Shown here: piece after piece, positions 1-64,000 of the stretch
How the letters are laid out: each line of letters starts with the position of its first letter
Position numbering within the stretch: the first letter of the stretch is position 1
The notes under the pieces: model-generated
Database searches by the model: none
Told to the model about the DNA's origin: nothing
What the model saw: only the letters and a program-made list of their open reading frames with translations
Program-made: the position numbers and the translations under genes
From: a virus
Taxonomy: Duplodnaviria > Heunggongvirae > Uroviricota > Caudoviricetes
DNA: 64,000 nucleotides
Strand: one strand, 5' to 3'
IMG/VR virus record: IMGVR_UViG_3300014205_000193

Positions 1-247
1 ACCTATAACCTCATTATCAAACACATCAAGCCCGGTAGGGTAAAAATTAGGAGGTTTAATACCTGATGCACTGCCGCCAACCGCATTGTATTTTTTAATA
101 AGTTTAGCTTGAGCTGCCAGTTTTCTGATCAATAGGTCATTAACTGCTTTTGATACAGGGGCAGCAGGTGTTTCAGCGGTATTTGGGGCTGTTTCTGTTT
201 TAATTTCTTTTACAATTTCTTTTACAATTTCTTTTTTCTTAGCCATA
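1..247 (-). CDS. hypothetical protein, partial (N-terminal part in window), Lys/Glu-rich with KEIVKEI tandem repeat
   Basis: Minus-strand ORF starts at ATG (revcomp 245-247) and runs off the window edge. N-terminus reads MAKKKEIVKEIVKEIKTET...; there is a tandem 15-nt repeat at 205-235. Confidence 0.35.
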
Positions 248-261
248 AACGATAACCCTTT

Positions 262-294
262 CAAAAGTACCGGCAGGGAGGTTATCCCTGCCGG
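262..294 (-). terminator. rho-independent terminator after gene 301-1611
   Basis: Perfect 9-bp inverted repeat CCGGCAGGG / CCCTGCCGG (270-294) with a 7-nt loop. On the minus strand it is followed by TTTT (revcomp of 262-267). Confidence 0.6.
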
Positions 295-300
295 GATGTA

Positions 301-1611
301 TTACCACAGATCCTTCGGACGAGGAGGCAGTGTCGAACCCGTACCAGGAGCACCCGCAGCACTATCACTTACTGGAGGCACAGGAGGGGGTGTGAATGTA
401 GGTACAGGGCTACCTGTGTTATTGGCCTGGTCTGGACGCACAGGCGGAACCTTCTCGGCCATAGGTGTACCCGCTGCTACAAATGGGGTAACCGCAGGAC
501 CTGGCTGTGGCGGAGGCGCAAACGTCGGAGGAGTAAAGGTAGGAGCCTGATTCACTGCCGGTGCAGCCGCTTGTGGAGGCACAGGAGGTGGTGTGAATGT
601 AGGCGGAGGTACTGGAGGAGGATTATTATTCTCCACGGTATAATGGGCATCAACTGCCTGACTTTGGCCAGGAGCACCCATTGCTCCGGGAAGAGCTACA
701 TGCTGGTTTTGATTAGGCATTGGTGCCCCGAGTGCCGCCAAATCTTGCTGATTAGGCAGGGCACAATTTACACCAGAATTTCTTGCAAAATCCTGTAGTG
801 CCATGAGGTCTTCCATGCGGTTGAAGAACATGAAAATGCCAGGATTATTCTTCTCACGACGACCGAGGTCAATTGGGTGTGCCTGGAGGAACTCCAATAC
901 CTTTTCTGAGGATATCGGTTTATCAAGATCCTCAAGTTCAAAGGGACATGCATTTATCACTTCAAGATCTTCAGCGGAGAAGAACTGCTCGGCATTTGGG
1001 AATGGGTTTTTAGCCTGGTCCAGATATCCCACATGAACTAGCCCAGCAGTTTTGAGAGTGGCAGGATGTACATTGAGAATATAATCGGGACGATTAGTTT
1101 TAGGATTGTGCCGCTTTAAAAGTGTACAATCATACATGAATGGCAGTCCGTACATTAAGTAATCAGGCTTGGTTGGGTCCTTAGTCATTTTGATCTGATT
1201 TATTGCATCATGCACAGACCAGTTAGCTTCCATAACTTCTACTGTAGGGGCCTGACCCTGTGTACGAAAAATACATGCATAGTCAAAACGGTCTGACTTT
1301 CTCAGCATGGATCTTGCTGTCTTTGGATCAGCACCAACACGCTCCAGGTGCTTCGCTTTCAGCATCTTATCAATCTCAGCCAGCTTATCCAGTGCATTAG
1401 CCTGGTCACGTTCTACGGTCACACCTCTCCATGTGGCCTTCATTACGCCAGTGGTTGCATCCATTTCCGTAGTTGGCCACATGTGGAAATGTCGGTGCAT
1501 GGGACCGTTTACAATTCGGAATTGCCACGTGTCGTTCATGTTTAGGTCTTTCATTCTTCTACGCTTCTGGAATTTTCCAGCGTCAACTACTTGATTGGAA
1601 CCGATCTTCAT
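301..1611 (-). CDS. hypothetical protein with C-terminal proline-rich tandem repeats (TFTPPPVPP x3)
   Basis: 436-aa ORF with an AAGGAG RBS 8 nt upstream of the ATG. Its N-terminus MKIGSNQV...KF...RM.DL is shared with the next gene (paralog). The C-terminal ~150 aa are Pro/Ala/Thr low-complexity with direct nucleotide repeats at 372-404 and 575-607. Confidence 0.6.
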   Translation of the reverse strand: MKIGSNQVVDAGKFQKRRRMKDLNMNDTWQFRIVNGPMHRHFHMWPTTEMDATTGVMKATWRGVTVERDQANALDKLAEIDKMLKAKHLERVGADPKTARSMLRKSDRFDYACIFRTQGQAPTVEVMEANWSVHDAINQIKMTKDPTKPDYLMYGLPFMYDCTLLKRHNPKTNRPDYILNVHPATLKTAGLVHVGYLDQAKNPFPNAEQFFSAEDLEVINACPFELEDLDKPISSEKVLEFLQAHPIDLGRREKNNPGIFMFFNRMEDLMALQDFARNSGVNCALPNQQDLAALGAPMPNQNQHVALPGAMGAPGQSQAVDAHYTVENNNPPPVPPPTFTPPPVPPQAAAPAVNQAPTFTPPTFAPPPQPGPAVTPFVAAGTPMAEKVPPVRPDQANNTGSPVPTFTPPPVPPVSDSAAGAPGTGSTLPPRPKDLW

Positions 1612-1647
1612 ACTATCTCCTTGTTAGGTGTTAATGTAATTATCATA

Positions 1648-2382
1648 TTAAAATTGATTTCCACTACTCATTGTATGTTCTGTGTTATCTGATGACATTT
1701 TTAAAATTGATTGTAAATGCATTGCTCGCTCTTTAAGAGTATCTCTAAATTCTAGGTATAGTTTTTCATTGTCCTCCCATTCATCTACCATATCGGTATA
1801 TTTTTCATATTCTGCTGGATATTTACGTATAACCCAGTCTTCCAGGTCTTGCGCTGTAATTTGGCCTATTTCTTTTCGCAGATTATAATTTTTATCTGCA
1901 ATACGTTCAGCTCTTATCTGCTGTCTTGCTTCTTCGCGCTTTTCAACTAACCAAGACTGAAGGATCTTCTTGTGCCACCTACACTCGCGGTGTGCAGCAT
2001 CATAGGCACAGTAGCAGGTTAGTTTATATGATGCGCAATTATCCAGTGTATTCTTTAGATATTCTGTAGAATGTTTTGTTAAATCTTCTGTTGTATTTAG
2101 TCCTAATAGTTGATCGAGTAGCACTTGAAATTTACTGTTATTTAGTATGAGTTCAAACTTAAATAATTCTGTAGGTATAGTGGAGGATGTAGGTCCGTCA
2201 GCCGCTGTTACTCCTTTAAAGGTTAACCTATGCACCGCGTCCTGATCATCCCAGGCAGGATTCCAAATTTCACCGTTACGCATTGCCGTCTTGGCCGCAA
2301 CATAATCAGCAGGTGCGAGATCCACCATGCGTTTTACGTTGATAAACTTTTTAGTATCGACTTGAGCGCTTCCTATTTTCAC
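1648..2382 (-). CDS. hypothetical protein, paralog of the 301-1611 N-terminal domain (GTG start)
   Basis: 244-aa ORF with AAGGAGATA RBS followed by a GTG start. N-terminus MKIGSAQVDTKKF..KRMVDL aligns with the gene downstream. Confidence 0.5.
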   Translation of the reverse strand: MKIGSAQVDTKKFINVKRMVDLAPADYVAAKTAMRNGEIWNPAWDDQDAVHRLTFKGVTAADGPTSSTIPTELFKFELILNNSKFQVLLDQLLGLNTTEDLTKHSTEYLKNTLDNCASYKLTCYCAYDAAHRECRWHKKILQSWLVEKREEARQQIRAERIADKNYNLRKEIGQITAQDLEDWVIRKYPAEYEKYTDMVDEWEDNEKLYLEFRDTLKERAMHLQSILKMSSDNTEHTMSSGNQF

Positions 2383-2391
2383 AATATCTCC

Positions 2392-3399
2392 TTACATTCT
2401 CATAATACTTACAGCTTGCGACAATAATCTGCCATAGTCTGCCGCAGTCTGTTTATACTTTACAAAAAAATCAACATTGTCTTCTTTCGGTTGCATAAAT
2501 GGTGGCCATTTAATAATAAATGCAGAGCCATGTTCTTTCCAGATTGCCCGTCCTACTTCTATAGCCGCATTTAATCCGGGACCATCGTTATCATAGGCGA
2601 GGTATGTAGTTTTACTACGAAAAAACTTACTGAACTCATCAGACCATGTGTTAGCGCCAAAGGTCTGTGTCACAGCATTAATTCCATTTTGCCTACAAAT
2701 CATCATATCGAACTCACCCTCTACAATAACAACTACCGGGTTTGGTTTTATTACAGCTTCCCAGGGGAAGAGTTGGTTCTTAGCATACTCAGTACTCCAT
2801 TTTTTATGGAATTTTAGATTAGCTAACTTGCCTGTAATATCAGGTATAGGGATAGTTACCGTACCCTGTATGAAACCTAGGCGCCATTTCCTAATAGACT
2901 CTTCGGTTAACCCTCGATCACGTTGTAGTAGCTGTAGAGCATAAGGCTGCTGAAATAACCAATCATGGGCAGTTTGCGCACGACGAGCATCAACTAATAG
3001 GGTTAATTCTGCCGTTTCTTTTTTATGCTCTTGACTATTTTCATACTCTTCTATCTGTTCAATATGCTCTGCATTTGTTATCGTATTAGGAAGATCTACC
3101 TCTATTTTGCCAGATGGCAGGGTACGAATAATAAAGTTGGAAGCATTACCTGTACTTCCACATGCCATACATTTATACCCTCCTGATAGTATATTAACAC
3201 GTAGATTGGGTGTTGTTTTATCTACATGAAAAGGGCATAGTGCTACATACCATGGATACTTAGACTCCACCAATTGATTAGGCAACACACGATTGTAAAA
3301 CTCTAAATAGTTATACTTAGGTCGCCAACCATCAGGATGTTGTGTGGTTTCTATATTGTTAAAGCCTATCCGCACACTATTTTCCTTTGTTATTACCAT
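2392..3399 (-). CDS. DNA primase (CHC2 zinc finger + TOPRIM)
   Basis: CHC2 zinc-finger motif CPFHVDKTPN...YKCMACGSTGN, and TOPRIM motif VVVIVEGEFDMMICRQNGINAV (E..D acidic pair). Confidence 0.8.
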   Translation of the reverse strand: MVITKENSVRIGFNNIETTQHPDGWRPKYNYLEFYNRVLPNQLVESKYPWYVALCPFHVDKTTPNLRVNILSGGYKCMACGSTGNASNFIIRTLPSGKIEVDLPNTITNAEHIEQIEEYENSQEHKKETAELTLLVDARRAQTAHDWLFQQPYALQLLQRDRGLTEESIRKWRLGFIQGTVTIPIPDITGKLANLKFHKKWSTEYAKNQLFPWEAVIKPNPVVVIVEGEFDMMICRQNGINAVTQTFGANTWSDEFSKFFRSKTTYLAYDNDGPGLNAAIEVGRAIWKEHGSAFIIKWPPFMQPKEDNVDFFVKYKQTAADYGRLLSQAVSIMRM

Positions 3400-5653
3400 A
3401 CTGCCTCTTAAGATATTCTATGGGACCTACAAGCGCTATTTGTGTTGCAGCATACTTAACTTTTTCCCATTTAGCAGCAGATAGTATTGGCATTAATGAA
3501 TTCTGCGCAGCTACTAAATCCTTACAAGAAAATACTCTTCGACTCATAATCTGCTCCGCTGTTTTCTTACCTATACTTGGTAACATCACCAGCTCCAGAC
3601 CCTTATCCAAACCGTGTTTAAGACGGTAAGGCAATTCATAAAAGACATTTACATGTTTAGCCTCAGAGAAATAGTCTCCCATATTATGCAGTGCACCTAT
3701 GGCCGCGCAGATGCGGTCCCCATCAATGCGATACCCGGACATCATACCTATATACTCACCGTTACGAGGTATTTTGTTGGTCAACATACAGAACAAGGTG
3801 AAGCAACTTCTATCTGCCCCTCCAGATATTGGTCTACGTAAATTATCCAAATAGTAAGTAAGTTCATGATCGGGATTGCTGGTGGCATATGTCTTCTTAT
3901 TAGTCGCAGTATATCCCAACGCCCAGGCTATATCTTCTATAGACGGGGCTGTATCTCCTATAGTAATATCTCTAAAATTCTTAGCCCAGGATGCAACATC
4001 AAACGGGTTGAAGTAGAACCAGGAGGCTATCTTTCCTATGGGAGTGGCACTGACTGATTTACCATCTGGACCAGCTTTTATAGCACCACATTGTAGTAAT
4101 GCGCGTAAAACGTCTTTAATTAAATCTTGAACGTCATCAGTCTCCCCAAAAAGATGCTGATGGTGCGACAGGGTACGAGAGAACCAAGCACAAGCCGTGG
4201 ACACATCATAAACCGCACGCTCTGTGATTTCCGATATCATATGAAATGCAACTGCATCTGTGTTAGCTATCTTAGATTGCACCGGTTCTATTTTCTTACA
4301 AAATTCAATATCATTTTTTGTAATTCTAGGATCGGCAATACACCTTCTGATAAGTACATGAACATCTCCCTTAATGTCTATACCTACTCGACCACTTCGA
4401 CCGCCCATCTGGTGAATATCGAGAGATTCCACCATCTCAATGCCTCGGTGAAGGCCTACAATGATAACTCTACGAGCCGGCATATTAATTCCCCATGCAA
4501 GTGTAGACGTTGATACCAGCACTCGTAGTGAGTCCGATTCTCGGCTACGGAAAGAGGCCTCTATTTTTGCTCGTTTTTCTTTAGCAGCATCGGCGTTGTG
4601 AAATTCTACAGTAATACCTTTACCATTAAGCAGCTCCACTACACTCCTACCTGTTTTTTTAGCATGCACAAATACAATGAACTTGTCATTTGGGTATTGT
4701 CTTAAAATCTCAAGCACTTTTTCTATCTTTGCAAACTCATTATACCTGTATGCTCCACGACTGTTGCTCCATTCAAATTCTTCCCAGTGCCAATCAAGAG
4801 CAACCGGTCGATAATCACTCTTAATGATGGATGTGGGTTTCCCATTCAATTTGGTCAGCCAACCACCCAGGTCATCAACATTAGGCATAGTGGCACTGAG
4901 GAACACGATCCTACAATTAGGATTTACTTTTGTAAATTTAAGCAACGCCACTTCCAAATTTGGTCCGCGAGATCCTGTGGTGAGCAAGTGGCTCTCATCA
5001 ACAACCAGTACTCGTATGTTATTGATCCAGAGATTCTTCTCCGCTTCATTTCTTCGTATACGGCTGCCCAGCATCTCACTAGACATGGCGATAATATCTG
5101 CCTGTGCCAACTCACTTTTACGTTCTTCCGTTAGTATATAATCTCCAGTAAGAATGGATATATTGTACTGGGAAAACCAATGCTGAGGACTAGTCCAATC
5201 TTGCTCTTTTTCTGTAGCTAGCGCTTTAAGTGGGCTAATATATGCAGCTGTAGCGTAAGGTTGATATTTTCGCATCTCTCCTAGAGAATACGCGATAACC
5301 ATCTCCGCGATAGTAGTTTTACCCGATGAGGTTCTTCCTGATACTACAACATTAGTATCCTTTTCAACTTCTGGTCTAAACTGTGTCTGTAACGGGTTGA
5401 ACCATTCACAGTTAAATTTCATGTGCGGAAAATCAGCAGTACGAGAACATTCCTCTTCTTTTGCGAAAGGTGGTAGTCCCCGGTACTTTATAGGTACTTC
5501 TGGCACCGGTTTATATTGTCGGGCTTGAGGCATTACAGAACTCATAAACAGAGAGTCATAGCTTTCAGGTTCATCAAAGACCTGAACTTCAGTGTGATTG
5601 TGGCTGCCTATTTTCATATTTGTAAATATACCTTTCTTAATATTTAAAGTCAA
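3377..5653 (-). CDS. Ski2/Hel308-like superfamily-2 helicase
   Basis: Walker A VVSGRTSSGKTTIAE, DExH box VLVVDESHLL, and motif III LSATMPN typical of Ski2-like helicases. The true start may be the internal MKIGS Met at about 5617. Confidence 0.8.
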   Translation of the reverse strand: MTLNIKKGIFTNMKIGSHNHTEVQVFDEPESYDSLFMSSVMPQARQYKPVPEVPIKYRGLPPFAKEEECSRTADFPHMKFNCEWFNPLQTQFRPEVEKDTNVVVSGRTSSGKTTIAEMVIAYSLGEMRKYQPYATAAYISPLKALATEKEQDWTSPQHWFSQYNISILTGDYILTEERKSELAQADIIAMSSEMLGSRIRRNEAEKNLWINNIRVLVVDESHLLTTGSRGPNLEVALLKFTKVNPNCRIVFLSATMPNVDDLGGWLTKLNGKPTSIIKSDYRPVALDWHWEEFEWSNSRGAYRYNEFAKIEKVLEILRQYPNDKFIVFVHAKKTGRSVVELLNGKGITVEFHNADAAKEKRAKIEASFRSRESDSLRVLVSTSTLAWGINMPARRVIIVGLHRGIEMVESLDIHQMGGRSGRVGIDIKGDVHVLIRRCIADPRITKNDIEFCKKIEPVQSKIANTDAVAFHMISEITERAVYDVSTACAWFSRTLSHHQHLFGETDDVQDLIKDVLRALLQCGAIKAGPDGKSVSATPIGKIASWFYFNPFDVASWAKNFRDITIGDTAPSIEDIAWALGYTATNKKTYATSNPDHELTYYLDNLRRPISGGADRSCFTLFCMLTNKIPRNGEYIGMMSGYRIDGDRICAAIGALHNMGDYFSEAKHVNVFYELPYRLKHGLDKGLELVMLPSIGKKTAEQIMSRRVFSCKDLVAAQNSLMPILSAAKWEKVKYAATQIALVGPIEYLKRQYGNNKGK

Positions 5654-5670
5654 CGAAAAAATAAAGATTA

Positions 5671-7041
5671 TTATGTACCGGCTTCACCTGCTGTCGCAAA
5701 ACTCTTTACACCGATAGGGTGTATAGACAAGGTTTGCTTATCCGTAATTCCAAATTCATATGTAATACCGGCATTACCATCACGCTGTTTAGCTATAATA
5801 ACCTCTAGTATATTATCCTCCAGGGCATTATTGTAGTAACCTTCTCGATACAGTAACAGCACTAAATCTGCATCTTGTTCGAAGTTTCCACAATCGCGTA
5901 AATCAGATATGACGGGTCTTTTATCTTTCCTACTCTCTGTACCTCGATTAACTTGAACTAGTAGACATATATGTACATTCTCATCTTGTGCAATTTTTTC
6001 AATTTCATTAAGTTTAGTTGACATTGTCCCTGCGCGATCTCGTGCAACATTAACGTCATCCAGGCGGTCGAATAAGTCAATAAACACAACTTGAGGAGTG
6101 AAGCCACTGCGCCTAGCCCGTCGTATGGACGCTAATACTCCAGGAACTGTTATACCCCTAGTTGGTACACAAGCATAGTTCCAGTTGTTAGCTATATGTT
6201 CTGTACTCATTTTAATTTTTTTAAATATATCTGCGCCTGGCTCAGCCTCATGAATACGGGTCATTGCCCGTAAGTGCGCCCCCGTTAGAATTGCATCCAT
6301 GCGGTCATGCTCACTATCGAATCCCTGTTCTGGGCATATGTTTACGATCCCTATTTTATTCCTGCCCATATTAGCCATCAAATTAGTTTTAAAGAAACTT
6401 TTACCCATAGAGGTACGCCCAGCAATGATTGATATCTTAGTAGGCGCGTAGCCAGGCCCCAAATGCTTATCAAAATCTGACCATCCACTGTATACGGGCT
6501 TAATACCACGTCGCTGCACCAAGCCTGCATGTCTTCTGGGTAATAACGCGTCAGACATAATTACTTCGATCTTAGCATGACCTTTGATCCCAATACCGAG
6601 CAAGGACTCTTCTGTTTCTGCTACAACAGTAGTGATGTCTGCTGTTTTGTCTATTGCTCTAGTATACCCTTCATATAACTTCATAATGGTTTGCCGACGA
6701 ATATTGAGTTTATCCAATTTGTCAAATACGTAATCTAGCGTGGGTCTGTTGGTTATATCACTTGTACCCAACTGTTCTAAGTACGTAGCTAAGGAAGTGC
6801 TGGTTTTACCCTTTGCTTGCATAATTGCGATGACTTCTTTGTAAGTGACATGCCCCTTGCCCGCCGTCATGGCATACTCTTTGGCAGCATCGAATATGTC
6901 TCGTAAATACGGATCAAAAAATAAAGCAGATTCACCCCTATTAGTTATATCATCTACGTTACTATCTCGCAGTAGATGCTGGAGGATTGTTACTTCAGAA
7001 TCCTGACATTGGTGTTCACTGACATCTGGGTACGGTATCAT
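5671..7041 (-). CDS. DnaB-family replicative DNA helicase
   Basis: Walker A IIAGRTSMGKSFF and the DnaB C-terminal signature VQVNRGTESRKDKRPVISDLRDCGNFEQDADLVLLLYRE. Confidence 0.85.
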   Translation of the reverse strand: MIPYPDVSEHQCQDSEVTILQHLLRDSNVDDITNRGESALFFDPYLRDIFDAAKEYAMTAGKGHVTYKEVIAIMQAKGKTSTSLATYLEQLGTSDITNRPTLDYVFDKLDKLNIRRQTIMKLYEGYTRAIDKTADITTVVAETEESLLGIGIKGHAKIEVIMSDALLPRRHAGLVQRRGIKPVYSGWSDFDKHLGPGYAPTKISIIAGRTSMGKSFFKTNLMANMGRNKIGIVNICPEQGFDSEHDRMDAILTGAHLRAMTRIHEAEPGADIFKKIKMSTEHIANNWNYACVPTRGITVPGVLASIRRARRSGFTPQVVFIDLFDRLDDVNVARDRAGTMSTKLNEIEKIAQDENVHICLLVQVNRGTESRKDKRPVISDLRDCGNFEQDADLVLLLYREGYYNNALEDNILEVIIAKQRDGNAGITYEFGITDKQTLSIHPIGVKSFATAGEAGT

Positions 7042-7060
7042 TTATATAGTATCCCCATTA

Positions 7061-7891
7061 TTACACAATTTGTTCTATTTCTGCATTATCAAGCCGTAAA
7101 CCTTCACAGGTGTTTTCCATTTTAGAAAATAGCATTGGTTCACGGCCTTCTGCCCAGCCCCAGTCCACCAACGGTCTTTTAGAGGATATCAGTATAGGGC
7201 GTAGATACCAGTATCTTTCTTCTAGTATGGCTATCAAACGGTCAGTATATCCATCAGTAAATTTCTCAGAACCAAAATCATCTATGATTAGTAAATCGCA
7301 AGTGAGTGCTCGCTGAAAATAAGGATGACCTTCTACTCTCGTATCTAACACAATGTTCTCAGCAAACATAGTTCCCGTGGTTAATATAAAGTTAGAATAT
7401 ATTTTGTGCCGCTCTACCAGTGCCCGAACGATGCACCATAAAGCACTGGTGCGTCCGATCTGTCGTTCACCTGAATATAGATATAACCCATTCTTTTTAG
7501 CCCTCGGAAAGGATTGAATAAAATCCACTATGGAGGACATGGCCTTGGGTTGTATCCTTGTCAACTCTTCTAACTTAATATTAGCGAATGCCGGGGGTAT
7601 CGATAGCTGGCGTTGCACGCTGGCTGCCGCAGATTCAAGTAACATAGTTTTCTTTATGGGACAGTTTTTCTGTGTAAACTTACCTGTATGTATCTCATGC
7701 TCAGTCTTCCATTCCGCTTTTAACCCTGCACAGGTGTGGCATCGCAATTCCTCACACATTATATCTCGTTGGTACAGGGAATAGTATCTGGCCACATTCT
7801 CCACCGTCATGGCAGTGAGGTTATTTTTTTGCAGCCACTGCACAAATTTTGCTTCTTGATAATATGCAGCAAGAAAGTCAATATCGCTCAT
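7061..7891 (-). CDS. DnaC/IstB-like AAA+ helicase loader
   Basis: P-loop YLYSGERQIGRTSAL, Walker B CDLLIIDDFGSE, and an N-terminal Cys cluster. It sits immediately downstream of the DnaB-like gene. Confidence 0.7.
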   Translation of the reverse strand: MSDIDFLAAYYQEAKFVQWLQKNNLTAMTVENVARYYSLYQRDIMCEELRCHTCAGLKAEWKTEHEIHTGKFTQKNCPIKKTMLLESAAASVQRQLSIPPAFANIKLEELTRIQPKAMSSIVDFIQSFPRAKKNGLYLYSGERQIGRTSALWCIVRALVERHKIYSNFILTTGTMFAENIVLDTRVEGHPYFQRALTCDLLIIDDFGSEKFTDGYTDRLIAILEERYWYLRPILISSKRPLVDWGWAEGREPMLFSKMENTCEGLRLDNAEIEQIV

Positions 7892-7909
7892 GTTGTTCCT
7901 CAGTGTTAT

Positions 7910-8698
7910 TCATGCGGCTTCTTCTTTCAATGGACGTTCTCCGGTAACTACTTTTAAGCCTTGGGCGTTAAGTTTGCCATCAGCTTTGAAATAGTGATTT
8001 AAGGATGGATTTGGAAAACCTGGCATAACACCCAGACGCACTTTAAGTTCGGAGGTGAGCCGACGCAAACCATCGTCGTTCCTTCGGCCTTCTGAAAGGT
8101 CCACCGTAATTACCTCCGCCTTACCGCCACCTATCGCGTGTAAATAGTCGTCTAAGTTGTCATGTTTGGCTAACTCTACCACCAGGGTTTTAGCTGTTTT
8201 AATCTTTTTTAGTAATGTTTGGTTAATGAGGTCTAAAGTATATAGGTATCTAAAAGGACCGATGCTGTATGCTTTGGGGTACATGTGATAGATGTGATCT
8301 ACCACTTTTATAGCTTCGGGGTTATCTTTCAATACCGCCAACTGCTGTTCAATGAACAAGAGGAATTCTTTAAAAATAGGAGTTGCCCCATCTTTATTCT
8401 CTTTATACCCCACTAAAGCCATGGGTCTCCGTTTAAGGTATCCTTTATCAAACCGAGCCAGCCAATCAACATACACACCATAAGGAATATTCCGCTCATG
8501 CATTAACTGTGCTATGCGTAAGATGCCCGCCCGGAGGCCGCCTTGAATCCTATTCCAGGGATATTCAGGTGGAAACTTGGCGTTCAGCATTGCCCACAAC
8601 GGATGCATCGTCCCGGCATTATCCGGGTCTTTACTACCGATACGGCTAGAGGTGGCAGTTGGTTTATCTGCTATTTGTTTGAGTATTTTAAATGTCAT
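7910..8698 (-). CDS. hypothetical protein (replisome-organiser candidate by position only)
   Basis: 262-aa ORF directly upstream of the loader gene in the same operon. I recognise no motif. Confidence 0.4.
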   Translation of the reverse strand: MTFKILKQIADKPTATSSRIGSKDPDNAGTMHPLWAMLNAKFPPEYPWNRIQGGLRAGILRIAQLMHERNIPYGVYVDWLARFDKGYLKRRPMALVGYKENKDGATPIFKEFLLFIEQQLAVLKDNPEAIKVVDHIYHMYPKAYSIGPFRYLYTLDLINQTLLKKIKTAKTLVVELAKHDNLDDYLHAIGGGKAEVITVDLSEGRRNDDGLRRLTSELKVRLGVMPGFPNPSLNHYFKADGKLNAQGLKVVTGERPLKEEAA

Positions 8699-8774
8699 TG
8701 TTTGATACCGATTAATATACGCAATGCAATACTAATTTGCAACATTTATTTTTTTATTGTGAAAATCGCAATAC

Positions 8775-8963
8775 CTAGTGGTGCCGCGATCCCCGGCCCA
8801 CAGCACGCAGTGGTTGCTGATCTCCCATCCGAATAAGCAGCTGTCCGGCACTTACACTGATGGCGATCAGCTTCGGTTTCTTCCACCGCAGCGGCCAGTT
8901 GCTCGGCTGTGTTTCGGTGAAGATAGTAGATCCTGCTGTTACGTTACCTGTTACTGTTTTCAT
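8775..8963 (-). CDS. small hypothetical protein
   Basis: 62-aa ORF with AAGGAG RBS 7 nt upstream of the ATG. It lies in the GC-rich island. Confidence 0.3.
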   Translation of the reverse strand: MKTVTGNVTAGSTIFTETQPSNWPLRWKKPKLIAISVSAGQLLIRMGDQQPLRAVGRGSRHH

Positions 8964-9077
8964 TACTTAACTCCTTACCTTGTACACGTAGTTTCCCTTC
9001 CCCTGGTCTTAAAAAACCAAAGGGTAAACCCTTATTATATCTTCGATACTTAAGAAGAAGACAGGCGCGGAAGCAGT

Positions 9078-11088
9078 TTAACCAGCAGATCTTCCAAAAA
9101 GAAGATCCCCATTAGTTGCTGCTAGATCTTGCAGATCTCCTCGGCTATTTCTAATTCCGAACCTTTTTATATTCCGGGAGAACGACGGATTCAGCGGCAC
9201 CAGGAGGTCACCGTTTCGTCGGTCGTAACTGATGAGTGGGTCGAACCCTGCCCATCGGTCGGGGTCTACTGAAGGCACGGCTACACCGCCGCGAGCTACT
9301 GCAAAGAAATCACCTGTCTTGACTGTGACACGCTTGCTGGTGTACGTCTGAGGCATTGGTCGTCCAGCGGCTAATCGAGGATTAACCGGTAAAAACCGTG
9401 CGTGCTCAACTATGGGCGTTCCGTCCGCCTCTATGCTAAGTACGTTGAATGCCGGTCTAGTGGCATTCCAGATTTTTATCCATTTGGGACTCAAGCAAAG
9501 CCTGGCACACCGGCGACTACATCGCCAGTCAAATCTATCTGACTTAAAACTATTGCCTTCCTGTCGATACCATCGTCCAGAGCGGGAGCGTTTAAACTTC
9601 CCTCCGGTCTTACTGGCCTCGGTCAGGCGGGCACGTGCTGGGTCGTCCATACGCTCCAGCATATCCTCTGTTATCTCTAAATAATTATGTCTTTTATATA
9701 AACTCTGGCTGGCCCGCTCATACTTCCGCTGGCCGCTCGCACTTAACATGAGGTTCTCCGCAATGCGTGTGCGGCAGACCGGAGTATCCCAGGAGGTTAT
9801 TACCCCTTCATATAGCCATGCCCTCATGGCGGATGTTCCCGCGTTTAGTAACTGTATGAACCCTGAATCTATCTTAGCAGTTTTGGCTGCAAAGACTGTG
9901 GCATATGGGCGGCGCACCTTATCCACCGGCACACGCTTGAGTGGGGTGAGCCGAGTTCCATAATCCGTTGGTATCTCTTCTATGTACTTGTAAGATTTTT
10001 TATCTGTGCGATGGTAGATACGCTTATATCGCAACTTCGGGTCCCGGTTGTGTCGGCTAACCCAGGCAGATTCGTGCTTCTTCACGTATTCAGACTGTGA
10101 CCGCATTGTGAGCATCATTTCAGGTGTCAGGCTTCTAGCGTGTGTTATTCTGGTGGGTGAACCCAGGAAGCCGCATTTGATCAGTCTCAGCAACACCGCA
10201 CGGCCTGCACGACCTACTCTTGGGTTGGAGATGAAGCTGGAAAGGAATGTGAGAGCATCCCGCACCTTCAGGTGGGTACTGCGTCGGGTCTTTCTCTGAT
10301 ATGCCATTAGAGCATAGTATATGAAAATCTCCGATATATGTCGCTCTTTCAAGGCCACCTGCAACGCCATACTATCTATCTGCAAGGCGGTGCCAAGTGC
10401 AGGTAACTTTTCCGGGTCGATTATATTTGCAGGCTGCTCCAATAGACGAGATAGTTGAGAGTCTCGTGCATCACCGTTAATAGTTAGGTGGTGTATTTTA
10501 GTACGATATTGACGTTTAACCTGATCCATTTGCTGGGATAACGATATATCTTCTGTATTGCTGGGGTTTCCTTTATACGTGGGAATGTATCGTCCAGCCG
10601 CTTCGCCAAAGTCTTTAATATCCTCTAGTAGGGTGGCAGCTCTATCCCATGAATCCACCATATCACGTCGTTGCAGGGTATGGGGGTTCGTTAAATACCG
10701 GGTCCGCGCGTCTAACATCGGTATGATCGCACTGCCAGTCTCAACCTCTCGGCGCATCCCGTGTGCCATTAACCAACCTCGGAGGTGGTCATTGAAGTCC
10801 TGATCCTGCCCCACACTTCTGCCGGTACCCAAGTTACGATCGATGAGCAAGGTAGGGCGTCCTTTGAGAATATTATACGCTACCCGACCATCAGGTGTAT
10901 GTCGTTCCTCATAGCGTACATTATAGATTAGGTTCTCGGCAACCAACCCGGAAGGGTTGTCATAGGTGTGTAGTTTATGGCAGGTGCCCGCAGCACTCGC
11001 GATGGTCAGCGTCCACCCGCCTTTTGGTCGAGCAGCGGAGTCCACAATGAATGCGGGAGTCTCCTTAATATTGATCATTGACATCGAT
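9078..11088 (-). CDS. hypothetical Arg-rich protein (about 670 aa) in a GC-rich island
   Basis: Long uninterrupted ORF whose likely start is MSMINIKETP. The region is conspicuously GC-richer than its flanks and the protein is very Arg-rich. I could not assign polymerase, terminase, RT or recombinase motifs. Confidence 0.5.
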
Positions 11089-11201
11089 AATAATTTAACC
11101 AATCTGCTTAAAAAAAGCAATACCAAATATGGTGTGTTTTTTAACTAACCGACTACCGCCTATTGTGGTATGCCTTTAAAATCATAAAATATATAAAAAA
11201 C

Positions 11202-11549
11202 CTAAAAAATAGCAGCAGCCAATTTTTTTATATCCGTAATGTGCATTTTAAGGGTGCCATCCGCGCTTGCATCCAGCTCTGCGTTGAATTCTTCCACCTT
11301 ATCTTTGATTATTTCAGCGATTCGGTTGTCGTTTAATGTGATCATGGTAACCGCGTCTACATGCGGTTTGGAGGTTGCGCCGCCACTGATGTGTTCATAC
11401 ACTATGGGTACCTGTTCTAGTAGAACATGAAAATCATACAGTTCCCGCATTAAGGCATCTTTATTAAGATTACCAACATCATCCTCTAGGATATCTTTCC
11501 AGAACTCTTCGTATGTTTTTATATAATCAGGTTTGGCGGACATTGACAC
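11202..11549 (-). CDS. hypothetical acidic protein
   Basis: 115-aa ORF with no recognised motif. Confidence 0.45.
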   Translation of the reverse strand: MSMSAKPDYIKTYEEFWKDILEDDVGNLNKDALMRELYDFHVLLEQVPIVYEHISGGATSKPHVDAVTMITLNDNRIAEIIKDKVEEFNAELDASADGTLKMHITDIKKLAAAIF

Positions 11550-11562
11550 CCTCCTTTTTAAG

Positions 11563-11883
11563 TTATTTATTTTTCAATTTGCGTGCTTCTTTTCTTAATG
11601 TGAACTTTAATATCTGCACCATTATCTGGTGACTAATTTTCTTTACTATGGTTTCCAGAATGTGTTTGATTCCCCAATACAAGCAGAGACTGGGGGATAT
11701 AAATAAAGCGAATAAAATTGCCTGTAATATCTTATACCAAGGGAATGGGTCATAAGATTCCGGGTACCGCGGCTCCAATGTCTCGCCGATAACAATACCA
11801 CAGATAATTATACCTACTATGATATAGCTGAATACGCAGGAGGAAAGTACGGGGTGCTGTGTTACGATATTATCAATGGACAT
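11563..11883 (-). CDS. small membrane protein (3 predicted TM segments)
   Basis: Hydrophobic stretches VLSSCVFSYIIVGIIICGIVIG and LQAILFALFISPSLCLYWGI. Confidence 0.45.
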   Translation of the reverse strand: MSIDNIVTQHPVLSSCVFSYIIVGIIICGIVIGETLEPRYPESYDPFPWYKILQAILFALFISPSLCLYWGIKHILETIVKKISHQIMVQILKFTLRKEARKLKNK

Positions 11884-11982
11884 TGGGACACCTCCAGTTA
11901 AGCTGTCAGTAATATATTATTTATTTCGTGAGTAATGAAATAGTTATTGTGCATAGTTTATTTTTTTATTATTTTAATCCTC
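11884..11982. promoter_or_regulatory. divergent promoter / strand-switch region
   Basis: AT-rich 100-bp gap separating the minus-strand block (1-11883) from the plus-strand block (11983 onward). Confidence 0.4.
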
Positions 11983-12522
11983 ATGATTGACTGGAATAAA
12001 CTTGTATTACAGGGTATTCAGCAGAAGCAGGAGGAATTCCTCCCGTTGCTGGATTTAATGACAACGAGGAACTACCATAAAGTTTTGGAGATAGGCTCCT
12101 ATTCTGGTGGAACTACTATGGCTTTTATGGCTGTTGCGGACCTGGTTGTATCTGTAGATAAGACCAAGCGGCACGACCTTAACCCTCACACTTTTATACA
12201 GGGATTAAGTGAAGATCCTGTAACCATTGACCAGGTGCGGAAGTATGGTATGTTTGATGTTTTATTCATTGACGGAGACCATACTCAGGCCGGGTGTATG
12301 GAAGATTATAAAAACTATTCTCGCATGGTTGCGCCTGAAGGTATTATTTGTTTTAATGGAATTTTAGATAGCCACGAAGCTCGCGACAAAGGTTGCTATG
12401 TCTCCGCAGTGTGGAATGAGATATGTACCAGATATCCCGAGGATATTATGGAGTTTGTTTCTCAGCCTATGGAGGAAGGTGGCATAGGTGTGCTATTCAA
12501 CGGTCGTATCAACATTATCTAA
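11983..12522 (+). CDS. class I SAM-dependent methyltransferase (Methyltransf_24/TylF-like)
   Basis: Motif I VLEIGSYSGGTT and VLFIDGDH. Start taken at the internal Met MIDWNKL; the longest ORF begins at 11947. Confidence 0.6.
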   Translation: MIDWNKLVLQGIQQKQEEFLPLLDLMTTRNYHKVLEIGSYSGGTTMAFMAVADLVVSVDKTKRHDLNPHTFIQGLSEDPVTIDQVRKYGMFDVLFIDGDHTQAGCMEDYKNYSRMVAPEGIICFNGILDSHEARDKGCYVSAVWNEICTRYPEDIMEFVSQPMEEGGIGVLFNGRINII

Positions 12523-12623
12523 CCTCTTGGTTTTATCTTATTTTATTTTTTTGTTGCTAAAAAATAGATTAGCTATTATATTACTGACGTAATGCAATTT
12601 TAATTTTTCTGCCCGGGGTACAA

Positions 12624-12914
12624 ATGGCTAAGAAAAAAAACTACGATGTTCCGTTAGCAAAATACTACTGGGAGAAAGAAATTGAGAGACATTTCGCCTT
12701 TGACCCTATAGTGCCTCTAATACTTAAGTTACATGCAGCAGGAATTACAGAACAGAAGTTTGCTCGTCTTAGCCTACAGCTTCGGGATGAATATCGTATT
12801 AAGATTATGAATGCTCTCAGAGATATTGCGTGTATGAACGGTGATTTTATTGTCGGGAGTATTGAGCCACGTAGGTATAACATTAAGGACGCGGTTTCAT
12901 ATTTGCAGAGTTAG
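12624..12914 (+). CDS. hypothetical protein
   Basis: 96-aa ORF. Confidence 0.45.
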   Translation: MAKKKNYDVPLAKYYWEKEIERHFAFDPIVPLILKLHAAGITEQKFARLSLQLRDEYRIKIMNALRDIACMNGDFIVGSIEPRRYNIKDAVSYLQS

Positions 12915-12951
12915 TACCAGTAGGAAGGGTGAGAATAATGGGCGGGAATCT

Positions 12952-13377
12952 ATGTTAGTTCAGTGTTCCATAGTTAAGAAGCGTGGGGTCGGAGGATTAT
13001 ATAATTGTAATTCTAGTGATGTATATTGTCAACACATTGTGCCTCACAAGAGGAACGCGGGTTGTGGCAAATGTGCGCTGGCAGAAGTAAGTTGTGCACC
13101 ACCTAAGAAACGCAAGAGTTCTCCTCGATTAAAATGTAAAGGGCACACATCGAATACACCGGAAACTTATGAATTTGAATGCGATTATGATACCGGAATA
13201 GATTGTGTTGATTGTGTTATATACATGGGCACACTTTCTCCTCAGACTGGTAAACCTTTTAGAGGTAATTTTAAGTTATATGAGAAGGCATTTAAGAAAA
13301 AATTAAAAGAACAGACTAAGAAGCCTAAGTTAATCAGATTAAAAGTACCCGGTACGTGGGGCTGGGGGCGTAAGTAA
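12952..13377 (+). CDS. Cys-rich hypothetical protein (putative zinc-binding)
   Basis: Multiple CxxC-like pairs (CGKC, CVDC) and a basic PPKKRKS patch. Start taken at an internal Met to avoid overlap with the upstream gene. Confidence 0.35.
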   Translation: MLVQCSIVKKRGVGGLYNCNSSDVYCQHIVPHKRNAGCGKCALAEVSCAPPKKRKSSPRLKCKGHTSNTPETYEFECDYDTGIDCVDCVIYMGTLSPQTGKPFRGNFKLYEKAFKKKLKEQTKKPKLIRLKVPGTWGWGRK

Positions 13378-13389
13378 AAGGGGTTATAT

Positions 13390-13761
13390 ATGGTTGATTC
13401 AGATATTCCTAATGATATAATGGATCGTATGCGGGCTGAGTTGGAAGATCCCACAGAGATAGTTAAACGGGTAGACGTACTCCTGGATGATTACTTCTGG
13501 CTGCCTACGCTGGATACGCACAAGAGGCATGCAATTTCTCACGATGACCACGATGGTAACCCCGCTTCAGGGGTATTGACGTTAACTATCGGCATGGATG
13601 GTGATATATGGATTAAAACAACTGGGACTTCTCTGCGCTATAGGATGCATGACGGAGGTGGTAAATATCCACGAGTTCGTAATGCACTGTTTATTCTGGC
13701 CCATGCGATGGCAGGTTATGAGGAGCAAGATAAAAGGGATAATGGTGGACATGCATTATAA
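13390..13761 (+). CDS. hypothetical protein
   Basis: 123-aa ORF with RBS-like GGGG upstream. Confidence 0.45.
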   Translation: MVDSDIPNDIMDRMRAELEDPTEIVKRVDVLLDDYFWLPTLDTHKRHAISHDDHDGNPASGVLTLTIGMDGDIWIKTTGTSLRYRMHDGGGKYPRVRNALFILAHAMAGYEEQDKRDNGGHAL

Positions 13762-13957
13762 TAAGACCATACTATACACAATGGCAGCAATGGGGATGGG
13801 TTTAGGACTGCCTTCGTACCGCAGGAAGCCGCCAACCGCAGTTAAATGTAGTCTGCCAAGCTGCGATAATCTAACCACACATCACGGCGGCTACTGCTGT
13901 GCGGCGCATTGTGAAGAACATAAGCATCTGGACCGAATAGCCAGGAAGGGAAAATAA
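13742..13957 (+). CDS. small Cys/His-rich protein
   Basis: CSLPSCDN..HHGGYCCAAHCEEHKH. Start trimmed to the internal ATG that overlaps the upstream stop. Confidence 0.3.
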   Translation: MVDMHYNKTILYTMAAMGMGLGLPSYRRKPPTAVKCSLPSCDNLTTHHGGYCCAAHCEEHKHLDRIARKGK

Positions 13958-14355
13958 TGCCAAGAGAACGTCGCCGTAAGCAGCCTGAAGGAATTACGCT
14001 GGAAGAGAAGAACAAACAGAATATCTGGGATTCAATAGATGCTTTTATTGAAGTACTAGATAAAATGCGAGATGGTGATTGGGTATGGTATTTAAACTCT
14101 CGGTGTAAATATGTGGACTTGCGAGTAGACATGCGGGATGGCGGCTGCCTCATGATGATTGATGATGGTAATTTTAAGGGAAATAAGATTAGAATAGATC
14201 CAACAGAATTAGCATTCCAATATGGTAAGTCGGAGGATACTGTGCCTGCTAAGGAGGCCATCGACATCCAGGACGACCCCAAAGGCAGGGAAGGCCAGTC
14301 TCGGGCACGGGACACGTCGAGTAGTCGGGAGTGGTCTCCTTATCGGGCGCATTAA
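13957..14355 (+). CDS. hypothetical protein
   Basis: 132-aa ORF; ATGA overlap with the upstream stop. Confidence 0.45.
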   Translation: MPRERRRKQPEGITLEEKNKQNIWDSIDAFIEVLDKMRDGDWVWYLNSRCKYVDLRVDMRDGGCLMMIDDGNFKGNKIRIDPTELAFQYGKSEDTVPAKEAIDIQDDPKGREGQSRARDTSSSREWSPYRAH

Positions 14356-14365
14356 ATAGGAGGGT

Positions 14366-14566
14366 ATGATGATGTCATCATTTTCAAAGCAGGGTATGAC
14401 ACTGTTGGAAGTTGTCAAGGCTTATCCAGAAGCGGTAGCCAAAGCAATTGAGGAGCTTCATACTAGATATGCTGGGTTGAACGTACATATAATCACTGGA
14501 CCTTACGGCCGGTGTGAGTGCGGCAAAGATGGTAAAACTTGTGCACAGATATTAACAGATTTGTGA
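14366..14566 (+). CDS. hypothetical protein
   Basis: 66-aa ORF with GGAGG RBS. Confidence 0.4.
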   Translation: MMMSSFSKQGMTLLEVVKAYPEAVAKAIEELHTRYAGLNVHIITGPYGRCECGKDGKTCAQILTDL

Positions 14567-14572
14567 GGTAAT

Positions 14573-14923
14573 ATGGAAAACCGTATTGATATATTTGAAG
14601 TTCCGAAGGCAGAAGCCGCCGTTGTCCGCACTATGGATATTCATGTAGAGATGAATAGTGAGGGTTGTATGGTTCAGCGGCGTACCAATGCAGGCACAGC
14701 ATTTCAGAATTTAAAAATGACAGCTTTTTGTATAAGTAATCTAACTATAGCTGCACTATCAGATTTAGATAAACTAGATGAGGTTGTTTCTCCTGGCGCA
14801 GTAGGTGCACAAACTGTATTAGCTGACCTTCGTGCATTTTTAACCAGCACACGGGATGCATCTAAAGTAATGGCCGACATGTTCCAGGTTAAGCCACGCT
14901 CTGCCGGGGGCCAAGATTTATAA
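14573..14923 (+). CDS. hypothetical protein
   Basis: 116-aa ORF. Confidence 0.45.
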   Translation: MENRIDIFEVPKAEAAVVRTMDIHVEMNSEGCMVQRRTNAGTAFQNLKMTAFCISNLTIAALSDLDKLDEVVSPGAVGAQTVLADLRAFLTSTRDASKVMADMFQVKPRSAGGQDL

Positions 14924-16431
14924 TGGTTACATTTATTGTTGATACCAATTTTACTTATGTTGATAGACCGGATCTGGTGCGCACCGCTATTGAGCGGTAT
15001 TTTGTCATAAAGAAAGATGGGTTTGTTCAAGGTATTGATTTTAAGGAGTATGCTGAATCAGGTAAGGTGCAGCTTAAAACTAAATACCATTCAGAAACAA
15101 TTAACCTGTATAATTACCAGACGCAGAAGTTTCCCACTGGTCGGCTGGGTTATATTGTTGATTGGTGTTACGATAACGGACTTCCTTGGAAGATTATTGA
15201 TAATAGGATTAAGCCTGTTCGGCATTTGGATATTGAGTATATAGGACCGCCGTCTGATGGCTCTAATGGCTTACCTGCCAGACCCTATCAAACGAGGGCA
15301 TCCGAGGTTCTTAAAGAACATGGGGGCAGAGGTATACTTTGGCATGCAACTGCCAGTGGTAAGACTATTACAGCTTCACACATTATTGCGGATTTGGGTG
15401 TTAATACATTGTATATGGTACCCTCTATTGAATTACTGGATCAAACGGCAGATGCTTTGACTTCGTTTTTAAAGCTACCTAAAGGGCAGCATATAGGGCG
15501 AATAGGTGAGGGGCAGTGGGATGCTCAACCAATAACAGTAGCCACTACGCAAACATTATGGGCTAGGTTTGATACTGAGTTATGTAAGAAGTTGTTGTCC
15601 AACACAGAGTTATTAATAGGAGATGAAATCCATCACGTTGGTAGTAAAGACAAGGGTCGTACCACCAAAGATTCAAAGGGTAAAGGCTATGATGTAAACT
15701 CCTGGTATATCCTAGCATTGCATTGTCCCGCCTATTACCGAGTAGGTTTAACAGGTACTCCGGGTAAGGATCTGGAGCAGAAGCGATCGTTTATTGAGTT
15801 GTCTTTTGGGAGGGTTATAGATAGAGTATCTGCCAGAGAATTAATAGATGCAGGCATTATTTCTGATGTTGAGATTCACATACATGATATTAAATATAAT
15901 CGAATGTTTCCTGACTTCCCCACTGCGCGTAAAGAGGGTATTTTTTTAAATGATAAGTTTAATGAATATGTGGTGGCTATTACGGTGGCTGAGTTAAAAT
16001 TAGGTAGAAGTGTATTATTACTTACAGATTCTAAGGCACATCAGGGGCCGATGTTGGAGCAGATATTTGCTCGACAGGGTATGTCGGTTCCTTTTATATC
16101 GGGGGAGAGTGGAAGAAAGAGTAGGAAAGATGTGCGGGATAATTTCAAGGATGGAAGTTTAAGGGCGTTGATTGGTACAATATATAGGGAAGGTGTTGAT
16201 TTTCCAGCTCTCGACACAGGAATACTTTGTGGGGGTGGTAAGGACGAGAAGAAAACTATACAGTTTCTAGGGAGGGTGTTGCGGAAGGCTAAAGGGAAGG
16301 ACGTTGCACATTTTCATGATTTTAATTTTAAAGACAAGAAATGGCTCCAACAGCACAGCCGGCTGCGCTTAAGCCATCTGATTGAGGAAGAGCTTGATAA
16401 AATAATAAAACATCCAGGAATAACTATTTAA
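14923..16431 (+). CDS. superfamily-2 DEAD/DEAH-box (ResIII-like) helicase
   Basis: Motif I HATASGKT, motif II LLIGDEIHHVG, motif III GLTGTPG, motif VI QFLGRVLR. Confidence 0.75.
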   Translation: MVTFIVDTNFTYVDRPDLVRTAIERYFVIKKDGFVQGIDFKEYAESGKVQLKTKYHSETINLYNYQTQKFPTGRLGYIVDWCYDNGLPWKIIDNRIKPVRHLDIEYIGPPSDGSNGLPARPYQTRASEVLKEHGGRGILWHATASGKTITASHIIADLGVNTLYMVPSIELLDQTADALTSFLKLPKGQHIGRIGEGQWDAQPITVATTQTLWARFDTELCKKLLSNTELLIGDEIHHVGSKDKGRTTKDSKGKGYDVNSWYILALHCPAYYRVGLTGTPGKDLEQKRSFIELSFGRVIDRVSARELIDAGIISDVEIHIHDIKYNRMFPDFPTARKEGIFLNDKFNEYVVAITVAELKLGRSVLLLTDSKAHQGPMLEQIFARQGMSVPFISGESGRKSRKDVRDNFKDGSLRALIGTIYREGVDFPALDTGILCGGGKDEKKTIQFLGRVLRKAKGKDVAHFHDFNFKDKKWLQQHSRLRLSHLIEEELDKIIKHPGITI

Positions 16432-16470
16432 TTATTGCAATACTATGCTGATTAAACTATATTATTATCT

Positions 16471-16659
16471 ATGTTAAAATATAACACTGTTAAATTGCAG
16501 GCTTTAAAATGGGGTATTTCTGAAGGTCGGATCATTAAACTAATAGCTGATGGTCGTATTCCGACTGCTACTAGAATTGGTCGGGCATGGGTACTCCCCA
16601 ATGTTGTGAAAGACCCTCGTAAATGCCCTGGTTGGCAATTAGGGCGGAAAAGAAAATGA
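16471..16659 (+). CDS. small helix-turn-helix DNA-binding protein
   Basis: 62-aa ORF with an HTH-like segment LQALKWGISEGRIIKLIADGRIP. Confidence 0.4.
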   Translation: MLKYNTVKLQALKWGISEGRIIKLIADGRIPTATRIGRAWVLPNVVKDPRKCPGWQLGRKRK

Positions 16660-17699
16660 GAAAAAGAAATTTAATTAAAGACATTCCAGGATACAACGGA
16701 AAATATCGTATTGGTGAAGATGGGGTAGTATATAGGAGACAGATAACATACATCAAAGTAAAGGGTTTTTGTGATCCTACAGGGTACAAAAGTGTTCGAT
16801 TATATGCTGATGGGTATAGTGGTGTAAACATGTCTATCCATAGGCTTGTTGCAACTGTGTTTATAGAGAATAAACGCAACTTACCAATTGTACATCACAT
16901 TGACGGCAACCCTAGTAATAACTATAAAGGAAACTTGGAATGGTCTTCTTATTCACACAATAATAAGCATGCTTATGCGGTTAGTCGTGAGAAATATAAT
17001 CCGACTATTGATATTCCGAAAGAACAATTTGTTAATCTCCAGGATGCGAAGATAGCTAATCTCTCTAGTAAGCAAGAGTTATTTGTTCCATATTTGTACG
17101 ATCCAGCATACAAAGTCTCTAACAGAGGGCGTATACTATCTGTTAAGCAGGGTAAAACTAAACTACTGCGTCAGAAGCAGACTAGAGGTGGTTATTGTGC
17201 TCTTTCTCTACTGGTCACAGGCAGGGTTAAACATGTAAATATACATCGACTTGTCGCAGAACACTTTATTCCTAACCCAAATAATTTTAAAGTTGTTAAC
17301 CATAAGAATGGGATTAAGACAGATAACAGGGTTGAAAATTTAGAGTATTGTTCACATTCCTACAATACGCAACATGCTTGGAATACAGGTTTGATTACTC
17401 TTACACCAACCAAATTGGCTAAATTACATAAATATGGTTTTAAACCCAATAGGCAGCAGACCTACACCGAGAAATTAAAGCGATGCCGGAGTAACAACCC
17501 CTATCAAATTGCTGAGATATCTTCGAACGGGAGAATACTAAAAACCTGGTATTTTGCTAAAGATGTACAACAAGAGATGGGTATAAATAGGAAGTTGATC
17601 GGATTATGTGCTAAAGGAAAAATTACTGCTGTTGCAGGGAGAATATTTAGATATGTCCAAGAAGATAATTTGGGTGCTTTAAAGGTAGTGTCTGTATGA
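16656..17699 (+). CDS. HNH homing endonuclease with tandemly duplicated NUMOD4 + HNH_3 modules
   Basis: Two copies of the module: first IPGYNGKYRIGEDG ... HRLVATVFI..VHHIDGNPSNN..NLEW, second VPYLYDPAYKVSNRG ... HRLVAEHFI..VNHKNGIKTDN..NLEY. ATGA overlap with the upstream stop. Confidence 0.75.
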   Translation: MRKRNLIKDIPGYNGKYRIGEDGVVYRRQITYIKVKGFCDPTGYKSVRLYADGYSGVNMSIHRLVATVFIENKRNLPIVHHIDGNPSNNYKGNLEWSSYSHNNKHAYAVSREKYNPTIDIPKEQFVNLQDAKIANLSSKQELFVPYLYDPAYKVSNRGRILSVKQGKTKLLRQKQTRGGYCALSLLVTGRVKHVNIHRLVAEHFIPNPNNFKVVNHKNGIKTDNRVENLEYCSHSYNTQHAWNTGLITLTPTKLAKLHKYGFKPNRQQTYTEKLKRCRSNNPYQIAEISSNGRILKTWYFAKDVQQEMGINRKLIGLCAKGKITAVAGRIFRYVQEDNLGALKVVSV

Positions 17700-18259
17700 G
17701 CACACCGCAGGTAATAGATATACAGGACTGGATACGAAATGAGGTGCTGCCTCGTCGTCGCATGGACGCGCATATACATGAGATTGTATTCGGTCAGCCG
17801 TCATTAGGGTTTGCTGCTTATGAGGCGGACTATGATATAATCCGTAATCCTACTACGGAGTATATGAAAAGTAATGGGGAGTGCTCCTGTACTGACCCAG
17901 TGTATCTTAACAAATGTGTATGTGATAAAAAAGATGCTTTTTACGCTAAGACTAAGTTAGATAGTTCCACAGCTAAGTTTTTCGGACACTATGCAGATTG
18001 TTTACGAGTTGTTCCACAATATACTGCTAACACAACAGAAGCGTTGTATCTGGTGCATATTCTGCGGCATATTTTAAAGTACACAATTGAATCACAAGTC
18101 ACAGGTTGGCGAGTGCAGCTTGAATCCGTACTCAGAACTGGTGGTTTTGAATCATCTATATGCAGTGAAAGTTTACCTATGGCAATAGGGGATCTATTAT
18201 TAATTTATTTTAAAATGCATACCGAGGGTTTCCCTTTAAAACAAATGGAGGATTTATGA
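17696..18259 (+). CDS. hypothetical protein
   Basis: 187-aa ORF. Confidence 0.5.
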   Translation: MSTPQVIDIQDWIRNEVLPRRRMDAHIHEIVFGQPSLGFAAYEADYDIIRNPTTEYMKSNGECSCTDPVYLNKCVCDKKDAFYAKTKLDSSTAKFFGHYADCLRVVPQYTANTTEALYLVHILRHILKYTIESQVTGWRVQLESVLRTGGFESSICSESLPMAIGDLLLIYFKMHTEGFPLKQMEDL

Positions 18260-19161
18260 GTATAAGAAGTAAAAACAAGCAAGGCGACAAATCGACGCCA
18301 AAGGGAGCCGAGGCTGTAGCTGCCACCGCCGCAAACACGAGTGTTACTAGTGCCACTACAATTAATGTGCCTAATGGTACCTCTATATGGTACTCAACAG
18401 GCTATACCCAGACAGACCCTTACGGGCCTGCTACTAATGGTTGGATGGACAATGTCAGCGAGATCGTCAGCACCAAAGCATATATTCACAGAAGATTGCT
18501 TAATGGTAAGAAGAAGCGAGGAGACACCACAGGAGCTAACAATAGCAGTAATCGTTTAAAGATACTCTCTCCTATAGTTATGTACCGGTTTGTTAAAGAT
18601 CGGTTTAGAATCTTAGAACGTTCCCGGCTAGCTACTCGATTAGATAAGGTAGCAAAGCTGATGGAGAATGCGAAAGTGCTAGGACAGATCGCGATGGCTG
18701 ATCGTATTAGTGAGAGGTTTGGAAAGCTAATAAGGGAGCAGGAGCTACTGGCTTGCGGATATACTAAATATTTACCAAAGAAGTTAGTTCAGCAGTTCAT
18801 TGACTTGACTACTAACAAGGTAATCAAGTTGACTCCATTAAAGAATTATGTTAGGCCCATTCCTAAAAATGTGCAGAAGGTATTGGATGATGTGCAGAAA
18901 AAGAAGTTGTTCGATGGTTACATAATAATGCATACTGATGTCAATAATACCGCAGTAGAAAAGACACGAGAAGAGAAAAAGGACCCTATACTATTTGGTA
19001 CTCTTGATGACGCACCTGACATTCTATATTTTATTGCCGACTGGATTGATGAATACTGTGATTTAACTTTTGACCAGTTGATTGATACACTTGACCTGAC
19101 TAAGGAAGAATACAAGATTGAATCTGATGTTGAACAGTCTTTCTTGGACACCATACTTTAA
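18256..19161 (+). CDS. hypothetical protein, paralog of 32962-33930
   Basis: Shares the C-terminal block R(P)IP...Y(I/V)I(M/L)H.D...DPILFG....YFIADW.DE.CDLTF..L with the 32962 gene. Confidence 0.55.
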   Translation: MSIRSKNKQGDKSTPKGAEAVAATAANTSVTSATTINVPNGTSIWYSTGYTQTDPYGPATNGWMDNVSEIVSTKAYIHRRLLNGKKKRGDTTGANNSSNRLKILSPIVMYRFVKDRFRILERSRLATRLDKVAKLMENAKVLGQIAMADRISERFGKLIREQELLACGYTKYLPKKLVQQFIDLTTNKVIKLTPLKNYVRPIPKNVQKVLDDVQKKKLFDGYIIMHTDVNNTAVEKTREEKKDPILFGTLDDAPDILYFIADWIDEYCDLTFDQLIDTLDLTKEEYKIESDVEQSFLDTIL

Positions 19162-19180
19162 ATCACAGGATATGAATTAA

Positions 19181-19342
19181 ATGACAGAATTCAAAGTAAC
19201 CCAGCAGCAGCAGCTTGAGCTGCTTAAGAACGACCCCGTGCATTATCAGCTTAGTATAACTTGGGATTGGAAGGAGCAAGCATATTGCTTTTCATGTGAT
19301 TCCAGAACAGCGCAACAGGTAAAGAAAATTATTGATAATTGA
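19181..19342 (+). CDS. small hypothetical protein (53 aa)
   Basis: Short ORF MTEFKVTQQQQLELLKND... in the gap between annotated genes; weak evidence. Confidence 0.2.
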   Translation: MTEFKVTQQQQLELLKNDPVHYQLSITWDWKEQAYCFSCDSRTAQQVKKIIDN

Positions 19343-19616
19343 GGTACAAATGTCACAAAATCACTGTCCTATCATCGCTATTGTGGGATTAGATCCCAGC
19401 AAGCACGTTATCCCACCGTTGCTAATGCATCATCTTAAAAAGATGAGTAAAGATTTTAAAATCGGTTTCATCGACACGCCTGACCTGAGTGAGCGGACGG
19501 GGGAGGCGTTAAAAAAGATGGTGGATGAATCTGGCTTTGTGCCTCTACTTAAAGGGGAACAGCCTGTAGTCGTGGAACCTAGTGGCTTGGTAGATGTGTC
19601 CGGGAGGCCGTTGTGA
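19332..19616 (+). CDS. hypothetical protein
   Basis: 94-aa ORF. Confidence 0.4.
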   Translation: MIIEVQMSQNHCPIIAIVGLDPSKHVIPPLLMHHLKKMSKDFKIGFIDTPDLSERTGEALKKMVDESGFVPLLKGEQPVVVEPSGLVDVSGRPL

Positions 19617-19780
19617 CTTCGGTAGACTATGCAAACAGTCTTGACCCGCGTATTAAGGCTGCTTATCAGGCAGGTGTATCCGCCGGGCGCAGCCAAATGT
19701 GTGATGAGATTTTGCAGGCTAGGGCTAATGATAAACCCACAGCTAAAGAGGTGAATGATGATAGTGTTGGGCAGTGATCA
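19613..19780 (+). CDS. small hypothetical protein (GTG start overlapping upstream stop)
   Basis: GTGA start/stop overlap; 55-aa protein-like composition VTSVDYANSLDPRIKAAYQAGV... Confidence 0.2.
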
Positions 19781-20066
19781 CTTATTACGACAGGCAGCGC
19801 ACTTAGCTAGTAAGCCACCTCTCTTCTCTGCTCCTGGTTTTTTTAGCTTTTTGCCCAGGCAGTTTATGCATATTTGTAACTATTTTAATTATCGTAAGTA
19901 TCTTAACAAATTGAAGATATGTAAGGTACTTCATAAATATAGCCGCTTGAGAGTGGATTTAAAGACAGGCGCATTATCTGTGCAAATCATGCCTTACGCA
20001 AACTTGAGAACGATAGCTATAACTTGTACTATTAGAAACAACTAACAACTATCTACAGGAGTAATT

Positions 20067-20348
20067 ATGGAATTTTTAACAGTGTATGCACAAGAACGGA
20101 TTACGGGAGAGGTGCATTATGATCTCCCGGTATTAATAAATGGGGAGGCTAACGGCTACACTGGCAATCCTATAAAATTAGATCCAGGAACCATTGATGT
20201 GTCTGTAGAGGCTGAGCATGCCGAGTCACACCACATACGACTGGAGAACACCACCGTGACTACTCCTCTTAAAGTAACTATTATGTTTGGGGATGAATAT
20301 CCTGAAATCCCGGATGTACCAGAATTTGACGGAGGTCCTAATGTTTAA
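20067..20348 (+). CDS. hypothetical protein
   Basis: 93-aa ORF with AGGAG RBS (ctacaggagtaattatg). Confidence 0.45.
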   Translation: MEFLTVYAQERITGEVHYDLPVLINGEANGYTGNPIKLDPGTIDVSVEAEHAESHHIRLENTTVTTPLKVTIMFGDEYPEIPDVPEFDGGPNV

Positions 20349-21729
20349 GAAGATTAAACGAGTGTTGCTGGTAGTCTTGACTTTTGGTTTATTGTATGGC
20401 CTGACCGGGGCATGTTGTTCCGCACAGTATAATATTGCAGGAAGAAGCAACCCTCCGTCACCAAAGCCAGTAGTTGAAGATGATCAGACCTTAATGTATA
20501 CTTGTTTTTCTGGTGGCGGCACTCGTGCTATGGCCATGGGTTATGAAGTTGTTGATGCCCTAGCTAAGGTTGATTATAAGGTTTATGTTAGAGGTCCTTC
20601 ACTTTTTGACACCACCACCCTACGTGAGGAAATAGACTATACATCAGGTGTCTCAGGAGGATCATTCGTAAGTGCGGCGCTAGCTGTTTACCCACAGGAA
20701 GAGTGGCCTATATTTTATCGTAAGGGGGTGTCCAGAGATATTCAAGGTAGCATTATTAAACATCTGCTGGCAGTTAAAAACTGGCCAAGATTACTGTCTC
20801 CTTATTATAACAGAACAGATTTAGCATCTGAGTTTTATGACCATCGGGTTTTTAAGAATTATACTTTTGGAGATTTGCCACAGAGGCCAGTGGTTTACAT
20901 CAACACAACAGTATTGGCTGCTCGATCGCACTTTGTTTTTACTGATGAATATTTTAGGTATATTGGTTCGGACATTTACAAATATCCTGTGGGCTTTGCT
21001 TGCGCAGCTTCCAGTGCCTTTCCTGTAGGTTTTGCCCCCATGACGCTGCGTAATTACATAAGAACCTATCAATCAGAAGATTCGCTCAGACTGAATGCAC
21101 ATTACAGATACGCGGTAGCTAATGAGCAAGCTGATATACAGCAGCATGCCTGGGCAGACTTATATCGATTTTTACGAGATACATCTAACCAGTGGTTGCA
21201 TGTATCTGATGGTGGTATTGCGGGGAACACAGGTATTGAGCGAGTATTAGACGCCTGGAGAAGTAACGGTATTATAAACCGAGCGCTGAATGACGTAAAA
21301 AATCCGCTGAAACGACTGATTTTTGTAGTTGTAAATGCAGGTGCAGGCGTCCCGGATGGTAGTTGTTCTAAGCGGATGGCGCCAAATGCCTTCAAGGTGT
21401 TAATGTATACCACTACCACTTCTATGGACCTAATGTCTGCCACCAGAATTGCGGAGTTAAAAGCACGGGTTGACGAATTGTGGACGATAATTCAACAGTC
21501 CAGAACTTTTGATGCTTCTCTGGCTAATTTGGAGAAACCATACTTAATAGAGATAAGTGCCCGAAACTTACCTGAAGGAGTGCTTAAGCAGGCTTTTAAT
21601 AACATACCTACGACATTTGACCTGCCCGCGGAGCAGTTATTGACTATTAGACAAGCAGTAGCAGAGTTGATGACTAATAACACAGAGTATCAAAGGTTAT
21701 TACAATCGATAGCAGCAGAGCGTAAATAA
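20341..21729 (+). CDS. patatin-like phospholipase with N-terminal signal peptide (possible lipoprotein)
   Basis: Oxyanion motif FSGGGTRAMAMGY, serine lipase motif GVSGGS (GxSxG), and DGG dyad motif HVSDGGIAGN. N-terminus MFKKIKRVLLVVLTFGLLYGLTGAC has a hydrophobic core followed by Cys. Confidence 0.7.
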   Translation: MFKKIKRVLLVVLTFGLLYGLTGACCSAQYNIAGRSNPPSPKPVVEDDQTLMYTCFSGGGTRAMAMGYEVVDALAKVDYKVYVRGPSLFDTTTLREEIDYTSGVSGGSFVSAALAVYPQEEWPIFYRKGVSRDIQGSIIKHLLAVKNWPRLLSPYYNRTDLASEFYDHRVFKNYTFGDLPQRPVVYINTTVLAARSHFVFTDEYFRYIGSDIYKYPVGFACAASSAFPVGFAPMTLRNYIRTYQSEDSLRLNAHYRYAVANEQADIQQHAWADLYRFLRDTSNQWLHVSDGGIAGNTGIERVLDAWRSNGIINRALNDVKNPLKRLIFVVVNAGAGVPDGSCSKRMAPNAFKVLMYTTTTSMDLMSATRIAELKARVDELWTIIQQSRTFDASLANLEKPYLIEISARNLPEGVLKQAFNNIPTTFDLPAEQLLTIRQAVAELMTNNTEYQRLLQSIAAERK

Positions 21730-21753
21730 ATTTAAACTAGAAAGGGCTACCAA

Positions 21754-22209
21754 ATGGCCAACACTTCAAGATTATCACTGCAATGTCAAGTATCTCAGTC
21801 ACTTATAAAAGCAGACAAGAAGAAGGGTGACTCTGTCATCGTTACTCGCTTTATGGGCTTAGGAACGGTGGGTCTTTTTAAGAACTTCAGTAAGCCTCTG
21901 GAAGACGTAGTGTTTAAGACAGTATGCTGGGAGACTGTCAAGACTGGGCAGATCGTCAACGTCTGGGTTATGATTTTAAGAGATACAAAGACGGGAATTG
22001 AGTTTGCCCGAATCAAGGGTTGTGTGATTGAGAATATTGTAATTAAATCTAAAGATGGGGAGTTAGAGGTAACAATATCAATTCAACATCGTCATAGTAC
22101 GCAGCAGCCTTCACTGGAGGCCGCCATTTCTGCTCTGGTCACACTTGAGTTAGAGCCAGATGTTGAGATTCTACCAGGGGCTATGGATGCCGAACCCGCT
22201 GAAGAGTAG
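21754..22209 (+). CDS. hypothetical protein
   Basis: 151-aa ORF. Confidence 0.5.
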   Translation: MANTSRLSLQCQVSQSLIKADKKKGDSVIVTRFMGLGTVGLFKNFSKPLEDVVFKTVCWETVKTGQIVNVWVMILRDTKTGIEFARIKGCVIENIVIKSKDGELEVTISIQHRHSTQQPSLEAAISALVTLELEPDVEILPGAMDAEPAEE

Positions 22210-22493
22210 GTTACCTGCAAGCTGCTCTCAGTGTCCGCATTGGCAGCTTAGTCAGGAGTTCGGATATAAGATATGTGAACTAGCAAACATCGCCGGGTCG
22301 CCTAAACATCTACCCGCCGAGTGTCCCCTGCATGGGCGGGATAGAGATGCTGCATATGCCTAGGGCACTATTGCAGTTTACGTGCAGAAGTATACTAAGA
22401 GATGTCATAATGACGACATTTATATGTTGTGTTCAATACCATTTACACACAAAACAATTAACGCGGGGTAAACCCGCTAAAGGAGAAAATCAG

Positions 22494-22757
22494 ATGAATT
22501 TCGGAAAAGCAATTGAAGAATTGAAACTTAGTAAAAAAGTATCTCGTCAGGGTTGGAATGGAAAAGGAATGTTTCTTGCATTAGCGTATCCTAATACTTC
22601 ATGCTGCAATGAGGCGATCAAATTTAATCATGGCTATGAAGGTGTATCGCCAATATTGGAAAACTTCATAGTTATGAAAACAGCGGATAATAAACTCGTT
22701 CCGTGGCTTGCAAGTCAAACAGATGTACTCGCAGAGGATTGGGGAATCATAGAATAA
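22494..22757 (+). CDS. DUF2829-family protein, Tad2-like candidate anti-Thoeris signal sponge
   Basis: 87 aa with AGGAG RBS. MNFGKAIEELKLSKKVSRQGWNGKGMF...LVPWLASQTDVLAEDW matches my memory of the DUF2829 consensus (MNFGEA.EALK.GKKV.R.GWNGKGM ... PW..SQ.D.LAEDW). Confidence 0.55.
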   Translation: MNFGKAIEELKLSKKVSRQGWNGKGMFLALAYPNTSCCNEAIKFNHGYEGVSPILENFIVMKTADNKLVPWLASQTDVLAEDWGIIE

Positions 22758-22784
22758 TTAAAGGCAGCGTGTAAATGGTACTAA

Positions 22785-22880
22785 ACACAACAACGGCAGG
22801 GCGTCATTAAAACGACGCCCGACCTGCTCTTCCGAGCAGTGCCGAAATGTTGGTTGCAATTTTGGCCGCAAGGCAAAGAA
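22785..22880 (+). ncRNA. repeated structured leader element, copy A (two hairpins + aaatgttggttg + cgcaaggca box)
   Basis: About 90-nt element aligning with 24135-24245. Hairpins GGGCGTC-attaaaac-GACGCCC and CTGCTC-ttcc-GAGCAG. Confidence 0.45.
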
Positions 22881-22889
22881 AGGAAAATT

Positions 22890-23204
22890 ATGTTTTTTAA
22901 AAACATTGCAAAAGAATTAGGCGAGAAATTTCTATGTCTACAGTCCGCTAATTGTTGTGACATAACAGAATGCAATAAGATAAAGTGGAACCCAAAAACA
23001 ATGAACGAATCAAAAAATATCGGTTACAATCACAAAGAGTATGTTTTTTCACATAGCATAGTAAATATTCATTCTGGAGATGAGTTTGTTTATTATAAAG
23101 AAGCGGTGCAAGACAAAAGGCAGCGTCCAAAAACAGTACGGGTGAGTACACCCCAACCAACAAAGGCAGTACGCAAGCCGAGTACGGCCAGCGCACATGC
23201 CTAA
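22890..23204 (+). CDS. hypothetical small protein
   Basis: 104-aa ORF MFFKNIAKELGEKF...; an RBS-like aaaggaaaa and the repeat element lie upstream. Confidence 0.4.
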   Translation: MFFKNIAKELGEKFLCLQSANCCDITECNKIKWNPKTMNESKNIGYNHKEYVFSHSIVNIHSGDEFVYYKEAVQDKRQRPKTVRVSTPQPTKAVRKPSTASAHA

Positions 23205-23244
23205 ATGTTGTGCAAAATACGGTCGCAATACAGAGGAGAAAAAA

Positions 23245-23421
23245 ATGGAAGATAAACCAGTTTACATATGTAACCACAATAATTGCTTACATCGTCCATG
23301 TACTGTTATTGGAAAAGTAAATGATAGAGAGCCTAAGTGGTGTCCGTTTGATAAGGGTTCGGCTGATTTTAAATTAAAGACAGCGACCGTACTTCGCACA
23401 ACAAATGCAAGTAGCAAGTAA
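23245..23421 (+). CDS. small Cys-rich protein
   Basis: MEDKPVYICNHNNCLHRPCTV..., AGGAG RBS, preceded by the aaatgttg motif. Confidence 0.35.
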   Translation: MEDKPVYICNHNNCLHRPCTVIGKVNDREPKWCPFDKGSADFKLKTATVLRTTNASSK

Positions 23422-23501
23422 ACAGCAACTTGCATAAATGTTGGTTGAAATAAGTTTTCGCGCAAGGCAATAGCGCACGCAAGCGTGCTAAAGGAGGAAA
23501 G

Positions 23502-23804
23502 ATGACTATTATTCCAACGCTCAAAGAAGTTAAAAAACATATGCCGACATCGGAGAACAAAAGAGAAGCTGAGTGTTTTTTGGCAGGCGTCCAAGAATGT
23601 CATGAATTTATAAAAAATAATTTACAAAACGCTGTAAACATTCTCCCGATACAGCTTAAACGAAAGTTTAAAATCTTTCCGTTGCCGCTACAATGGTGGG
23701 TTAGCGATTGTTCTGGACAAGGTAAGAACTTTTGTAAAACTACGTGGTGGTATGTGTTATCGGGAAAACATAAAAACCAAAATAAAGTTTTAGGAAGACC
23801 ATAA
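23502..23804 (+). CDS. hypothetical small protein
   Basis: AAGGAGG RBS; preceded by aaatgttggttgaaat...gcgcaaggca motif. Confidence 0.4.
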   Translation: MTIIPTLKEVKKHMPTSENKREAECFLAGVQECHEFIKNNLQNAVNILPIQLKRKFKIFPLPLQWWVSDCSGQGKNFCKTTWWYVLSGKHKNQNKVLGRP

Positions 23805-23870
23805 AGGCAGCGACATAGCTAAATGTTGTACGCAATACCGCGCAAGACATAAAACAAAAGGAGAATATGA

Positions 23871-24128
23871 ATGGCAAAAGAATTTTCAGTTCACAGTTCA
23901 AACATAGGAATCTATGTTGATGGTAATTTACAAGGGCTTGAGGATATTGTAAAGATGCTATACGCCTACGAAGAGGCTCTTGAGTTGATGTACACTAAGA
24001 TGGCTCCTGCTTATAAGCTGGCTGGTAAATTCAAGGCGTATCTTGAACACAATAAAGAAGTTATTTCTGGCCTCGAAAAAGAAATAGAAGAATTACAGAA
24101 AACAGTAGAACCAAAGGCAGCGCGGTAA
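23871..24128 (+). CDS. hypothetical small protein
   Basis: AGGAG RBS; preceded by aaatgttg...cgcaag motif. Confidence 0.45.
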   Translation: MAKEFSVHSSNIGIYVDGNLQGLEDIVKMLYAYEEALELMYTKMAPAYKLAGKFKAYLEHNKEVISGLEKEIEELQKTVEPKAAR

Positions 24129-24134
24129 AGCGTA

Positions 24135-24245
24135 CAACAACGGCATGGTGCCATTAAAACGGCACCAGACCCGCTCTTCCGAGCGGTGCCGAAATGTTGG
24201 TTGAAATTAAAATTGGCGCAAGGCAGTAACGCGCCTTACAGGCTC
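24135..24245 (+). ncRNA. repeated structured leader element, copy B
   Basis: Hairpins TGGTGCC-attaaaac-GGCACCA and CCGCTC-ttcc-GAGCGG. Base substitutions relative to copy A are compensated on the opposite strand of both stems. Confidence 0.45.
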
Positions 24246-24256
24246 GAAAGGAAAAG

Positions 24257-24562
24257 ATGGAAAAAATAAAAACAGATTCAGATGGAGTAAAGGCAGCGGT
24301 AGCTTTGTTAAGTAGAGAGCTAGATTTGATTTCAAGGATGCACATTGAGAGTGTTTGTCTTGCTGTGATAAACAGGTATAACGCCTCTGCGGATTCAGCC
24401 GAGCTGGTTAGTGTCGCGTATGATATGCTTGACCAAGTTATAAATGGTGGATTTGTTATAAGAATTTCTAAGTTAAAAATACTTTGCGAATCGCTATTAA
24501 AAGAAAAAAGTCCAGCATATATGAAAAACAATCTAAAAGAACTAAAGGCAGGCGCGAATTAA
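24257..24562 (+). CDS. hypothetical small protein
   Basis: 101-aa ORF with RBS gaaaggaaaag. Confidence 0.45.
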   Translation: MEKIKTDSDGVKAAVALLSRELDLISRMHIESVCLAVINRYNASADSAELVSVAYDMLDQVINGGFVIRISKLKILCESLLKEKSPAYMKNNLKELKAGAN

Positions 24563-24606
24563 ACATCAAGTAGTACGCAAAACCGCCGCAAGGCAAAAGG
24601 CGACAA

Positions 24607-24753
24607 ATGGATGATGACGAAGAAGATTATATAAACATACGGACTCACATTGTTTGCGGTATAATGGTTTACGACAGCATGCACGATATGATATTAGCTG
24701 GCCTTTGGGAGGACAAAAAAAATGAAGTACGAAAACTATTACAATCAATTTAA
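24607..24753 (+). CDS. small acidic protein (48 aa)
   Basis: Short plus-strand ORF MDDDEEDYINIRTHIVCG... preceded by cgcaaggca motif and aaaagg RBS. Preferred over the antisense ORF 24566-24784. Confidence 0.3.
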   Translation: MDDDEEDYINIRTHIVCGIMVYDSMHDMILAGLWEDKKNEVRKLLQSI

Positions 24754-24807
24754 GAGTGGCGAACCAAGAATTAGAACACATCACTACTTGATAACAAGGA
24801 GAAAATT

Positions 24808-24966
24808 ATGGGACTTTTTGGAGATTTACTAGCTGCACCATTTAAAATAGCTGGCGGAGTGACTGAGGCATTAGGAGAGGTGACAGGCACTAGTAAGATA
24901 ACTAATATTATTTCTAAGCCACTTGATGCCGCCGGAGAGGCGCTCGAAGAAATAGGCGAAGATTAA
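24808..24966 (+). CDS. small protein (52 aa)
   Basis: Strong AAGGAG RBS 6 nt upstream; sequence MGLFGDLLAAPFKIAGGVTEALGEV... Confidence 0.4.
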   Translation: MGLFGDLLAAPFKIAGGVTEALGEVTGTSKITNIISKPLDAAGEALEEIGED

Positions 24967-25008
24967 GAGCACTGCAAATATACCGATGACATAAGGCGTA
25001 TAGATATT

Positions 25009-25311
25009 ATGAAAACCAATATAGAATTTGAGGCATGGTTTGCCCAATGGGATGATACTCCCGAAAATGATTCAGAGTATCCAGACCCCGGCAGTACAAA
25101 AGAAGCCATGCAGCAGGCATGGGAAGCCGGACAAAAACAAATTAAGAGTATGAACAATAAGGATATTACAATAAGGCCACCAACACCGTCTATCCCAGCT
25201 TGCCCCAAATGCGGTGCCAGGATGGCTGTTAATGGTATAGGTAGGTGTTGCACTAACCTGGTCTGTCAAGAAGTAGAGTTACACATGTATAACGAGAAAG
25301 GTGCAGAATGA
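25009..25311 (+). CDS. hypothetical protein with zinc-ribbon motif
   Basis: CPKCGARMAVNGIGRCCTNLVC. Confidence 0.45.
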   Translation: MKTNIEFEAWFAQWDDTPENDSEYPDPGSTKEAMQQAWEAGQKQIKSMNNKDITIRPPTPSIPACPKCGARMAVNGIGRCCTNLVCQEVELHMYNEKGAE

Positions 25312-25658
25312 AAAAGAAAGTAGAGATTAAAATTTACCAGCAGGACTGGATGCCCGGTTTTGCTGCTTATTTAGGTAACTCCCTCACTACAGACGGACAT
25401 GCAAAAGTTGTTCTTAACCTAGGCTCTGTATTGGCCATGGTTGCTGCTAAGGAAATTCCTAAAAGTGAAGTTCCATATGTGGTTGCTGAATCTATAATGC
25501 ATGAGGTTATGCATGTACTTGAAGAGTGGGCGGGAGTTGAATTCAATGAGACTAAAGTTGAGGCTCTCATTTATAAGTATGGTGAATTGTATGCAAAGAA
25601 GGCTTCTAGTAAACGGAAGCCAGGTCTTACTAAAAAACGTAAGAAGGTAACATGTTGA
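25308..25658 (+). CDS. hypothetical protein
   Basis: 116-aa ORF; ATGA overlap with upstream gene. Confidence 0.45.
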   Translation: MKKKVEIKIYQQDWMPGFAAYLGNSLTTDGHAKVVLNLGSVLAMVAAKEIPKSEVPYVVAESIMHEVMHVLEEWAGVEFNETKVEALIYKYGELYAKKASSKRKPGLTKKRKKVTC

Positions 25659-25831
25659 GGAAGTTTTTATTGACGCCGTGGACATGTTTTTGGTCCCTGG
25701 CGTTTTCATTTATGTATGCGCACGGAATCCCGATACCATTTGTAGGGGTAATCTTCGGATGGGCTATTGGCTGCAAGGGTAAAAGGATAAAATAGAATAG
25801 TTATTTGTGTTATACTAATTAGGAGGTTAGG

Positions 25832-26122
25832 ATGAAATTTCAAGAAGCATTCCAAGTTTTTACAAAAACATTAAAAAAAGATAAGGCACTTTATCAAGCC
25901 TATCAAGCCAATATTGCTATGGCTTACTATGATTGTGCCAGATGGGAAGGTAGTCGAGATTCTTCTGTCAAACGGCACGCTATTGGTAATAGGGCAGCTA
26001 CTTACTTCTTAGACCTGCTCTTACGACCCACCGCTAAGCCTTCTAAAGGTAAGCCTGCCACTAAACCAAATATTCCATTGACAGACGCTAAGCAGAAGAA
26101 GAGGGGTAAATGTACGAAATAA
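25832..26122 (+). CDS. hypothetical protein
   Basis: 96-aa ORF with AGGAGG RBS. Confidence 0.4.
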   Translation: MKFQEAFQVFTKTLKKDKALYQAYQANIAMAYYDCARWEGSRDSSVKRHAIGNRAATYFLDLLLRPTAKPSKGKPATKPNIPLTDAKQKKRGKCTK

Positions 26123-26967
26123 TTTACGCAGACCCGCCTTGGTCTTTTAGTAACAAGAAGACCGGTGGCTCCATGAAGAGTGGATCGGCCGCTCAATACA
26201 GCTGTATGAGTATTAAGGAGTTGGCCAGCTTGAATGTACAGTCCCTGTGTGCAGAGAATTGCGCCCTCTTTATGTGGTGGGTAGCGTCGATGCCTGATGA
26301 AGCATTACATGTTGCCCGGAGTTGGGGATTTAAGTTCAAGACCATGACCGAGTTTGTATGGAATAAGACCACAGTGCATGGTAAGCCTTTCTTTGGGATG
26401 GGATTCAGCACTCGGCAGGGGTCTGAGAGTTGTTTGCTGGCCGTTAAAGGAGACTTCAAGCGTATCTCTGCATCAGTCAGGGCTGTTATCACACACCCGA
26501 TTCTAGCCCACTCAGAGAAGCCTGACATCTTTAGGGATAGTATTGTTGAATTGATGGGGCCACTGCCTCGTTTGGAGATGTTTGGTCGTAAGGCAGTTCC
26601 CGGCTGGGATATGTTCGGCGATGAGGTTCCTGATTCTATAGAAATTCCTGCGGTAACACGCATTATTATGCCGGGTAAAATAAAAATAGGTGCGTATACC
26701 TTTGATAACAAGTGCCCACAAAGCTGTCCTGGTCATGGCGAGGGGGTTAGAGATTACGATTTATGCAGGTGGTGTCCCATATTCAACTGTGGACCAGAAG
26801 GAACCATTGTAGGCTGCTCCCCAAAAGAGTATCGTGTTGATTGGGCAGCTATATGGCATGCTTGGTTTGGTACGGATATGAAGGATTATCCGCAGTTATC
26901 CATAGTTAATATCGTGGACAGCTGTGCAAATGCTCTTACTGGAGGCCAGCATGAAAATGCTACATGA
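26110..26967 (+). CDS. MT-A70-family N6-adenine DNA methyltransferase with Cys-rich C-terminal extension
   Basis: DPPW catalytic motif (IIYADPPWSF) near the N-terminus. C-terminal ~130 aa contains CPQSCPGHGEG...CRWCPIFNCGPEG. Confidence 0.75.
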   Translation: MYEIIYADPPWSFSNKKTGGSMKSGSAAQYSCMSIKELASLNVQSLCAENCALFMWWVASMPDEALHVARSWGFKFKTMTEFVWNKTTVHGKPFFGMGFSTRQGSESCLLAVKGDFKRISASVRAVITHPILAHSEKPDIFRDSIVELMGPLPRLEMFGRKAVPGWDMFGDEVPDSIEIPAVTRIIMPGKIKIGAYTFDNKCPQSCPGHGEGVRDYDLCRWCPIFNCGPEGTIVGCSPKEYRVDWAAIWHAWFGTDMKDYPQLSIVNIVDSCANALTGGQHENAT

Positions 26968-27673
26968 TGATTGTTTACGGGCTATGCCCCACATAGCGGA
27001 TGCGGTGATAGATGCCATCATATGTGATTTGCCTTATGGTAGCACTAAATGCCCATGGGATATTTTGATACCTTTTGATAGTCTATGGAGTAGCTACAAG
27101 AGAATTTTAAAAGCAAATGGTGTAATTATTTTGTTTGGTCAAGAGCCTTTCAGTTCATTATTACGAATGTCTAATTTAGCCTGGTACAAGTATGACTATT
27201 ATTGGGAAAAAGAAAGATTAACAAATGTAATGCAAGTCAAGCGGCGTCCGGGTAAGGTGATAGAGACAATATCAGTTTTCTATAACAAACAACCTACGTA
27301 CATTCCTCAGATGGTAAAATATGCCGGGAAGATAGTTACAAATAAAGTTTTAGCAGGTAAATTAGGGACACTAATAGATCAGGGGGCTAAAAAAGTATAT
27401 GAATATAAAGATACTGGTTATAGGTATCCAACCCAGGTATTAAGATATAAACGAGATACCCTGGTAAGTAATCTGCACCCAACGCAGAAACCTCTGGCAT
27501 TATTGGAGGAATTGATTCGTACTTTTACTAAAGTTGGCGATTTGGTATTGGATAATTGCATGGGAAGTGGTACCACAGGGTTAGCTTGTAAAAATCTTGG
27601 CAGGAACTTTTTAGGTATAGAAAAAGATAAGCATTATTTTGAGATAGCCGTAGAAAGGCTTCGTGACCTATGA
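26951..27673 (+). CDS. beta-class DNA methyltransferase (N6-adenine or N4-cytosine, DPPY type)
   Basis: Motif IV AIICDLPYG near the N-terminus and motif I LVLDNCMGSGTTGLA near the C-terminus (beta permutation). GGAGG RBS before ATG at 26951. Confidence 0.75.
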   Translation: MKMLHDDCLRAMPHIADAVIDAIICDLPYGSTKCPWDILIPFDSLWSSYKRILKANGVIILFGQEPFSSLLRMSNLAWYKYDYYWEKERLTNVMQVKRRPGKVIETISVFYNKQPTYIPQMVKYAGKIVTNKVLAGKLGTLIDQGAKKVYEYKDTGYRYPTQVLRYKRDTLVSNLHPTQKPLALLEELIRTFTKVGDLVLDNCMGSGTTGLACKNLGRNFLGIEKDKHYFEIAVERLRDL

Positions 27674-28005
27674 TGATCTACACCTCTTATTATGCCAAGT
27701 ATAAAGGAGCTAATCCGGTGTCCATTGCAGGTCGCTGCCCTGTGTGGTACAAAGGTCGCGAGTATAAGAAGCTGGCACCTAAATATGATTTTTTTAAGAA
27801 ATATAAAGAAGACGGTAATGAGGCGGAGTACACGGCAGCTTTTCAGGCGCAGGTACTTGACCTGTTGGACCCGGCAACCGTCCTGTCTGAACTAGGAGAG
27901 AATGCTGTTTTATTGTGTTGGGAGAAGAGTGGGGAATTTTGCCATCGCCATCTCGTAGCTAAGTGGTTGCGGGATAAATTGGGGATTGAATGTACAGAGT
28001 TGTAG
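27670..28005 (+). CDS. DUF488-like protein
   Basis: C-terminal VLLCWEKSGEFCHRHLVAKWLRD resembles the DUF488 (YeaO-like) signature; from memory only. Confidence 0.4.
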   Translation: MMIYTSYYAKYKGANPVSIAGRCPVWYKGREYKKLAPKYDFFKKYKEDGNEAEYTAAFQAQVLDLLDPATVLSELGENAVLLCWEKSGEFCHRHLVAKWLRDKLGIECTEL

Positions 28006-28083
28006 CACACTATAAATTAACCTAAACTTTACGCATGCAATTTTTTTGTTGCATTTATTTTTTTAATTAGTTATTATATACAC

Positions 28084-28437
28084 ATGTTGGAACAAAGGCT
28101 GAACTGGGATTTGCAAGAAGAAGTAGGGCACTGGGCTGTGCAAACCTTTCCGAAGGCGACACACACCTCCATCACTGCGCATATGTACAAGGAGTTACAG
28201 GAGTTACGCGCAGCAAAAACTACACTCAATAAAGCAGAAGAGTGTGCAGACCTTTACCTCATGTTGCTGCACCTGGCACATATCAATGGTTTTGATCTAT
28301 TCTTATCCGGTCGGCACAAACTAGACATATGCCGAGGCCGCACCTGGTGCAGACCCGATGCGGAAGGTGTGGTTGAGCATGACCGATCTAAAGAGAAGAA
28401 CCTTATAAAATTTAAAGCGGTTAAAAGGAAACGATAA
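28084..28437 (+). CDS. MazG-like all-alpha nucleoside triphosphate pyrophosphohydrolase
   Basis: Pattern YKELQEL...EECADLYLMLLHLAHINGFDL typical of MazG/NTP-PPase helices. Confidence 0.45.
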   Translation: MLEQRLNWDLQEEVGHWAVQTFPKATHTSITAHMYKELQELRAAKTTLNKAEECADLYLMLLHLAHINGFDLFLSGRHKLDICRGRTWCRPDAEGVVEHDRSKEKNLIKFKAVKRKR

Positions 28438-28937
28438 TGTCCAAAGTATACATAACCATTGGGTTACCGGGAAGTGGTAAATCAACCTTGACTCGCTGGA
28501 TGTGTGATAACGATCCCAATCTACTCGCCGTGAATAAAGATGCACTTCGTACCATGATTTTTGGAGGGATGTATAAATACGATCCCATATTTGAACCTAT
28601 TGTTAAAGAGACTTCGGTTCTGTGTGCACTTCATATCCTTCATGCCGGGTACGATGTTATCCTAGATGAGACTTTTTTATCTAAGGCTCGTCGTGTTTGG
28701 TGGGTTTCTTTTTTCAAGGATAGAGGTTTTAAAACCACTTATCTTCATTGTACAGAGATGACTTATAACGTGAGAAATAGGATGCATGGAGGAGGTCGGG
28801 GTTACAGTGCCGAGCATTGGCGCAGAGTCATTGATGAGTTGGGGGTAACTTATGAACCGCCCACTATGGATGAGGGTTGTGAAGAGATTCAGATACACGC
28901 CATGCCTATATTGGAGGTGCCTGATGTCCATCCCTAA
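28437..28937 (+). CDS. P-loop polynucleotide kinase-like protein (kinase domain only)
   Basis: YITIGLPGSGKSTL..AVNKDALRTMI...VILDETFL parallels the T4 Pnk kinase domain (ILTIGCPGSGKST..NINRDDYRQSI..VIISDTNL). Confidence 0.65.
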   Translation: MSKVYITIGLPGSGKSTLTRWMCDNDPNLLAVNKDALRTMIFGGMYKYDPIFEPIVKETSVLCALHILHAGYDVILDETFLSKARRVWWVSFFKDRGFKTTYLHCTEMTYNVRNRMHGGGRGYSAEHWRRVIDELGVTYEPPTMDEGCEEIQIHAMPILEVPDVHP

Positions 28938-29133
28938 ACCAACAGCAAAATTGCCGGTGGTTGAATTGTATATGGTAGATGCTAAAAATCCTCGATTATT
29001 TGTGACCGGATACGGCGGACGCACAACTAAGCGAGCGTTGTGTCCTCAGTTGGACCTGGATGCTCCAGACCATTTGATTTGCCCTAAAGGGATCACTTGG
29101 AGATACGTGCGTCTTAAGAAACCTACAGTATAA
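28924..29133 (+). CDS. small hypothetical protein
   Basis: 69 aa from internal ATG; overlaps the upstream gene's end. Confidence 0.3.
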   Translation: MSIPKPTAKLPVVELYMVDAKNPRLFVTGYGGRTTKRALCPQLDLDAPDHLICPKGITWRYVRLKKPTV

Positions 29134-29148
29134 GAGAAAGGTTAATTT

Positions 29149-29766
29149 ATGAACACTGCCAAGATTTATGTAGATACTCAGAACCACGAGTGCAGCATTA
29201 TGCAGATGGTTACACGGGAGCCTGCTTGGGCTGCTAAGAAAATCCAAGAGGGTGAGAAAGCAATTGAGGAAGTTAAAAAAATTAGAGAGACTTTTAACTC
29301 TTTCCAAAAGTTTCTGGTAGAGGTAAGAGACACAGTGGATGTAAGCAAAAATAGGCTCGGTCTGTTGGCACAAGTATTAGATAAGATACCACTAGAAGAG
29401 GCACCTAAAGCCACTTTTCCTACCATGGTATACGATTTGTTATTCAGCAAGAATGTACTAGAAGAGGCCGCAGAACACGCAATTGACGTGTTGAATGGTG
29501 CCCTTGCAATGAACGCAGAAGCTATTAGTAAACTGCTGCTTTTTAGCATTCCCTGCCCTCCTGAGTTAGTATCACACCCAACCATTCAGGTACGACCAGT
29601 GCTTAAATCAGAAGTAAGTACAGAACAGTATGAGCTGTCGGTACTGGGCTTGATTAATGGTCTTTTTGGATTAGCTGAGGAGGGGCGAGGACGCATAACT
29701 GCGCAATGTGCGACGGAAACTTCACTTATACATTCTTTTATTAAAACACGGGCGGAGACACAATGA
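29149..29766 (+). CDS. hypothetical protein
   Basis: 205-aa ORF. Confidence 0.5.
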   Translation: MNTAKIYVDTQNHECSIMQMVTREPAWAAKKIQEGEKAIEEVKKIRETFNSFQKFLVEVRDTVDVSKNRLGLLAQVLDKIPLEEAPKATFPTMVYDLLFSKNVLEEAAEHAIDVLNGALAMNAEAISKLLLFSIPCPPELVSHPTIQVRPVLKSEVSTEQYELSVLGLINGLFGLAEEGRGRITAQCATETSLIHSFIKTRAETQ

Positions 29767-30050
29767 GGGGCACATTTAACATAATGTGGATGACTCTGCT
29801 TACGTGTGTAACAGTGGTTGCTGTCATACTGGAGGTGGTTTTAGTGTTTTTTAAATTAACAGACCAACTTGATTGGCCTTGGGCTGCCTGGTCTTCTAAG
29901 GCAATACTTATACCCCTGATGGTTTTAGGCATTCTTGTTACGCTAGAAATGCTAGTTCGCTGGGGTTACGCTATTGCCACCGCATTATGTACTATACTGA
30001 TGAATGCTTGGTGGCGACGCACCAAACGTCGTAATGGGATGGAGGATTAA
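29763..30050 (+). CDS. small membrane protein (3 TM)
   Basis: Hydrophobic segments WMTLLTCVTVVAVILEVVLVFF and ILIPLMVLGILV. Confidence 0.45.
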   Translation: MRGTFNIMWMTLLTCVTVVAVILEVVLVFFKLTDQLDWPWAAWSSKAILIPLMVLGILVTLEMLVRWGYAIATALCTILMNAWWRRTKRRNGMED

Positions 30051-30054
30051 TACG

Positions 30055-30486
30055 ATGACCAGGGAAACATCTATAGAAGTATTCAACACTCTGGAGGCCA
30101 GCGGTGTTCTATCTGACAAACGGTTGGAAGTATTTGGTTACATCGCACGTAATCCAGGTTGCACAGCCTATGATGCGGAAGAGACATTGCAGCCTCGTAA
30201 CCGCAGCACAGTTAATGCCCGTTTTAGTGAGCTGGTTAAGATGGGCCTTATAAGGGAGATAGAGGGAGAATTTAAAGTCCAGCACGGTAATAGACGCATC
30301 ACTTATATGATAACAGGCATAACTCAGCCTAAAAAGTTAGAGAAGCAGATGACAGGGCCACAGAAGCAAGCCGTGATGTTTAATGCGCTGCTCAAGGTTC
30401 GTCAGATGGCTGCTAGATATGACTGTCCAGGATGTATAGACATACACACATTGGTCGGAGATACACTTACACGAGTTAATTCATAA
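30055..30486 (+). CDS. winged-helix (MarR-like) transcriptional regulator
   Basis: GGAGG RBS; LEVFGYIARNPGCTAYDAEE...VNARFSELVKMGLIRE is typical of a wHTH. Confidence 0.45.
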   Translation: MTRETSIEVFNTLEASGVLSDKRLEVFGYIARNPGCTAYDAEETLQPRNRSTVNARFSELVKMGLIREIEGEFKVQHGNRRITYMITGITQPKKLEKQMTGPQKQAVMFNALLKVRQMAARYDCPGCIDIHTLVGDTLTRVNS

Positions 30487-30505
30487 TCAGCATACCGGAG
30501 GTTTT

Positions 30506-30757
30506 ATGGCAACTAAAAAACGACTTAAGAAACAGATTAAAAAATCAAAAAAGAAGGGTGTGATAGAACAGGTTGCGGCCACGATAGAGCAAGAGATTTT
30601 ATCAAAGGTGAGCTGTGATAATGACACCTGCGGACATCATGTAAAAGGCAGGTGTACAGCGCAGACCCTGGCATTGACTAAAACGTGGGTAGGACATATG
30701 ACATTCTATCGACTGGTATGTATTTCTGCCACTGATTACATAGGTAAGAAATATTAA
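30506..30757 (+). CDS. small basic protein
   Basis: 83-aa ORF with GGAGG RBS. Confidence 0.4.
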   Translation: MATKKRLKKQIKKSKKKGVIEQVAATIEQEILSKVSCDNDTCGHHVKGRCTAQTLALTKTWVGHMTFYRLVCISATDYIGKKY

Positions 30758-30906
30758 CAAGGTAGTAATACAATGTTAAACCTATTTGGTAAAGTTTGTC
30801 AAATTGTCATGTTTGTTAGTTCGGCACTACTGGAGATTTTACGAGATAGATGCCCAGGGTGCAGATGTAGAGAATGTTCTAAATGTAATAAACGCTAGGG
30901 GTTATA

Positions 30907-31473
30907 ATGGCTGCACTTGATCATTTAATGAACGTGGTGAATAAGGCGACTTGTCCGTATAGACATACAGGCAATAAACCTACCAATAAAGTTATGGATG
31001 CTCTGTGTGAGGCACAGTTGGCTATGGAGGCAGAGTTGGCAGGGGCTAGTTCGGTGCGCCCAGCGCAGCCTAACGCTCTGGAGGCTGTTCGTATAAAACA
31101 GATATTGCGGATTGTGCATGAAGTTTTATATCAGCATATTCAGTTGTCTTTTCAAGAGGCAGAAGAAGTTGAACATTGCATGTTTAAGTTGATACATGAC
31201 ATTATCAAACCATCCGCCATAGATCCTAAACTTAATCCGCGGCCTGATTTTGATTTTGAGGATTTAAAGAAGATAGATGCTGCTAAAGCACAGTTGGAGG
31301 ATCTGCTCGACCATTATGGTTCGCAGTTGGATAAGTTTGCTTTTGAAGTAATTAAAGACACATTGGCGCGGAAGGGTTCTCTGTACGACCCGCAGAATGA
31401 GGCAGAGATGAAAAAAAGTGAAGCAGATATTAGTAAGAGTGTTGATGATAGCACAGGAGGACATATGCCCTAA
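30907..31473 (+). CDS. hypothetical protein
   Basis: 188-aa ORF. Confidence 0.5.
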   Translation: MAALDHLMNVVNKATCPYRHTGNKPTNKVMDALCEAQLAMEAELAGASSVRPAQPNALEAVRIKQILRIVHEVLYQHIQLSFQEAEEVEHCMFKLIHDIIKPSAIDPKLNPRPDFDFEDLKKIDAAKAQLEDLLDHYGSQLDKFAFEVIKDTLARKGSLYDPQNEAEMKKSEADISKSVDDSTGGHMP

Positions 31474-31534
31474 AATCAATGTGTTGTCAGTAATTTAGGA
31501 TATAGTGTTTTTAATTTAACAAAAGAGGTATCTA

Positions 31535-32485
31535 ATGATGGCTCAGTACTCAGATTCAGACGCAGATTTTTTAAAGTTTATTAAACATCCTATAGTCAGG
31601 AAAATAGGTTTTGGTATCTTGTTAATTATTTTGTTTCTATTTTTAAATCCGGTAAAGATAATTGAGTCCAATGAGCGAGGTTTACGCTTTACCCTGGGTT
31701 CCTTATCCAAGACTGTTTTACAAAGTGGTGCCCATTTACGAGTACCTATTATACAGACCATAATTGCAGTTGATATTCGACCAGTAGAACTCAACTCTGC
31801 TATTCCGGTAGGGCCAGATGGCGCCATAACTAAAGATAACCAGACCGTTGGTGCTAAGTTACGAGTATTTTATGTATACAAACAGAGTGATTTATTGGTC
31901 ATGTGGAAAGATTATGGGGAAGATAAAATAAAGAGTTTGATAGAGTCCGCTATAAAAGAGAGCTTCAAATCTGCCATCGGGGCGTATACTATATTTGATA
32001 TCCCACTTAGTCAAAATCAAATACAATCTTCGGTTATTGCTGATATCAGGAGAAAATTAGAAAAGTACCCTATAGAGCTTACTGAGTTACGAATAACAAA
32101 TTATGATTGGTCAGATCAATTTGATGCACAGATTCAGGCCACCATGGAAAAAGCACAAGAGGCTAAACAGAAGGAACAGGAGCTTAAGGTATCGGAACTG
32201 GAGGCGCAGAAGATTGTTAAAAAGGCAGATGCCGATAAGCAAGCCACTATTGTTAGAGCAGAAGGGGGCCGAGAGGCTGCCAGGTTGGATGCGGAGGCTA
32301 TGGTACTAAAGGGCGAGGGTATTCGTAAATTCAATGAATCTATTCGGGCAACTAAAGATATTGAATTAAAATTAAGGGAACTTGACATTGAAAAGATGCG
32401 CGTTGATAAGTGGGATGGTGCTTATGTTCCTACGAATAATTACGGCCCAATTCCTATTGAAACAGGCCGATTGAAGGGGCAGTAA
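31535..32485 (+). CDS. SPFH/band-7 (stomatin/HflK-like) membrane protein
   Basis: N-terminal TM (IGFGILLIILFLFL), SPFH core (NERGLRFTLGSLSK...IRPVELNSAI...DNQTVGAKLRVFY), and a C-terminal Ala/Glu/Lys coiled coil. Confidence 0.7.
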   Translation: MMAQYSDSDADFLKFIKHPIVRKIGFGILLIILFLFLNPVKIIESNERGLRFTLGSLSKTVLQSGAHLRVPIIQTIIAVDIRPVELNSAIPVGPDGAITKDNQTVGAKLRVFYVYKQSDLLVMWKDYGEDKIKSLIESAIKESFKSAIGAYTIFDIPLSQNQIQSSVIADIRRKLEKYPIELTELRITNYDWSDQFDAQIQATMEKAQEAKQKEQELKVSELEAQKIVKKADADKQATIVRAEGGREAARLDAEAMVLKGEGIRKFNESIRATKDIELKLRELDIEKMRVDKWDGAYVPTNNYGPIPIETGRLKGQ

Positions 32486-32542
32486 ATAGGCTTTTTGAGT
32501 AAGTCCAGTTTACTTTTTCTCAGATAGAGGAAGGAATACTTT

Positions 32543-32734
32543 ATGCCAAAAGTAGCAGTATGTACCGATTTGTGTCCAAGAGTAATATCTGTTATTGTTT
32601 CACTCGTCTCTAAAGGAGAGGGTACAGTGGAGTCGCCTTATTACAGAGTTCGCCAGTATCACACTTTAGAAGGAGAGTTTTTGGCAGAAGGTCCTGCATG
32701 CTATGAAGGTATAACGAGGATAACAGAGTCATGA
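32543..32734 (+). CDS. small hypothetical protein
   Basis: 63-aa ORF. Confidence 0.35.
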   Translation: MPKVAVCTDLCPRVISVIVSLVSKGEGTVESPYYRVRQYHTLEGEFLAEGPACYEGITRITES

Positions 32735-32928
32735 AGAAGAAAAATGAACGGGTAGAATATCAATACCTGGATTTGGAGCATTCAAAGACTAAGCAGGTGG
32801 TGCATATTAAAATCGGTCCTTGCCCAATTGCTGCCTGGAGTCTTGAGCCGTTTGTAAAGCAGGCATTTAAGGAGCAGCAGGTTAAGTACAGTAAGTTCTG
32901 GATTATTAAAAAAGCCTGGTATCTTTAG
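32731..32928 (+). CDS. small hypothetical protein
   Basis: 65-aa ORF; ATGA overlap. Confidence 0.4.
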   Translation: MKKKNERVEYQYLDLEHSKTKQVVHIKIGPCPIAAWSLEPFVKQAFKEQQVKYSKFWIIKKAWYL

Positions 32929-32961
32929 CGACGATCAAGAAGTAAAATAAGGAGACGCACA

Positions 32962-33930
32962 ATGATTCGAAAATTTAGGGATGGTAGTATGGAGTTGGAG
33001 ATATTTGTCAATTTTGTAATTGATAAGTCTCTTCCTAAATGGGCTGTTGAAAAGAAGGTGGAGGTGCCTGGGGATAGTAATGATCCTATGTCTGAGGAAG
33101 AAGGTGGTGGTGATAAGTTTACAGTGTCCGTCAGTCGGCAGGCATTTAATATGCGCTTGGATACACAGCCTGCGACACCTCCTGTTCCTCTTTTTGGAAC
33201 ACGGCTGGGCCAGTTTGAAGAGGATTCTGATGAATTCACCGTCAAGACTATTAAGCCACGTCGTACACTGAAGAGTCGTATTTTAGGGCTACTCTTTTCT
33301 TCTGCAACAAAGGAGCCTAAGAAAGATCCGCCTAAAGAAGTTGATTGGTTTTTTAAGGCAGTATTTAACAGCCTGAGCCAGGCAGAGAAGTTTAACGAGG
33401 ATTCCGCGGCCTTAGTGGAGCAAGTGGCTCAGGCTAAGCAGTTGGGGCAGCAGGCTTTGTTGGAGAAGTTAATAACCTCTTTGGATATCAAATTGTACGA
33501 AAATCAACTGATAGCTGTGGGACAAGGGCGCTATATTACAGATTCAAATGTTATTAAGTTTGCTACTGAGTCTATGCGCGGGCTTAGGTTGGATTGGATT
33601 AGGAATTTTATAAGACCTATTCCATCGGCGGTCGGTATACTCAAAATAGATGCAGATAAGTTAAAGGTATTCGATAACTATGTGATCCTTCATTATGACC
33701 CAGAGGGTAAGGCTACTGCTATGACGATAGAAGAGGAGCAGGCGGAGTTGGCCAGACGTCGTGATCCCATCTTGTTTGGTGTAATTTCAGGCAGTCGTAA
33801 GCTGTACTTTATTGCAGATTGGAAGGATGAGATATGTGACTTGACCTTCACAGATTTGTTAGAAAGACTATCAAACCCGGCTAGCCAATTACATAGGCAC
33901 GGTCCTGTTTTAAATCAGGGTGTAGTGTGA
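32962..33930 (+). CDS. hypothetical protein, paralog of 18256-19161
   Basis: Shared block DPILFGVISGSRKLYFIADWKDEICDLTFTDLL. Confidence 0.55.
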   Translation: MIRKFRDGSMELEIFVNFVIDKSLPKWAVEKKVEVPGDSNDPMSEEEGGGDKFTVSVSRQAFNMRLDTQPATPPVPLFGTRLGQFEEDSDEFTVKTIKPRRTLKSRILGLLFSSATKEPKKDPPKEVDWFFKAVFNSLSQAEKFNEDSAALVEQVAQAKQLGQQALLEKLITSLDIKLYENQLIAVGQGRYITDSNVIKFATESMRGLRLDWIRNFIRPIPSAVGILKIDADKLKVFDNYVILHYDPEGKATAMTIEEEQAELARRRDPILFGVISGSRKLYFIADWKDEICDLTFTDLLERLSNPASQLHRHGPVLNQGVV

Positions 33931-33937
33931 GGTTTAT

Positions 33938-34183
33938 ATGAAATATTACAGAATAGTAAAGAAGCACAGATATTGGATTCAAGAACGTTTCTTTTTCTTT
34001 CTTTGGCTATCCATGTACACTGCTGACCATGGATTTGATACAGAAGAAGAAGCCCTCGCAAAGCTCGCTACGATAGTTAAGCCTAGTGTGTCCGCCAGGA
34101 AACCGGAAGTATGCAGAGTGTTTGCGGTAGATAAAGGAAAGATCACAGATGTGACACTTACAAGAACTAGTGACACCATATAA
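33938..34183 (+). CDS. hypothetical protein
   Basis: 81-aa ORF. Confidence 0.4.
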   Translation: MKYYRIVKKHRYWIQERFFFFLWLSMYTADHGFDTEEEALAKLATIVKPSVSARKPEVCRVFAVDKGKITDVTLTRTSDTI

Positions 34184-34206
34184 CCATTTATTTCAAAGGA
34201 GGCGTT

Positions 34207-34518
34207 ATGCCAAGAGTCAGTAAGATTTATTCACCAGGAATGTCCAAAGCACAGTTTAAAGCTCGTCTTAAGGAGCTGCAAAAGGAATTTAAGACCGATG
34301 GTGCTATCGGTGCGCAGTTTGGGATCTCTCGTCAGGCTATTCATCAGTTGCGAGAGAAGTGTAAGATTAAAGCGCTCACCAGCCGCAATGTTCCTCGTAA
34401 TCGGGAGATTACTAAACGTTACAATGGAGGAGTGCATCCATTCAAGTTGGCGCAGGATTATGAAATGAGTGTATCGCAGATATACCGCGTATTGAATAGT
34501 TCAAAAGGGAAGAAGTAG
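34207..34518 (+). CDS. small HTH DNA-binding protein
   Basis: GAIGAQFGISRQAIHQLREK HTH-like segment. Confidence 0.45.
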   Translation: MPRVSKIYSPGMSKAQFKARLKELQKEFKTDGAIGAQFGISRQAIHQLREKCKIKALTSRNVPRNREITKRYNGGVHPFKLAQDYEMSVSQIYRVLNSSKGKK

Positions 34519-34525
34519 GATATTT

Positions 34526-34834
34526 GTGGCAACGTATAAAGAAACTACAAATTACACAATAAAGGAAGCGTTTGACGCATATGATAAGCAGAATCCGCAT
34601 GTATATGAGGCTATGCGAGATCGTGCGCTTGCTGCTATTAACGCGGGTAAACGCAAGATATCGTTTAAGTTAATTTTGAATGTGATACGTTGGGACTATT
34701 ATATGGGAACTCATGATGCCACTTGCTCATTTAAGATTAATGATGCTTATTCAGCACACTATGCTAGAAAATTTGTGGAAGACTATCCTCGGTATGAAGA
34801 GCATATAGAATTTAGAGCATTGCGCAGTGAATAG
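34526..34834 (+). CDS. hypothetical protein
   Basis: 102-aa ORF. Confidence 0.45.
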   Translation: MATYKETTNYTIKEAFDAYDKQNPHVYEAMRDRALAAINAGKRKISFKLILNVIRWDYYMGTHDATCSFKINDAYSAHYARKFVEDYPRYEEHIEFRALRSE

Positions 34835-35260
34835 TTGTCTTTCAGGGGGTCTGTTGATGCAGGCTCCTTGTTTTGTTGTTTAAAAACTCCGGGTCAGGTG
34901 CCCGGGGTTTCTTTTACGGGAGTAGATGATATGAAATTTAGATACCTAGTGGATTGTGTAGATGAGGCTGCTCGGGATAGATTTGTGACGGCGATAGTGC
35001 AGTCAGAAAATATGACGGGTGTAACTGTATTTGGTGATACAGTGTACCCGGAACCCACGATACCATCATTAATATTCTTTCCACCTTGTAGACATGAGTT
35101 TAACAAGGTGGGTTCAGGAATCCGCTGGTGTGCTAAGTGTGGCTCTTTGGAATATGAGAGTGCGATCTCTGGGCAGTTTAATTATGTAAAGACTCCAGAA
35201 TATTTTAAGGTCATCGATGTATCACCAGATACTCCACCTATAACTACAGGAGAAGGATAA
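34835..35260 (+). CDS. hypothetical protein (start uncertain, possibly 34930)
   Basis: 141-aa ORF. Confidence 0.4.
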   Translation: MSFRGSVDAGSLFCCLKTPGQVPGVSFTGVDDMKFRYLVDCVDEAARDRFVTAIVQSENMTGVTVFGDTVYPEPTIPSLIFFPPCRHEFNKVGSGIRWCAKCGSLEYESAISGQFNYVKTPEYFKVIDVSPDTPPITTGEG

Positions 35261-35613
35261 TGGTTACTCTTACATACGAAGCCTGGAAGGCTGAAGGTGT
35301 TGCACTGTTTGGTGAAGACGCCACAAATTGGCGTTTCAAGTGTGTGCGCTGCGGCAATGTGCAGACCATTAAGGATTTCTTGGCTGCGGGAGTCTCCGAG
35401 GAGACTGCACGTAATACAGTGTTCTTTTCCTGCTTAGGTAGGTTTAAAGAGGGCGTTGGATGTGACTGGACACTGGGCGGGTTGTTCTCTATAAATAAGC
35501 GACAAGTGATACGGCCTGACACCGACCCGGTTCCAGTGTTTGAGTTTGATTCCCCCGTGGGTTGGCAGGGCGAGGTAATTGCGAAAGAGACCACAACCAT
35601 GAAAGAGGTATAA
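35260..35613 (+). CDS. hypothetical protein
   Basis: 117-aa ORF; CVRCGN Cys pair. Confidence 0.45.
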   Translation: MVTLTYEAWKAEGVALFGEDATNWRFKCVRCGNVQTIKDFLAAGVSEETARNTVFFSCLGRFKEGVGCDWTLGGLFSINKRQVIRPDTDPVPVFEFDSPVGWQGEVIAKETTTMKEV

Positions 35614-35677
35614 TGCTCTTTTATATTAGTTATAGAAAACCATTGTATTTTATTTAATATTATCCTATATTAAAGAC

Positions 35678-36247
35678 ATGAAATTATCAACATATGCAAA
35701 AAAACTGGGTGTAACATATCGTACGGCCTGGAATCACTATCAGCAAGGAACTATACCTGGGGCATACGCTCTAGCAAATGGGACTATTATTGTACCCGAA
35801 GATAAAATATCAGCGATTGGATTAACGGCTACATATTCTCGCGTTTCTTCTTCTGAGAACAAAACTAACCTTGTAGCTCAGTCAAAGCGAGTGCAGGAAT
35901 TTTGTGCGGCTAAGGGTTGGGTTGTTTCTTTTGTTGTTGAGGAGTGTGGTAGCGGGCTTAACGATTCAAGAAAAAAATTAGAAAAGCTCTTGGATAATAA
36001 GCTGGTTACTCGTATTGTGGTAGAGCACAAGGATCGCCTTACGCGCTTTGGCTTTAATTATTTGAAAAAATTATGGCCTGGAGATATTGTCGTAATAAAT
36101 GAAGCGACGGAAGACGAAAAAGACTTAATGCAGGACTTCGTGTCTCTTGTTACGTCTTTCATGGCACGCCTTTATGGTCGAAGACGTAGTAGACGTGTAA
36201 CAGAAAAACTTATTAAAAAACTAAACGATGATTCAAAAAGCATATAA
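35678..36247 (+). CDS. tnpA: IS607-family transposase TnpA (serine recombinase with N-terminal MerR-like HTH)
   Basis: N-terminal HTH MKLSTYAKKLGVTYRTAWNHYQQG; catalytic-serine region YSRVSSSENK; resolvase-like core. Confidence 0.8.
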   Translation: MKLSTYAKKLGVTYRTAWNHYQQGTIPGAYALANGTIIVPEDKISAIGLTATYSRVSSSENKTNLVAQSKRVQEFCAAKGWVVSFVVEECGSGLNDSRKKLEKLLDNKLVTRIVVEHKDRLTRFGFNYLKKLWPGDIVVINEATEDEKDLMQDFVSLVTSFMARLYGRRRSRRVTEKLIKKLNDDSKSI

Positions 36248-37388
36248 ATTTAAAATTTATCCAAATGCTTCCCAAGCAGTTTTGTTAAACAAGACTTTTG
36301 GTGCTTGCCGTTATGCTTGGAACCAGTGGGTTGAAAATTTTAATAAGCCAAAAGAAGAAATCAAAGTTTTTAACACGCCCAAACAATTTAAAACTGACTT
36401 AGGCTGGATGAAGGAAATTAGCTCAGCCGCTATTCAACAAAAAGAGCAGGACTTCTTTGCGTTCAAGCAGCAGTTTTTTAACCAGAAGCGCAAAACTAAG
36501 TTAGGTAGACCAGCGTTTAAATCTCGTAAGAATAAGCAGTCTTATAGATTACCAAATCAGAAGTTTTACGTCGAAGACACTAAAATCAGGTTGGAAAAGA
36601 TTGGTTTCATTAAGGCTGTTTTTGATCGCGCAATTCCTGTTGGTGTGAAGTTTATAAATTGTACTATTAGTAAAGATGTAGTTGGTGACTTTTTTGTGTC
36701 TATCCTTGTGGAGCAAGATGTCCAACAGTTGCCTAAAACAGGAAAGACCATAGGTATTGACGTGGGGTTAAAGTCTTTTGCTGTATTGAGTGACGAGACT
36801 GTTATTGATAACCCAAAATTTTTCAGAGAGAACCAATCTGGATTAAAGCGGATTCAACAGCACTTGTCTCGCAAGGTCAAAGGTTCTAACCATTATAAAA
36901 AAACCAAACGACAGGCAGCAAGAGTTCAAAGAAAAACTGCAAGACAACGCAATTACTTCCTGCACAATGTCTCGTCCTATATTGTAAATAATTTTGATGT
37001 TATCGCAATAGAGGATTTAAACATTAAAGGAATGGTGAAAAATCATTGTCTTGCTAAGTCTGTTCATGACGCTTCTTGGTCTGAGTTCTTCAGACAACTT
37101 GATTACAAGGCCGCGTGGTACGGGAAGACATTGAGGGTGGTCGGAAGGTTTGAACCCACGTCCAAGACTTGTAACGTGTGTGGTTTCTATTATAAGGATA
37201 TGACTCTTGACATAAGAGAATGGGCTTGTCCTTGTTGCGAGACTGTACACGACAGAGATGTAAACGCAGCTAAAAACATTTTAAAACAATCCGTAAGAGT
37301 TGATGCGGAGCTACAGACGTGGAGTGAGTATCAGACTTTAGGAAACCAAACTGAAGCGACTCTCTGTGAAGTGTCGAGGGTTTTATGA
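36228..37388 (+). CDS. tnpB: TnpB (OrfB) RuvC-like RNA-guided nuclease family, IS200/IS605/IS607
   Basis: N-terminus KAYKFKIYPNASQ; RuvC-like IGIDVGLKSFAVLSD ... AIEDLNIKGM; C-terminal zinc finger CNVCGFYYK...CPCCETVHDRDVNAAKNI. Confidence 0.85.
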   Translation: MIQKAYKFKIYPNASQAVLLNKTFGACRYAWNQWVENFNKPKEEIKVFNTPKQFKTDLGWMKEISSAAIQQKEQDFFAFKQQFFNQKRKTKLGRPAFKSRKNKQSYRLPNQKFYVEDTKIRLEKIGFIKAVFDRAIPVGVKFINCTISKDVVGDFFVSILVEQDVQQLPKTGKTIGIDVGLKSFAVLSDETVIDNPKFFRENQSGLKRIQQHLSRKVKGSNHYKKTKRQAARVQRKTARQRNYFLHNVSSYIVNNFDVIAIEDLNIKGMVKNHCLAKSVHDASWSEFFRQLDYKAAWYGKTLRVVGRFEPTSKTCNVCGFYYKDMTLDIREWACPCCETVHDRDVNAAKNILKQSVRVDAELQTWSEYQTLGNQTEATLCEVSRVL

Positions 37389-37726
37389 AAAAGGAATACT
37401 TTTCTATACAACCCACAACTATGAGTCCTAGAACTTGGAATATGTTTTCTCACGAGGGTAAAGACTTTGCAGGAGGCATCAAACTTATAGATACTCACGC
37501 TACTATGAGAATAGCTGAGTTCTATGGTAAGGATAACATTGTACCGGTGTTAGTCACAGAAGACCCAGCAGGTGATTTTAGGGGTTGGCTCGCAAAAGGT
37601 GACCTTATTCCTGAGATGATATACCACAAGAAGGTATTTGAGATATGCTTTGCTTATGGGTCGGCGGTAGAAGTGGAGAAGGGTAGGGGCGAGGTGATAC
37701 CTCTTAAGATAGAGAGGACGCTTTAA
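37385..37726 (+). CDS. hypothetical protein translationally coupled to tnpB
   Basis: ATGA overlap with the tnpB stop; 113 aa. Confidence 0.4.
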   Translation: MKKEYFSIQPTTMSPRTWNMFSHEGKDFAGGIKLIDTHATMRIAEFYGKDNIVPVLVTEDPAGDFRGWLAKGDLIPEMIYHKKVFEICFAYGSAVEVEKGRGEVIPLKIERTL

Positions 37727-37838
37727 TGGTTTTCAAGCAGACGCCTATGATTGAGAGTATGGAAATTGCCGTTGTCCGCATCTTTGATAACTCTGATAAT
37801 ATAGTTACAAATGTTGTGATATTTTTGAAAAGAAGGGA

Positions 37839-38201
37839 TTGCTAATTATGAAGTATTATATCTCAACACAGATTCACGGAGAAAAAGAAGTTGATAAAGA
37901 GACATACATTGCATATGAGCAGGCTGCGGGTTTTATTTCTAAGTTTGGCCGAGATGCGGTTGCAACCGCATCCTTCTTTTTTGGTGGCCTTATAAGTGGT
38001 CGTGTTGATTATTCTGAGAAGGTTGAAACGCCTAATTTAATTTCTGAAGCACCTAAAGTCTGTAGTAGATCAACTGATTGCGCGTACATTAGAGTGGAAG
38101 GGCATTGTAAAGGGGTAACCTGTAAGGTATACGACCCAATTACAGCACTGGAGTCTGCGGAGCGAGACCTAGGTGACCGGGATCTTGACGATGGATGCTG
38201 A
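37839..38201 (+). CDS. hypothetical protein
   Basis: 120-aa ORF. Confidence 0.45.
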   Translation: MLIMKYYISTQIHGEKEVDKETYIAYEQAAGFISKFGRDAVATASFFFGGLISGRVDYSEKVETPNLISEAPKVCSRSTDCAYIRVEGHCKGVTCKVYDPITALESAERDLGDRDLDDGC

Positions 38202-38273
38202 TTACTAATGCAGGGAACATTCTATGGACATTTTGTTTATCGGAGGTCACACGTATAAGAAAGGCAGGGTATA

Positions 38274-38531
38274 GTGCGAGCAAAGGTCTTAAATAAAGCA
38301 GGTGACGTCAAGGAGCTGAACGGGCATAAGGATGCATTTACTCGCTGTATGCAATACTTTATAGGGCGGACGATATTGTTTAAGAAGCATCCTCTTTATA
38401 AGGGTTGGTATAGACGAAGTGGTTCTTATTTTTTAGCTTGGCATCCGTCATGGCTTCGAGAGGTTAAGAGGGTAATTAAAAAAGGCTCTAAGACGGTCTC
38501 ATGTACTGCAAAAAGAAAAAGGGGTGATTGA
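38274..38531 (+). CDS. hypothetical protein
   Basis: 85-aa ORF. Confidence 0.4.
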   Translation: MRAKVLNKAGDVKELNGHKDAFTRCMQYFIGRTILFKKHPLYKGWYRRSGSYFLAWHPSWLREVKRVIKKGSKTVSCTAKRKRGD

Positions 38532-38704
38532 TGGGAACGCAAGTTAATAAAGCGGCCTACGAGGCACTAATTAAAGAGGACATGGATGCAGTAGTGGCCG
38601 AGATGTCGAAATCCCCGGAGCGAGCACATGTGATTCAGATTCTCCAGTGGTCCGTTGATGCATTATATCCATCCACAGCAAGATTTGAGCAGTCTTCAAT
38701 ATGA
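38531..38704 (+). CDS. small hypothetical protein (57 aa)
   Basis: TGATG and ATGA overlaps with both neighbouring genes suggest a coupled small gene. Confidence 0.3.
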   Translation: MGTQVNKAAYEALIKEDMDAVVAEMSKSPERAHVIQILQWSVDALYPSTARFEQSSI

Positions 38705-38898
38705 CTTTCAGTGCTGATATAGACTGCCCGCATTGCACAGCGGTATTCCCTGTAAAATTACATGAGGGGGATCAGGGCAGCTGTCCAAAATGTGGTGCTA
38801 AATTTTTTATAGACAGCATAGGTTTGGATCATGATTGGTGCTTCCCTTCGTGGGAAAATCAACCTATCCAAGCCACAAACCACGAGACATCTAATTGA
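38701..38898 (+). CDS. small zinc-ribbon protein
   Basis: CPHCTAVFPV...CPKCGAKF. Confidence 0.4.
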   Translation: MTFSADIDCPHCTAVFPVKLHEGDQGSCPKCGAKFFIDSIGLDHDWCFPSWENQPIQATNHETSN

Positions 38899-38918
38899 TT
38901 ACTCGACCTTAAAATAAG

Positions 38919-38947
38919 AAAAGCCGAGGAGCCTCGGCTTTAAAGGA
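38919..38947. terminator. bidirectional rho-independent terminator
   Basis: aaaaGCCGAGGagcCTCGGCttta: 7-bp GC stem flanked by an A-run and a T-run. Confidence 0.6.
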
Positions 38948-39010
38948 ATTAAAAATGAATGTCTCCAACCTCGAATCTGTATAACCGGTCATTCAGCCGG
39001 TTTTATTAAC

Positions 39011-39169
39011 TTATATCTCTAATGATCGCACGCCCATTGCAGGCGGTGCATTCTTTAACTCTGTTATCCTGTTTTCACAGGCTGTCACTCCATCCACAAA
39101 ACCAACCTTGTATCCGCGCTGGAACTCGGCGGCTGTTTGTGCATTGGAATCTATTGTAGGACTGTTCAT
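39011..39169 (-). CDS. small protein (52 aa), second gene of reverse-oriented cassette
   Basis: ATG lies 3 nt after the stop of the Gly-rich gene (taaggtatg); GAGG upstream; MNSPTIDSNAQTAAEFQRGYKVGFVDGV... Confidence 0.35.
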   Translation of the reverse strand: MNSPTIDSNAQTAAEFQRGYKVGFVDGVTACENRITELKNAPPAMGVRSLEI

Positions 39170-39172
39170 ACC

Positions 39173-39457
39173 TTAATCCTCTATCTTATCACCAATCACC
39201 TTGCCTGCTGCTGCTCCGCCTACCGCAGCTACGCCTCCGACGACTGCCGTAGTCCCGGCAACAGTTCCTGTGATCGCAGCTGCTGACGCACTGGCCAATG
39301 CTGCTCCACTTAAGGTACTAATAGCTGTGCCGGTCCCGGCCGCACCTAATAGTCCTGCCGCTCCGGCGATTGGAAGTATCACGGGTGTCAATAATACCGC
39401 AGCACCACCTGCCGCCACTGCCCCTACGGCAATACATGCAACTTTGAATGGATTCAA
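39173..39457 (-). CDS. Gly/Ala-rich glycine-zipper-like small membrane protein
   Basis: 94 aa made almost entirely of G/A/V/L/T (AVGAVAAGGAAV..AGAAGLLGAAGTGTA..) with a charged tail KVIGDKIED. It is the only minus-strand gene inside the plus-strand block. Confidence 0.5.
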   Translation of the reverse strand: MNPFKVACIAVGAVAAGGAAVLLTPVILPIAGAAGLLGAAGTGTAISTLSGAALASASAAAITGTVAGTTAVVGGVAAVGGAAAGKVIGDKIED

Positions 39458-39469
39458 TCACGCCTCCAG

Positions 39470-39500
39470 GTTAAGTAAAGAAAGCCGACCAACCAAGGCC
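39470..39500. terminator. bidirectional terminator-like hairpin
   Basis: aaaGCCGaccaaccaaggCCGGCttt hairpin with an A-run and T-run. Confidence 0.45.
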
Positions 39501-39722
39501 GGCTTTATATTTCGAAACTTTCATTAATGAATAATATATACTCAAATCCATGCAATGTCAACATTTATTTTTTAGTTACTTGATCAGCTTTTAATAGCTT
39601 TTAGGGGTCAGTAGTTGTAAACTCCATAACCCAGTTCAACTTCTCGTGCATTTAGTAGGTGCAGATGTTATTTTGTAGTACATATAGTAATAGGATGATC
39701 TAAATCGAAAAAAGGGGTTATT

Positions 39723-40916
39723 ATGTCACAAGGTCCCGCCAATCCAGAGAAATGCGGTAAGAAGATAGACGAATCTGAGTATGTGTGGATTATCACGTCA
39801 CATATTAATCAGTCCACGCCGGATGCCAAGCTCATCCGCATGTTGAAGGAGAAGTATGGGTTTAAGGTTAGCTTGCCGAGTCTGCTGGCGTTTAAGCGTA
39901 ATTACTACCCGACACGTCTCACCATGCTGAAGAAGGAGACCATCAAGTTCAAACAGGAGCAGACGGGTCAGATACAGACCTTTATTGATGAGTCTCTGAG
40001 ACAGGCGGACGCTATTGAGGTAGAGATTGGCGGCATGACGAAGCAAGTTGAACTCGTTACCCGTCAGCTGGATTTTGTCCGTAAGTTTGAATGCTTGTTC
40101 CAGAACGCCATTGATCGCTATGTGGATGCATACGACCCGGCTTCGCCTGATCCGTTCTTATACACCTCATCACCTAAATCTGAGGCCCAGCGTCTGCTGA
40201 CGGAGGTAGTTACGGGTATGGGTGAGGAGGGGCGTAACGCGCTGGTGGCATATGTTCAGACTCGAAACGCTTTCCCGCTGGTTAAATTGTTCACGCTTCT
40301 CACAGCCAAGTTGAAAGACCTCCGCATGGCGAAGCACGACATTCATAAGAACATCTTCAAATCATATAGGAATCTATCCATCTCTCAGGAGATGACAGTT
40401 ATATTTGAGCGTTATAACGGTATCATTGTGGAGGAGTTCTTCCCGGACAAATCCAACATAGATGCGCAGAAGTTCGCCAGGGTTAATCAGAAGGTACGCG
40501 CACTCTTTGATGAACTCAATACACGTTATCAGGGCGTAGAGACTCCGTCTGACCATGGCCGTAATCCTACCACCGAGGAAATACAGAAGCTAGACCAGGG
40601 CATCATGCCTACCTCATCTCCAATAGAGGAACCCGCCTTAAAAGGTCAGAAGGGACGCCAACCAGCTAAATCCACCGTCATCGCACGTGAACGCGCTAAA
40701 GCCGCAGCCACCACCGCCGTGATAGAGGATACCGAGGATAGCGAAATAGAACCCACCTCTATGGAAGTAGAACCGCCTGACTCCGATACTACCGACTATA
40801 CACCTGAAGAGGCCGCTACGGTATATAAAGAGATAGAGACCCAAGCAGCCGAACCCGACCTATTCAGACAGGCACTAGGAGATGAAGATACACGCGGAGA
40901 ATCACATGCCGAGTAA
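39723..40916 (+). CDS. hypothetical protein with acidic C-terminus
   Basis: 397-aa ORF; GGGG RBS. Confidence 0.5.
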   Translation: MSQGPANPEKCGKKIDESEYVWIITSHINQSTPDAKLIRMLKEKYGFKVSLPSLLAFKRNYYPTRLTMLKKETIKFKQEQTGQIQTFIDESLRQADAIEVEIGGMTKQVELVTRQLDFVRKFECLFQNAIDRYVDAYDPASPDPFLYTSSPKSEAQRLLTEVVTGMGEEGRNALVAYVQTRNAFPLVKLFTLLTAKLKDLRMAKHDIHKNIFKSYRNLSISQEMTVIFERYNGIIVEEFFPDKSNIDAQKFARVNQKVRALFDELNTRYQGVETPSDHGRNPTTEEIQKLDQGIMPTSSPIEEPALKGQKGRQPAKSTVIARERAKAAATTAVIEDTEDSEIEPTSMEVEPPDSDTTDYTPEEAATVYKEIETQAAEPDLFRQALGDEDTRGESHAE

Positions 40917-41142
40917 GCTCATCACCATGACCGACCTACTAGCGGATGCCGAGTCCTCAGATACACTGGGATACGCACACCGAGAGTATATAAGGAAAGC
41001 AGATGAGGAATGGGTAACCAGAGCGGATATAGCATTCAACAAGGCCACACATCTTCACCAGACACTCCAGGAAGCCGCCAATGCTACACCCTCAGATATA
41101 CCTTACAAGACACCTTCTACCGGAGGAGCGGATAGTATATGA
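40906..41142 (+). CDS. hypothetical protein
   Basis: Internal start MPSKLITMTD with GGAG RBS. Confidence 0.4.
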   Translation: MPSKLITMTDLLADAESSDTLGYAHREYIRKADEEWVTRADIAFNKATHLHQTLQEAANATPSDIPYKTPSTGGADSI

Positions 41143-41543
41143 ACCCCACACCCATATCTAATAGCAGACTATTATTGATGATGCTAGCCTTTATCATTAT
41201 AGGAGCCGCATTCGCACAGTTCCTCATATATGTAAGCTACCAACTCAACCACCGTAGGCAGGGTACCCTCCTGCAAGAGGACACCTCCTATATCGGATCA
41301 CCCCTGGGCATAGATAGCAAGACACATAAAGACGTCAAGTATGAAGCAGAACCGTCTAAACTTGACACACCCGCCGCATCTCAGGAGGCCGGGTACTTAA
41401 AGCAGCTTTTAATAGTAGTAAAAGCCGGGGTAAAACATAAAACGGAGAGGCTCCGCGCACCCTGGCGGCGGGGTATTTCTTTTATTTACGTTTTAGGCTT
41501 TAATTGCTATATTTTACATATTTTACAAACTAGGGTATTGTGA
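41139..41543 (+). CDS. membrane protein
   Basis: N-terminal TM LLLMMLAFIIIGAAFAQFLIYV. Confidence 0.45.
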   Translation: MNPTPISNSRLLLMMLAFIIIGAAFAQFLIYVSYQLNHRRQGTLLQEDTSYIGSPLGIDSKTHKDVKYEAEPSKLDTPAASQEAGYLKQLLIVVKAGVKHKTERLRAPWRRGISFIYVLGFNCYILHILQTRVL

Positions 41544-41601
41544 TGCACAAAAATACAAAATTTTCATGCTCTGTCGGCCTCTCAAAAATATTGGGGCGTG
41601 C

Positions 41602-41913
41602 ATGATCATTCAGATGCCACCGATGTGCGGAATGCAGACGCACCCTAATTTAATGAGTAAAGTGGAGAAAGCGATTAAAAAACGCGATTTCCCGATTGAT
41701 TTGAACTGCGGCGACACGGCGTTTACCACCTCGATGTTTATGCGGTTTGTGTTGAAAGTTAATAGGCAGGTGACCGCCGCCGGGGGGACGCTGCGGTTGA
41801 CCAACGTTGACGAGGTTATGTACGAAGGTTTAAGTAAAACAGGAGTAACAGATATACTTGAAATCACTCGGAGATCTACACCGGGTAAAAAACGAAAGGT
41901 TAAACATGGCTGA
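41602..41913 (+). CDS. STAS-domain (anti-sigma-factor antagonist, SpoIIAA-like) protein
   Basis: IDLNCGDTAFTTSMFMRFVLKVNRQVTAAGGTLRLTNVDEVMYEGLSKTGVTDILEI matches the STAS pattern. Start trimmed to an internal Met; the longest ORF starts at 41566. Confidence 0.5.
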   Translation: MIIQMPPMCGMQTHPNLMSKVEKAIKKRDFPIDLNCGDTAFTTSMFMRFVLKVNRQVTAAGGTLRLTNVDEVMYEGLSKTGVTDILEITRRSTPGKKRKVKHG

Positions 41914-42484
41914 TAACATCAATGCCGCAGACAAACCAGAACTATCAGTACCATTATCTGTTCTGGACAGATTCCTTACTTTATCGCAGGAGAACCATGA
42001 GGCATACGGTGCCATGGTTACTGCTGTGGACAGTATGTCCAGCAAGATGATGGAGCTTACAGACACCATGTATGAGTTGAAGGATACTATCGATAAAGAG
42101 CAGCTGGCTAAGGTGGTCACGGATGCCATGGCGGGTATGCGTGGCGATTTAGCGGTACTCAAGACTGTTCGGGATGATATGAAGACGCTGAAGCAGCGGC
42201 AGGATGCTCTCCCTGAAATACTACGGGAGGTAGCCGCGTGTAATGGTGAACCCCAATACAATGTGTTATTCACCTTAGCGGAGGAGCTACGATTCCAGCA
42301 GACGGATAAGAAAGATGTCCAGGCGCTGGGTGCTGCTTTAGGCGGGTTACTAGGTGTCATTGCTTTTTTTCAGCGGCGAAAGCTGCTGTTTGTGTTTTTG
42401 GGAGGGGTCATGGTTGTGGCGCTGTTGGGTACAGCGGGAGAAGGTGCCAAGTCAGTGATTAAACTCATTATGGGTTTACTCTAA
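41906..42484 (+). CDS. coiled-coil protein with C-terminal TM anchor
   Basis: MADNINA start after an aaagg RBS; C-terminus LLGVIAFFQRRKLLFVFLGGVMVVALLG. Confidence 0.5.
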   Translation: MADNINAADKPELSVPLSVLDRFLTLSQENHEAYGAMVTAVDSMSSKMMELTDTMYELKDTIDKEQLAKVVTDAMAGMRGDLAVLKTVRDDMKTLKQRQDALPEILREVAACNGEPQYNVLFTLAEELRFQQTDKKDVQALGAALGGLLGVIAFFQRRKLLFVFLGGVMVVALLGTAGEGAKSVIKLIMGLL

Positions 42485-42497
42485 CAGGGAGGGGTAA

Positions 42498-42671
42498 ATG
42501 ATTGCTGTTCATGTAGAGACGTGGAATGAGTTGATGGTCAGGTTTGATGACCTGGCCGTGTCTGTGCATAGGAGCAGGAAGAAAGTGGAAGATGTTACTA
42601 AGAAGATAGAGAGTATAGAACCAGCTAAAGAAGTAAAACATAAAGAAAACCATCATAAAAGAGGTCATTAA
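42498..42671 (+). CDS. small hypothetical protein (57 aa)
   Basis: GGGAGGGG RBS; TAATG overlap with the next gene. Confidence 0.4.
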   Translation: MIAVHVETWNELMVRFDDLAVSVHRSRKKVEDVTKKIESIEPAKEVKHKENHHKRGH

Positions 42672-43516
42672 TGTATATCAGACGCGCCACCACTAAAGAA
42701 GAAGAAACACTATCTATTGCGACTAAAGGTACTGACAACCCCAATAGGCGGTGTACAGTGCAATCTAGCATAGTTGCTCCATATGTATTAGTTGCGTGTA
42801 GGGACAATCATGACCTCGTAGCCCATCTGGAGGGTTCTACTGCTGGCCGTGTAGCCGGGCGTGCTCAGCTACTCATAGACCGGGTAGCCTACATGCAGGG
42901 TTCCCAGGAGGGGCGGGAGGCTTGCGCTGCGCTGCTGGATCTATGCGTCACCGCTAACGCAGATCGCACTATCAGAATAACCCATAAACACGTGGATGCT
43001 AACATGGTGCCGCTGCTGGTGGATGCGGGTTTTAAACAGCTTGTATCAGGCTGGACTCGGCAGGCAGGTCCACGCCTTCGTAATACACACCCCCTAGCGG
43101 TGGTAGCTGCGGATGAAGAGAAGACCGGTTTTGTGGTGGATATGGAAACAGAATCCACAGAGAACACAGATTTCAGACGAGTACTATATACGGGTGAAAA
43201 TCTTCAGTTGGTGCTGATGTCTTTAAAACCTGATGAAGAGATTGGTATGGAAGTCCACAAGGACAACGACCAGTTCTTCAGGGTTGATGGGGGTTCAGGT
43301 GTATGCAGCATCGGAGGAAAAGAGACCGCTATTAAGAACGGTGCAGCGTTCGTGATTCCTGCTGGGTCAGAACACAATGTTACGGCTGGAGCAGATGGTC
43401 TCAAATTATATGCTATATATGGGCCACCTCACCACAAGGATGGCACTATCCATAAAACAAAGGCGGAGGCCGAGAGGTCTAAAGAAGAGTTTGACGGTGT
43501 AACCACGGAGGAGTGA
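42671..43516 (+). CDS. cupin-domain protein
   Basis: C-terminal cupin-like VLMSLKPDEEIGMEVHKDNDQFFRVDGGSG...FVIPAGSEHNV. Confidence 0.5.
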   Translation: MYIRRATTKEEETLSIATKGTDNPNRRCTVQSSIVAPYVLVACRDNHDLVAHLEGSTAGRVAGRAQLLIDRVAYMQGSQEGREACAALLDLCVTANADRTIRITHKHVDANMVPLLVDAGFKQLVSGWTRQAGPRLRNTHPLAVVAADEEKTGFVVDMETESTENTDFRRVLYTGENLQLVLMSLKPDEEIGMEVHKDNDQFFRVDGGSGVCSIGGKETAIKNGAAFVIPAGSEHNVTAGADGLKLYAIYGPPHHKDGTIHKTKAEAERSKEEFDGVTTEE

Positions 43517-43851
43517 TGAAGAAGATTACAAAGAAAGCAGAGAAGCAGGCACCAGCGGTGTTTGCGTACCCATCCAACGATAACATAAAAGCCATGGCTG
43601 ACGCTGTAAAGATACCTATTAAGGCTATTAAGCACTCCGCGTTACTTGAGCTAGAGGCTATAACACTATATGATGCGGTCATTATCAAGACCAGAATACC
43701 CTCTATTGTGTCTACCGTTTTTTACTCTGAATTAGGGCTTCGGGTGGCGGCGCTGGGTCATGCCCTGGGTTTCCCTGTTTCAATCTGTGGATATGCGCCG
43801 CGTGATAAGTACATGACCATTCATTTAGCCGTCCGGTCCGCACATTTTTAA
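43513..43851 (+). CDS. hypothetical protein
   Basis: 112-aa ORF. Confidence 0.45.
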   Translation: MMKKITKKAEKQAPAVFAYPSNDNIKAMADAVKIPIKAIKHSALLELEAITLYDAVIIKTRIPSIVSTVFYSELGLRVAALGHALGFPVSICGYAPRDKYMTIHLAVRSAHF

Positions 43852-43859
43852 GAGGGATT

Positions 43860-45455
43860 ATGAATACTAAAATAAAGCAAGGTAAAACAACCTGGAGTGA
43901 ATCAGAGGAGATCGTTGCTGAGTTGGAGGATATGGGGGAGAACCATGTATTGGTTCAAATCGGTCCTTATGAAGTTACTGTAGGAGAGGTGTTATCATAC
44001 ATGCCTGAGATAGAGCAGTATTATGGACACTTTGATTATGAGGCTGCACTAGAGCCTCTATTTGCTTTGAAACGAGTATATGCCTTTGGTGGGCAAATAT
44101 ATCGTAAAGTTTTTCTGCCGGACATTGCAAGTTTAAATAAGGCTGATTTAGGGCGGTATTGGACTTTAGATCCTACATTTGCCGAAGACTTAGATAGACC
44201 TTTGACAGGGCCTCTCCCTCTCCCTTTCTCTAGTAGAAGAACGCAGGGGTATTTACTTACGGCATGGACACCACCTCACAATGTTCAGATGCCGGATGAT
44301 TACTGGAATAACTTAAATGAATCGGAAGCAACCGTTATTGACACTTCCTTATTAACCTTGACCCGAATTGAGGATGCTACAGGCACTCCTGTGCAGGCCT
44401 CCATCTTTAAAAGAATAGGTACGCTCATGCAAACACAAAAAGATTATCTCTCCAGCCAAGTTGTTCGCCCCTTACGGCAGCAACCAGAAGCTCCCCGCAA
44501 CATATATGACCTGGCCGATAAGCAGCAGCAGGTCACAGCGTTCACCGCCGGTGATGAATCTGGGTTAACGGATACTCTGAATGTACCCGATGAAGTGATT
44601 CCAGAAGTGAGGCAGAGCCAGGCGCCTCGTAATCGTTTTGTTGATAAGATGCAAGACCAGTTTGATGCAGAGCGTGCAGATGAGGAGCTACTTGAAGGTG
44701 CCGATCCGCTGGATGATGAACCAAAGCCGGAGCAGCATGCGGTTTCGCAGCCACAGCCAGGCCCTGCTAATGGTGGCGACGGGGCGAGCCATCACGGGTC
44801 TAAGAAGCAGGCAGCGAAGGATATTACGGCAGGGTTGCAATACCAGAAGTTTACTTTTGTTTGTCGCGGCTGTGGGCAAACTTTGCAGTTTGGTTCTGTC
44901 TCTCCCAAAGGGCGATGGTTATCCGATGGTGTAGCCATTGAACCTAATGATCGAATCCATACTGGTTTTTATGATGGGCACGGGGTACTGGCAGCACCAG
45001 GGTATCGTATAGTTGAGGACAGAGATGACTGTTGGCACCAACGTTGCTGGGCGGAAGCTGGTAATCCAGGCTATGAGAGTGCCGCTAAGATCATAATAGA
45101 AGCTCCTGATATTCAGGGTTCCAAGAAGCAGGCAGGTTCGGCAAACCAATACGGATGGAAGCCGCGAGATGGAACGGATGCTGCACCCGCACTCACAGAA
45201 GCCCAGCAGGAGAAGTTGGTAGCCGATGGGCATGGTCGGGTATTGTGTTCCTGTGGAGAGTATATACGGTCTTGTAAATGCAGTTCCAAATGCCACCCAT
45301 ATTTTGAGGTGGTGACAGGAGAGAAATGCACTGCCTGTTCTCAAGCAGCTAAAACCAGCACACTTGCACGTACTGTATTGAAGGCGAGCTTCAACCCCCG
45401 CCGCATTGGCCGGGTCATTAACTATGACGATGGCATCAGAGGATTAGGGAGGTAA
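43860..45455 (+). CDS. hypothetical protein with Cys-rich C-terminal region
   Basis: 531 aa; FVCRGCGQ..., CWHQRCW, CSCGEYIRSCKCSSKCHPY...CTACS. Confidence 0.5.
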   Translation: MNTKIKQGKTTWSESEEIVAELEDMGENHVLVQIGPYEVTVGEVLSYMPEIEQYYGHFDYEAALEPLFALKRVYAFGGQIYRKVFLPDIASLNKADLGRYWTLDPTFAEDLDRPLTGPLPLPFSSRRTQGYLLTAWTPPHNVQMPDDYWNNLNESEATVIDTSLLTLTRIEDATGTPVQASIFKRIGTLMQTQKDYLSSQVVRPLRQQPEAPRNIYDLADKQQQVTAFTAGDESGLTDTLNVPDEVIPEVRQSQAPRNRFVDKMQDQFDAERADEELLEGADPLDDEPKPEQHAVSQPQPGPANGGDGASHHGSKKQAAKDITAGLQYQKFTFVCRGCGQTLQFGSVSPKGRWLSDGVAIEPNDRIHTGFYDGHGVLAAPGYRIVEDRDDCWHQRCWAEAGNPGYESAAKIIIEAPDIQGSKKQAGSANQYGWKPRDGTDAAPALTEAQQEKLVADGHGRVLCSCGEYIRSCKCSSKCHPYFEVVTGEKCTACSQAAKTSTLARTVLKASFNPRRIGRVINYDDGIRGLGR

Positions 45456-45458
45456 GTA

Positions 45459-64000: not shown

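Follow-up and report, generated by a model that had tools for sequence, protein, structure and literature searches.

The o-spanin of the Rz/Rz1 type is an outer-membrane lipoprotein with a lipobox, and spanins work by membrane fusion. LysB of mycobacteriophages is a cutinase-like lipolytic esterase, which is encoded in the lysis cassette of phages of mycolic-acid bacteria. Phage T5 Llp and the Cor-type early lipoproteins are small, non-enzymatic receptor blockers. In the bacterial systems PhlA/PhlB of Serratia and YplA/YplB of Yersinia, a phospholipase is encoded together with a small protective protein, and PhlB protects Serratia from PhlA. Patatin enzymes are also known, and phage-borne patatins have been described, both in phage WO and among prophage morons, but none of them has a demonstrated role in the phage life cycle. 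In the temperate Wolbachia phage WO, a patatin-like phospholipase is part of a proposed patatin-based lytic cassette, in which its role is hypothesised; the gene adjoins a holin-like gene and the tail module, and peptidoglycan has never been detected in the host (PMC9203015). For Burkholderia prophages, patatin genes have been described as morons (PMC2920897).

Here, we analysed a patatin-like gene in a window of 64,000 nucleotides (the whole stretch of DNA under analysis, from the IMG/VR virus record IMGVR_UViG_3300014205_000193) together with the small gene that directly precedes it (Table 1). An initial annotation made from the sequence alone had identified the product as a patatin-like phospholipase, and this identification was confirmed. 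The open reading frame (ORF) is exact, the Pfam Patatin profile (PF01734) was matched over aa 55-299 with a score of 47.3 bits (E=3.7e-12), where the cut-off is 27.7, and the AF2 model is confident (pLDDT 95.3). When the model was compared with the PDB by Foldseek, the best matches were CapE, CapV, Pat17 and PlpD; 26 matches had E <= 0.001, and the top ones were patatin-fold or cPLA2-type lipases, including VipD, iPLA2 and cPLA2. The C-terminal region of the model is helical (aa ~350-461, with helices at 350-387 and 430-461). At the sequence level, the patatin matched none of the PDB chains searched and no NCBIfam family, PHROGs gave no match for the patatin, its neighbours or the large ORFs, and neither tblastn of the patatin against 50,697 phage records nor megablast of the region found any similarity. 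Gene calling on the source contig (ENA ERZ27247358, k141_2474311; 236,752 bp) gives this same gene, whose GC content is 0.427 vs 0.414 for the surrounding genome. Longer in-frame starts are available at TTG 20287 and ATG 20314; the homolog alignment begins at ATG 20341, which lies 5 nt behind a GGAGG sequence.

Table 1 Positions of the two genes and their sequence features in the window.
Feature	Position	Strand	Basis and remarks
AT-rich stretch 5' of the pair	19780..20066	+	Weak consensus matches only; no motif common to other intergenic regions
Small partner gene, 93 aa	20067..20348	+	ORF; PEGA-like / transthyretin-like beta-sandwich, stand-alone, without signal peptide
Shine-Dalgarno GGAGG of patatin gene	20331..20335	+	Read from sequence; within partner gene 3' end
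Patatin-like acyl hydrolase / phospholipase gene	20341..21729	+	ATG ORF, 462 aa; Pfam PF01734, homologs, AF2, Foldseek
Export signal, aa 1-26 (predicted)	20341..20418	+	Basic n-region, hydrophobic core, LTGAC-C; Cys25 codon 20413-20415, Cys26 codon 20416-20418
GGGTR oxyanion-hole loop, aa 58-62	20512..20526	+	G58-G60 and R62 invariant, 94 sequences
GVSGG nucleophile elbow, aa 103-107	20647..20661	+	S105-G106-G107 invariant; Ser105 codon 20653-20655
DGG motif with predicted catalytic Asp290, aa 290-292	21208..21216	+	D290 and G291 invariant, G292 nearly

The GGGxR, GVSGG and DGG motifs were found where they had first been read, at aa 58-62, 103-107 and 290-292. We collected 103 patatin homologs, and motif conservation was assessed in a set of 94 homologs with identity down to 23%, in which S57-G58-G59-G60, R62, S105-G106-G107 and D290-G291 were invariant and G292 nearly so. 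Conservation of the catalytic Ser and Asp had been named as a check on the assignment, and Ser105 and Asp290 are unchanged throughout this set. Judged from its sequence, the gene product is a patatin-type enzyme whose catalytic context is complete and conserved; Ser105 and Asp290 form the predicted catalytic dyad, and acyl hydrolase activity is predicted.

The patatin begins with MFKKIKR-VLLVVLTFGLLYGL-TGAC-C, in which four K/R residues and a 14-residue hydrophobic core are followed by Cys25 and Cys26, and this is the sole lipobox-type N-terminus among the plausible ORFs of the window. The architecture of a basic n-region (KKIKR in this protein) and an h-region ahead of a Cys recurs family-wide, and because it is conserved in this way, the signal and the Cys are not a chance feature. 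Cys25 fits the PROSITE lipobox pattern PS51257, which also fits 63 of the 103 homologs, but not the strict pattern [LVI][ASTVI][GAS]C, position -3 being Thr. Cys26 is nearly invariant in the homolog alignment A1 and aligns with the lipobox Cys of the bacterial relatives, which have a canonical lipobox (...SGC, ...AGC) and behind it a conserved x-x-Y-P-x-N-x-P-L, of which the phage proteins keep (S/T)(P/A)xYN. Most members of the phage clade carry C-R-C-C (a C-x-C-C motif) at the place of the bacterial lipobox, and this sequence fits neither lipobox pattern. Taken together, export of the patatin is well supported by these N-terminal features. Its lipidation is less certain than export, because C-R-C-C replaces the lipobox in most phage-clade members, and lipidation may have been lost in this clade. 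The earlier description of the protein as secreted or a lipoprotein thus holds for the export-type signal, with its conserved n-region, core and Cys, and is less secure for the lipoprotein.

The gene does not stand alone, a point that the initial annotation had missed: it is one half of a two-gene module with a PEGA-like partner, which is common to many diderm bacteria. The partner gene has its own Shine-Dalgarno sequence (AGGAG, 20057-20061) and the two reading frames overlap by 8 nt, from the patatin ATG to the partner stop (ATGTTTAA). From this stop/start overlap and the location of the patatin Shine-Dalgarno sequence within the partner gene, we judge that the two genes are translationally coupled. 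The upstream AT-rich stretch is a possible promoter region, for which the evidence is weak, and a 95-aa ORF called in it looks non-coding. The partner itself had no direct match in Pfam at E<=1, and a word-indexed homology search with it returned only the query, so its homologs were taken from an exhaustive phmmer search. In that search, residues 7-66 of the partner aligned with residues 74-132 of protein P0120, in which Pfam PEGA (PF08308) spans 75-141, and the partner also matched P0131, which carries 19 PEGA repeats. The AF2 model of the partner is an all-beta sandwich (pLDDT 92.5), and Foldseek gave weak matches to transthyretin-like / carboxypeptidase-regulatory (CarboxypepD_reg) domains (best E=8e-3).

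The patatin family is present in at least 489 bacterial species genomes. In a neighbourhood survey of the 80 bacterial loci that were kept (28-42% identity to the window patatin), the only conserved neighbour of the patatin was the PEGA-like gene. A partner homolog lies directly 5' of the patatin gene in all five phage-context loci (5/5), in both loci of the nearest bacterial clade (2/2; L003 and L092) and in 24 of the 80 GTDB (bacterial species) loci. The downstream 151-aa gene was also considered as a part of the module and was rejected, since, among the relatives inspected, only the closest has conserved it, and RRM-domain genes stand in its place in others. In a neighbour-joining (NJ) tree, the five inspected phage loci all fall in one clade, which is sister to a bacterial clade. 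The position of the pair is conserved as well: in each of the five related contigs that were inspected, the same DEAD helicase precedes it at a distance of 2-7 kb. The patatins of these five contigs share 47-67% identity, and because the syntenic position has been kept at this divergence with invariant catalytic residues, sustained selection in the phage can be inferred. From the tree and the pairing, it appears that the phage lineage took this two-gene module from diderm bacteria, and the pair has been retained within the clade. Members of the patatin family were also seen on megaplasmids and conjugative plasmids, and another on the IMG/VR contig L008, where the gene is at the edge, beside an XRE/ImmA-type pair.

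Leaving the specific role aside, we consider it probable that the locus encodes a module which came from bacteria and whose enzyme is exported to hydrolyse envelope lipids. In such a module, the cytosolic PEGA-like protein (93 aa) would be made in translational coupling with a Sec-exported patatin, which would be held at the membrane by its N-terminus, through either a lipidated Cys or an uncleaved signal helix. Once exported, the catalytic domain would lie on the periplasmic side and would cleave acyl esters of envelope glycerophospholipids or lysophospholipids, and the site of action is probably the membranes of the host envelope. By analogy with PhlB, the partner may restrain or escort the patatin before export; because it has no signal peptide, it cannot meet the enzyme afterwards.

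As to what such a module does for the phage, we tentatively favour a weakening of the outer membrane that helps envelope breakdown at release, in which the patatin would be an enzymatic counterpart of the spanins or of mycobacteriophage LysB. An exported lipase that is expressed early and alters periplasmic-face lipids soon after infection is another possibility, somewhat doubtful in itself and nearly as likely as the release role. Such remodelling may provide superinfection exclusion by blocking secondary infection, stop progeny from being lost to debris or vesicles, or stabilise the envelope and so keep it intact through a long infection. The surroundings of the pair speak for this early role. 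The pair sits in a low-GC accessory block with the helicase, methyltransferases and anti-defence genes, among them a Tad2-like gene two genes downstream, and such surroundings, with genes for replication, methylases and anti-defence, would fit early expression better than lysis. In the relative L005, the partner gene is immediately preceded by an Apyc1-like gene, which makes the latter the second gene upstream of the patatin, and in the relative L091, formyltransferase, glycosyltransferase and GDSL-lipase genes lie just downstream, which suggests an envelope-modification theme. Furthermore, neither the surroundings of the pair nor the rest of the window yielded a holin, endolysin or spanin gene, and the neighbours and the other genes of the window gave no lysozyme, amidase or holin-type Pfam/PHROG matches, so that the patatin locus does not show the holin/endolysin adjacency of a lysis cassette. 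The module is also not intrinsically lytic, because bacterial hosts tolerate it in their chromosomes. However, in large phages little can be read from where a gene lies, and the spanin genes of T4 are also among the early genes. Scans for promoter/terminator consensus sequences and for k-mers of a common upstream motif gave nothing usable on timing, no promoter motif was identified, and to our knowledge no exclusion system uses a phospholipase. A more elaborate form of the release role can be proposed, in which the huge-phage lineage uses a periplasm-facing, membrane-tethered patatin as an enzymatic outer-membrane disruptor for the last lysis step, replacing or working beside spanins, with the PEGA-like partner checking it before export and the bacterial module being an uncharacterised envelope-lipid system; in this full form, we regard it as speculative and rather unlikely.

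It is unlikely that the pair is only a moron-like passenger, which would keep its bacterial housekeeping function to the benefit of the host and give no phage-specific advantage. Many bacteria carry the pair on their chromosomes, the family member on contig L008 stands beside an XRE/ImmA-type pair, and patatin morons have been reported from Burkholderia prophages (PMC2920897); against this stand the retention of the syntenic pair across the five inspected contigs at the divergence given above, with its catalytic residues unchanged, and the lack of any integrase seen, the small resolvases going with TnpB elements. A more basic doubt concerns the element itself, which might be a megaplasmid, another extrachromosomal element or a mis-binned bacterial region, the patatin then being an ordinary bacterial lipoprotein gene. 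In the inspected sequence of about 90 kb, none of the genes for capsid, portal and terminase was found, the 531-aa and 1226-aa ORFs gave no match as tblastn queries against phages in a search for virion hallmarks, and the large ORFs matched nothing in PHROG or INPHARED. The family members on megaplasmids and conjugative plasmids also point in this direction, as does the polyvalent ART protein of the element, since such proteins are found on conjugative elements too. However, the element carries a self-sufficient phage-style replication set (DnaB, primase, RecA/UvsX-like protein, clamp loader, PolA-UDG and SbcCD) with an IF1-like gene, its ORFs are dense, tiny and unidirectional, and an HNH/NUMOD4 homing endonuclease is encoded in addition to the Tad2-like gene, with the Apyc1-like gene in a relative. 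Its PolA is closest to phage PolA genes, one relative is listed in IMG/VR as a viral genome, there is a weak baseplate match, and no relaxase or T4SS genes were seen. Scans of IMG/VR with a conserved 682-aa protein returned only the already known related viral contig, and tRNA and Rfam scans of the window returned nothing. Thus, the element is a probable huge phage genome, and a non-phage origin is quite unlikely. Finally, the link to CBASS effectors that was drawn at the outset did not hold beyond the shared fold. A cytoplasmic defence or counter-defence effector akin to CapV/CapE, activated by a nucleotide or acting as a decoy for a nucleotide signal, would agree with CapE and CapV as best structural neighbours, with the nearby anti-defence genes and with a weak match to the PADLOC phospholipase-effector model (22.5 bits, E=1.5e-5). 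That match spans the generic patatin core, however, and identity to CapV/CapE is 13-14% at a TM of about 0.45, which is no better than for plant patatin or PlpD; the conserved export signal puts the enzyme outside the cytoplasm, and no locus examined, in the window or in relatives, has a cyclase or any other gene of CBASS next to the patatin. We therefore rejected the identity as a CBASS effector, and the effector reading is very improbable; for counter-defence, the nearby anti-defence genes are the only specific support. A type Vd autotransporter (PlpD/FplA) was likewise rejected, since the protein ends at aa 462 in helices and has neither POTRA nor a 16-strand beta-barrel.

In conclusion, the locus defines a concrete unit of an exported patatin and a small PEGA-like partner, which is widespread in diderm bacteria and retained by a diverse, uncultured lineage of huge phages. 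If the favoured release role is true and the outer membrane is breached or remodelled, the patatin would provide an enzymatic route beside spanins and disruptins for the last barrier of Gram-negative lysis; if it acts in exclusion instead, it would represent a new kind of exclusion mechanism. Either reading, if true, would explain what a so far unannotated pair of bacterial genes does, whereas a mere passenger gene would be a case of ordinary horizontal transfer.

Compared with the known systems, the window patatin shares with Pat17, CapV/CapE and the PlpD passenger the same alpha/beta fold, the Ser-Asp dyad, the GGGxR/K loop, the GxSxG elbow and the DG motif, at 10-15% identity and a TM of about 0.45 and with no sequence-level PDB match. 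Unlike these solved folds, it has an N-terminal export/lipobox signal, a helical C-terminus and the PEGA-like pairing, and it has neither the POTRA and beta-barrel of PlpD nor the cyclase partner of CapV. The patatin of phage WO is similar in being a phage-borne patatin-like enzyme with a proposed action on host membranes, whereas the window patatin has no holin neighbour and instead has the PEGA-like partner and the export signal. Spanins and LysB are likewise envelope-placed phage proteins directed against the outermost membrane, the o-spanin having a lipobox and LysB being lipolytic; however, there is no homology, spanins are non-hydrolytic, and LysB belongs to a lysis cassette, whereas for the window patatin a lysis role can only be inferred. 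PhlA/PhlB and YplA/YplB also combine the gene of an exported phospholipase with that of a small signal-less protein, but the enzyme family is a different one, the partner gene is downstream there, export is by the flagellar route and the partners are not homologous. T5 Llp and the Cor-type proteins are phage-encoded, have a lipoprotein-type signal and act in the host envelope, whereas the window protein, at 462 aa, is an enzyme whose catalytic residues are conserved. An early modifier of this kind would follow the logic of T5 Llp by enzymatic means.

As shown here by alignments and predicted structures, the window encodes an apparently intact patatin-type catalytic machine with a conserved export signal and, coupled to it, a PEGA-like protein that lacks such a signal. 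The patatin ORF proposed in the initial annotation was borne out by the ORF list, in which it starts with ATG inside a longer TTG-started frame from 20287, by the gene callers on the source contig (ENA ERZ27247358 k141_2474311, 236,752 bp), which picked the same ATG, and by the alignment of all patatin homologs, which begins at this Met. A GGAGG is located 5 nt 5' of the ATG (20331-20335). The 462-aa product matched Pfam Patatin with 47.3 bits against a curated cut-off of 27.7 (E=3.7e-12), and the GGGxR, GVSGG and DGG motifs read in it initially were all present, the first as GGGTR. In an alignment of 94 sequences with identity as low as 23%, S57, G58, G59, G60, R62, S105, G106, G107, D290 and G291 were invariant; these include the catalytic Ser and Asp (S105 and D290), whose conservation had been named as a point to check. 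The AlphaFold2 model built from this alignment was very confident (mean pLDDT 95.3, pTM 0.93), and the nearest solved structures were patatin-fold lipases, headed by CapE, CapV, potato Pat17 and PlpD, with VipD, iPLA2-beta and cPLA2 next. Identity to the nearest structures was only 10-15%, with TM ~0.45, and a sequence search with the protein detected no PDB chain. Because of the Pfam match, the invariant motifs, the confident fold and this distance from solved proteins, the predicted assignment to a distant branch of the patatin-type enzymes is solid, and the protein is a patatin family member by every sequence and fold criterion.

The patatin gene is preceded by a partner gene that the initial annotation did not mention, whose TAA ends eight bases past the patatin ATG (ATGTTTAA); this overlap is a classic arrangement for putative translational coupling. 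Partner homologs were found directly upstream of the patatin gene in a 67%-identical relative and also in a bacterial chromosomal locus, where the patatin is only 38% identical. Using an iterated HMM built from partner homologs, we found the partner beside patatin in all five phage-context loci (the window locus, L002, L005, L006 and L091), in both inspected loci of the nearest bacterial clade (L003 and L092), and in 24 of 80 bacterial species genomes, where it was upstream on the same strand except in the bacterial locus L010 (just downstream). When the flanks of the 80 bacterial loci were clustered, no conserved neighbour other than the partner emerged. The downstream 151-aa gene was rejected as a module member, since among the relatives inspected only the closest one conserves it. 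The partner proteins begin straight at the conserved domain (MEF/YLxV…) and are therefore without a signal peptide. Small stand-alone relatives were found by an exhaustive phmmer search, and phmmer also matched the partner to repeats Pfam-annotated as PEGA in large multi-repeat proteins; a Pfam search of the partner itself gave no call. In its AF2 model (pLDDT 92.5), seven strands form a beta-sandwich that resembles transthyretin-like and carboxypeptidase-regulatory domains, with weak Foldseek E-values. The ~290 nt upstream of the partner gene (19780-20066) are AT-rich, and neither an Rfam match nor a shared promoter motif was found in them; the sequence of the 95-aa ORF called there is odd and of low complexity, and this ORF probably does not represent a gene.

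In the patatin N-terminus (MFKKIKRVLLVVLTFGLLYGLTGACCSAQYN), a basic n-region leads into a 14-residue hydrophobic core, and the cysteines C25 and C26 follow. C25 fits the PROSITE lipoprotein pattern, as do 63/103 homologs (several of the non-fitting ones are truncated or mis-started), and the strict [LVI][ASTVI][GAS]C consensus is not fitted. Textbook lipoboxes (…ISGC, …VAGC, …LSAC) are found in the more distant bacterial homologs, where a conserved x-x-Y-P-(V/I)-N-x-P-L motif comes right after them, and the homolog alignment (A1) shows a nearly invariant Cys at the C26 position. Most members of the window protein's clade instead read L-L-C-R-C-C-(S/T)-P-x-Y-N where the signal sequence ends, so that in most phage-clade proteins (P0006-P0020; A1 columns ~28-40) a conserved C-R-C-C stands in place of the canonical lipobox. 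Signal peptidase I could accept its Cys residues at -3 and -1, and the C-R-C-C may represent a signal peptidase I site, a degenerate lipobox or a Cys cluster. No other lipobox-type N-terminus was found among the plausible ORFs of the 64-kb window. Since the N-terminal signal is conserved across the family, predicted export of the catalytic domain is well supported. Of the initial reading as a secreted protein or lipoprotein, export was thus strengthened by the family-wide signal and Cys; lipidation is plausible for the window protein and less certain for its clade, in which the C-R-C-C of most members is not a lipobox.

A search of GTDB species genomes turned up at least 489 relatives of the patatin family. 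The best 80 of these loci show 28-42% identity and are spread over many diderm phyla, among them Nitrospirota, Thermodesulfobacteriota, Verrucomicrobiota, Pseudomonadota, Myxococcota and Acidobacteriota. Some megaplasmids and conjugative plasmids carry members too, and distant ones were seen on IncA/IncP-type conjugative plasmids of Enterobacteriaceae beside a relaxase gene and efflux genes. In an NJ tree of the homologs, P0001-P0022 with P0024, P0031, P0034 and P0036 formed a single clade, which holds all five verified phage-like contexts, spread over both main branches, and whose sister clade has two verified bacterial contexts. Patatin identity is 47-67% among the five phage loci and goes down to ~37% in the whole clade. 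In phage contigs the same DEAD helicase always lies 2-7 kb upstream of the pair, with varying genes between, and the GC of the patatin gene (0.427) matches that of the surrounding block (0.414). The simplest reading would be that an ancestor of the phage lineage captured the intact pair once and that long vertical retention followed, presumably under purifying selection on the catalytic residues, and the gene appears to behave like a core gene of this lineage.

The element itself is very probably a phage, and its gene content has the character of a huge-phage genome. Encoded in the window and its flanks are DnaB, two DEAD helicases, a primase of DnaG type, a clamp loader, a RecA/UvsX-like protein, a PolA-UDG fusion, SbcCD, an IF1-like protein, an HNH/NUMOD4 endonuclease, several DNA methyltransferases, a Tad2-like protein, glycosyltransferases and a resolvase with TnpB. 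PolA is closest to phage PolA genes, yet shares only ~28% identity with any in GenBank phages. The genes are small, dense and nearly all on one strand, and the 90-kb relative (L005) is listed in IMG/VR. No capsid, portal or terminase gene was found in the ~90 kb inspected, the large ORFs had no match in PHROG or GenBank phages, and the sole structural hint was a weak baseplate match. For the ADP-ribosyltransferase region of the polyvalent protein, the matches were short and fell on phage genes labelled 'lysis protein' or hypothetical. At ~38000-40000 the GC steps from ~0.41 to ~0.47 and GC3 from 0.40 to 0.51, which suggests two genome modules differing in history or expression class.

Features of the window and of related loci
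Feature	Location	Strand	Description
Partner gene	window 20067-20348	+	93-aa ORF with own AGGAG
Patatin gene	window 20341-21729	+	462 aa
GGGTR	patatin aa 58-62		motif
GVSGG	patatin aa 103-107		motif
DGG	patatin aa 290-292		motif
Tad2-like gene	window 22494-22757 (longer ORF from 22332)	+	Thoeris anti-defence 2-like domain, PF11195, E=3.4e-24
HNH/NUMOD4 homing endonuclease	window 16623-17699	+	mobile element
Resolvase and TnpB pair	window 35678-37388	+	mobile element; OrfB_IS605/Cas12f-like TNB
Polyvalent protein	window 45459-54329	+	2956 aa; ART-PolyVal ADP-ribosyltransferase domain ~aa 913-1035
Replication set	L089 (source contig beyond window start) 11366-21311		self-contained; RecA-like, clamp loader, PolA with uracil-DNA glycosylase domain, IF1/eIF-1a-like, SbcCD
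Apyc1-like (anti-Pycsar) gene	L005 6125-9747		apparently split, 73-aa and 207-aa pieces
Formyltransferase, glycosyltransferase and GDSL-lipase genes	L091 9912-12222		after patatin, one 185-aa ORF between
Plasmid patatin member (L094)	Citrobacter freundii plasmid pC50_001, NZ_CP042479.1 72715-74025		27% identity over aa 135-457

We propose that the enzyme would be exported by Sec, tethered to the membrane by an acylated Cys or an uncleaved helix, and would act from the periplasmic side on envelope phospholipids or lysophospholipids, whose acyl esters it would hydrolyse. Before export, the partner could work in the cytoplasm, for example by holding the precursor inactive, by analogy with PhlB, which protects Serratia from its PhlA. 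For the pair's role, outer-membrane breakdown at release can be put forward tentatively: an envelope-addressed lipolytic enzyme is what this step needs, the gene's core-like behaviour is consistent with it, and LysB of mycobacteriophages is a lipolytic precedent. A patatin cassette has likewise been proposed for phage WO (PMC9203015). However, no holin, endolysin or spanin was found nearby, and the same module is tolerated by bacteria. That the pair is carried as a passenger is quite improbable.

Nearly as likely is that the pair acts early, in exclusion or in remodelling of the envelope; this would fit the neighbourhood, although gene position in a large phage is a weak guide. The Tad2-like gene two genes downstream of patatin suggests that the surrounding block holds anti-defence functions, methyltransferases are among the neighbours, and in L005 the Apyc1-like gene is two genes upstream. 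Its 207-aa piece ends just ahead of the partner gene, ~250 bp before patatin; resolvase, LAGLIDADG and TnpB genes separate the two pieces, and the gene may therefore be interrupted by mobile elements. The genes after patatin in the phage-context locus L091 may form an envelope- or glycan-modifying cluster. The pair is a clean and testable module, plausibly linked to phage-envelope biology.

Among known systems, the CBASS effectors invoked initially proved a wrong or irrelevant frame, and we rejected this assignment, as no cyclase was found nearby, an export signal is present and the match is a generic one of 22 bits. A type Vd autotransporter was also rejected, the protein having no POTRA or barrel. 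Patatins of GenBank phages showed no detectable relationship to the window patatin, and in a viral structure library nearly all similar folds belonged to giant eukaryotic viruses, while one belonged to an uncultured tailed phage. Full-text literature searches gave no paper functionally linking patatin genes to PEGA domains and no description of a phage-encoded patatin in jumbo phages. In conclusion, the combination of export and partner in a huge-phage lineage is an architecture undescribed within the literature searched, built on an enzyme type that is familiar.

Follow-up and report, generated by a model that had tools for sequence, protein, structure and literature searches.

A short-insert Tad2-family protein encoded at the head of a motif-bearing array of small genes on a probable jumbo phage contig

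The window, as the whole 64 kb stretch of DNA analysed here is called, carries a gene, tad2, whose product of 87 aa begins MNFGKAIEELKLSKKVSRQGWNGKGMF and ends PWLASQTDVLAEDWGIIE (full translation: MNFGKAIEELKLSKKVSRQGWNGKGMFLALAYPNTSCCNEAIKFNHGYEGVSPILENFIVMKTADNKLVPWLASQTDVLAEDWGIIE). The initial annotation had described this open reading frame and some of its residues, and the translation agrees exactly. A longer in-frame ORF opens at 22332 but was rejected as the tad2 gene; the start is placed at 22494 because the homologues and the 87-aa ENA gene call begin at MNFG. The gene is preceded by a strong Shine-Dalgarno sequence (Table 1). Exactly the same protein is encoded on the ENA metagenome contig ERZ27247358:k141_2474311 (236,752 bp), of which the window is a piece, and a metagenome protein catalogue already contains the sequence, for which a PF11195 tag had been precomputed.

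Two genes upstream of tad2 lies a gene for a patatin-like phospholipase with intact GGGxR, GxSxG and DGG motifs. This enzyme looks secreted, having an N-terminal hydrophobic segment of the signal or lipoprotein type, and a patatin gene likewise occurs within 10 kb at another Tad2 locus, L002. Alongside it, upstream of tad2, stands an ORFan of 151 aa whose product matches no Pfam or PHROG family. Downstream, ten small ORFs separate tad2 from a pair of methyltransferase genes, and searches of Pfam and PHROG likewise gave no match for the small ORFans there. Two DNA methyltransferases had been proposed at 26-27.7 kb, and Pfam recognises them as MT-A70 (PF05063) and N6_N4_Mtase (PF01555) enzymes; the latter measures 240 aa in the ENA call and 249 aa when the ORF is read from a GTG at 26924. 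The same plus-strand run (26110-28937) continues with genes for a DUF488-N3a protein, a weak dATP/dGTP pyrophosphohydrolase-like protein and an AAA_33 kinase. As the Pfam matches of the neighbouring genes include no restriction-enzyme domain, both methyltransferases look orphan and protective.

Table 1. Features of the tad2 region and its genomic setting; positions refer to the 64 kb window unless a contig is named
Feature	Position	Strand	Basis
Replication/recombination module	301-11126, and L085 on the contig to the left of the window	-	
DEAD/ResIII helicase gene	14923-16431		
HNH_3/NUMOD4 homing-endonuclease-like gene	16623-17699	+	
Patatin-like phospholipase gene	20341-21729	+	PF01734
tad2 leader: degenerate motif (ATATGTTG...AATACC...ACACAAAACA), then hairpin GCGGGGTAAACCCGC (22463-22477)	22422-22477	+	Alignment, fold
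Shine-Dalgarno AAAGGAG, 8 nt before the tad2 ATG	22479-22485	+	Read from sequence
tad2-like CDS, 87 aa, single DUF2829/Tad2-like domain	22494-22757	+	PF11195, 8SME match, AF2/Foldseek
Three-way-junction element, copy 1, 29 nt downstream of the tad2 stop codon	22786-22856	+	Fold, covariance model
Leader motif AAATGTTG-N-AATT-N-CGCAAGGCA upstream of gene 22890	22845-22875	+	Exact site
ORFan, 104 aa, basic; C-terminal part common to L202	22890-23204	+	No Pfam/PHROG match
Degenerate leader motif (AAATGTTG...CGCAATACA) upstream of gene 23245	23203-23232	+	Alignment
ORFan, 58 aa, Cys-rich	23245-23421	+	No Pfam/PHROG match
Reduced junction element, P3 deleted, P1b AUGCA/UGCAU	23397-23447	+	Model R1, 32.3 bits, E 5e-7
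Leader motif upstream of gene 23502	23436-23469	+	Exact site
ORFan, 100 aa	23502-23804	+	No Pfam/PHROG match
Leader motif upstream of gene 23871	23821-23849	+	Exact site
ORFan, 85 aa	23871-24128	+	No Pfam/PHROG match
Three-way-junction element, copy 2	24133-24203	+	Fold, covariance model
Leader motif upstream of gene 24257	24192-24225	+	Exact site
ORFan, 101 aa	24257-24562	+	No Pfam/PHROG match
Degenerate leader motif (AAGTAGTACGCAAAACC..CGCAAGGCA) upstream of gene 24607	24568-24595	+	93% identical to L202 2326-2355
ORFan, 48 aa, acidic; last motif-bearing gene	24607-24753	+	No PHROG/Pfam match
MT-A70 family DNA methyltransferase gene	26110-26967	+	PF05063, 90.6 bits
N6/N4 DNA methyltransferase (N6_N4_Mtase) gene	26951-27673	+	PF01555, 106.5 bits
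SPFH/Band 7 membrane-scaffold protein gene	31535-32485	+	PF01145, 98.8 bits
Mor-family transcription activator gene	34207-34518	+	PF08765, 25.6 bits
IS607-type pair: serine resolvase and TnpB/OrfB_IS605 transposase-like genes	35678-37388	+	PF00239; phrog_506, E 3e-114
'Polyvalent' protein gene, 2956 aa, ART-PolyVal domain at residues 913-1035	45459-54329	+	PHROGs 8642, 21376
Further distinct junction copies on Logan contigs	L200:2952-3022, L201:2285-2355, L202:1959-2029		Covariance model

Tad2 proteins are small proteins of viruses that sequester the signalling molecules with which bacterial Thoeris immunity raises the alarm. The 87-aa protein is a new member of this known, well-characterised family, also called DUF2829. 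Its sole Pfam match in hmmscan is to PF11195 'Tad2-like' (E 7.9e-25), covering profile positions 1-73 of 73 and residues 1-86, and PHROG 1048 and PHROG 872 match it at about 1e-26. The initial annotation had already named DUF2829/Tad2 as the likely identity; the PF11195 score of 87.6 bits, against a gathering cut-off of 25 bits, bears this out, and the solved relatives, the predicted fold and the pocket residues concur. Among all PDB chains, the significant phmmer matches are Tad2 proteins only, the best being SPO1 Tad2 (8SME/8SMF/8SMG, 8WJE; E 1.7e-19), followed by ModTad2 from a Myroides odoratus prophage (8V3E, 9EIB; E 5e-18), HgmTad2, which is AcrIIA7 (8KBI and others; E 2e-14), and SptTad2 (8WJD; E 6e-14). 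BLASTP identity to the 87-aa protein is 48% for SPO1 Tad2, 46% for ModTad2 and 40% for HgmTad2. Homologues are numerous: a large protein catalogue holds 6601 at E <= 1e-5, the closest 77% identical, 315 GenBank phage records contain the domain according to tblastn, and IMG/VR viral contigs carry 457 confirmed relatives. Other Tad2 loci taken for comparison (L002, L003, L104) differ in GC and have only a context of many small ORFs in common.

An AlphaFold2 model of the single chain, built from an alignment of 111 sequences (A1), has a mean pLDDT of 89.3. Its elements (H3-11, E15-18, E27-31, E58-62, E68-70, H75-79, E83-86) follow the order found in SPO1 Tad2, namely a helix, four strands with a long loop, a short helix and a last strand. 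In a Foldseek search of the PDB with this model, the top 24 matches are Tad2 chains without exception (E 3e-9 to 1e-6, TM 0.67-0.82), and the next match, at rank 25, has an E value of 1.5.

The coding sequence has kept its conserved core under constraint. Compared with the homologue of 77% amino acid identity on the Logan contig L201, the core (65 codons) has 14 differences that are synonymous only and 3 replacements, and therefore appears to be under purifying selection. In the insert the same comparison gives 5 synonymous-only codon differences and 8 replacements.

SPO1 Tad2 (gp34.65) is a small single-domain protein (89 aa), and the 87-aa protein is predicted to share its fold; the two agree in their pocket motifs, GWNG and W..SQTD, and in having a similarly short insert between beta2 and beta5. 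The insert sequences are unrelated, that of the 87-aa protein including an SCC motif, and the new protein sits in a different, uncultivated phage-like element. In SPO1 Tad2, the main contacts to 1''-3' gcADPR are made by W25, N26, W73 and D79, the adenine is contacted by T78, I63 and T65, and a water network involves N26, D67, H71, W73, S76 and D79 (Yirmiya et al., 10.1101/2023.05.01.538930). Of these residues, W25, N26, I63, T65 and D67 align to W21, N22, M61, T63 and D65 of the 87-aa protein, and H71, W73, S76, T78 and D79 to V69, W71, S74, T76 and D77. Two positions thus differ from SPO1 Tad2, methionine replacing I63 and valine replacing H71, which makes a water-mediated contact. Both M61 and V69 equal residues of HgmTad2, M76 and V84, that contact adenine there (PMC10680739).

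The likeness to HgmTad2 extends to the rest of the pocket, since W21, N22, G23, M76, V84, W87, L88, S90, T92 and D93 of that protein all have identical counterparts. They include the residues altered in the W21A/N22A and S90A/T92A/D93A mutants of HgmTad2, both of which lose gcADPR binding (PMC10680739). The 111-sequence alignment shows no variation at W21, N22, G23, M61, T63, W71, L72, S74 and D77, and conservation of 90% or more at D65, V69, Q75 and T76 (>97% at T76).

The insert sets the 87-aa protein apart from part of the family. Between GMF and MKT it spans 33 aa, against 31 in both SPO1 Tad2 and ModTad2 and 48 in HgmTad2, and the insertion of about 41 residues between beta2 and beta5 that marks the long-insert subgroup (HgmTad2, SptTad2, SaTad2; 8KBI-8KBM, 8WJC, 8WJD) is absent. 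HgmTad2 binds cyclic dinucleotides (cGG/cGAMP) in a pocket formed by R31, S47, F70 and N85 (PMC10680739), none of which has an aligned counterpart in the 87-aa protein. From the contact residues and the short, SPO1-like insert, binding of a gcADPR-type signal in the canonical pocket is predicted, as is the lack of a cGG/cGAMP pocket. Long-insert members additionally bind CBASS dinucleotides; dual CBASS and Thoeris activity is not predicted here, because both the insertion of about 41 residues and R31, S47, F70 and N85 are missing.

Taken with its family membership, this makes the 87-aa protein very probably a sponge of the Tad2 family for ADPR signals derived from TIR proteins. Expressed early from a repeated leader cassette, the protein would, on the model of SPO1 Tad2, assemble into a homotetramer. 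Its pockets, formed where protomers meet, would then bind and sequester an ADP-ribose-derived signal from Thoeris TIR proteins, most likely 3'cADPR or 2'cADPR (1''-3' or 1''-2' gcADPR), so that the Thoeris effector would never be activated and the phage would escape abortive infection. The anti-Thoeris activity is one that we infer from membership in the family, and the exact target would be type I, II or IV Thoeris, or Pycsar.

With moderate confidence, the main ligand is predicted from the pocket residues to be 3'cADPR/2'cADPR. Overall identity leaves the ligand unfixed, because ModTad2 is nearly as similar as SPO1 Tad2 and does not block type I Thoeris; instead it binds His-ADPR, the signal of type II Thoeris, and, in a second pocket, the cUMP/cCMP of Pycsar. 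ModTad2 resembles the 87-aa protein in length, in its short insert, in a near-identical N-terminal helix and in the GWNGKGMF motif. It differs in reading L-K-T-V-D-N-D where the 87-aa protein has M-K-T-A-D-N-K, and SVSD in place of SQTD. The latter signature, which is also that of SPO1 Tad2 and HgmTad2, is the sole feature that favours gcADPR.

A Tad2-family sponge with another main or additional ligand is possible but rather unlikely; its target would then be either several systems together or one that is not type I Thoeris. The candidate ligands would be His-ADPR (type II Thoeris), N7-cADPR (type IV) and, in a second pocket located at the dimer interface, cUMP/cCMP (Pycsar). All of these activities are found among tested Tad2 homologues, some of which inhibit three Thoeris types (PMC12393519). 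Tad2_71, for instance, blocks types I, II and IV, and other homologues inhibit type IV Thoeris, Pycsar or CBASS. The 87-aa protein is also almost equidistant from SPO1 Tad2 and ModTad2, its N-terminal half is closer to ModTad2, and a second pocket is possible in short-insert proteins such as ModTad2. The S-Q-T-D signature of the gcADPR-binding proteins SPO1 Tad2 and HgmTad2, unlike the S-V-S-D of ModTad2, nevertheless speaks against such a shift, as does the conservation of T76 throughout the subfamily, and the long insert and the cyclic-dinucleotide residues of HgmTad2 are both absent.

It is very improbable that the gene is a DUF2829 member with no counter-defence role, whether as a decayed passenger or with a different function. 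One of the five homologues assayed by Yirmiya et al. did fail to block type I Thoeris (10.1101/2023.05.01.538930), but this 'negative' homologue was later shown to be a type II Thoeris sponge, and in the 87-aa protein the pocket residues are all intact, behind a strong ribosome-binding site and within a core under purifying selection. Least credible of all is an anti-CRISPR of the AcrIIA7 type acting on Cas9: AcrIIA7 (HgmTad2) has the same DUF2829 domain and some phage records label homologues 'anti-CRISPR protein', but Cas9 inhibition by HgmTad2 and other Tad2 homologues proved irreproducible in vitro and in vivo (Li et al., PMC10680739), the family has been argued to be anti-Thoeris (Yirmiya et al., 10.1101/2023.05.01.538930), and identity to HgmTad2 is only 40%.

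The tad2 gene heads a series of genes with similar leaders. A motif, AAATGTTG-N5-AAWW-N3-9-CGCAAGRCA, lies 11-32 nt before the start codons of tad2, where it is degenerate, and of the next six genes. Exact sites number four (none expected by chance), all on the plus strand between 22.8 and 24.3 kb, and degenerate sites precede two further downstream genes in addition to tad2. At least eight tiny genes had been said to share the motif; it is real, and it precedes six of the ten downstream ORFs (four exact sites, two degenerate), being absent from genes beyond 24.7 kb. The position of tad2 at the head of a small-gene island likewise holds in part, as tad2 does head the motif-bearing array, but small ORFs occur upstream as well, at 19.2-20.3 kb. 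About 73 nt of the tad2 leader is 83% conserved in the Logan contigs L200-L202.

A scan for sigma-70 promoters found no site coinciding with the leader motif. The window encodes a Mor-family transcription activator, and such an activator could drive middle promoters that are not sigma-70-like, of which the leader motif may be one. A metagenome scan with the motif pattern returned 33 single matches, which is the chance level, and no contig with several. No Rfam family reaches its gathering score anywhere in the window. A preQ1-II riboswitch was considered for the tad2 leader (22401-22493, plus strand; 25.8 bits against a gathering score of 47) and rejected as a chance match, because the score stems from the Shine-Dalgarno sequence and a generic hairpin, and P1 is not formed.

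The AAATGTTG block doubles as the 3' arm of a hairpin, which at two sites is expanded to a three-way junction. This element, of roughly 65 nt, lies between small genes, its 3' arm being the AAATGTTG block of the next gene's leader. All eight differences between copies 1 and 2 are compensatory and fall in four base pairs, and across six distinct junction sequences compensatory changes affect 11 of 23 pairs. In these six sequences 97.7% of cells pair, against 25-42% with slid partners, a value reached in none of 500 shuffles. Conserved parts include the loops AYUAAARC and UUYC, a junction GAY and a GAAA bulge. The element has no match in Rfam, and none in IMG/VR viral contigs.

The same cassettes accompany the closest relative of tad2. 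Contigs L200-L202 carry a gene whose product is 77% identical to the 87-aa protein, with 83% DNA identity over tad2 and its leader. Besides tad2, what these contigs have in common with the window is limited to the leader motifs, the junction elements and part of the 104-aa gene. The genes between the junction elements or cassettes differ between the two phages, so that gene content is mosaic.

The closest described analogue of the intergenic cassette appears to be the PeSL/PmSL elements, composite promoter-stem-loop cassettes that separate ORFans in hyperplastic regions of T4-type phages and mediate modular shuffling (PMC4122927). Both systems consist of repeated units of a stem-loop, a two-block motif, a Shine-Dalgarno sequence and a start codon between consecutive small ORFans, with mosaic gene content between the units in a relative. 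Here, however, no sigma-70-like -35/-10 pair coincides with the motif, the stem-loop is elaborated into a covarying three-way junction whose loops are conserved, and a T4-type genome is not indicated, the polymerase being of family A. The element may be a mobile regulatory or recombination cassette, acting as RNA or as an attC-like site in single-stranded DNA. The AAC...GTT arms, internal loop and variable branched tip would suit the attC-like alternative; an mRNA processing or stability element is a further option. On a tentative reading, which we regard as doubtful, tad2 would be one of the cassettes of a shuffling array bounded by this structured element, itself not previously described, which would carry counter-defence genes from one phage to another, otherwise unrelated one.

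The wider setting was surveyed over the window and 10 kb on either side. The replication and recombination module encodes a primase, two SF2 helicases, DnaB, a DnaC-like loader, a UvsX-like recombinase, a clamp loader, a sliding clamp, a UDG-PolA fusion, an SbcCD-like pair and an IF1/eIF-1a-like protein. PolA is of family A and at most 28% identical to any GenBank phage record, and megablast with the 20-30 kb part of the window gave no nucleotide match to GenBank phages. PHROG and Pfam searches, including large proteins of no assigned family, revealed no capsid, portal or terminase in roughly 104 kb of the contig, where the one structural-type match is a weak baseplate-like one. No tRNA genes were found. 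The 236.7 kb contig, which lacks a close relative in culture, is probably a novel jumbo phage.

Several other genes of the window deserve mention. The large 'polyvalent' protein carries an ART-PolyVal (ADP-ribosyltransferase) domain, which is typical of polyvalent proteins of phages and conjugative elements; its gene is followed by one tagged BubE (PF20137, precomputed), glycosyltransferase genes and a gene for a weak NUDIX protein. In the IS607-type pair, the serine resolvase gene overlaps the TnpB/OrfB_IS605 transposase-like gene, and the closest genomic relatives of this TnpB, among 185k genomes, are only about 42% identical and come from Methanosarcina and diverse MAGs. A gene for an SPFH/Band 7 membrane-scaffold protein lies among phage ORFans. 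The HNH_3/NUMOD4 homing-endonuclease-like gene directly follows the DEAD/ResIII helicase gene.

The initial annotation had read the region around tad2 as an anti-defence or host-takeover island, which is plausible. Support for it is circumstantial and comes from the orphan methyltransferases, the shuffling-prone PeSL-like cassettes and, in another part of the window, the polyvalent protein. Several IMG/VR contigs (L091, L093, L094, L099, L102, L118) likewise have an MT-A70 gene within about 4 kb of tad2; this is consistent with a counter-defence theme and proves nothing about the ORFans.

For the Tad2 family itself the gain is small, as it already counts thousands of homologues in catalogues, has a named Pfam entry and is represented by several crystal structures. 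The 87-aa protein adds a divergent short-insert member from a novel jumbo-phage-like lineage, and could be of use in mapping how ligand specificity varies within the family. More novel than tad2 itself is the intergenic cassette on its flanks, common to a mosaic relative, whose covarying element is a candidate for a new structured RNA or a recombination site. A gene of a known sponge family here marks an array of ORFan cassettes, including a mini-zincin family without a Pfam entry, whose members are reasonable candidates for a counter-defence screen. Were tad2 indeed part of a shuffling array, the six neighbouring ORFans with the same cassette would be new counter-defence genes.

Follow-up and report, generated by a model that had tools for sequence, protein, structure and literature searches.

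Our analysis of a 64,000-nucleotide stretch of viral DNA, hereafter the window, shows that positions 22402–24753 form an array of cassettes in which each gene, together with its leader and ribosome-binding site, lies between a 5′ arm and a complementary 3′ arm, with folded spacers separating one cassette from the next. This cassette arrangement matches no described family. The array genes are all co-oriented, and the neighbouring genes are encoded on the + strand for 50 kb. Within the cargo of the window array, the Tad2-like gene alone has an anti-defence annotation, the other genes being without a significant family match. The array is composed of the following features, in which U and D denote 5′ and 3′ arms, respectively.

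22402–22419, + strand: hairpin before the first 5′ arm (ATGTCATAATGACGACAT), akin to hairpin 1 of spacer copies A and B
22425–22448, + strand: U1, 5′ arm of cassette 1 (TGTTGTGTTCAATACCATTTACAC), complementary to D1 at 22 of 24 positions and identical in four genomes
22463–22477, + strand: leader hairpin of gene 1, just upstream of the ribosome-binding site
22494–22757, + strand: gene 1, Tad2-like (DUF2829; PF11195, E = 7.9e-25), 87 aa
22758–22792, + strand: 3′ box TTAAAGGCAGC and D1 (22769–22792) of cassette 1
22793–22847, + strand: spacer copy A, with closing stem 22794–22798/22840–22844, hairpin 1 at 22799–22820 and hairpin 2 at 22824–22839
22848–22875, + strand: U2 (22848–22869) and AAGGCA box of cassette 2
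22890–23204, + strand: gene 2, 104 aa, an orphan whose last ~29 codons come from 3′ arm and spacer
23116–23162, + strand: 3′ box and D2 (23123–23162) of cassette 2
23163–23205, + strand: spacer between cassettes 2 and 3, with closing stem AGGCA/TGCCT and a near-identical copy in the relative L157
23206–23226, + strand: U3, 5′ arm of cassette 3
23245–23421, + strand: gene 3, 58 aa, orphan
23376–23403, + strand: 3′ box (AAAGACAGCG) and D3 (23383–23403) of cassette 3, within the ORF
23405–23435, + strand: spacer hairpin between cassettes 3 and 4, ATGCAAGT...ACTTGCAT
23439–23469, + strand: U4 and AAGGCA box of cassette 4, without an intact partner arm
23475–23488, + strand: leader hairpin of gene 4 (GCACG CAAG CGTGC), with compensated changes in its L154 counterpart
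23502–23804, + strand: gene 4, 100 aa, orphan
23803–23823, + strand: 3′ box and collapsed remnant of 3′ arm and spacer (AAAGGCAGCGACATAGCTAAA)
23824–23843, + strand: U5, 5′ arm of cassette 5
23871–24128, + strand: gene 5, 85 aa, orphan
24113–24139, + strand: 3′ box and D5 (24120–24139) of cassette 5
24140–24194, + strand: spacer copy B, with hairpin 1 at 24146–24167 and hairpin 2 at 24171–24186
24195–24225, + strand: U6 and AAGGCA box of cassette 6, with an intact partner arm only in the relative L155
24257–24562, + strand: gene 6, 101 aa, orphan, with an internal AAAGGCAGCG at 24289–24298
24544–24595, + strand: decayed 3′ arm of cassette 6 (24552–24569) fused to the 5′-truncated 5′ arm of cassette 7 (24570–24589), then AAGGCA
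24607–24753, + strand: gene 7, 48 aa, the last gene after an arm-type leader

The 5′ arm begins with (T/C)GTTG (TGTTG...GC), ends with GC and is followed by AAGGCA, while the 3′ arm follows AAAGGCA, begins with GC and ends with CAACA. Pairing extends over 20–26 nt between the two arms of one gene, and the arm sequence is gene-specific. The 15 distinct arm pairs of the window and four related phage genomes comprise 313 Watson-Crick pairs and, read on the + strand, no G·U pair; position 12 is never Watson-Crick, being A·C in 13 arm pairs and A·A in the other two. All but one of the 39 arm mismatches are A·C or A·A on the + strand, and hence G·U or U·U, that is, G/T-only, on the − strand. D2 is split at the central loop by an extra AGTA-loop hairpin (23140–23153), and a similar insert is found in L157.

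That each arm is matched to its own partner is evident from several comparisons. For the first 12 of the 15 pairs, complementarity is 0.90 between cognate and 0.48 between non-cognate arms, and for genes 1, 3 and 5 RNAduplex yields −28.6 to −32.9 kcal/mol for cognate arms and only −7.3 to −18.0 kcal/mol for non-cognate arms in the same rows. The arm pairs of these three genes are also three of the four longest inverted repeats (at most 1.5 kb apart) in the 64 kb, and an unconstrained fold of the 2.2-kb transcript contains their long-range helices, using 21 of 24, 17 of 21 and 18 of 20 arm positions, respectively. An unbiased best-complement scan of every 5′ arm detected downstream partners for all nine arms of L155m, three of the five of L154 and, within the window, those of genes 3 and 5, with scores of 24–43 versus shuffle maxima of 16–26. 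The scan required an AAGGCA box after the 5′ arm, which the gene 1 arm lacks; its partner D1 was established outside the scan by the other repeat and duplex comparisons. Intact partner arms are lacking for genes 4 and 6 of the window, and L154-d is likewise decayed or non-cognate. The two ends of each intergenic element, for their part, share only GCG/CGC and CAACA/TGTTG; the long complementarity spans the gene.

The arms of gene 1 are under purifying selection: they are identical at 46 of 46 positions in four genomes, in which the coding sequence is 80–92% and the leader 78–93% identical. The arms belong to the array and not to the gene: a Tad2 homologue that is not part of an array lacks arms and has an ordinary terminator. 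Other origins of the arms were considered. Target-site duplication upon insertion into a palindrome, as a cause of the central mismatch, fits only the A·A/A·A configuration (2 of the 15 pairs). Invertible segments were rejected, since every cassette carries its gene on the + strand, always with A in the 5′ arm and C or A in the 3′ arm. Partial likenesses to a CRISPR-repeat mimic, to Xer/dif and to an IHF site are not supported by the variable arm sequences.

The spacers provide further evidence for a folded molecule. A first-pass annotation, made from the letters of the window, had described two hairpin-bearing copies with compensated stem changes, and both statements hold: copy A (22787–22861) and copy B (24134–24208) are 88% identical across 75 nt, and their 66-nt cores (22787–22852 and 24134–24199) differ at eight positions, all eight belonging to four compensated pairs, of which hairpin 1 has three and hairpin 2 one. 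Both copies share one three-helix fold, in which the outer CAACA/TGTTG helix and a 5-bp closing stem, CGGCA/TGCCG, are accompanied by hairpin 1 and hairpin 2, with folding energies of −33.0 and −32.6 kcal/mol and z-scores of −5.9 and −6.2 for A and B, respectively; none of 200 shuffles folds as well. When three further copies from a related phage were added, 9 of the 13 hairpin pairs were found changed on both sides and none on one side only. For this spacer type (five copies), 99.1% of cells are paired, and the observed covariation was reached by 0 of 500 shuffles. In the spacer with a three-way junction, substitutions affect both partners in 17 of 24 pairs. Despite the variation of the stems, conservation is seen in the unpaired junction strands (CCCAAAT and ACTTC) and in the loops (TTCC and ATTAAAAC), which points to selection acting on a folded molecule.

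Searching the 64 kb with a covariance model derived from the copies recovered only A, B and a weaker third match at 23157–23210, and copies A and B are one of several interchangeable spacer types located between gene-bracketing arm pairs. The first-pass annotation rightly saw a structure under selection in an island of small co-oriented genes, and missed the main feature, that is, the arms around each gene. Among Rfam covariance models, the best match was preQ1-II (25.8 bits versus a threshold of 47), reflecting a hairpin followed by AAAGGAGAAAA, with all others at E ≥ 0.7, and ARAGORN found no tRNA in the three relatives scanned (L152–L154). A likeness of hairpin 2 to rrn/lambda boxA (YGCTCTT) was rejected, since the stretch concerned takes part in base pairing, covaries, and in relatives is replaced by CTGACC or CTGGCT.

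The boxes noted in the first-pass annotation are real, and they are the ends of longer features, namely the arms. Box AAATGTTG has eight matches in the window, five of them at 22845–24199 and all five on the + strand; all five exact matches of AAAGGCAGCG fall within 22760–24298, and with up to one mismatch this box has 12 matches versus 3.2 expected, a number reached by none of 100 shuffles; box CGCAAGGCA has its four exact matches, plus one with a single mismatch, within 22867–24595. A 5′ arm runs from the aaatgttg box at its start to the cgcaaggca box at its end; its reverse complement is located downstream of the same gene, beginning just past the aaaggcagcg box and ending with caaca. The truncated elements described before further small genes need two small corrections: in the one preceding the gene at 23245 the box is CGCAATACA, and the one spanning 24563–24607 lacks AAATGTTG, being a deletion fusion of a 3′ arm with the next 5′ arm.

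Comparison with related phages shows that modules have been swapped exactly at conserved boundaries. Cargo is unrelated between arrays except for one Tad2-like anti-defence gene. For the gene 1 cassettes of four genomes, homology stops at CAACA and the downstream spacers differ. L159 and L160 share 470 nt at 100% identity, beginning exactly where a 5′ arm begins, and to the left of that point they are unrelated. One outer helix is found combined with four unrelated, perfectly complementary inner helices, identical arm pairs enclose different genes (L154-b and L173-b; L155m-B and L155m-5), and a single Tad2 gene occurs in two different arm pairs; the breakpoints fall at conserved motifs of 5–12 nt. 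The genes upstream of the arrays are a patatin gene, a NinG gene and a RusA-like ORF, respectively, and no protein is common to the array neighbourhoods. Box pattern scans of IMG/VR, of one genome per species and of JGI metagenomes returned only chance matches inside coding regions, these first patterns having required AAAT before GTTG where relatives often have AACGTTG. Anchoring on neighbour proteins in IMG/VR yielded no close relative, the patatin relative L134 (67% identity) has neither an array nor gene-flanking repeats, and BLAST against cultured phages retrieved cargo gene fragments only.

As best explanation we tentatively suggest, with somewhat less than even confidence, that the genes share a polycistronic transcript on which each of them is insulated, and thereby made portable, by RNase III-type stems and folded spacers. 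The whole island would be transcribed as a single polycistronic + strand RNA. On it, the arms of each gene would pair into a roughly two-turn helix opened in the middle by an internal loop, which is how an RNase III-type processing signal is built. The stems, by being processed or simply by folding, would together with the spacer and leader hairpins provide each cistron with defined, protected 5′ and 3′ ends, making its expression independent of its neighbours, and the short conserved boundary motifs would serve as crossover points, so that any gene may fit any socket and still be expressed. Bacterial RNase III requires a duplex of about two helical turns, the early processing signals of T7 consist of two ~10-bp stems around an internal loop, and 16S and 23S rRNAs are excised from long-range stems made by their own flanks. 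The duplex predicted here comprises 20–26 bp with a defect at positions 11–12, and it is present in the minimum-free-energy fold of the 2.2-kb RNA. In line with a single transcript, neither a sigma-70-like promoter in any intergenic element nor a plus-strand terminator was found within 22400–24620, and the hairpins are not followed by T runs. The Shine-Dalgarno-adjacent leader hairpin of gene 1, moreover, covaries between genomes (GCGGG/CCCGC, GCAGC/GCTGC and GCGGC/GCCGC), and such covariation makes sense only on mRNA, given the position of the hairpin. The 5′-UTR or processing role offered in the first-pass annotation is still the best reading of the element, and its alternative of a phage-specific promoter is not supported.

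Several observations run against the RNA reading. A helix in + strand RNA is expected to tolerate G·U and to avoid A·C, and the absence of G·U among the 313 arm pairs is compatible with such a reading, given the A·C bias, only if the open A/C internal loop is itself selected. The apex of hairpin 1 (A·C beside a covarying pair), the loop of hairpin 2 (TTCC/TTTC, which on the − strand is GGAA/GAAA and thus of GNRA type) and one upstream hairpin in L153 all read better on the − strand. In several cassettes, for example those of genes 2 and 3, the 3′ arm lies within the ORF, where ribosomes would melt the helix, and the lack of an intact partner arm for genes 4 and 6 likewise counts against RNA function.

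The main rival, which we regard as unlikely, places the fold in single-stranded DNA: arms and spacers of the bottom (template) strand would form bulged hairpins resembling the attC sites of integrons, recognized by structure by a host or distant recombinase or guiding template switching, so that modules distal to a stem level are exchanged whole. It would account for the G/T-only character, on the bottom strand, of all arm mismatches but one, and for local hairpins that are nearly pure Watson-Crick without wobble intermediates, as suits DNA hairpins. The array itself consists of promoterless, co-oriented small ORFs with unrelated cargo, and its boxes resemble integron core sites: 5′ arms open with a GTTRRRY-like sequence and 3′ arms close with an RYYYAAC-like one. 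Among the 7-mers compared with GTTRRRY, GTTAGGT, GTTAGGC and GTTGGGC fit, and GTTGGTT, GTTGTGY and GTTGTAC are each off at one position. AAC...GTT in the polarity of attC flanks every spacer, with unpaired spacers of 1 nt and 3–8 nt versus ~5 and 5 in attC. The nested, symmetric exchange described above (inner-helix swaps, arm pairs shared by different genes, Tad2 in two arm pairs) and the start of the L159/L160 identity exactly at the first base of a 5′ arm speak for it as well. CALINs, which are attC clusters, lack an integrase by definition. Such integrase-less clusters have been described from phages (PMC9892861). However, Pfam scans of the ~70 window ORFs detected neither a tyrosine recombinase nor an HUH enzyme, the L155 gene calls contain no Phage_integrase-type protein (L154 and L173 were inspected by eye only), and the array neighbourhoods have no protein in common. 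Crossover only at G|TT of R′ would need the downstream spacer to be inherited with the gene, which it is not; the complementarity of cassette start and end covers 20–26 nt and not 6–7, and the gene-bracketing helix is opposite in polarity to attC, with GTTG at its 5′ end. Finally, the Shine-Dalgarno-adjacent leader hairpins have no role in a single-stranded DNA model, and dsDNA phages offer no obvious stage with 300–900 nt of bottom strand single-stranded. It is also possible, although we would not count it as likely, that the array represents a phage-own cassette platform operating without integron integrases. In single-stranded nucleic acid the arms would pair into a nested "socket" whose stem guides a symmetric exchange, carried out by template switching or by a structure-specific enzyme of the host, and the same stems would double as expression insulators; everything distal to a conserved stem level would swap as one unit, at three levels given by the outer end, position 11–12 and the AAGGCA base. 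If true, this would be an unrecognized mechanism for rapid turnover of anti-defence genes.

The remaining alternatives appear to be less probable still. The motifs might merely provide short stretches of homology at which phages undergo relaxed homologous recombination, as in PeSLs, the complementarity being functionless: template-switch correction of quasi-palindromes would keep hairpin arms complementary, and surviving recombinants would be symmetric by chance. Breakpoints at the 5–12-nt motifs, clean double substitutions in local hairpins without wobble intermediates (as such correction would give) and the decayed or non-cognate arms of window genes 4 and 6 and of L154-d accord with this rather improbable view. 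Yet template switching is implausible across 150–900 nt, the position-12 mismatch is kept, not corrected, in 15 of 15 arm pairs, the arms of gene 1 show no change where synonymous sites differ by 8–20%, the arm helix length is confined to 20–26 nt, and junction strands and loops are kept although the stems vary. Alternatively, the cassette genes might be controlled or silenced by an antisense (− strand) RNA that spans the island and uses G·U and U·U pairs and GNRA loops. The − strand duplexes of genes 1 and 3 are indeed fully paired (−49.1 versus −38.4 and −37.6 versus −30.1 kcal/mol), the hairpin 2 loops become GGAA/GAAA, and some leader hairpins look terminator-like on the − strand, with T-rich tails after them. 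This possibility is nonetheless quite improbable: a conserved − strand promoter was not found, the sole strong − strand promoter-like site (22775–22746) not being conserved in L152, all neighbouring genes within 50 kb are on the + strand, and we know of no function for an antisense RNA with gene-sized loops. Very improbable indeed is a phage-specific promoter before each gene formed by the AAATGTTG...CGCAAGGCA element, the first option of the earlier annotation. The element does recur 20–60 nt before start codons, and the 5′ arm contains TTG, but the cognate reverse complement downstream and the compensated variation between the boxes would be unexplained; there are no sigma-70-like sites in the intergenic elements (+ strand, 22400–24620), the box spacing varies (12–17 nt), and a phage RNA polymerase was not detected, the 2956-aa protein matching only an ADP-ribosyltransferase domain and no solved structure. 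For lack of a detected polymerase, an N4-type hairpin promoter for a virion RNA polymerase was likewise rejected, as was a single-strand (Frpo-type) promoter, which would need longer stems to accommodate −35 and −10 boxes.

When compared with known systems, the array resembles integrons, which likewise consist of promoterless, co-oriented small ORFs of unrelated cargo with AAC...GTT core-like boxes around intergenic folds, have boundary elements conserved in structure and variable in sequence with a bottom-strand mismatch bias, show complementarity between the cassette start and the site at its own 3′ end, and include anti-defence-type genes. In contrast to integrons, no integrase was found here, complementarity of 20–26 nt (versus 6–7 nt) encloses the gene, the intergenic fold is not inherited with the upstream gene, the full RYYYAAC/GTTRRRY consensus is found at only a minority of sites, and there are extra AAGGCA boxes on both sides and an invariant position-12 mismatch. 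The RNase III signals of T7 and rRNA likewise place between polycistronic units a duplex some two turns long, often opened by an internal loop at its centre, and rRNA stems are also made by sequences on both sides of the unit. The T7 sites, however, are local hairpins, whereas the stems considered here span a gene and lack G·U, and cleavage is predicted from geometry. To our knowledge, no phage operon is known in which successive protein-coding cistrons each lie in their own long-range stem. In pdif (XerC/XerD) modules of Acinetobacter plasmids, accessory genes are located between inversely oriented sites in series and shuffled between replicons; these sites are conserved 28-bp protein-binding sites shared by adjacent modules, whereas the arms described here are variable in sequence, complementary only to their own partner and two per gene.

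The promoter-early stem-loops (PeSLs) of T4-type phages combine a sigma-70 promoter with a terminator stem-loop as direct repeats (PMC2839356, PMC4122927). They resemble our elements as short repeated non-coding modules beside small non-essential ORFs in variable regions, at breakpoints of gene replacement, and differ in that promoter and + strand terminator are absent here and a gene-specific inverted repeat surrounds each gene. Correia (CREE/NEMIS) and ERIC elements are intergenic inverted repeats co-transcribed with their neighbours, whose paired ends can be RNase III substrates altering mRNA stability (e.g. PMC2649163); their repeats are the ends of one short fixed non-coding insert, and not, as here, gene-specific sequences bracketing a gene.

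No part of a phage genome changes faster than its small accessory and anti-defence genes, and their exchange and expression are poorly understood. The array offers a concrete, testable architecture in which every gene is provided with a separate pair of complementary arms, whose defect one helical turn from the end never varies, and conserved boundary motifs mark the exact points at which related phages differ. If the stems act on RNA, they would be natural equivalents of the ribozyme or Csy4 insulators of synthetic biology; if they act on DNA, they would constitute an integron-like cassette system native to phages. Either way, the motifs provide a search handle for new anti-defence cargo in metagenomes.

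Genes 1, 3 and 5 of a row of seven small genes in the window are each enclosed by long-range inverted repeats, and a repeat search of the whole window puts all three in the top four, by length, of its inverted repeats within 1.5 kb. Upstream of each gene lies a 5' arm that starts with (T/C)GTTG, finishes with GC and is followed by AAGGCA; downstream, AAAGGCA precedes a 3' arm that starts with GC and finishes with CAACA. The short boxes described in the first-pass annotation are real, and are enriched in this region and on the plus strand, but they are not stand-alone elements: aaatgttg is the start of the 5' arm, cgcaaggca is its end joined to AAGGCA, and aaaggcagcg, which does recur at gene ends, is the AAAGGCA box together with the opening nucleotides of the 3' arm.

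Features of the array in the window
22400-24760, plus strand: seven small genes (genes 1-7), consistent with the gene calls made in the source collection
22494-22757, plus strand: gene 1, with a Tad2-like (DUF2829, anti-Thoeris) product
22787-22861: spacer copy A
23116-23204 and 23376-23421: 3' arm and spacer repeats encoding C-terminal protein tails
23140-23153: optional extra hairpin in a 3' arm
23157-23210: weaker relative of the spacer copies
24134-24208: spacer copy B
24289-24298: exact AAAGGCAGCG box inside gene 6

The arms vary from gene to gene, yet each complements its own partner. Cognate duplexes of genes 1, 3 and 5 have predicted energies of -28.6, -30.1 and -32.9 kcal/mol, compared with -7.3 to -18.0 kcal/mol for non-cognate pairs in the same rows, and the helices of all three genes are predicted when the 2.2-kb RNA is folded without constraints. 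In gene 2 the pairing runs through an arm split by an extra hairpin, while genes 4 and 6 have lost the partner arm. Across 15 distinct arm pairs from the window and its relatives, with helices of 20-26 nt, we count 313 Watson-Crick pairs, 23 A.C, 15 A.A, 1 G.G and 0 G.U. No arm pair has a Watson-Crick match at position 12, counted from the outer end: 13 of the 15 carry A.C there and the other 2 A.A. Some 3' arms carry the extra hairpin, also seen in a related contig (L157, 1714-1735), at their central loop, and the arm helix then becomes a three-way junction; the hairpin's AGTA loop is conserved while its stem covaries (GGGTG/CACCC versus GGCGG/CCGCC). The AAAGGCAGCG box in gene 6 lies 32 nt past the start codon with no recognisable arm following, and may be a remnant of a former cassette boundary. 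In the window and in L157 (1697-1784), several cassette ORFs have C-terminal tails encoded by 3' arm and spacer repeats; as the tail ...TKAVRKPSTAS(A/V)HA is common to two unrelated proteins, these ORFs extend into the repeats rather than stop ahead of them.

Between cassettes lie folded spacers. That two hairpin-bearing copies differ by compensated stem substitutions, as had been claimed from the sequence alone, is borne out: copies A and B share 88% identity over 75 nt, and the 8 positions that differ in their 66-nt core form four compensated pairs, 8/8 within stems. Their common fold comprises an outer helix (CAACA/TGTTG), a closing stem (CGGCA/TGCCG), a 7-bp hairpin 1 with loop ATTAAAAC, a GAC linker and a 6-bp hairpin 2 with loop TTCC, and is more stable than any of 200 shuffles (z-scores -5.9 and -6.2). 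When three copies of one related phage are added, the 13 hairpin pairs show 9 two-sided and 0 one-sided changes, 99.1% of cells are paired, and none of 500 shuffles matches the observed covariation. A covariance model of these copies, run against the 64-kb window, retrieves both copies and the weaker relative, and nothing more. A three-way junction with loop TTCC or TTTCA forms the second spacer type, in which 17 of 24 predicted pairs have changed on both sides; its stems vary while the unpaired strands GYTC, CCCAAAT and ACTTC are conserved.

Selection on the arms is seen at gene 1, whose arms (46 nt) are identical across four genomes in which coding identity is 80-92% and leader identity 78-93%. 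The leader hairpin adjoining the Shine-Dalgarno sequence covaries (GCGGG/CCCGC, GCAGC/GCTGC, GCGGC/GCCGC). No Rfam family is found at threshold; a preQ1-II riboswitch match over this leader (window 22401-22493, 25.8 bits; related contig L153 42-127, 23.7 bits; gathering score 47) probably reflects just the hairpin plus AAAGGAGAAAA.

Relatives of the array were gathered by way of the gene 1 protein, from its variants and homologues (L152, L153, L155-L157, L159, L160), and through relaxed motif scans of IMG/VR (L154, L173), with L155-L157 being a single genome, merged as L155m; the window itself is part of contig k141_2474311 (236,752 bp; ENA assembly ERZ27247358). These contigs share the architecture, although their sequences are largely different. 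An unbiased best-complement scan of every 5' arm finds a downstream partner for 9/9 arms of L155m and 3/5 of L154, with scores of 24-43 versus 16-26 for shuffles. Cultured phages yielded no true relative of the array, and most pattern scans were likewise empty. In a further contig, L158, the Tad2 homologue is in no array and has no arms. L134, related via the flanking patatin gene, has a terminator at the site of the window's array: a block conserved in relatives, comprising a patatin-like phospholipase, a 151-aa protein and a 67-aa cysteine-rich ORF (window 20341-22363; L134 10001-12100), is closed there by a strong terminator.

The cassettes are exchanged. Gene 1's has differing neighbours in four genomes, with homology spanning GTTG to CAACA, and L159 and L160 share 470 nt at 100% identity, starting at the very first base of a 5' arm, to the left of which they are unrelated. 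Four inner helices that are unrelated to one another, each perfectly complementary, are combined with one and the same outer helix and its central AAAA/CTTC motif (window gene 3, L154-b, L155m-3 and L159). The same arm pair encloses different genes (L154-b/L173-b; L155m-B/L155m-5), and the Tad2 gene with its leader is found inside two distinct arm pairs. Exchange is hence nested and symmetric, with three conserved levels at the outer end, in the centre and at the AAGGCA base. Cargo is unrelated between arrays, except for the Tad2-like gene and the repeat-encoded peptide tails. Given the Tad2-like gene here and an Acb2/Tad1-hairpin gene in the equivalent small-gene island of a related contig (P0004), the island is probably an anti-defence hotspot.

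Two-turn duplexes with an internal loop are the signal geometry of RNase III, as in the T7 early region and in rRNA operon stems, and the arm helix, with its central internal loop, matches it. We therefore tentatively favour a model in which the arms act at the RNA level, in the processing or insulation of cistrons: the array would be transcribed as one polycistronic plus-strand RNA on which the arms of each gene pair, and arm helix, spacer and leader hairpins would together give defined, protected cistron ends and expression independent of context, with conserved boundary motifs permitting exchange by recombination. The pairing, the selection on it, where it lies with respect to ribosome-binding site and stop codon, and the exchange are shown; co-transcription, cleavage and stabilisation of the cistrons are the conjectural steps of this model. 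Scans of the array detected no plus-strand terminator and, in its intergenic elements, no sigma-70-like site, which argues against the earlier suggestion that the boxes are promoters; tRNAs were absent from the three relatives scanned (L152-L154).

The main difficulty for an RNA-level role is a strand asymmetry. With one exception, the arm mismatches involve A and C only on the plus strand, where G.U is never seen, and thus G and U only on the minus strand; the minus-strand duplexes of genes 1 and 3 pair throughout, and the hairpin 1 apex and hairpin 2 loop (GGAA/GAAA on the minus strand) also read better there. This fits either an open A/C loop selected on the mRNA or a folded bottom strand, be it DNA or antisense RNA. 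A DNA-level role, with boundaries resembling integron attC sites, would be such a case, and attC clusters have been reported in phages (PMC9892861), but we consider this unlikely: no integrase was found among the ~70 window ORFs, the spacer is not inherited together with the gene, and the complementarity of 20-26 nt departs from that of attC. T4-type promoter-early stem-loops (PeSLs; PMC2839356, PMC4122927) have the shuffling role in common with the cassette boundaries and differ in anatomy.

Neither a tyrosine recombinase nor an HUH enzyme was found among those ORFs. The sole recombinase belongs to an IS607-like pair (35678-37388), ~11 kb downstream of the array, in which a serine recombinase (Resolvase domain) overlaps TnpB (OrfB_IS605, Cas12f1-like TNB); a similar pair occurs in a related contig. 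Array contexts differ as well: the upstream gene is a patatin in the window, NinG in L155 and an ORF read as RusA-like in L154, and a gene downstream in L173 is read as a small terminase subunit. Hence no cis-encoded partner protein is evident. Elsewhere in the window, an HNH/NUMOD4 endonuclease gene (16623-17699), between a DEAD helicase and the following gene, is missing at that position in two related contigs and is likely a homing-endonuclease insertion. Several orphan DNA methyltransferases (Methyltransf_24, MT-A70, N6_N4_Mtase) and a DUF488 protein share the array's strand (11947-12522, 26110-27673, 27670-28005). A Mor-family transcription activator (34207-34518), with a Mor-like counterpart in L134, is downstream of the early region, and a 2956-aa polyvalent protein (45459-54329) matches no solved structure by sequence and has just one recognised domain, an ART-PolyVal ADP-ribosyltransferase.

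The cassette boundaries are a real, statistically solid and unannotated structured family in phage accessory islands, and the known kinds that come nearest to them are processing stems and cassette-boundary repeats. They pose two specific puzzles: the defect always present at position 12, and an exchange that is both nested and symmetric.

Follow-up and report, generated by a model that had tools for sequence, protein, structure and literature searches.

An IS607-family insertion sequence, very probably intact, between two genes of a large phage-like replicon

Insertion sequences of the IS607 family (IS607 of H. pylori, IS1535, ISC1904/ISC1926 and, minus its intron, CboIStron) combine tnpA, which encodes a serine recombinase with an HTH, with an overlapping tnpB. 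They are without terminal inverted repeats and show no target duplication beyond a short common core. Subterminal repeat motifs lie at both ends, an omega RNA extends across the 3′ end of tnpB and the right end, and the target motif of TnpA is the presumed TAM. The locus described here shares these traits, with a TAM that is putative. For "most" members of the family, the core dinucleotide is stated to be GG at both ends, with insertion at or downstream of it (PMC6188088; PMC10690162; PMC13565253); since the review says "most", exceptions are probably known already. Serine TnpAs have been paired polyphyletically with "typical" ISDra2-like TnpBs, and this pairing is described as the "Ser-1" branch (PMC10691335).

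In the current paradigm, TnpA excises the element as a circle via exchange across a 2-bp core, and excision leaves a donor joint made up of the TAM and the right flank. TnpB, directed by the omega RNA, cuts this joint, and homologous repair restores the element (PMC10690162; PMC6188088; PMC10711439; PMC13565253). "Non-restorative homing" into co-infecting phages is listed in a review of OMEGA systems (PMC13565253, Table 1). Pairs of tnpA and tnpB are carried, as here, by the large genomes of Thermus phage TMA, Nodularia phages, Clostridium phage c-st, and Helicobacter and Staphylococcus phages.

We analyzed a 64,000-nucleotide stretch of DNA (the window), which is part of a 236,752-bp metagenomic contig. 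Positions 35612–37422 very probably constitute an intact IS607-family insertion sequence of 1811 bp, placed between two genes of a large phage-like replicon that are themselves both intact. An IS607-type element inside a phage had been proposed in an earlier note made from the letters and open reading frames; family models and locus comparison support it, and its three open reading frames were all recovered. Its span of 35640–37730 had to be revised: the element is real, but family comparison places the limits at 35612 and 37422. The main features are as follows.

35612–37422, + strand: whole element, in the order left end (LE), tnpA (serine transposase), tnpB, omega RNA ending at the right end (RE)
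35260–35613, + strand: upstream phage gene, VVA0879 family, 117 aa (NCBIfam NF041591, 100 bits; phrog_32023)
35678–36247, + strand: tnpA, IS607-family serine transposase with N-terminal HTH and C-terminal catalytic domain (189 aa, YSRVSSS)
36228–37388, + strand: tnpB, RNA-guided endonuclease with RuvC triad and CxxC...CxxC zinc finger (386 aa)
37385–37726, + strand: ORF3 as called, 113 aa, its ATG overlapping the tnpB TGA as ATGA

The replicon encodes replication proteins (a primase, a DnaB-like helicase, a DnaC-like loader and other helicases), DNA methyltransferases, an HNH endonuclease, a Mor-like protein, several families found only in PHROG, and a 2,956-aa polyvalent protein with an ART domain. 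Its assignment to a phage is based on the replication, methylase, HNH and PHROG matches together with Gordonia-phage homologs (see below). Because the 64 kb contain no virion gene, a large phage is the likely identity of the replicon rather than a proven one. No close DNA relative was found in GenBank phages or IMG/VR. GC content dips slightly across the element (0.35–0.39, versus 0.42–0.49 in the flanks), and a scan for promoters and terminators gave nothing better than chance.

TnpA matches the NCBIfam equivalog NF033518 ("IS607 family transposase") over residues 5–172 with 152 bits (cutoff, 110), and also Pfam Resolvase (PF00239). Its catalytic domain (residues 52–182) aligns to the IS607-family TnpA structures 6dgc, 6dgb, 3lhk and 3ilx, placing YSRVSS opposite YARVSS, the catalytic-serine motif. 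These matches bear out the HTH and catalytic YSRVSSS motif that the sequence had suggested. The tnpA and tnpB reading frames overlap by 20 nt.

Against NF040570 (guided_TnpB), TnpB reaches 292 bits; it also matches the Pfam families HTH_OrfB_IS605, OrfB_IS605 and Cas12f1-like_TNB. The IS200/IS605-type model gives a higher score (362 bits) than the IS607-type model (179 bits). The closest solved natural TnpB is that of ISDra2 (IS200/IS605; PDB 8bf8, 8exa, 8h1j), which has the same D-E-D triad and zinc finger; the alignment to it (8bf8/8exa) is end to end, over residues 3–356, with E = 8e-66. D178, E262 and D344 fall opposite D191, E278 and D361 of the 408-aa ISDra2 chain, leaving the RuvC triad intact, and both CxxC pairs of the zinc finger (CNVC...CPCC) are kept, as expected from the RuvC-like domain and C-terminal zinc finger read earlier from the sequence. 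In both systems a guide RNA of about 130–150 nt overlaps the 3′ end of tnpB, and the TAM, which is putative in the window, is AT-rich and ends in AT. According to the literature, the ISDra2 TAM is TTGAT. The two differ in the partner of TnpB, which is a serine recombinase in the window element and a Y1 HUH transposase in ISDra2.

The limits of the element were set by comparison with 14 related metagenomic loci; relatives are 1800–1815 bp long, compared with 1811 bp in the window. The junctions and end motifs are listed here.

35608–35611, + strand: left junction GTAT, putative TAM (R-TAT); TAT with a purine at −4 in 10/10 unique family left flanks
35610–11 (AT) or 35609–10 (TA), + strand: recombination core dinucleotide within GTAT
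35612–35677, + strand: left end, 66 nt, with TAGAAA at 35633–35638, 21 nt past the junction (family alignment)
35631–35651, + strand: left-end arm of the subterminal inverted repeat, TATAGAAAA (repeat search)
37388–37408, + strand: right-end arm of the subterminal inverted repeat, TTTTCTATA (at 37400), complement of the left-end motif and conserved in all relatives

For the right end, the 3′ regions of the closest TnpB loci were aligned, and a metagenome scan with a conserved 28-nt motif gave ten further loci. DNA conservation reaches 34 nt beyond the tnpB stop, to ...TTTTCTATnnAAnCnnACAACTAT, and then ends abruptly in every aligned locus. Near-identical right ends adjoin different flanks (the L028 type versus L040, and L034 versus L036). 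Since similarity breaks exactly after CAACTAT beside unrelated flanks, the right end is at 37422. For the left end, 11 loci were available (four tnpA-bearing, one tnpA-deleted derivative, three solo-tnpB elements and three miniature copies), each of which has a single match to TAT, 21 nt and TAGAAA at the expected place (chance expectation, ∼0.008 per locus). Upstream of the TAT, the three miniature copies have unrelated sequence, providing three independent flanks. This rule and these flanks put the left end at 35612. In a predicted circle, the outermost sequence of the left end, AATGCTCTTTT, would be joined to CAACTAT. A first model of the limits, with ATG common to both junctions and a TAATG overlap in the empty site, was replaced by the TAT/21-nt rule after the family comparison. 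The start of ORF3 is Met13 under both models.

The two junctions have only AT/TA (within TAT) in common, and the repeats are subterminal rather than terminal. The subterminal inverted repeat is the best-conserved block at both ends, making it a plausible candidate for the TnpA binding motif. All ten unique left flanks have TAT, preceded at −4 by G in six and A in four; at the right end, nine loci have CTAT, and two (L030 and L042) have CTAC. No consistent GG was seen at either junction among the ten unique left flanks and the family right ends. The core and target of the element are thus of a TAT type (R-TAT in the left flank, CTAT at the right end), unlike the GG/TGGG of the IS607 family. An AT core and a TA core would both fit the junctions, and a TA core (target R-TA-Y) would explain both CTAC ends without exception. 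At −4, the right end always has C and every left flank a purine, which suggests a way in which TnpB might spare the occupied site.

Removal of 35612–37422 gives the reconstructed empty site GGTATGAGTCC, in which two phage genes overlap, stop to start, as ATGA. The junction then reads ...ATG AAA GAG GTA TGA GTC CT... (split by the element as AAAGAGGTAT and GAGTCCTAG), or, more widely, ...CCATGAAAGAGGTATGAGTCCTAGAACTTGG.... In the occupied sequence the upstream gene ends in a TAA (35611–35613) composed of the flanking T and AA from the element; in the empty site it ends GTA TGA, and its C-terminus is unchanged. Comparison with related genomes, which had been recommended as a way to exact ends, supplied these from the 14 metagenomic loci but produced no element-free allele from GenBank phages or IMG/VR.

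The downstream gene is partitioned as follows.

37421–37726, + strand: native ORF3, the downstream phage gene from Met13, 101 aa (Gordonia-phage homologs)
37385–37420, + strand: 12 in-frame codons of element (RNA-scaffold) sequence, extending ORF3 upstream to the tnpB ATGA

The Met13 codon (37421–37423) straddles the right junction, taking AT from the end of the element and G from the flank. The only homologs of ORF3, gp164 of Gordonia phage Cafasso and gp169 of Gordonia phage Morgana (102 aa each; 39% and 43% identity, respectively), both have their first residue precisely at Met13, an invariant column. From these starts, ORF3 is the downstream phage gene, uninterrupted. The earlier note had correctly seen a 113-aa frame overlapping the tnpB stop by ATGA and had suggested that it could be a passenger or the interrupted flank; it does belong to the flank, as a phage gene, but it is neither a passenger nor interrupted. 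The ATGA overlap with tnpB, and a Shine-Dalgarno-like GAGGG (37376–37380) placed 4 nt upstream of the 37385 ATG, might be taken to mean that ORF3 is cargo of the element, translationally coupled to tnpB. This is very improbable given that family conservation stops at 37422, inside codon 13 of ORF3, that no relative has an ORF3 homolog past its right end and that the Gordonia-phage homologs are free-standing. Furthermore, the ATGA stop region (ATGAAAAAGG / TTATGAAAAAGG) also occurs in L033 and L042 beside unrelated flanks. The overlap is therefore inherited element sequence, and this rules out the idea that it evolved to couple ORF3 to tnpB. Because of the GAGGG, the 12-residue extension of ORF3 could still be made; it is either a real N-terminal extension or an artifact of ORF calling. 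For annotation, ORF3 is to be called from 37421 (101 aa), and the element limits are now exact.

Other searches with this region identified few relatives. Among 5.8 billion proteins, ORF3 found only itself, and a second contig with ORF3 has the same neighbors. IMG/VR contains no relatives of ORF3 and the upstream gene and lacks the exact right flank, and megablast of 33000–40000 against GenBank phages gave no match.

A structured RNA lies at the 3′ end of tnpB and the right end of the element, where the earlier note had anticipated an omega RNA at 37250–37500; its exact place is 37271/37290–37422, with the guide predicted to start at 37423.

37271/37290–37422, + strand: omega (right-end) RNA scaffold, ∼133–152 nt (family alignments, RNAalifold, pair counts, covariance model R1)
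37290–37422, + strand: minimal conserved RNA module
37290–94/37305–09, 37316–20/37371–75 and 37324–29/37359–64, + strand: omega RNA helices 1–3
37336–41/37351–56, 37378–82/37410–14 and 37392–96/37401–05, + strand: omega RNA helices 4–6
37423–37442, + strand: predicted guide, GAGTCCTAGAACTTGG..., the first ∼16–20 nt of the right flank, equal to codons 1–7 of native ORF3

The final ∼118 nt of tnpB lie within the RNA, whose 3′ limit is the right-end CAACTAT. The minimal module is about 133 nt because miniature elements keep sequence from the equivalent of 37290 onward. The consensus was built from nine distinct family sequences and has six helices and 31 pairs. The fraction of cells paired was 96.4%, compared with 90.4 ± 0.9% in shuffled controls (0/500 reached the observed value) and 37–57% when the registers were shifted by 1–3. 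Eleven pairs were changed on both sides, compared with 5.4 ± 1.5 after shuffling (1/500 reached the observed value) and 0–3 in registers shifted by 1–3; this covariation, we stress, comes from nine sequences, and the pairs were counted on the same alignment that gave the structure. Several of the compensatory changes fall within the tnpB reading frame. Folded alone, the window RNA sequence has a z-score of −2.3.

A covariance-model search at the 3′ end of tnpB had been suggested as a check on the RNA. Model R1 recovers the window copy at 37271–37422 with 154 bits, a score that belongs to a training sequence, and detects a non-training match, L010 (30.6 bits), located where a TnpB-homologous match of only 39% identity has its 3′ end. 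It has no other significant match in the 64 kb, and copy searches agree that the window holds a single copy of the element. A decayed second copy at 19840–20052 (12.7 bits, E = 0.75, ending ACAACTAT) was rejected: its left-end part does not exceed shuffled sequence, the match is confined to a 26-nt tail (z = 2.6), and higher scores occur elsewhere in the window.

A search of 35000–38500 against Rfam at E ≤ 1 matched no family, the group I intron and RAGATH-18 included. This result bears on the idea that the element is an IStron, in which an IS607 element is fused to a group I intron and is removed from the host transcript by splicing. IStrons of the IS607 type are known (PMC10690162), and the element has the same orientation as its flanking genes. 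However, the group I intron model was among those without a match, and the distance from the left junction to tnpA is only 66 nt, which is too short for an intron core. We consider an IStron extremely improbable; the window element differs from CboIStron in being without the group I intron.

The length of the predicted guide was taken from other TnpB systems. Within the window, the guide sequence matches only the element's own flank, and family members all diverge directly after CAACTAT, where the guide would begin. A conflict of phage with host or with other phages had been envisaged for the nuclease. This idea is supported in part: a guide that matches only its own flank fits homing into element-free copies of the same phage and gives no sign of host targeting. 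A related proposal is that the phage has co-opted TnpB for use against the host or competing phages, whether as a weapon or as a regulator, beyond service to the transposon. Members of the lineage (at least 60% identity) were seen on phage-like metagenomic contigs only, none of 185,579 species genomes has the RNA motif, and domesticated phage relatives of TnpB (TldR) have been described. Co-option nevertheless seems improbable, because the RuvC triad is intact, TnpA and the recombination ends are present, and the guide equals the element's own flank and matches nothing else in the window. Such a combination is exactly the configuration of selfish homing.

The closest TnpBs (60–78% identity) are all metagenomic and come from phage-like contigs. 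The RNA motif has no true match in the species genomes; the sole match among genome contigs (L041, from an Anaerolineaceae MAG) was dismissed as chance, being GC-rich and having no similarity beyond the pattern. The lineage therefore appears confined to phage-like contigs. Among sequenced phage records, 56 have TnpA homologs and 376 have TnpB homologs, with identities of at most 50% for TnpA and 43% for TnpB. The Thermus phage TMA element, which has the closest TnpA of any cultured phage, was rejected; its TnpB is different (489 aa), and it has no R1 match. Since IS607/TnpB elements are common in phages and the polyphyletic pairing has been described, the window element belongs to a known kind. 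Less usual traits of the lineage are the non-GG core, together with a probable R-TAT TAM, the apparent confinement to phage-like contigs and the set of derivatives.

These derivatives include a copy from which tnpA has been deleted (L036), tnpA-less copies of 1237–1259 bp, miniature elements of ∼215 nt that consist of left and right ends and lie at three sites, and a solo RNA module of 152 nt. The tnpA-less and miniature forms, which have the same ends, indicate a living, mobile family. An individual copy could still be a fixed relic, with open genes, inherited with the phage and neither transposing nor homing. The single copy in the window, the lack of an empty-site allele in the searches above and the unchanged neighbors in the second ORF3-bearing contig are all compatible with such a relic. 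We regard it as unlikely, because tnpA and tnpB are full length with catalytic residues intact, the two ends agree with the family consensus, the RNA keeps its structure, and close relatives are found both at other sites and in derivative forms.

To judge from its sequence, the anatomy of the window element fits the paradigm throughout, except that its core and target are of the TAT type instead of GG. The element was very probably inserted by serine recombination across a 2-bp core into the 4-bp ATGA overlap of two co-transcribed genes. By analogy with IS605/IS607 systems, the following cycle can be proposed. TnpA would excise the element and reintegrate it as a dsDNA circle. TnpB and its omega RNA, guided by the first ∼16–20 nt of ORF3, would cut the element-free site at a TAM of about GTAT followed by GAGTCCTAGAACTTGG, and the element would be restored or spread when an occupied genome serves as template for recombinational repair. 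For a phage, the outcome would be homing among replicating or co-infecting genomes, the targets being element-free genomes in the same cell. The arrangement resembles free-standing phage homing endonuclease genes of the T4 Seg/Mob type, in which a selfish nuclease gene lies between conserved phage genes and is expected to cut the element-free allele when phages co-infect. It differs from them in its predicted RNA-guided recognition and in having its own recombinase.

Taken across the family, these features may describe an IS607-type lineage confined to phages, in which a switch of the core from GG to TA/AT went together with an IS605-type TnpB reading the AT-rich TAM R-TAT. Occupied and empty sites would be told apart by the invariant C at −4, and tnpA-less and ∼215-nt miniature copies (left end plus guide-RNA module) could be moved and homed in trans, the whole acting as an RNA-guided homing drive among co-infecting phages. 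We put this forward tentatively, as a quite possible reading of the lineage. The finding leaves the current understanding of IS607/TnpB biology unchanged. The family does offer an ISDra2-like TnpB of compact size (386 aa), for which a scaffold of ∼133 nt is defined and the TAM is probably short and AT-rich, and a natural serine transposase with a non-GG core bears on how target choice by TnpA and the TAM of TnpB co-evolve.

Several relatives of the element lack tnpA. The whole L036 contig, a related metagenomic locus read on its minus strand, is a derivative of the element of locus L037 with tnpA deleted: the left end (LE) is fused to the final ~25 nt of tnpA, after which come an intact tnpB and the guide RNA (1259 bp in all). 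Elements without tnpA, 1237–1242 bp long, are also present in three further related loci (L027, L033 and L042), where the left end TAT + 21 nt + TAGAAA is retained.

More extensive reduction was seen in a miniature element of ~215 nt, in which an LE-like segment of ~85 nt is joined to the last 133 nt, the guide-RNA module. Against the LE of L037's full element, the LE-like segment shows 83% identity; the module shows 98% identity. The miniature and its inverted partial copies were located as follows.

L034, ~2857–3074 (oriented coordinates): miniature element
L035: miniature element
L031: miniature element
L034, start of the contig: inverted partial copy
L037, 1–99: inverted partial copy

The three miniature elements occupy different sites, each flanked in the pattern R-TAT|...CAACTAT|. 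In L037, the inverted copy and the LE of the full element lie head to head, joined across ATAT. With a guide RNA of its own, the ~215-nt miniature resembles a MITE-like derivative of the non-autonomous kind.

The guide-RNA module also occurs alone, in one related locus.

L040, ~6346–6496: solo guide-RNA module, 152 nt

This module shares 99% identity with the right end of the L028-type element, lacks an upstream tnpB, and lies at a different site. It is likewise preceded by ...GTAT, and could be a deletion product formed via an internal CTAT within tnpB.

Within the window, a weak covariance-model match (12.7 bits, E=0.75) was obtained at 19923–20052, in a stretch poor in ORFs. The match ends in ...AACAACTAACAACTAT, just upstream of the RBS that serves the gene at 20067, and its 26-nt tail is identical to the real right end at 20 of 26 positions. 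Outside this tail the match had no significance against shuffled sequences.

Other genes of the window include the following.

18256–19161: ORF of 301 aa, phrog_10081 ("transposase")
32962–33930: ORF of 322 aa, paralogous to the preceding one, phrog_10081
16623–17699: HNH endonuclease gene, phrog_59 (E=5e-67)
45459–54329: ORF of 2,956 aa with an ART-PolyVal domain

The phrog_10081 pair shares the C-terminal motif DPILFG...YFIADW.DE.CDLTF, has no Pfam match and has no evident link to the IS. The HNH gene is a further homing-type selfish gene on the replicon that carries the IS. ART-PolyVal is an ADP-ribosyltransferase domain of polyvalent proteins; proteins of this kind are typically large ones that phages and conjugative elements inject.

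In related loci, the gene table of the P0009 contig lists two tnpB genes with 3 kb between them, adjoined by an HNH endonuclease and an RNA ligase; its 55-aa ORF overlapping the tnpB stop is a probable artefact of the same type as the ORF3 extension. An AcrVA2-like gene (PF26125) lies on the opposite strand at 4778–5749 of L043/L044, ~600 nt downstream of tnpB. At ~1780–1830 (oriented) of L027, ~50 nt upstream of the element's left junction, GGTCGCCAGTTCGAATCTGGCCGGGGGTA looks like the 3' half (T-arm and acceptor) of a putative tRNA gene.

According to the gene tables, the element has the same orientation as the upstream genes in all eight loci with a known upstream neighbor (the window, L024, L027, L028, L030, L042, L043 and the P0009 contig). 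The palindromic AT/TA core would not by itself set an insertion orientation; the co-orientation suggests either read-through expression or selection against antisense insertions. The window also holds a 12-mer direct repeat.

35591–35602: CCACAACCATGA, in the left flank, 10–20 nt ahead of the junction
37413–37424: CCACAACTATGA, straddling the right end and flank

This repeat may be due to chance, because equally long matches were common in the repeat scan, or it could hint at a preference of TnpA for targets that resemble the element's own end.

Follow-up and report, generated by a model that had tools for sequence, protein, structure and literature searches.

The locus described here raises the question of why two small genes of a phage-like element are read against everything around them, and of what their products might do. 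It lies on a 237-kb phage-like metagenome contig; the window that we analysed is 64 kb long and is a reversed piece of this 236,752-bp ENA contig. The cassette occupies the minus strand amid plus-strand genes and consists of two back-to-back open reading frames (ORFs) of 94 and 52 aa with two strong hairpins (Table 1). An earlier, sequence-only reading had taken it for an insulated two-gene moron, possibly a toxin with its immunity partner. The independent reverse unit and the hydrophobic product that it described were borne out by our analysis, as was variability among relatives; the likeness to toxin families, the immunity pair and the bracketing by bidirectional terminators were not, and no foreign composition was found. 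The anatomy of the locus, its coding status, its family and its conservation in relatives together show a self-contained accessory transcription unit read against the surrounding genes, with, in silico, a promoter-like site of its own and a strong terminator.

Table 1. Features of the minus-strand cassette (positions are those of the 64-kb window).
Feature	Position	Strand	Description
Gene 1, 94 aa	39173..39457	-	TTG start; Gly/Ala/Val/Thr-rich; stand-alone member of the GLLGAAGTGTAISTLSGAAL module family
Gene 1 Shine-Dalgarno GGAGG	39463..39467	-	5 nt before TTG; read from sequence
Gene 2, 52 aa	39011..39169	-	ATG start 3 nt after gene 1 TAA; soluble ORF
Gene 2 Shine-Dalgarno GAGGA	39177..39181	-	7 nt before ATG, within the end of gene 1; read from sequence
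-35 hexamer TTGACA	39556..39561	-	Sigma-70-type consensus match, 17-nt spacer
-10 hexamer TATATT	39533..39538	-	Sigma-70-type consensus match; transcription would start near 39526
Leader terminator-like hairpin	39481..39506	-	10 bp, one G.U, then CUUUACUU; between promoter and ribosome-binding site
Cassette terminator hairpin	38920..38941	.	Perfect stem of 9-10 bp, loop of 4

By independent gene calls both cassette genes are opposite in strand to all 32 other genes within 20 kb, and the remaining minus-strand ORFs, located between 12 and 64 kb, have junk-like translations and are overlapped by ORFs of the plus strand. The earlier reading was thus right that no other minus-strand genes lie in about 50 kb, and gene 2 does begin, as had been noted, 3 nt past the stop of gene 1. 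The surrounding element has a phage-like gene set (DnaB, helicase loader, primase, HNH endonuclease and DNA methyltransferases); no capsid or terminase gene and no tRNA was found within the 64-kb window, and no nucleotide match to GenBank phages or PLSDB plasmids. Several of its other genes were recorded in passing. The plus-strand block holds an IS607-type pair (35678-37388), in which a serine-recombinase TnpA (Resolvase, 189 aa) overlaps a TnpB of 386 aa with HTH_OrfB_IS605, OrfB_IS605 and Cas12f1-like TNB domains; the omega-RNA region of the pair would lie near 37388-37700. Two further proteins in this block, encoded at 18256-19161 (301 aa) and 32962-33930 (322 aa), both match phrog_10081 (‘transposase’), which suggests paralogous mobile-element-like genes. 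A polyvalent protein of 2956 aa (45459-54329) carries an ART-PolyVal domain at residues 913-1035, and at the syntenic place the related contigs L010 and L011 have only a 710-aa ART-PolyVal protein.

Relatives of the locus were found through the adjacent 397-aa gene and are four in number. The P0167 contig (62% identity in the neighbour) has a minus-strand 94-aa gene alone, which by gene call is a candidate gene 1 homologue. In L010 (66%) an 86-aa gene 1 homologue on the minus strand is followed by an unrelated Cys-rich gene of 95 aa, and in L013 (50%) a 92-aa minus-strand homologue with its own terminator is followed by a gene of 129 aa or more that is unrelated. The most distant relative, L012/L045 (43%), has no cassette. 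A minus-strand gene is thus present at the site in three of the four relatives, with the P0167 gene counted as a candidate homologue, and its absence from the same site in L012 agrees with the earlier description as a moron. Since the relatives have an unrelated second gene or none, the conserved unit is gene 1 alone, with a variable second slot. GenBank phages and PLSDB plasmids yielded nothing when searched, by nucleotide and by protein, with the cassette and its neighbour, IMG/VR gave no relative of the 397-aa neighbour, and a metagenome scan returned only L011 and L012 again.

Two observations were made around this neighbouring gene. Upstream of it, at 39632-39698, stand the motifs CAGTTCAAC (39632), GTGCATTTAGT (39646) and TAGGATGA (39691), which are recognisable, although only partly identical, in L010, L013 and L012 and occur in a single copy in the window; they are a candidate phage-specific promoter or operator. 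In L012 a 71-aa gene with an Acb2/Tad1 hairpin domain (1855-2070) directly follows the 404-aa homologue of the neighbour; this domain belongs to a family of anti-CBASS/Thoeris sponges.

How might such a unit be expressed? The sequence-only reading had pointed to an AT-rich upstream region as a plausible promoter, and this region contains the sigma-70-type match TTGACA-17-TATATT (39561-39533, minus strand). With 11 of 12 consensus positions it is the best such match in a 6-kb region and, over the two strands of the whole window, one of only four that reach 11/12 or better; it is a predicted promoter, a consensus match. The TTGACA hexamer is also present in L010 and aligns with that of the window, and TATATT is retained in both L010 and L013. 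At the equivalent site L010 has TTGACA-18-TATATT, its sole sigma-70-like site in 1.3 kb, and two minus-strand terminator-like hairpins lie between this site and the gene; in L013 the -35 hexamer is poor (3/6).

Both of the hairpins that had been said to flank the cassette are real. The second lies at 39481-39506, however, so that the interval 39470-39500 given for it misses its 3′ arm, and it sits between the promoter and the ribosome-binding site. Because the promoter is upstream of it, this hairpin belongs to the cassette’s own leader and is not an outer insulator. It has a folding energy of -17.0 kcal/mol on the minus-strand RNA versus -14.3 on the plus strand, and the G.U pair of the minus-strand stem becomes an A.C mismatch when the plus strand is folded. 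In the leader of L013 the ribosome-binding site is preceded by a hairpin of 12 bp, several of them G.U, that has GCUUUUUAAC as its tail and folds with -31 kcal/mol on the minus strand versus -15 on the plus strand. A leader hairpin with a U-run was found in all three relatives compared by DNA, with unrelated stem sequences, and in the relatives both the folding and the U-run exist on the minus-strand RNA only. The hairpins of L010 and L013 therefore cannot serve as plus-strand terminators there, and the idea of a cassette bracketed by bidirectional terminators is not supported. The leader element appears to be conserved as a minus-strand RNA structure and not as a stem sequence. We read it as a putative attenuator or gate on expression, promoter and attenuator alike being consensus matches; it may instead be a 5′ stabiliser or give a short stable RNA. 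The region 38700-39800 has no Rfam match. The gating would be specific to this lineage, because the closest homologue outside it, P0019 (L046; 62% identity, on another AT-rich contig), is co-directional with its neighbours and stands at an operon end without a partner and without a promoter or leader of its own.

At the other end of the cassette the 38920-38941 hairpin has a strong minus-strand tail (UUUUCUUAUUUUA) and a weak plus-strand tail (UUUAAAGG). It is probably a good terminator for the cassette, and no other hairpin could stop the converging plus-strand genes, weak as its tail is on that strand. It is homologous to a hairpin in L010 (7097-7121), with a compensatory A-U to G-C change. 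In a scan of the 64-kb window, by our own and arbitrary criteria of strength, only seven hairpins of such strength were found and two of them flank the 560-bp cassette unit, the number of strong hairpins expected within 600 nt of a given one being about 0.11. We also noted a 27-nt direct repeat of 70% identity (38912-38938 and 39473-39499) that takes in, at each hairpin, the A-rich flank and the left arm. The repeat is absent from L010 and may reflect a terminator duplication or a coincidence.

The product of gene 1 was described at the outset as an almost purely Gly/Ala/Val/Thr membrane protein, and it is indeed small, very hydrophobic and rich in Gly and Ala: G, A, V, T, S, I and L make up 86% of its 94 residues and the 80-residue stretch from 6 to 85 is free of charge. 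Its C-terminal half is only moderately hydrophobic and its C-terminus is charged. Compared with the L001 homologue, 48 of 59 conserved residues are encoded by different synonymous codons, and the minus-strand frame is therefore under purifying selection; gene 1 is a true coding sequence. A Pro/Ala/Thr-rich plus-strand ORF of 108 aa (39201-39527) runs antisense to it. This ORF is only the mirror of the GGN and GCN codons of gene 1. In L010 the public gene call took such a mirror ORF (7476-7748, plus strand) over the family gene, and gene callers may choose the mirror ORF of Gly/Ala-rich genes in general.

Composition can mislead in a similar way. Gene 1 has 56% GC and the peak arises from codon positions 1 and 2, that is from Gly/Ala codons, and gives no sign of a foreign origin; such GC peaks may be mistaken for foreign DNA. 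At third positions gene 1 has a GC content (GC3) of 0.389, and the 19 phage reference genes average 0.409 +/- 0.059. The comparison of GC and codon usage with the flanks that had been proposed thus gives no foreign composition and, GC3 being equal to the phage average, there is no sign of recent import; the cassette is an old resident of the phage lineage.

The low-confidence AlphaFold model of gene 1 (pLDDT 59) has two long helices, residues 3-40 and 45-93, that meet at GTGT, and the protein may fold as a helical hairpin. Matches to Pfam, PHROG, NCBIfam and PADLOC models were not obtained for gene 1, and a sequence search of the PDB gave nothing for either product. The resemblance to glycine-zipper, entericidin, bacteriocin and holin families that had been suggested was not recovered by any model: gene 1 has no match at E<=10 to the glycine-zipper families (PF13488 and relatives), and Gly-zipper_Omp is matched by only two of 15 gene 1 relatives (E 0.0016). 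The spacing of the conserved core is GxxG and GxxGxxGxxG-T-G-T, not that of a GxxxG zipper, and the three GxxxG motifs of gene 1 are all within its C-terminal third.

Gene 2 has no homologue among 5.8 billion proteins, its sole match being itself, and no family match in Pfam, PHROG, NCBIfam or PADLOC. It lacks a transmembrane segment and contains GxxxGxxxG once (GYKVGFVDG). GC by codon position is consistent with a coding sequence and the ribosome-binding site is a good one; gene 2 appears to be translationally coupled to gene 1 and may be expressed, and it may also be non-functional. Among the gene 1 homologues none retains a related neighbour. Gene 2 is therefore best seen as a probable lineage-specific passenger in the variable slot and not as a cognate immunity partner.

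The gene 1 family is widespread, strongly conserved and unannotated. A word-indexed search found 14 relatives, and a full HMM search found 232 clusters at E<=1e-3 and 73 at E<=1e-10. The core of the family, from G32 to G64, is nearly invariant (GLLGAAGTGTAISTLSGAAL-SAS). The L010 member (7466-7726, minus strand) has GKDLLVSTNTN in place of the SGAAL-SAS segment; a double frameshift as the cause was ruled out, no frameshift being found, and the change may reflect functional divergence or decay. Among the best 150 matches of the family profile 45 are DUF726 proteins, reached at E-values down to 1e-16, in which the module follows an N-terminal zinc-ribbon region and precedes the alpha/beta-hydrolase domain; in L006 the DUF726 match (residues 138-485) includes the motif. 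Gene 1 ends after the hydrophobic module and has neither an alpha/beta-hydrolase domain nor a GxSxG motif. One family member is a LeoA-like GTPase fusion. The PADLOC model PDC-M09A is matched by L007, L006, P0054 and P0027, and relatives of the module occur inside PDC-M09A and LeoA-like proteins with E-values of 1e-15 to 1e-8; the gene 1 protein and its closest homologue P0019 have no match to PDC-M09A, and no other defence model matches gene 1.

A likeness of the family to ISG12/IFI6-IFI27 proteins (PF06140) was rejected: when the family core was compared by hhalign with four human paralogues the probability was 0.5% (E 0.13), and no family member matches PF06140. PDC-M09 is among 145 untested candidates that were picked out because they lie within known defence systems (bioRxiv 10.1101/2024.01.29.577857). 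Bactericidal phospholipase activity is reported for an archaeal hydrolase with a DUF726 domain (bioRxiv 10.64898/2026.06.10.730825). Yeast Mil1, the only DUF726 protein to have been studied, has predicted transmembrane segments yet fractionates as a peripheral protein (PMC4751606), and integral membrane insertion of gene 1 is therefore not certain.

Stand-alone members of the family are found in IMG/VR viral contigs after tail-type genes and in proteobacterial genomes next to an integrase, an AAA15/RloB-like pair or sigma-54-activator-like genes. In Fluviicoccus (L038, 2555-5207) the family gene adjoins an AAA15-like ATPase and RloB-like pair, and in Rugamonas (L027, 3093-5309) a stand-alone family gene adjoins an integrase; judged by eye, these would be island or defence-type contexts. 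Aromatoleum evansii (L029, 313-8613) and an uncultured betaproteobacterium (L042, 1698-8911) share a cluster of a 960-aa sigma-54-activator-like AAA+ gene, the family gene and three shared genes, whose products have 306, 203 and 457 aa (the 457-aa one looks radical-SAM-like by eye), ending in a further homologous gene of 568 aa in L029 and 221 aa as called in L042. Neighbour clustering over 35 family loci found the sigma-54-activator-like AAA+ gene as the sole recurring neighbour, at five loci, and no conserved partner gene.

These observations lead us to propose, tentatively and at a little under an even chance, that the locus is a conserved accessory cassette of a jumbo-phage-like element, transcribed by the host polymerase, gated, and encoding a membrane-acting protein for exclusion or defence. 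The sigma-70-type promoter would probably be read by host RNA polymerase, and transcripts would first meet the leader hairpin (39506-39481), giving a low output or a dependence on read-through or antitermination. Those that pass it would yield a 94-aa protein of almost exclusively small and hydrophobic residues, presumably a helical hairpin, that probably inserts into or binds the cytoplasmic membrane and may associate with itself through its small-residue faces. Membrane properties would thereby be altered to the benefit of the phage, most likely by the exclusion of competing phages or by a defence-type membrane effect. We infer such a membrane-level conflict role, of which exclusion and defence are examples, because of the links to lipase-like, dynamin-like and candidate-defence proteins and because stand-alone copies occupy island and prophage sites. 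One may go further and speculate that the approximately 30 residues of GLLGAAGTGTAISTLSGAAL-SAS are an unnamed membrane-assembly module shared by bacterial conflict effectors (here DUF726 phospholipase-like enzymes, LeoA-like GTPases and PDC-M09A) and stand-alone phage or prophage proteins, and that the phage copy, freed by antitermination, acts as an exclusion pore or as a co-assembler that disables effectors; as a whole we hold this extended version to be unlikely.

The same anatomy could be explained in other ways. If gene 1 were a holin, lysis timing would be set by a constitutive promoter and a terminator overridden late by a phage antiterminator, as in lambda PR′-tR′-S. The order of promoter, short terminated leader and membrane protein gene is indeed that of the lambda late operon, and the role would suit a small hydrophobic protein that has several helices and a charged C-terminus, but the cassette comes to a dead end at a strong terminator after two genes, has no endolysin-type Pfam domain within 10 kb on either side and is missing from the relative L012. 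Holin models of Pfam and PHROG do not match, and the family, fused to hydrolases and GTPases and common in bacterial islands, does not behave like holins; we judge this explanation rather unlikely. A stand-alone module could also work as an anti-defence decoy that poisons the membrane assembly of host DUF726 lipases, LeoA-like GTPases or PDC-M09A. The module is common to candidate defence proteins and DUF726 enzymes, for one of which, the archaeal hydrolase, bactericidal phospholipase activity is on record (bioRxiv 10.64898/2026.06.10.730825), and the predicted host-type promoter would permit expression from the start of infection. The idea is attractive but entirely inferential, PDC-M09 itself is only an untested candidate (bioRxiv 10.1101/2024.01.29.577857) and stand-alone copies are common in bacterial chromosomes too, which leaves the decoy with a small probability.

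Two explanations would make the cassette a toxin. In a bacteriocin- or entericidin-like toxin/immunity pair, gene 1 would form pores and the 52-aa product would neutralise it. Only 3 nt separate the ORFs, their ribosome-binding sites are coupled, the gene 1 product is extremely hydrophobic, tight control in the leader would fit a toxic product, and a GxxxGxxxG stretch in both products could let them pair. Set against this, gene 2 lacks any homologue, the P0167 contig has its minus-strand 94-aa gene alone, the second genes of L010 and L013 are unrelated, and L046, L001 and L003 have no related partner; nor is there a conserved neighbour cluster across the 35 loci. Bacteriocin, entericidin and immunity families gave no match in Pfam, PHROG or NCBIfam, and neither a double-glycine leader nor export genes nearby were seen. 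With the gene 2 slot empty or filled by unrelated genes in the relatives, the pair suggested by the sequence-only reading is not supported, and we consider it very unlikely. An addiction module of the type I toxin-antitoxin kind, with a hydrophobic toxin mRNA, a structured leader and control by antisense RNA, is in our view highly improbable. The leader is structured and may weakly sequester the ribosome-binding site, and antisense RNA could arise from the converging plus-strand transcription should the weak terminator on that strand be leaky, but 94 aa exceeds typical type I toxins, no plus-strand sigma-70-like site exists in 38900-39500, Rfam gives no match and fusion domains of the family are found widely.

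No class of phage accessory genes is less well understood than that of small membrane proteins, many of which govern exclusion, lysis timing or defence. Gene 1 ties one of them to a widespread unannotated module that stands ahead of lipase-like and dynamin-like proteins, and it therefore offers a short, tractable protein from which the function of the module may be learnt. With its conserved terminator between promoter and gene, the cassette also gives a simple, testable case of putatively gated expression in a jumbo-phage lineage that has not been cultivated.

Comparison with known systems places the cassette between several of them. Like the glycine-zipper proteins (Pfam Gly-zipper, entericidin and Cdz-type bacteriocins), gene 1 is dominated by small residues, is likely to pack helix against helix and has one GxxxGxxxG, at its C-terminus; it differs in the GxxG spacing of its core, with Thr/Ser, and in matching no such model, and the cassette, unlike bacteriocin loci, has no secretion leader and no immunity gene. 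To DUF726 proteins (PF05277; TMCO4/yeast Mil1) gene 1 is homologous over the Gly/Ala-rich stretch just N-terminal to the hydrolase fold, but it lacks the hydrolase domain with its GxSxG and stays below any Pfam score. PDC-M09A and LeoA-like dynamin GTPases contain relatives of the module, whereas gene 1 matches neither model and no partner genes of these systems are present. In lambda, PR′-tR′ (6S RNA) is a terminated leader upstream of the holin gene S. The cassette has its elements in the same order, with a strong promoter of the host type, then a short leader that closes with an intrinsic terminator, then the gene of a small membrane protein, but its operon stops after 0.5 kb without encoding lysis enzymes; the proteins scanned, which cover 64 kb of the 237-kb contig, included no recognisable Q-like antiterminator, and no binding site for one was identified. 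Phage morons are independent promoter-gene-terminator units known from lambdoid phages such as HK97 and HK022. In common with them the cassette has, in silico, its own sigma-70-type promoter and strong terminator and a small accessory gene unrelated to neighbouring functions and absent from the same site in one relative, and other gene 1 family members follow tail genes in prophage-like contigs. It differs from them in belonging to a jumbo-phage-like element without sign of lysogeny, in a minus-strand gene retained in three of four relatives, in its native GC3, and in the extra terminator-like hairpin between promoter and gene. The cassette is thus an accessory, independently transcribed small membrane protein unit, which is a known kind.
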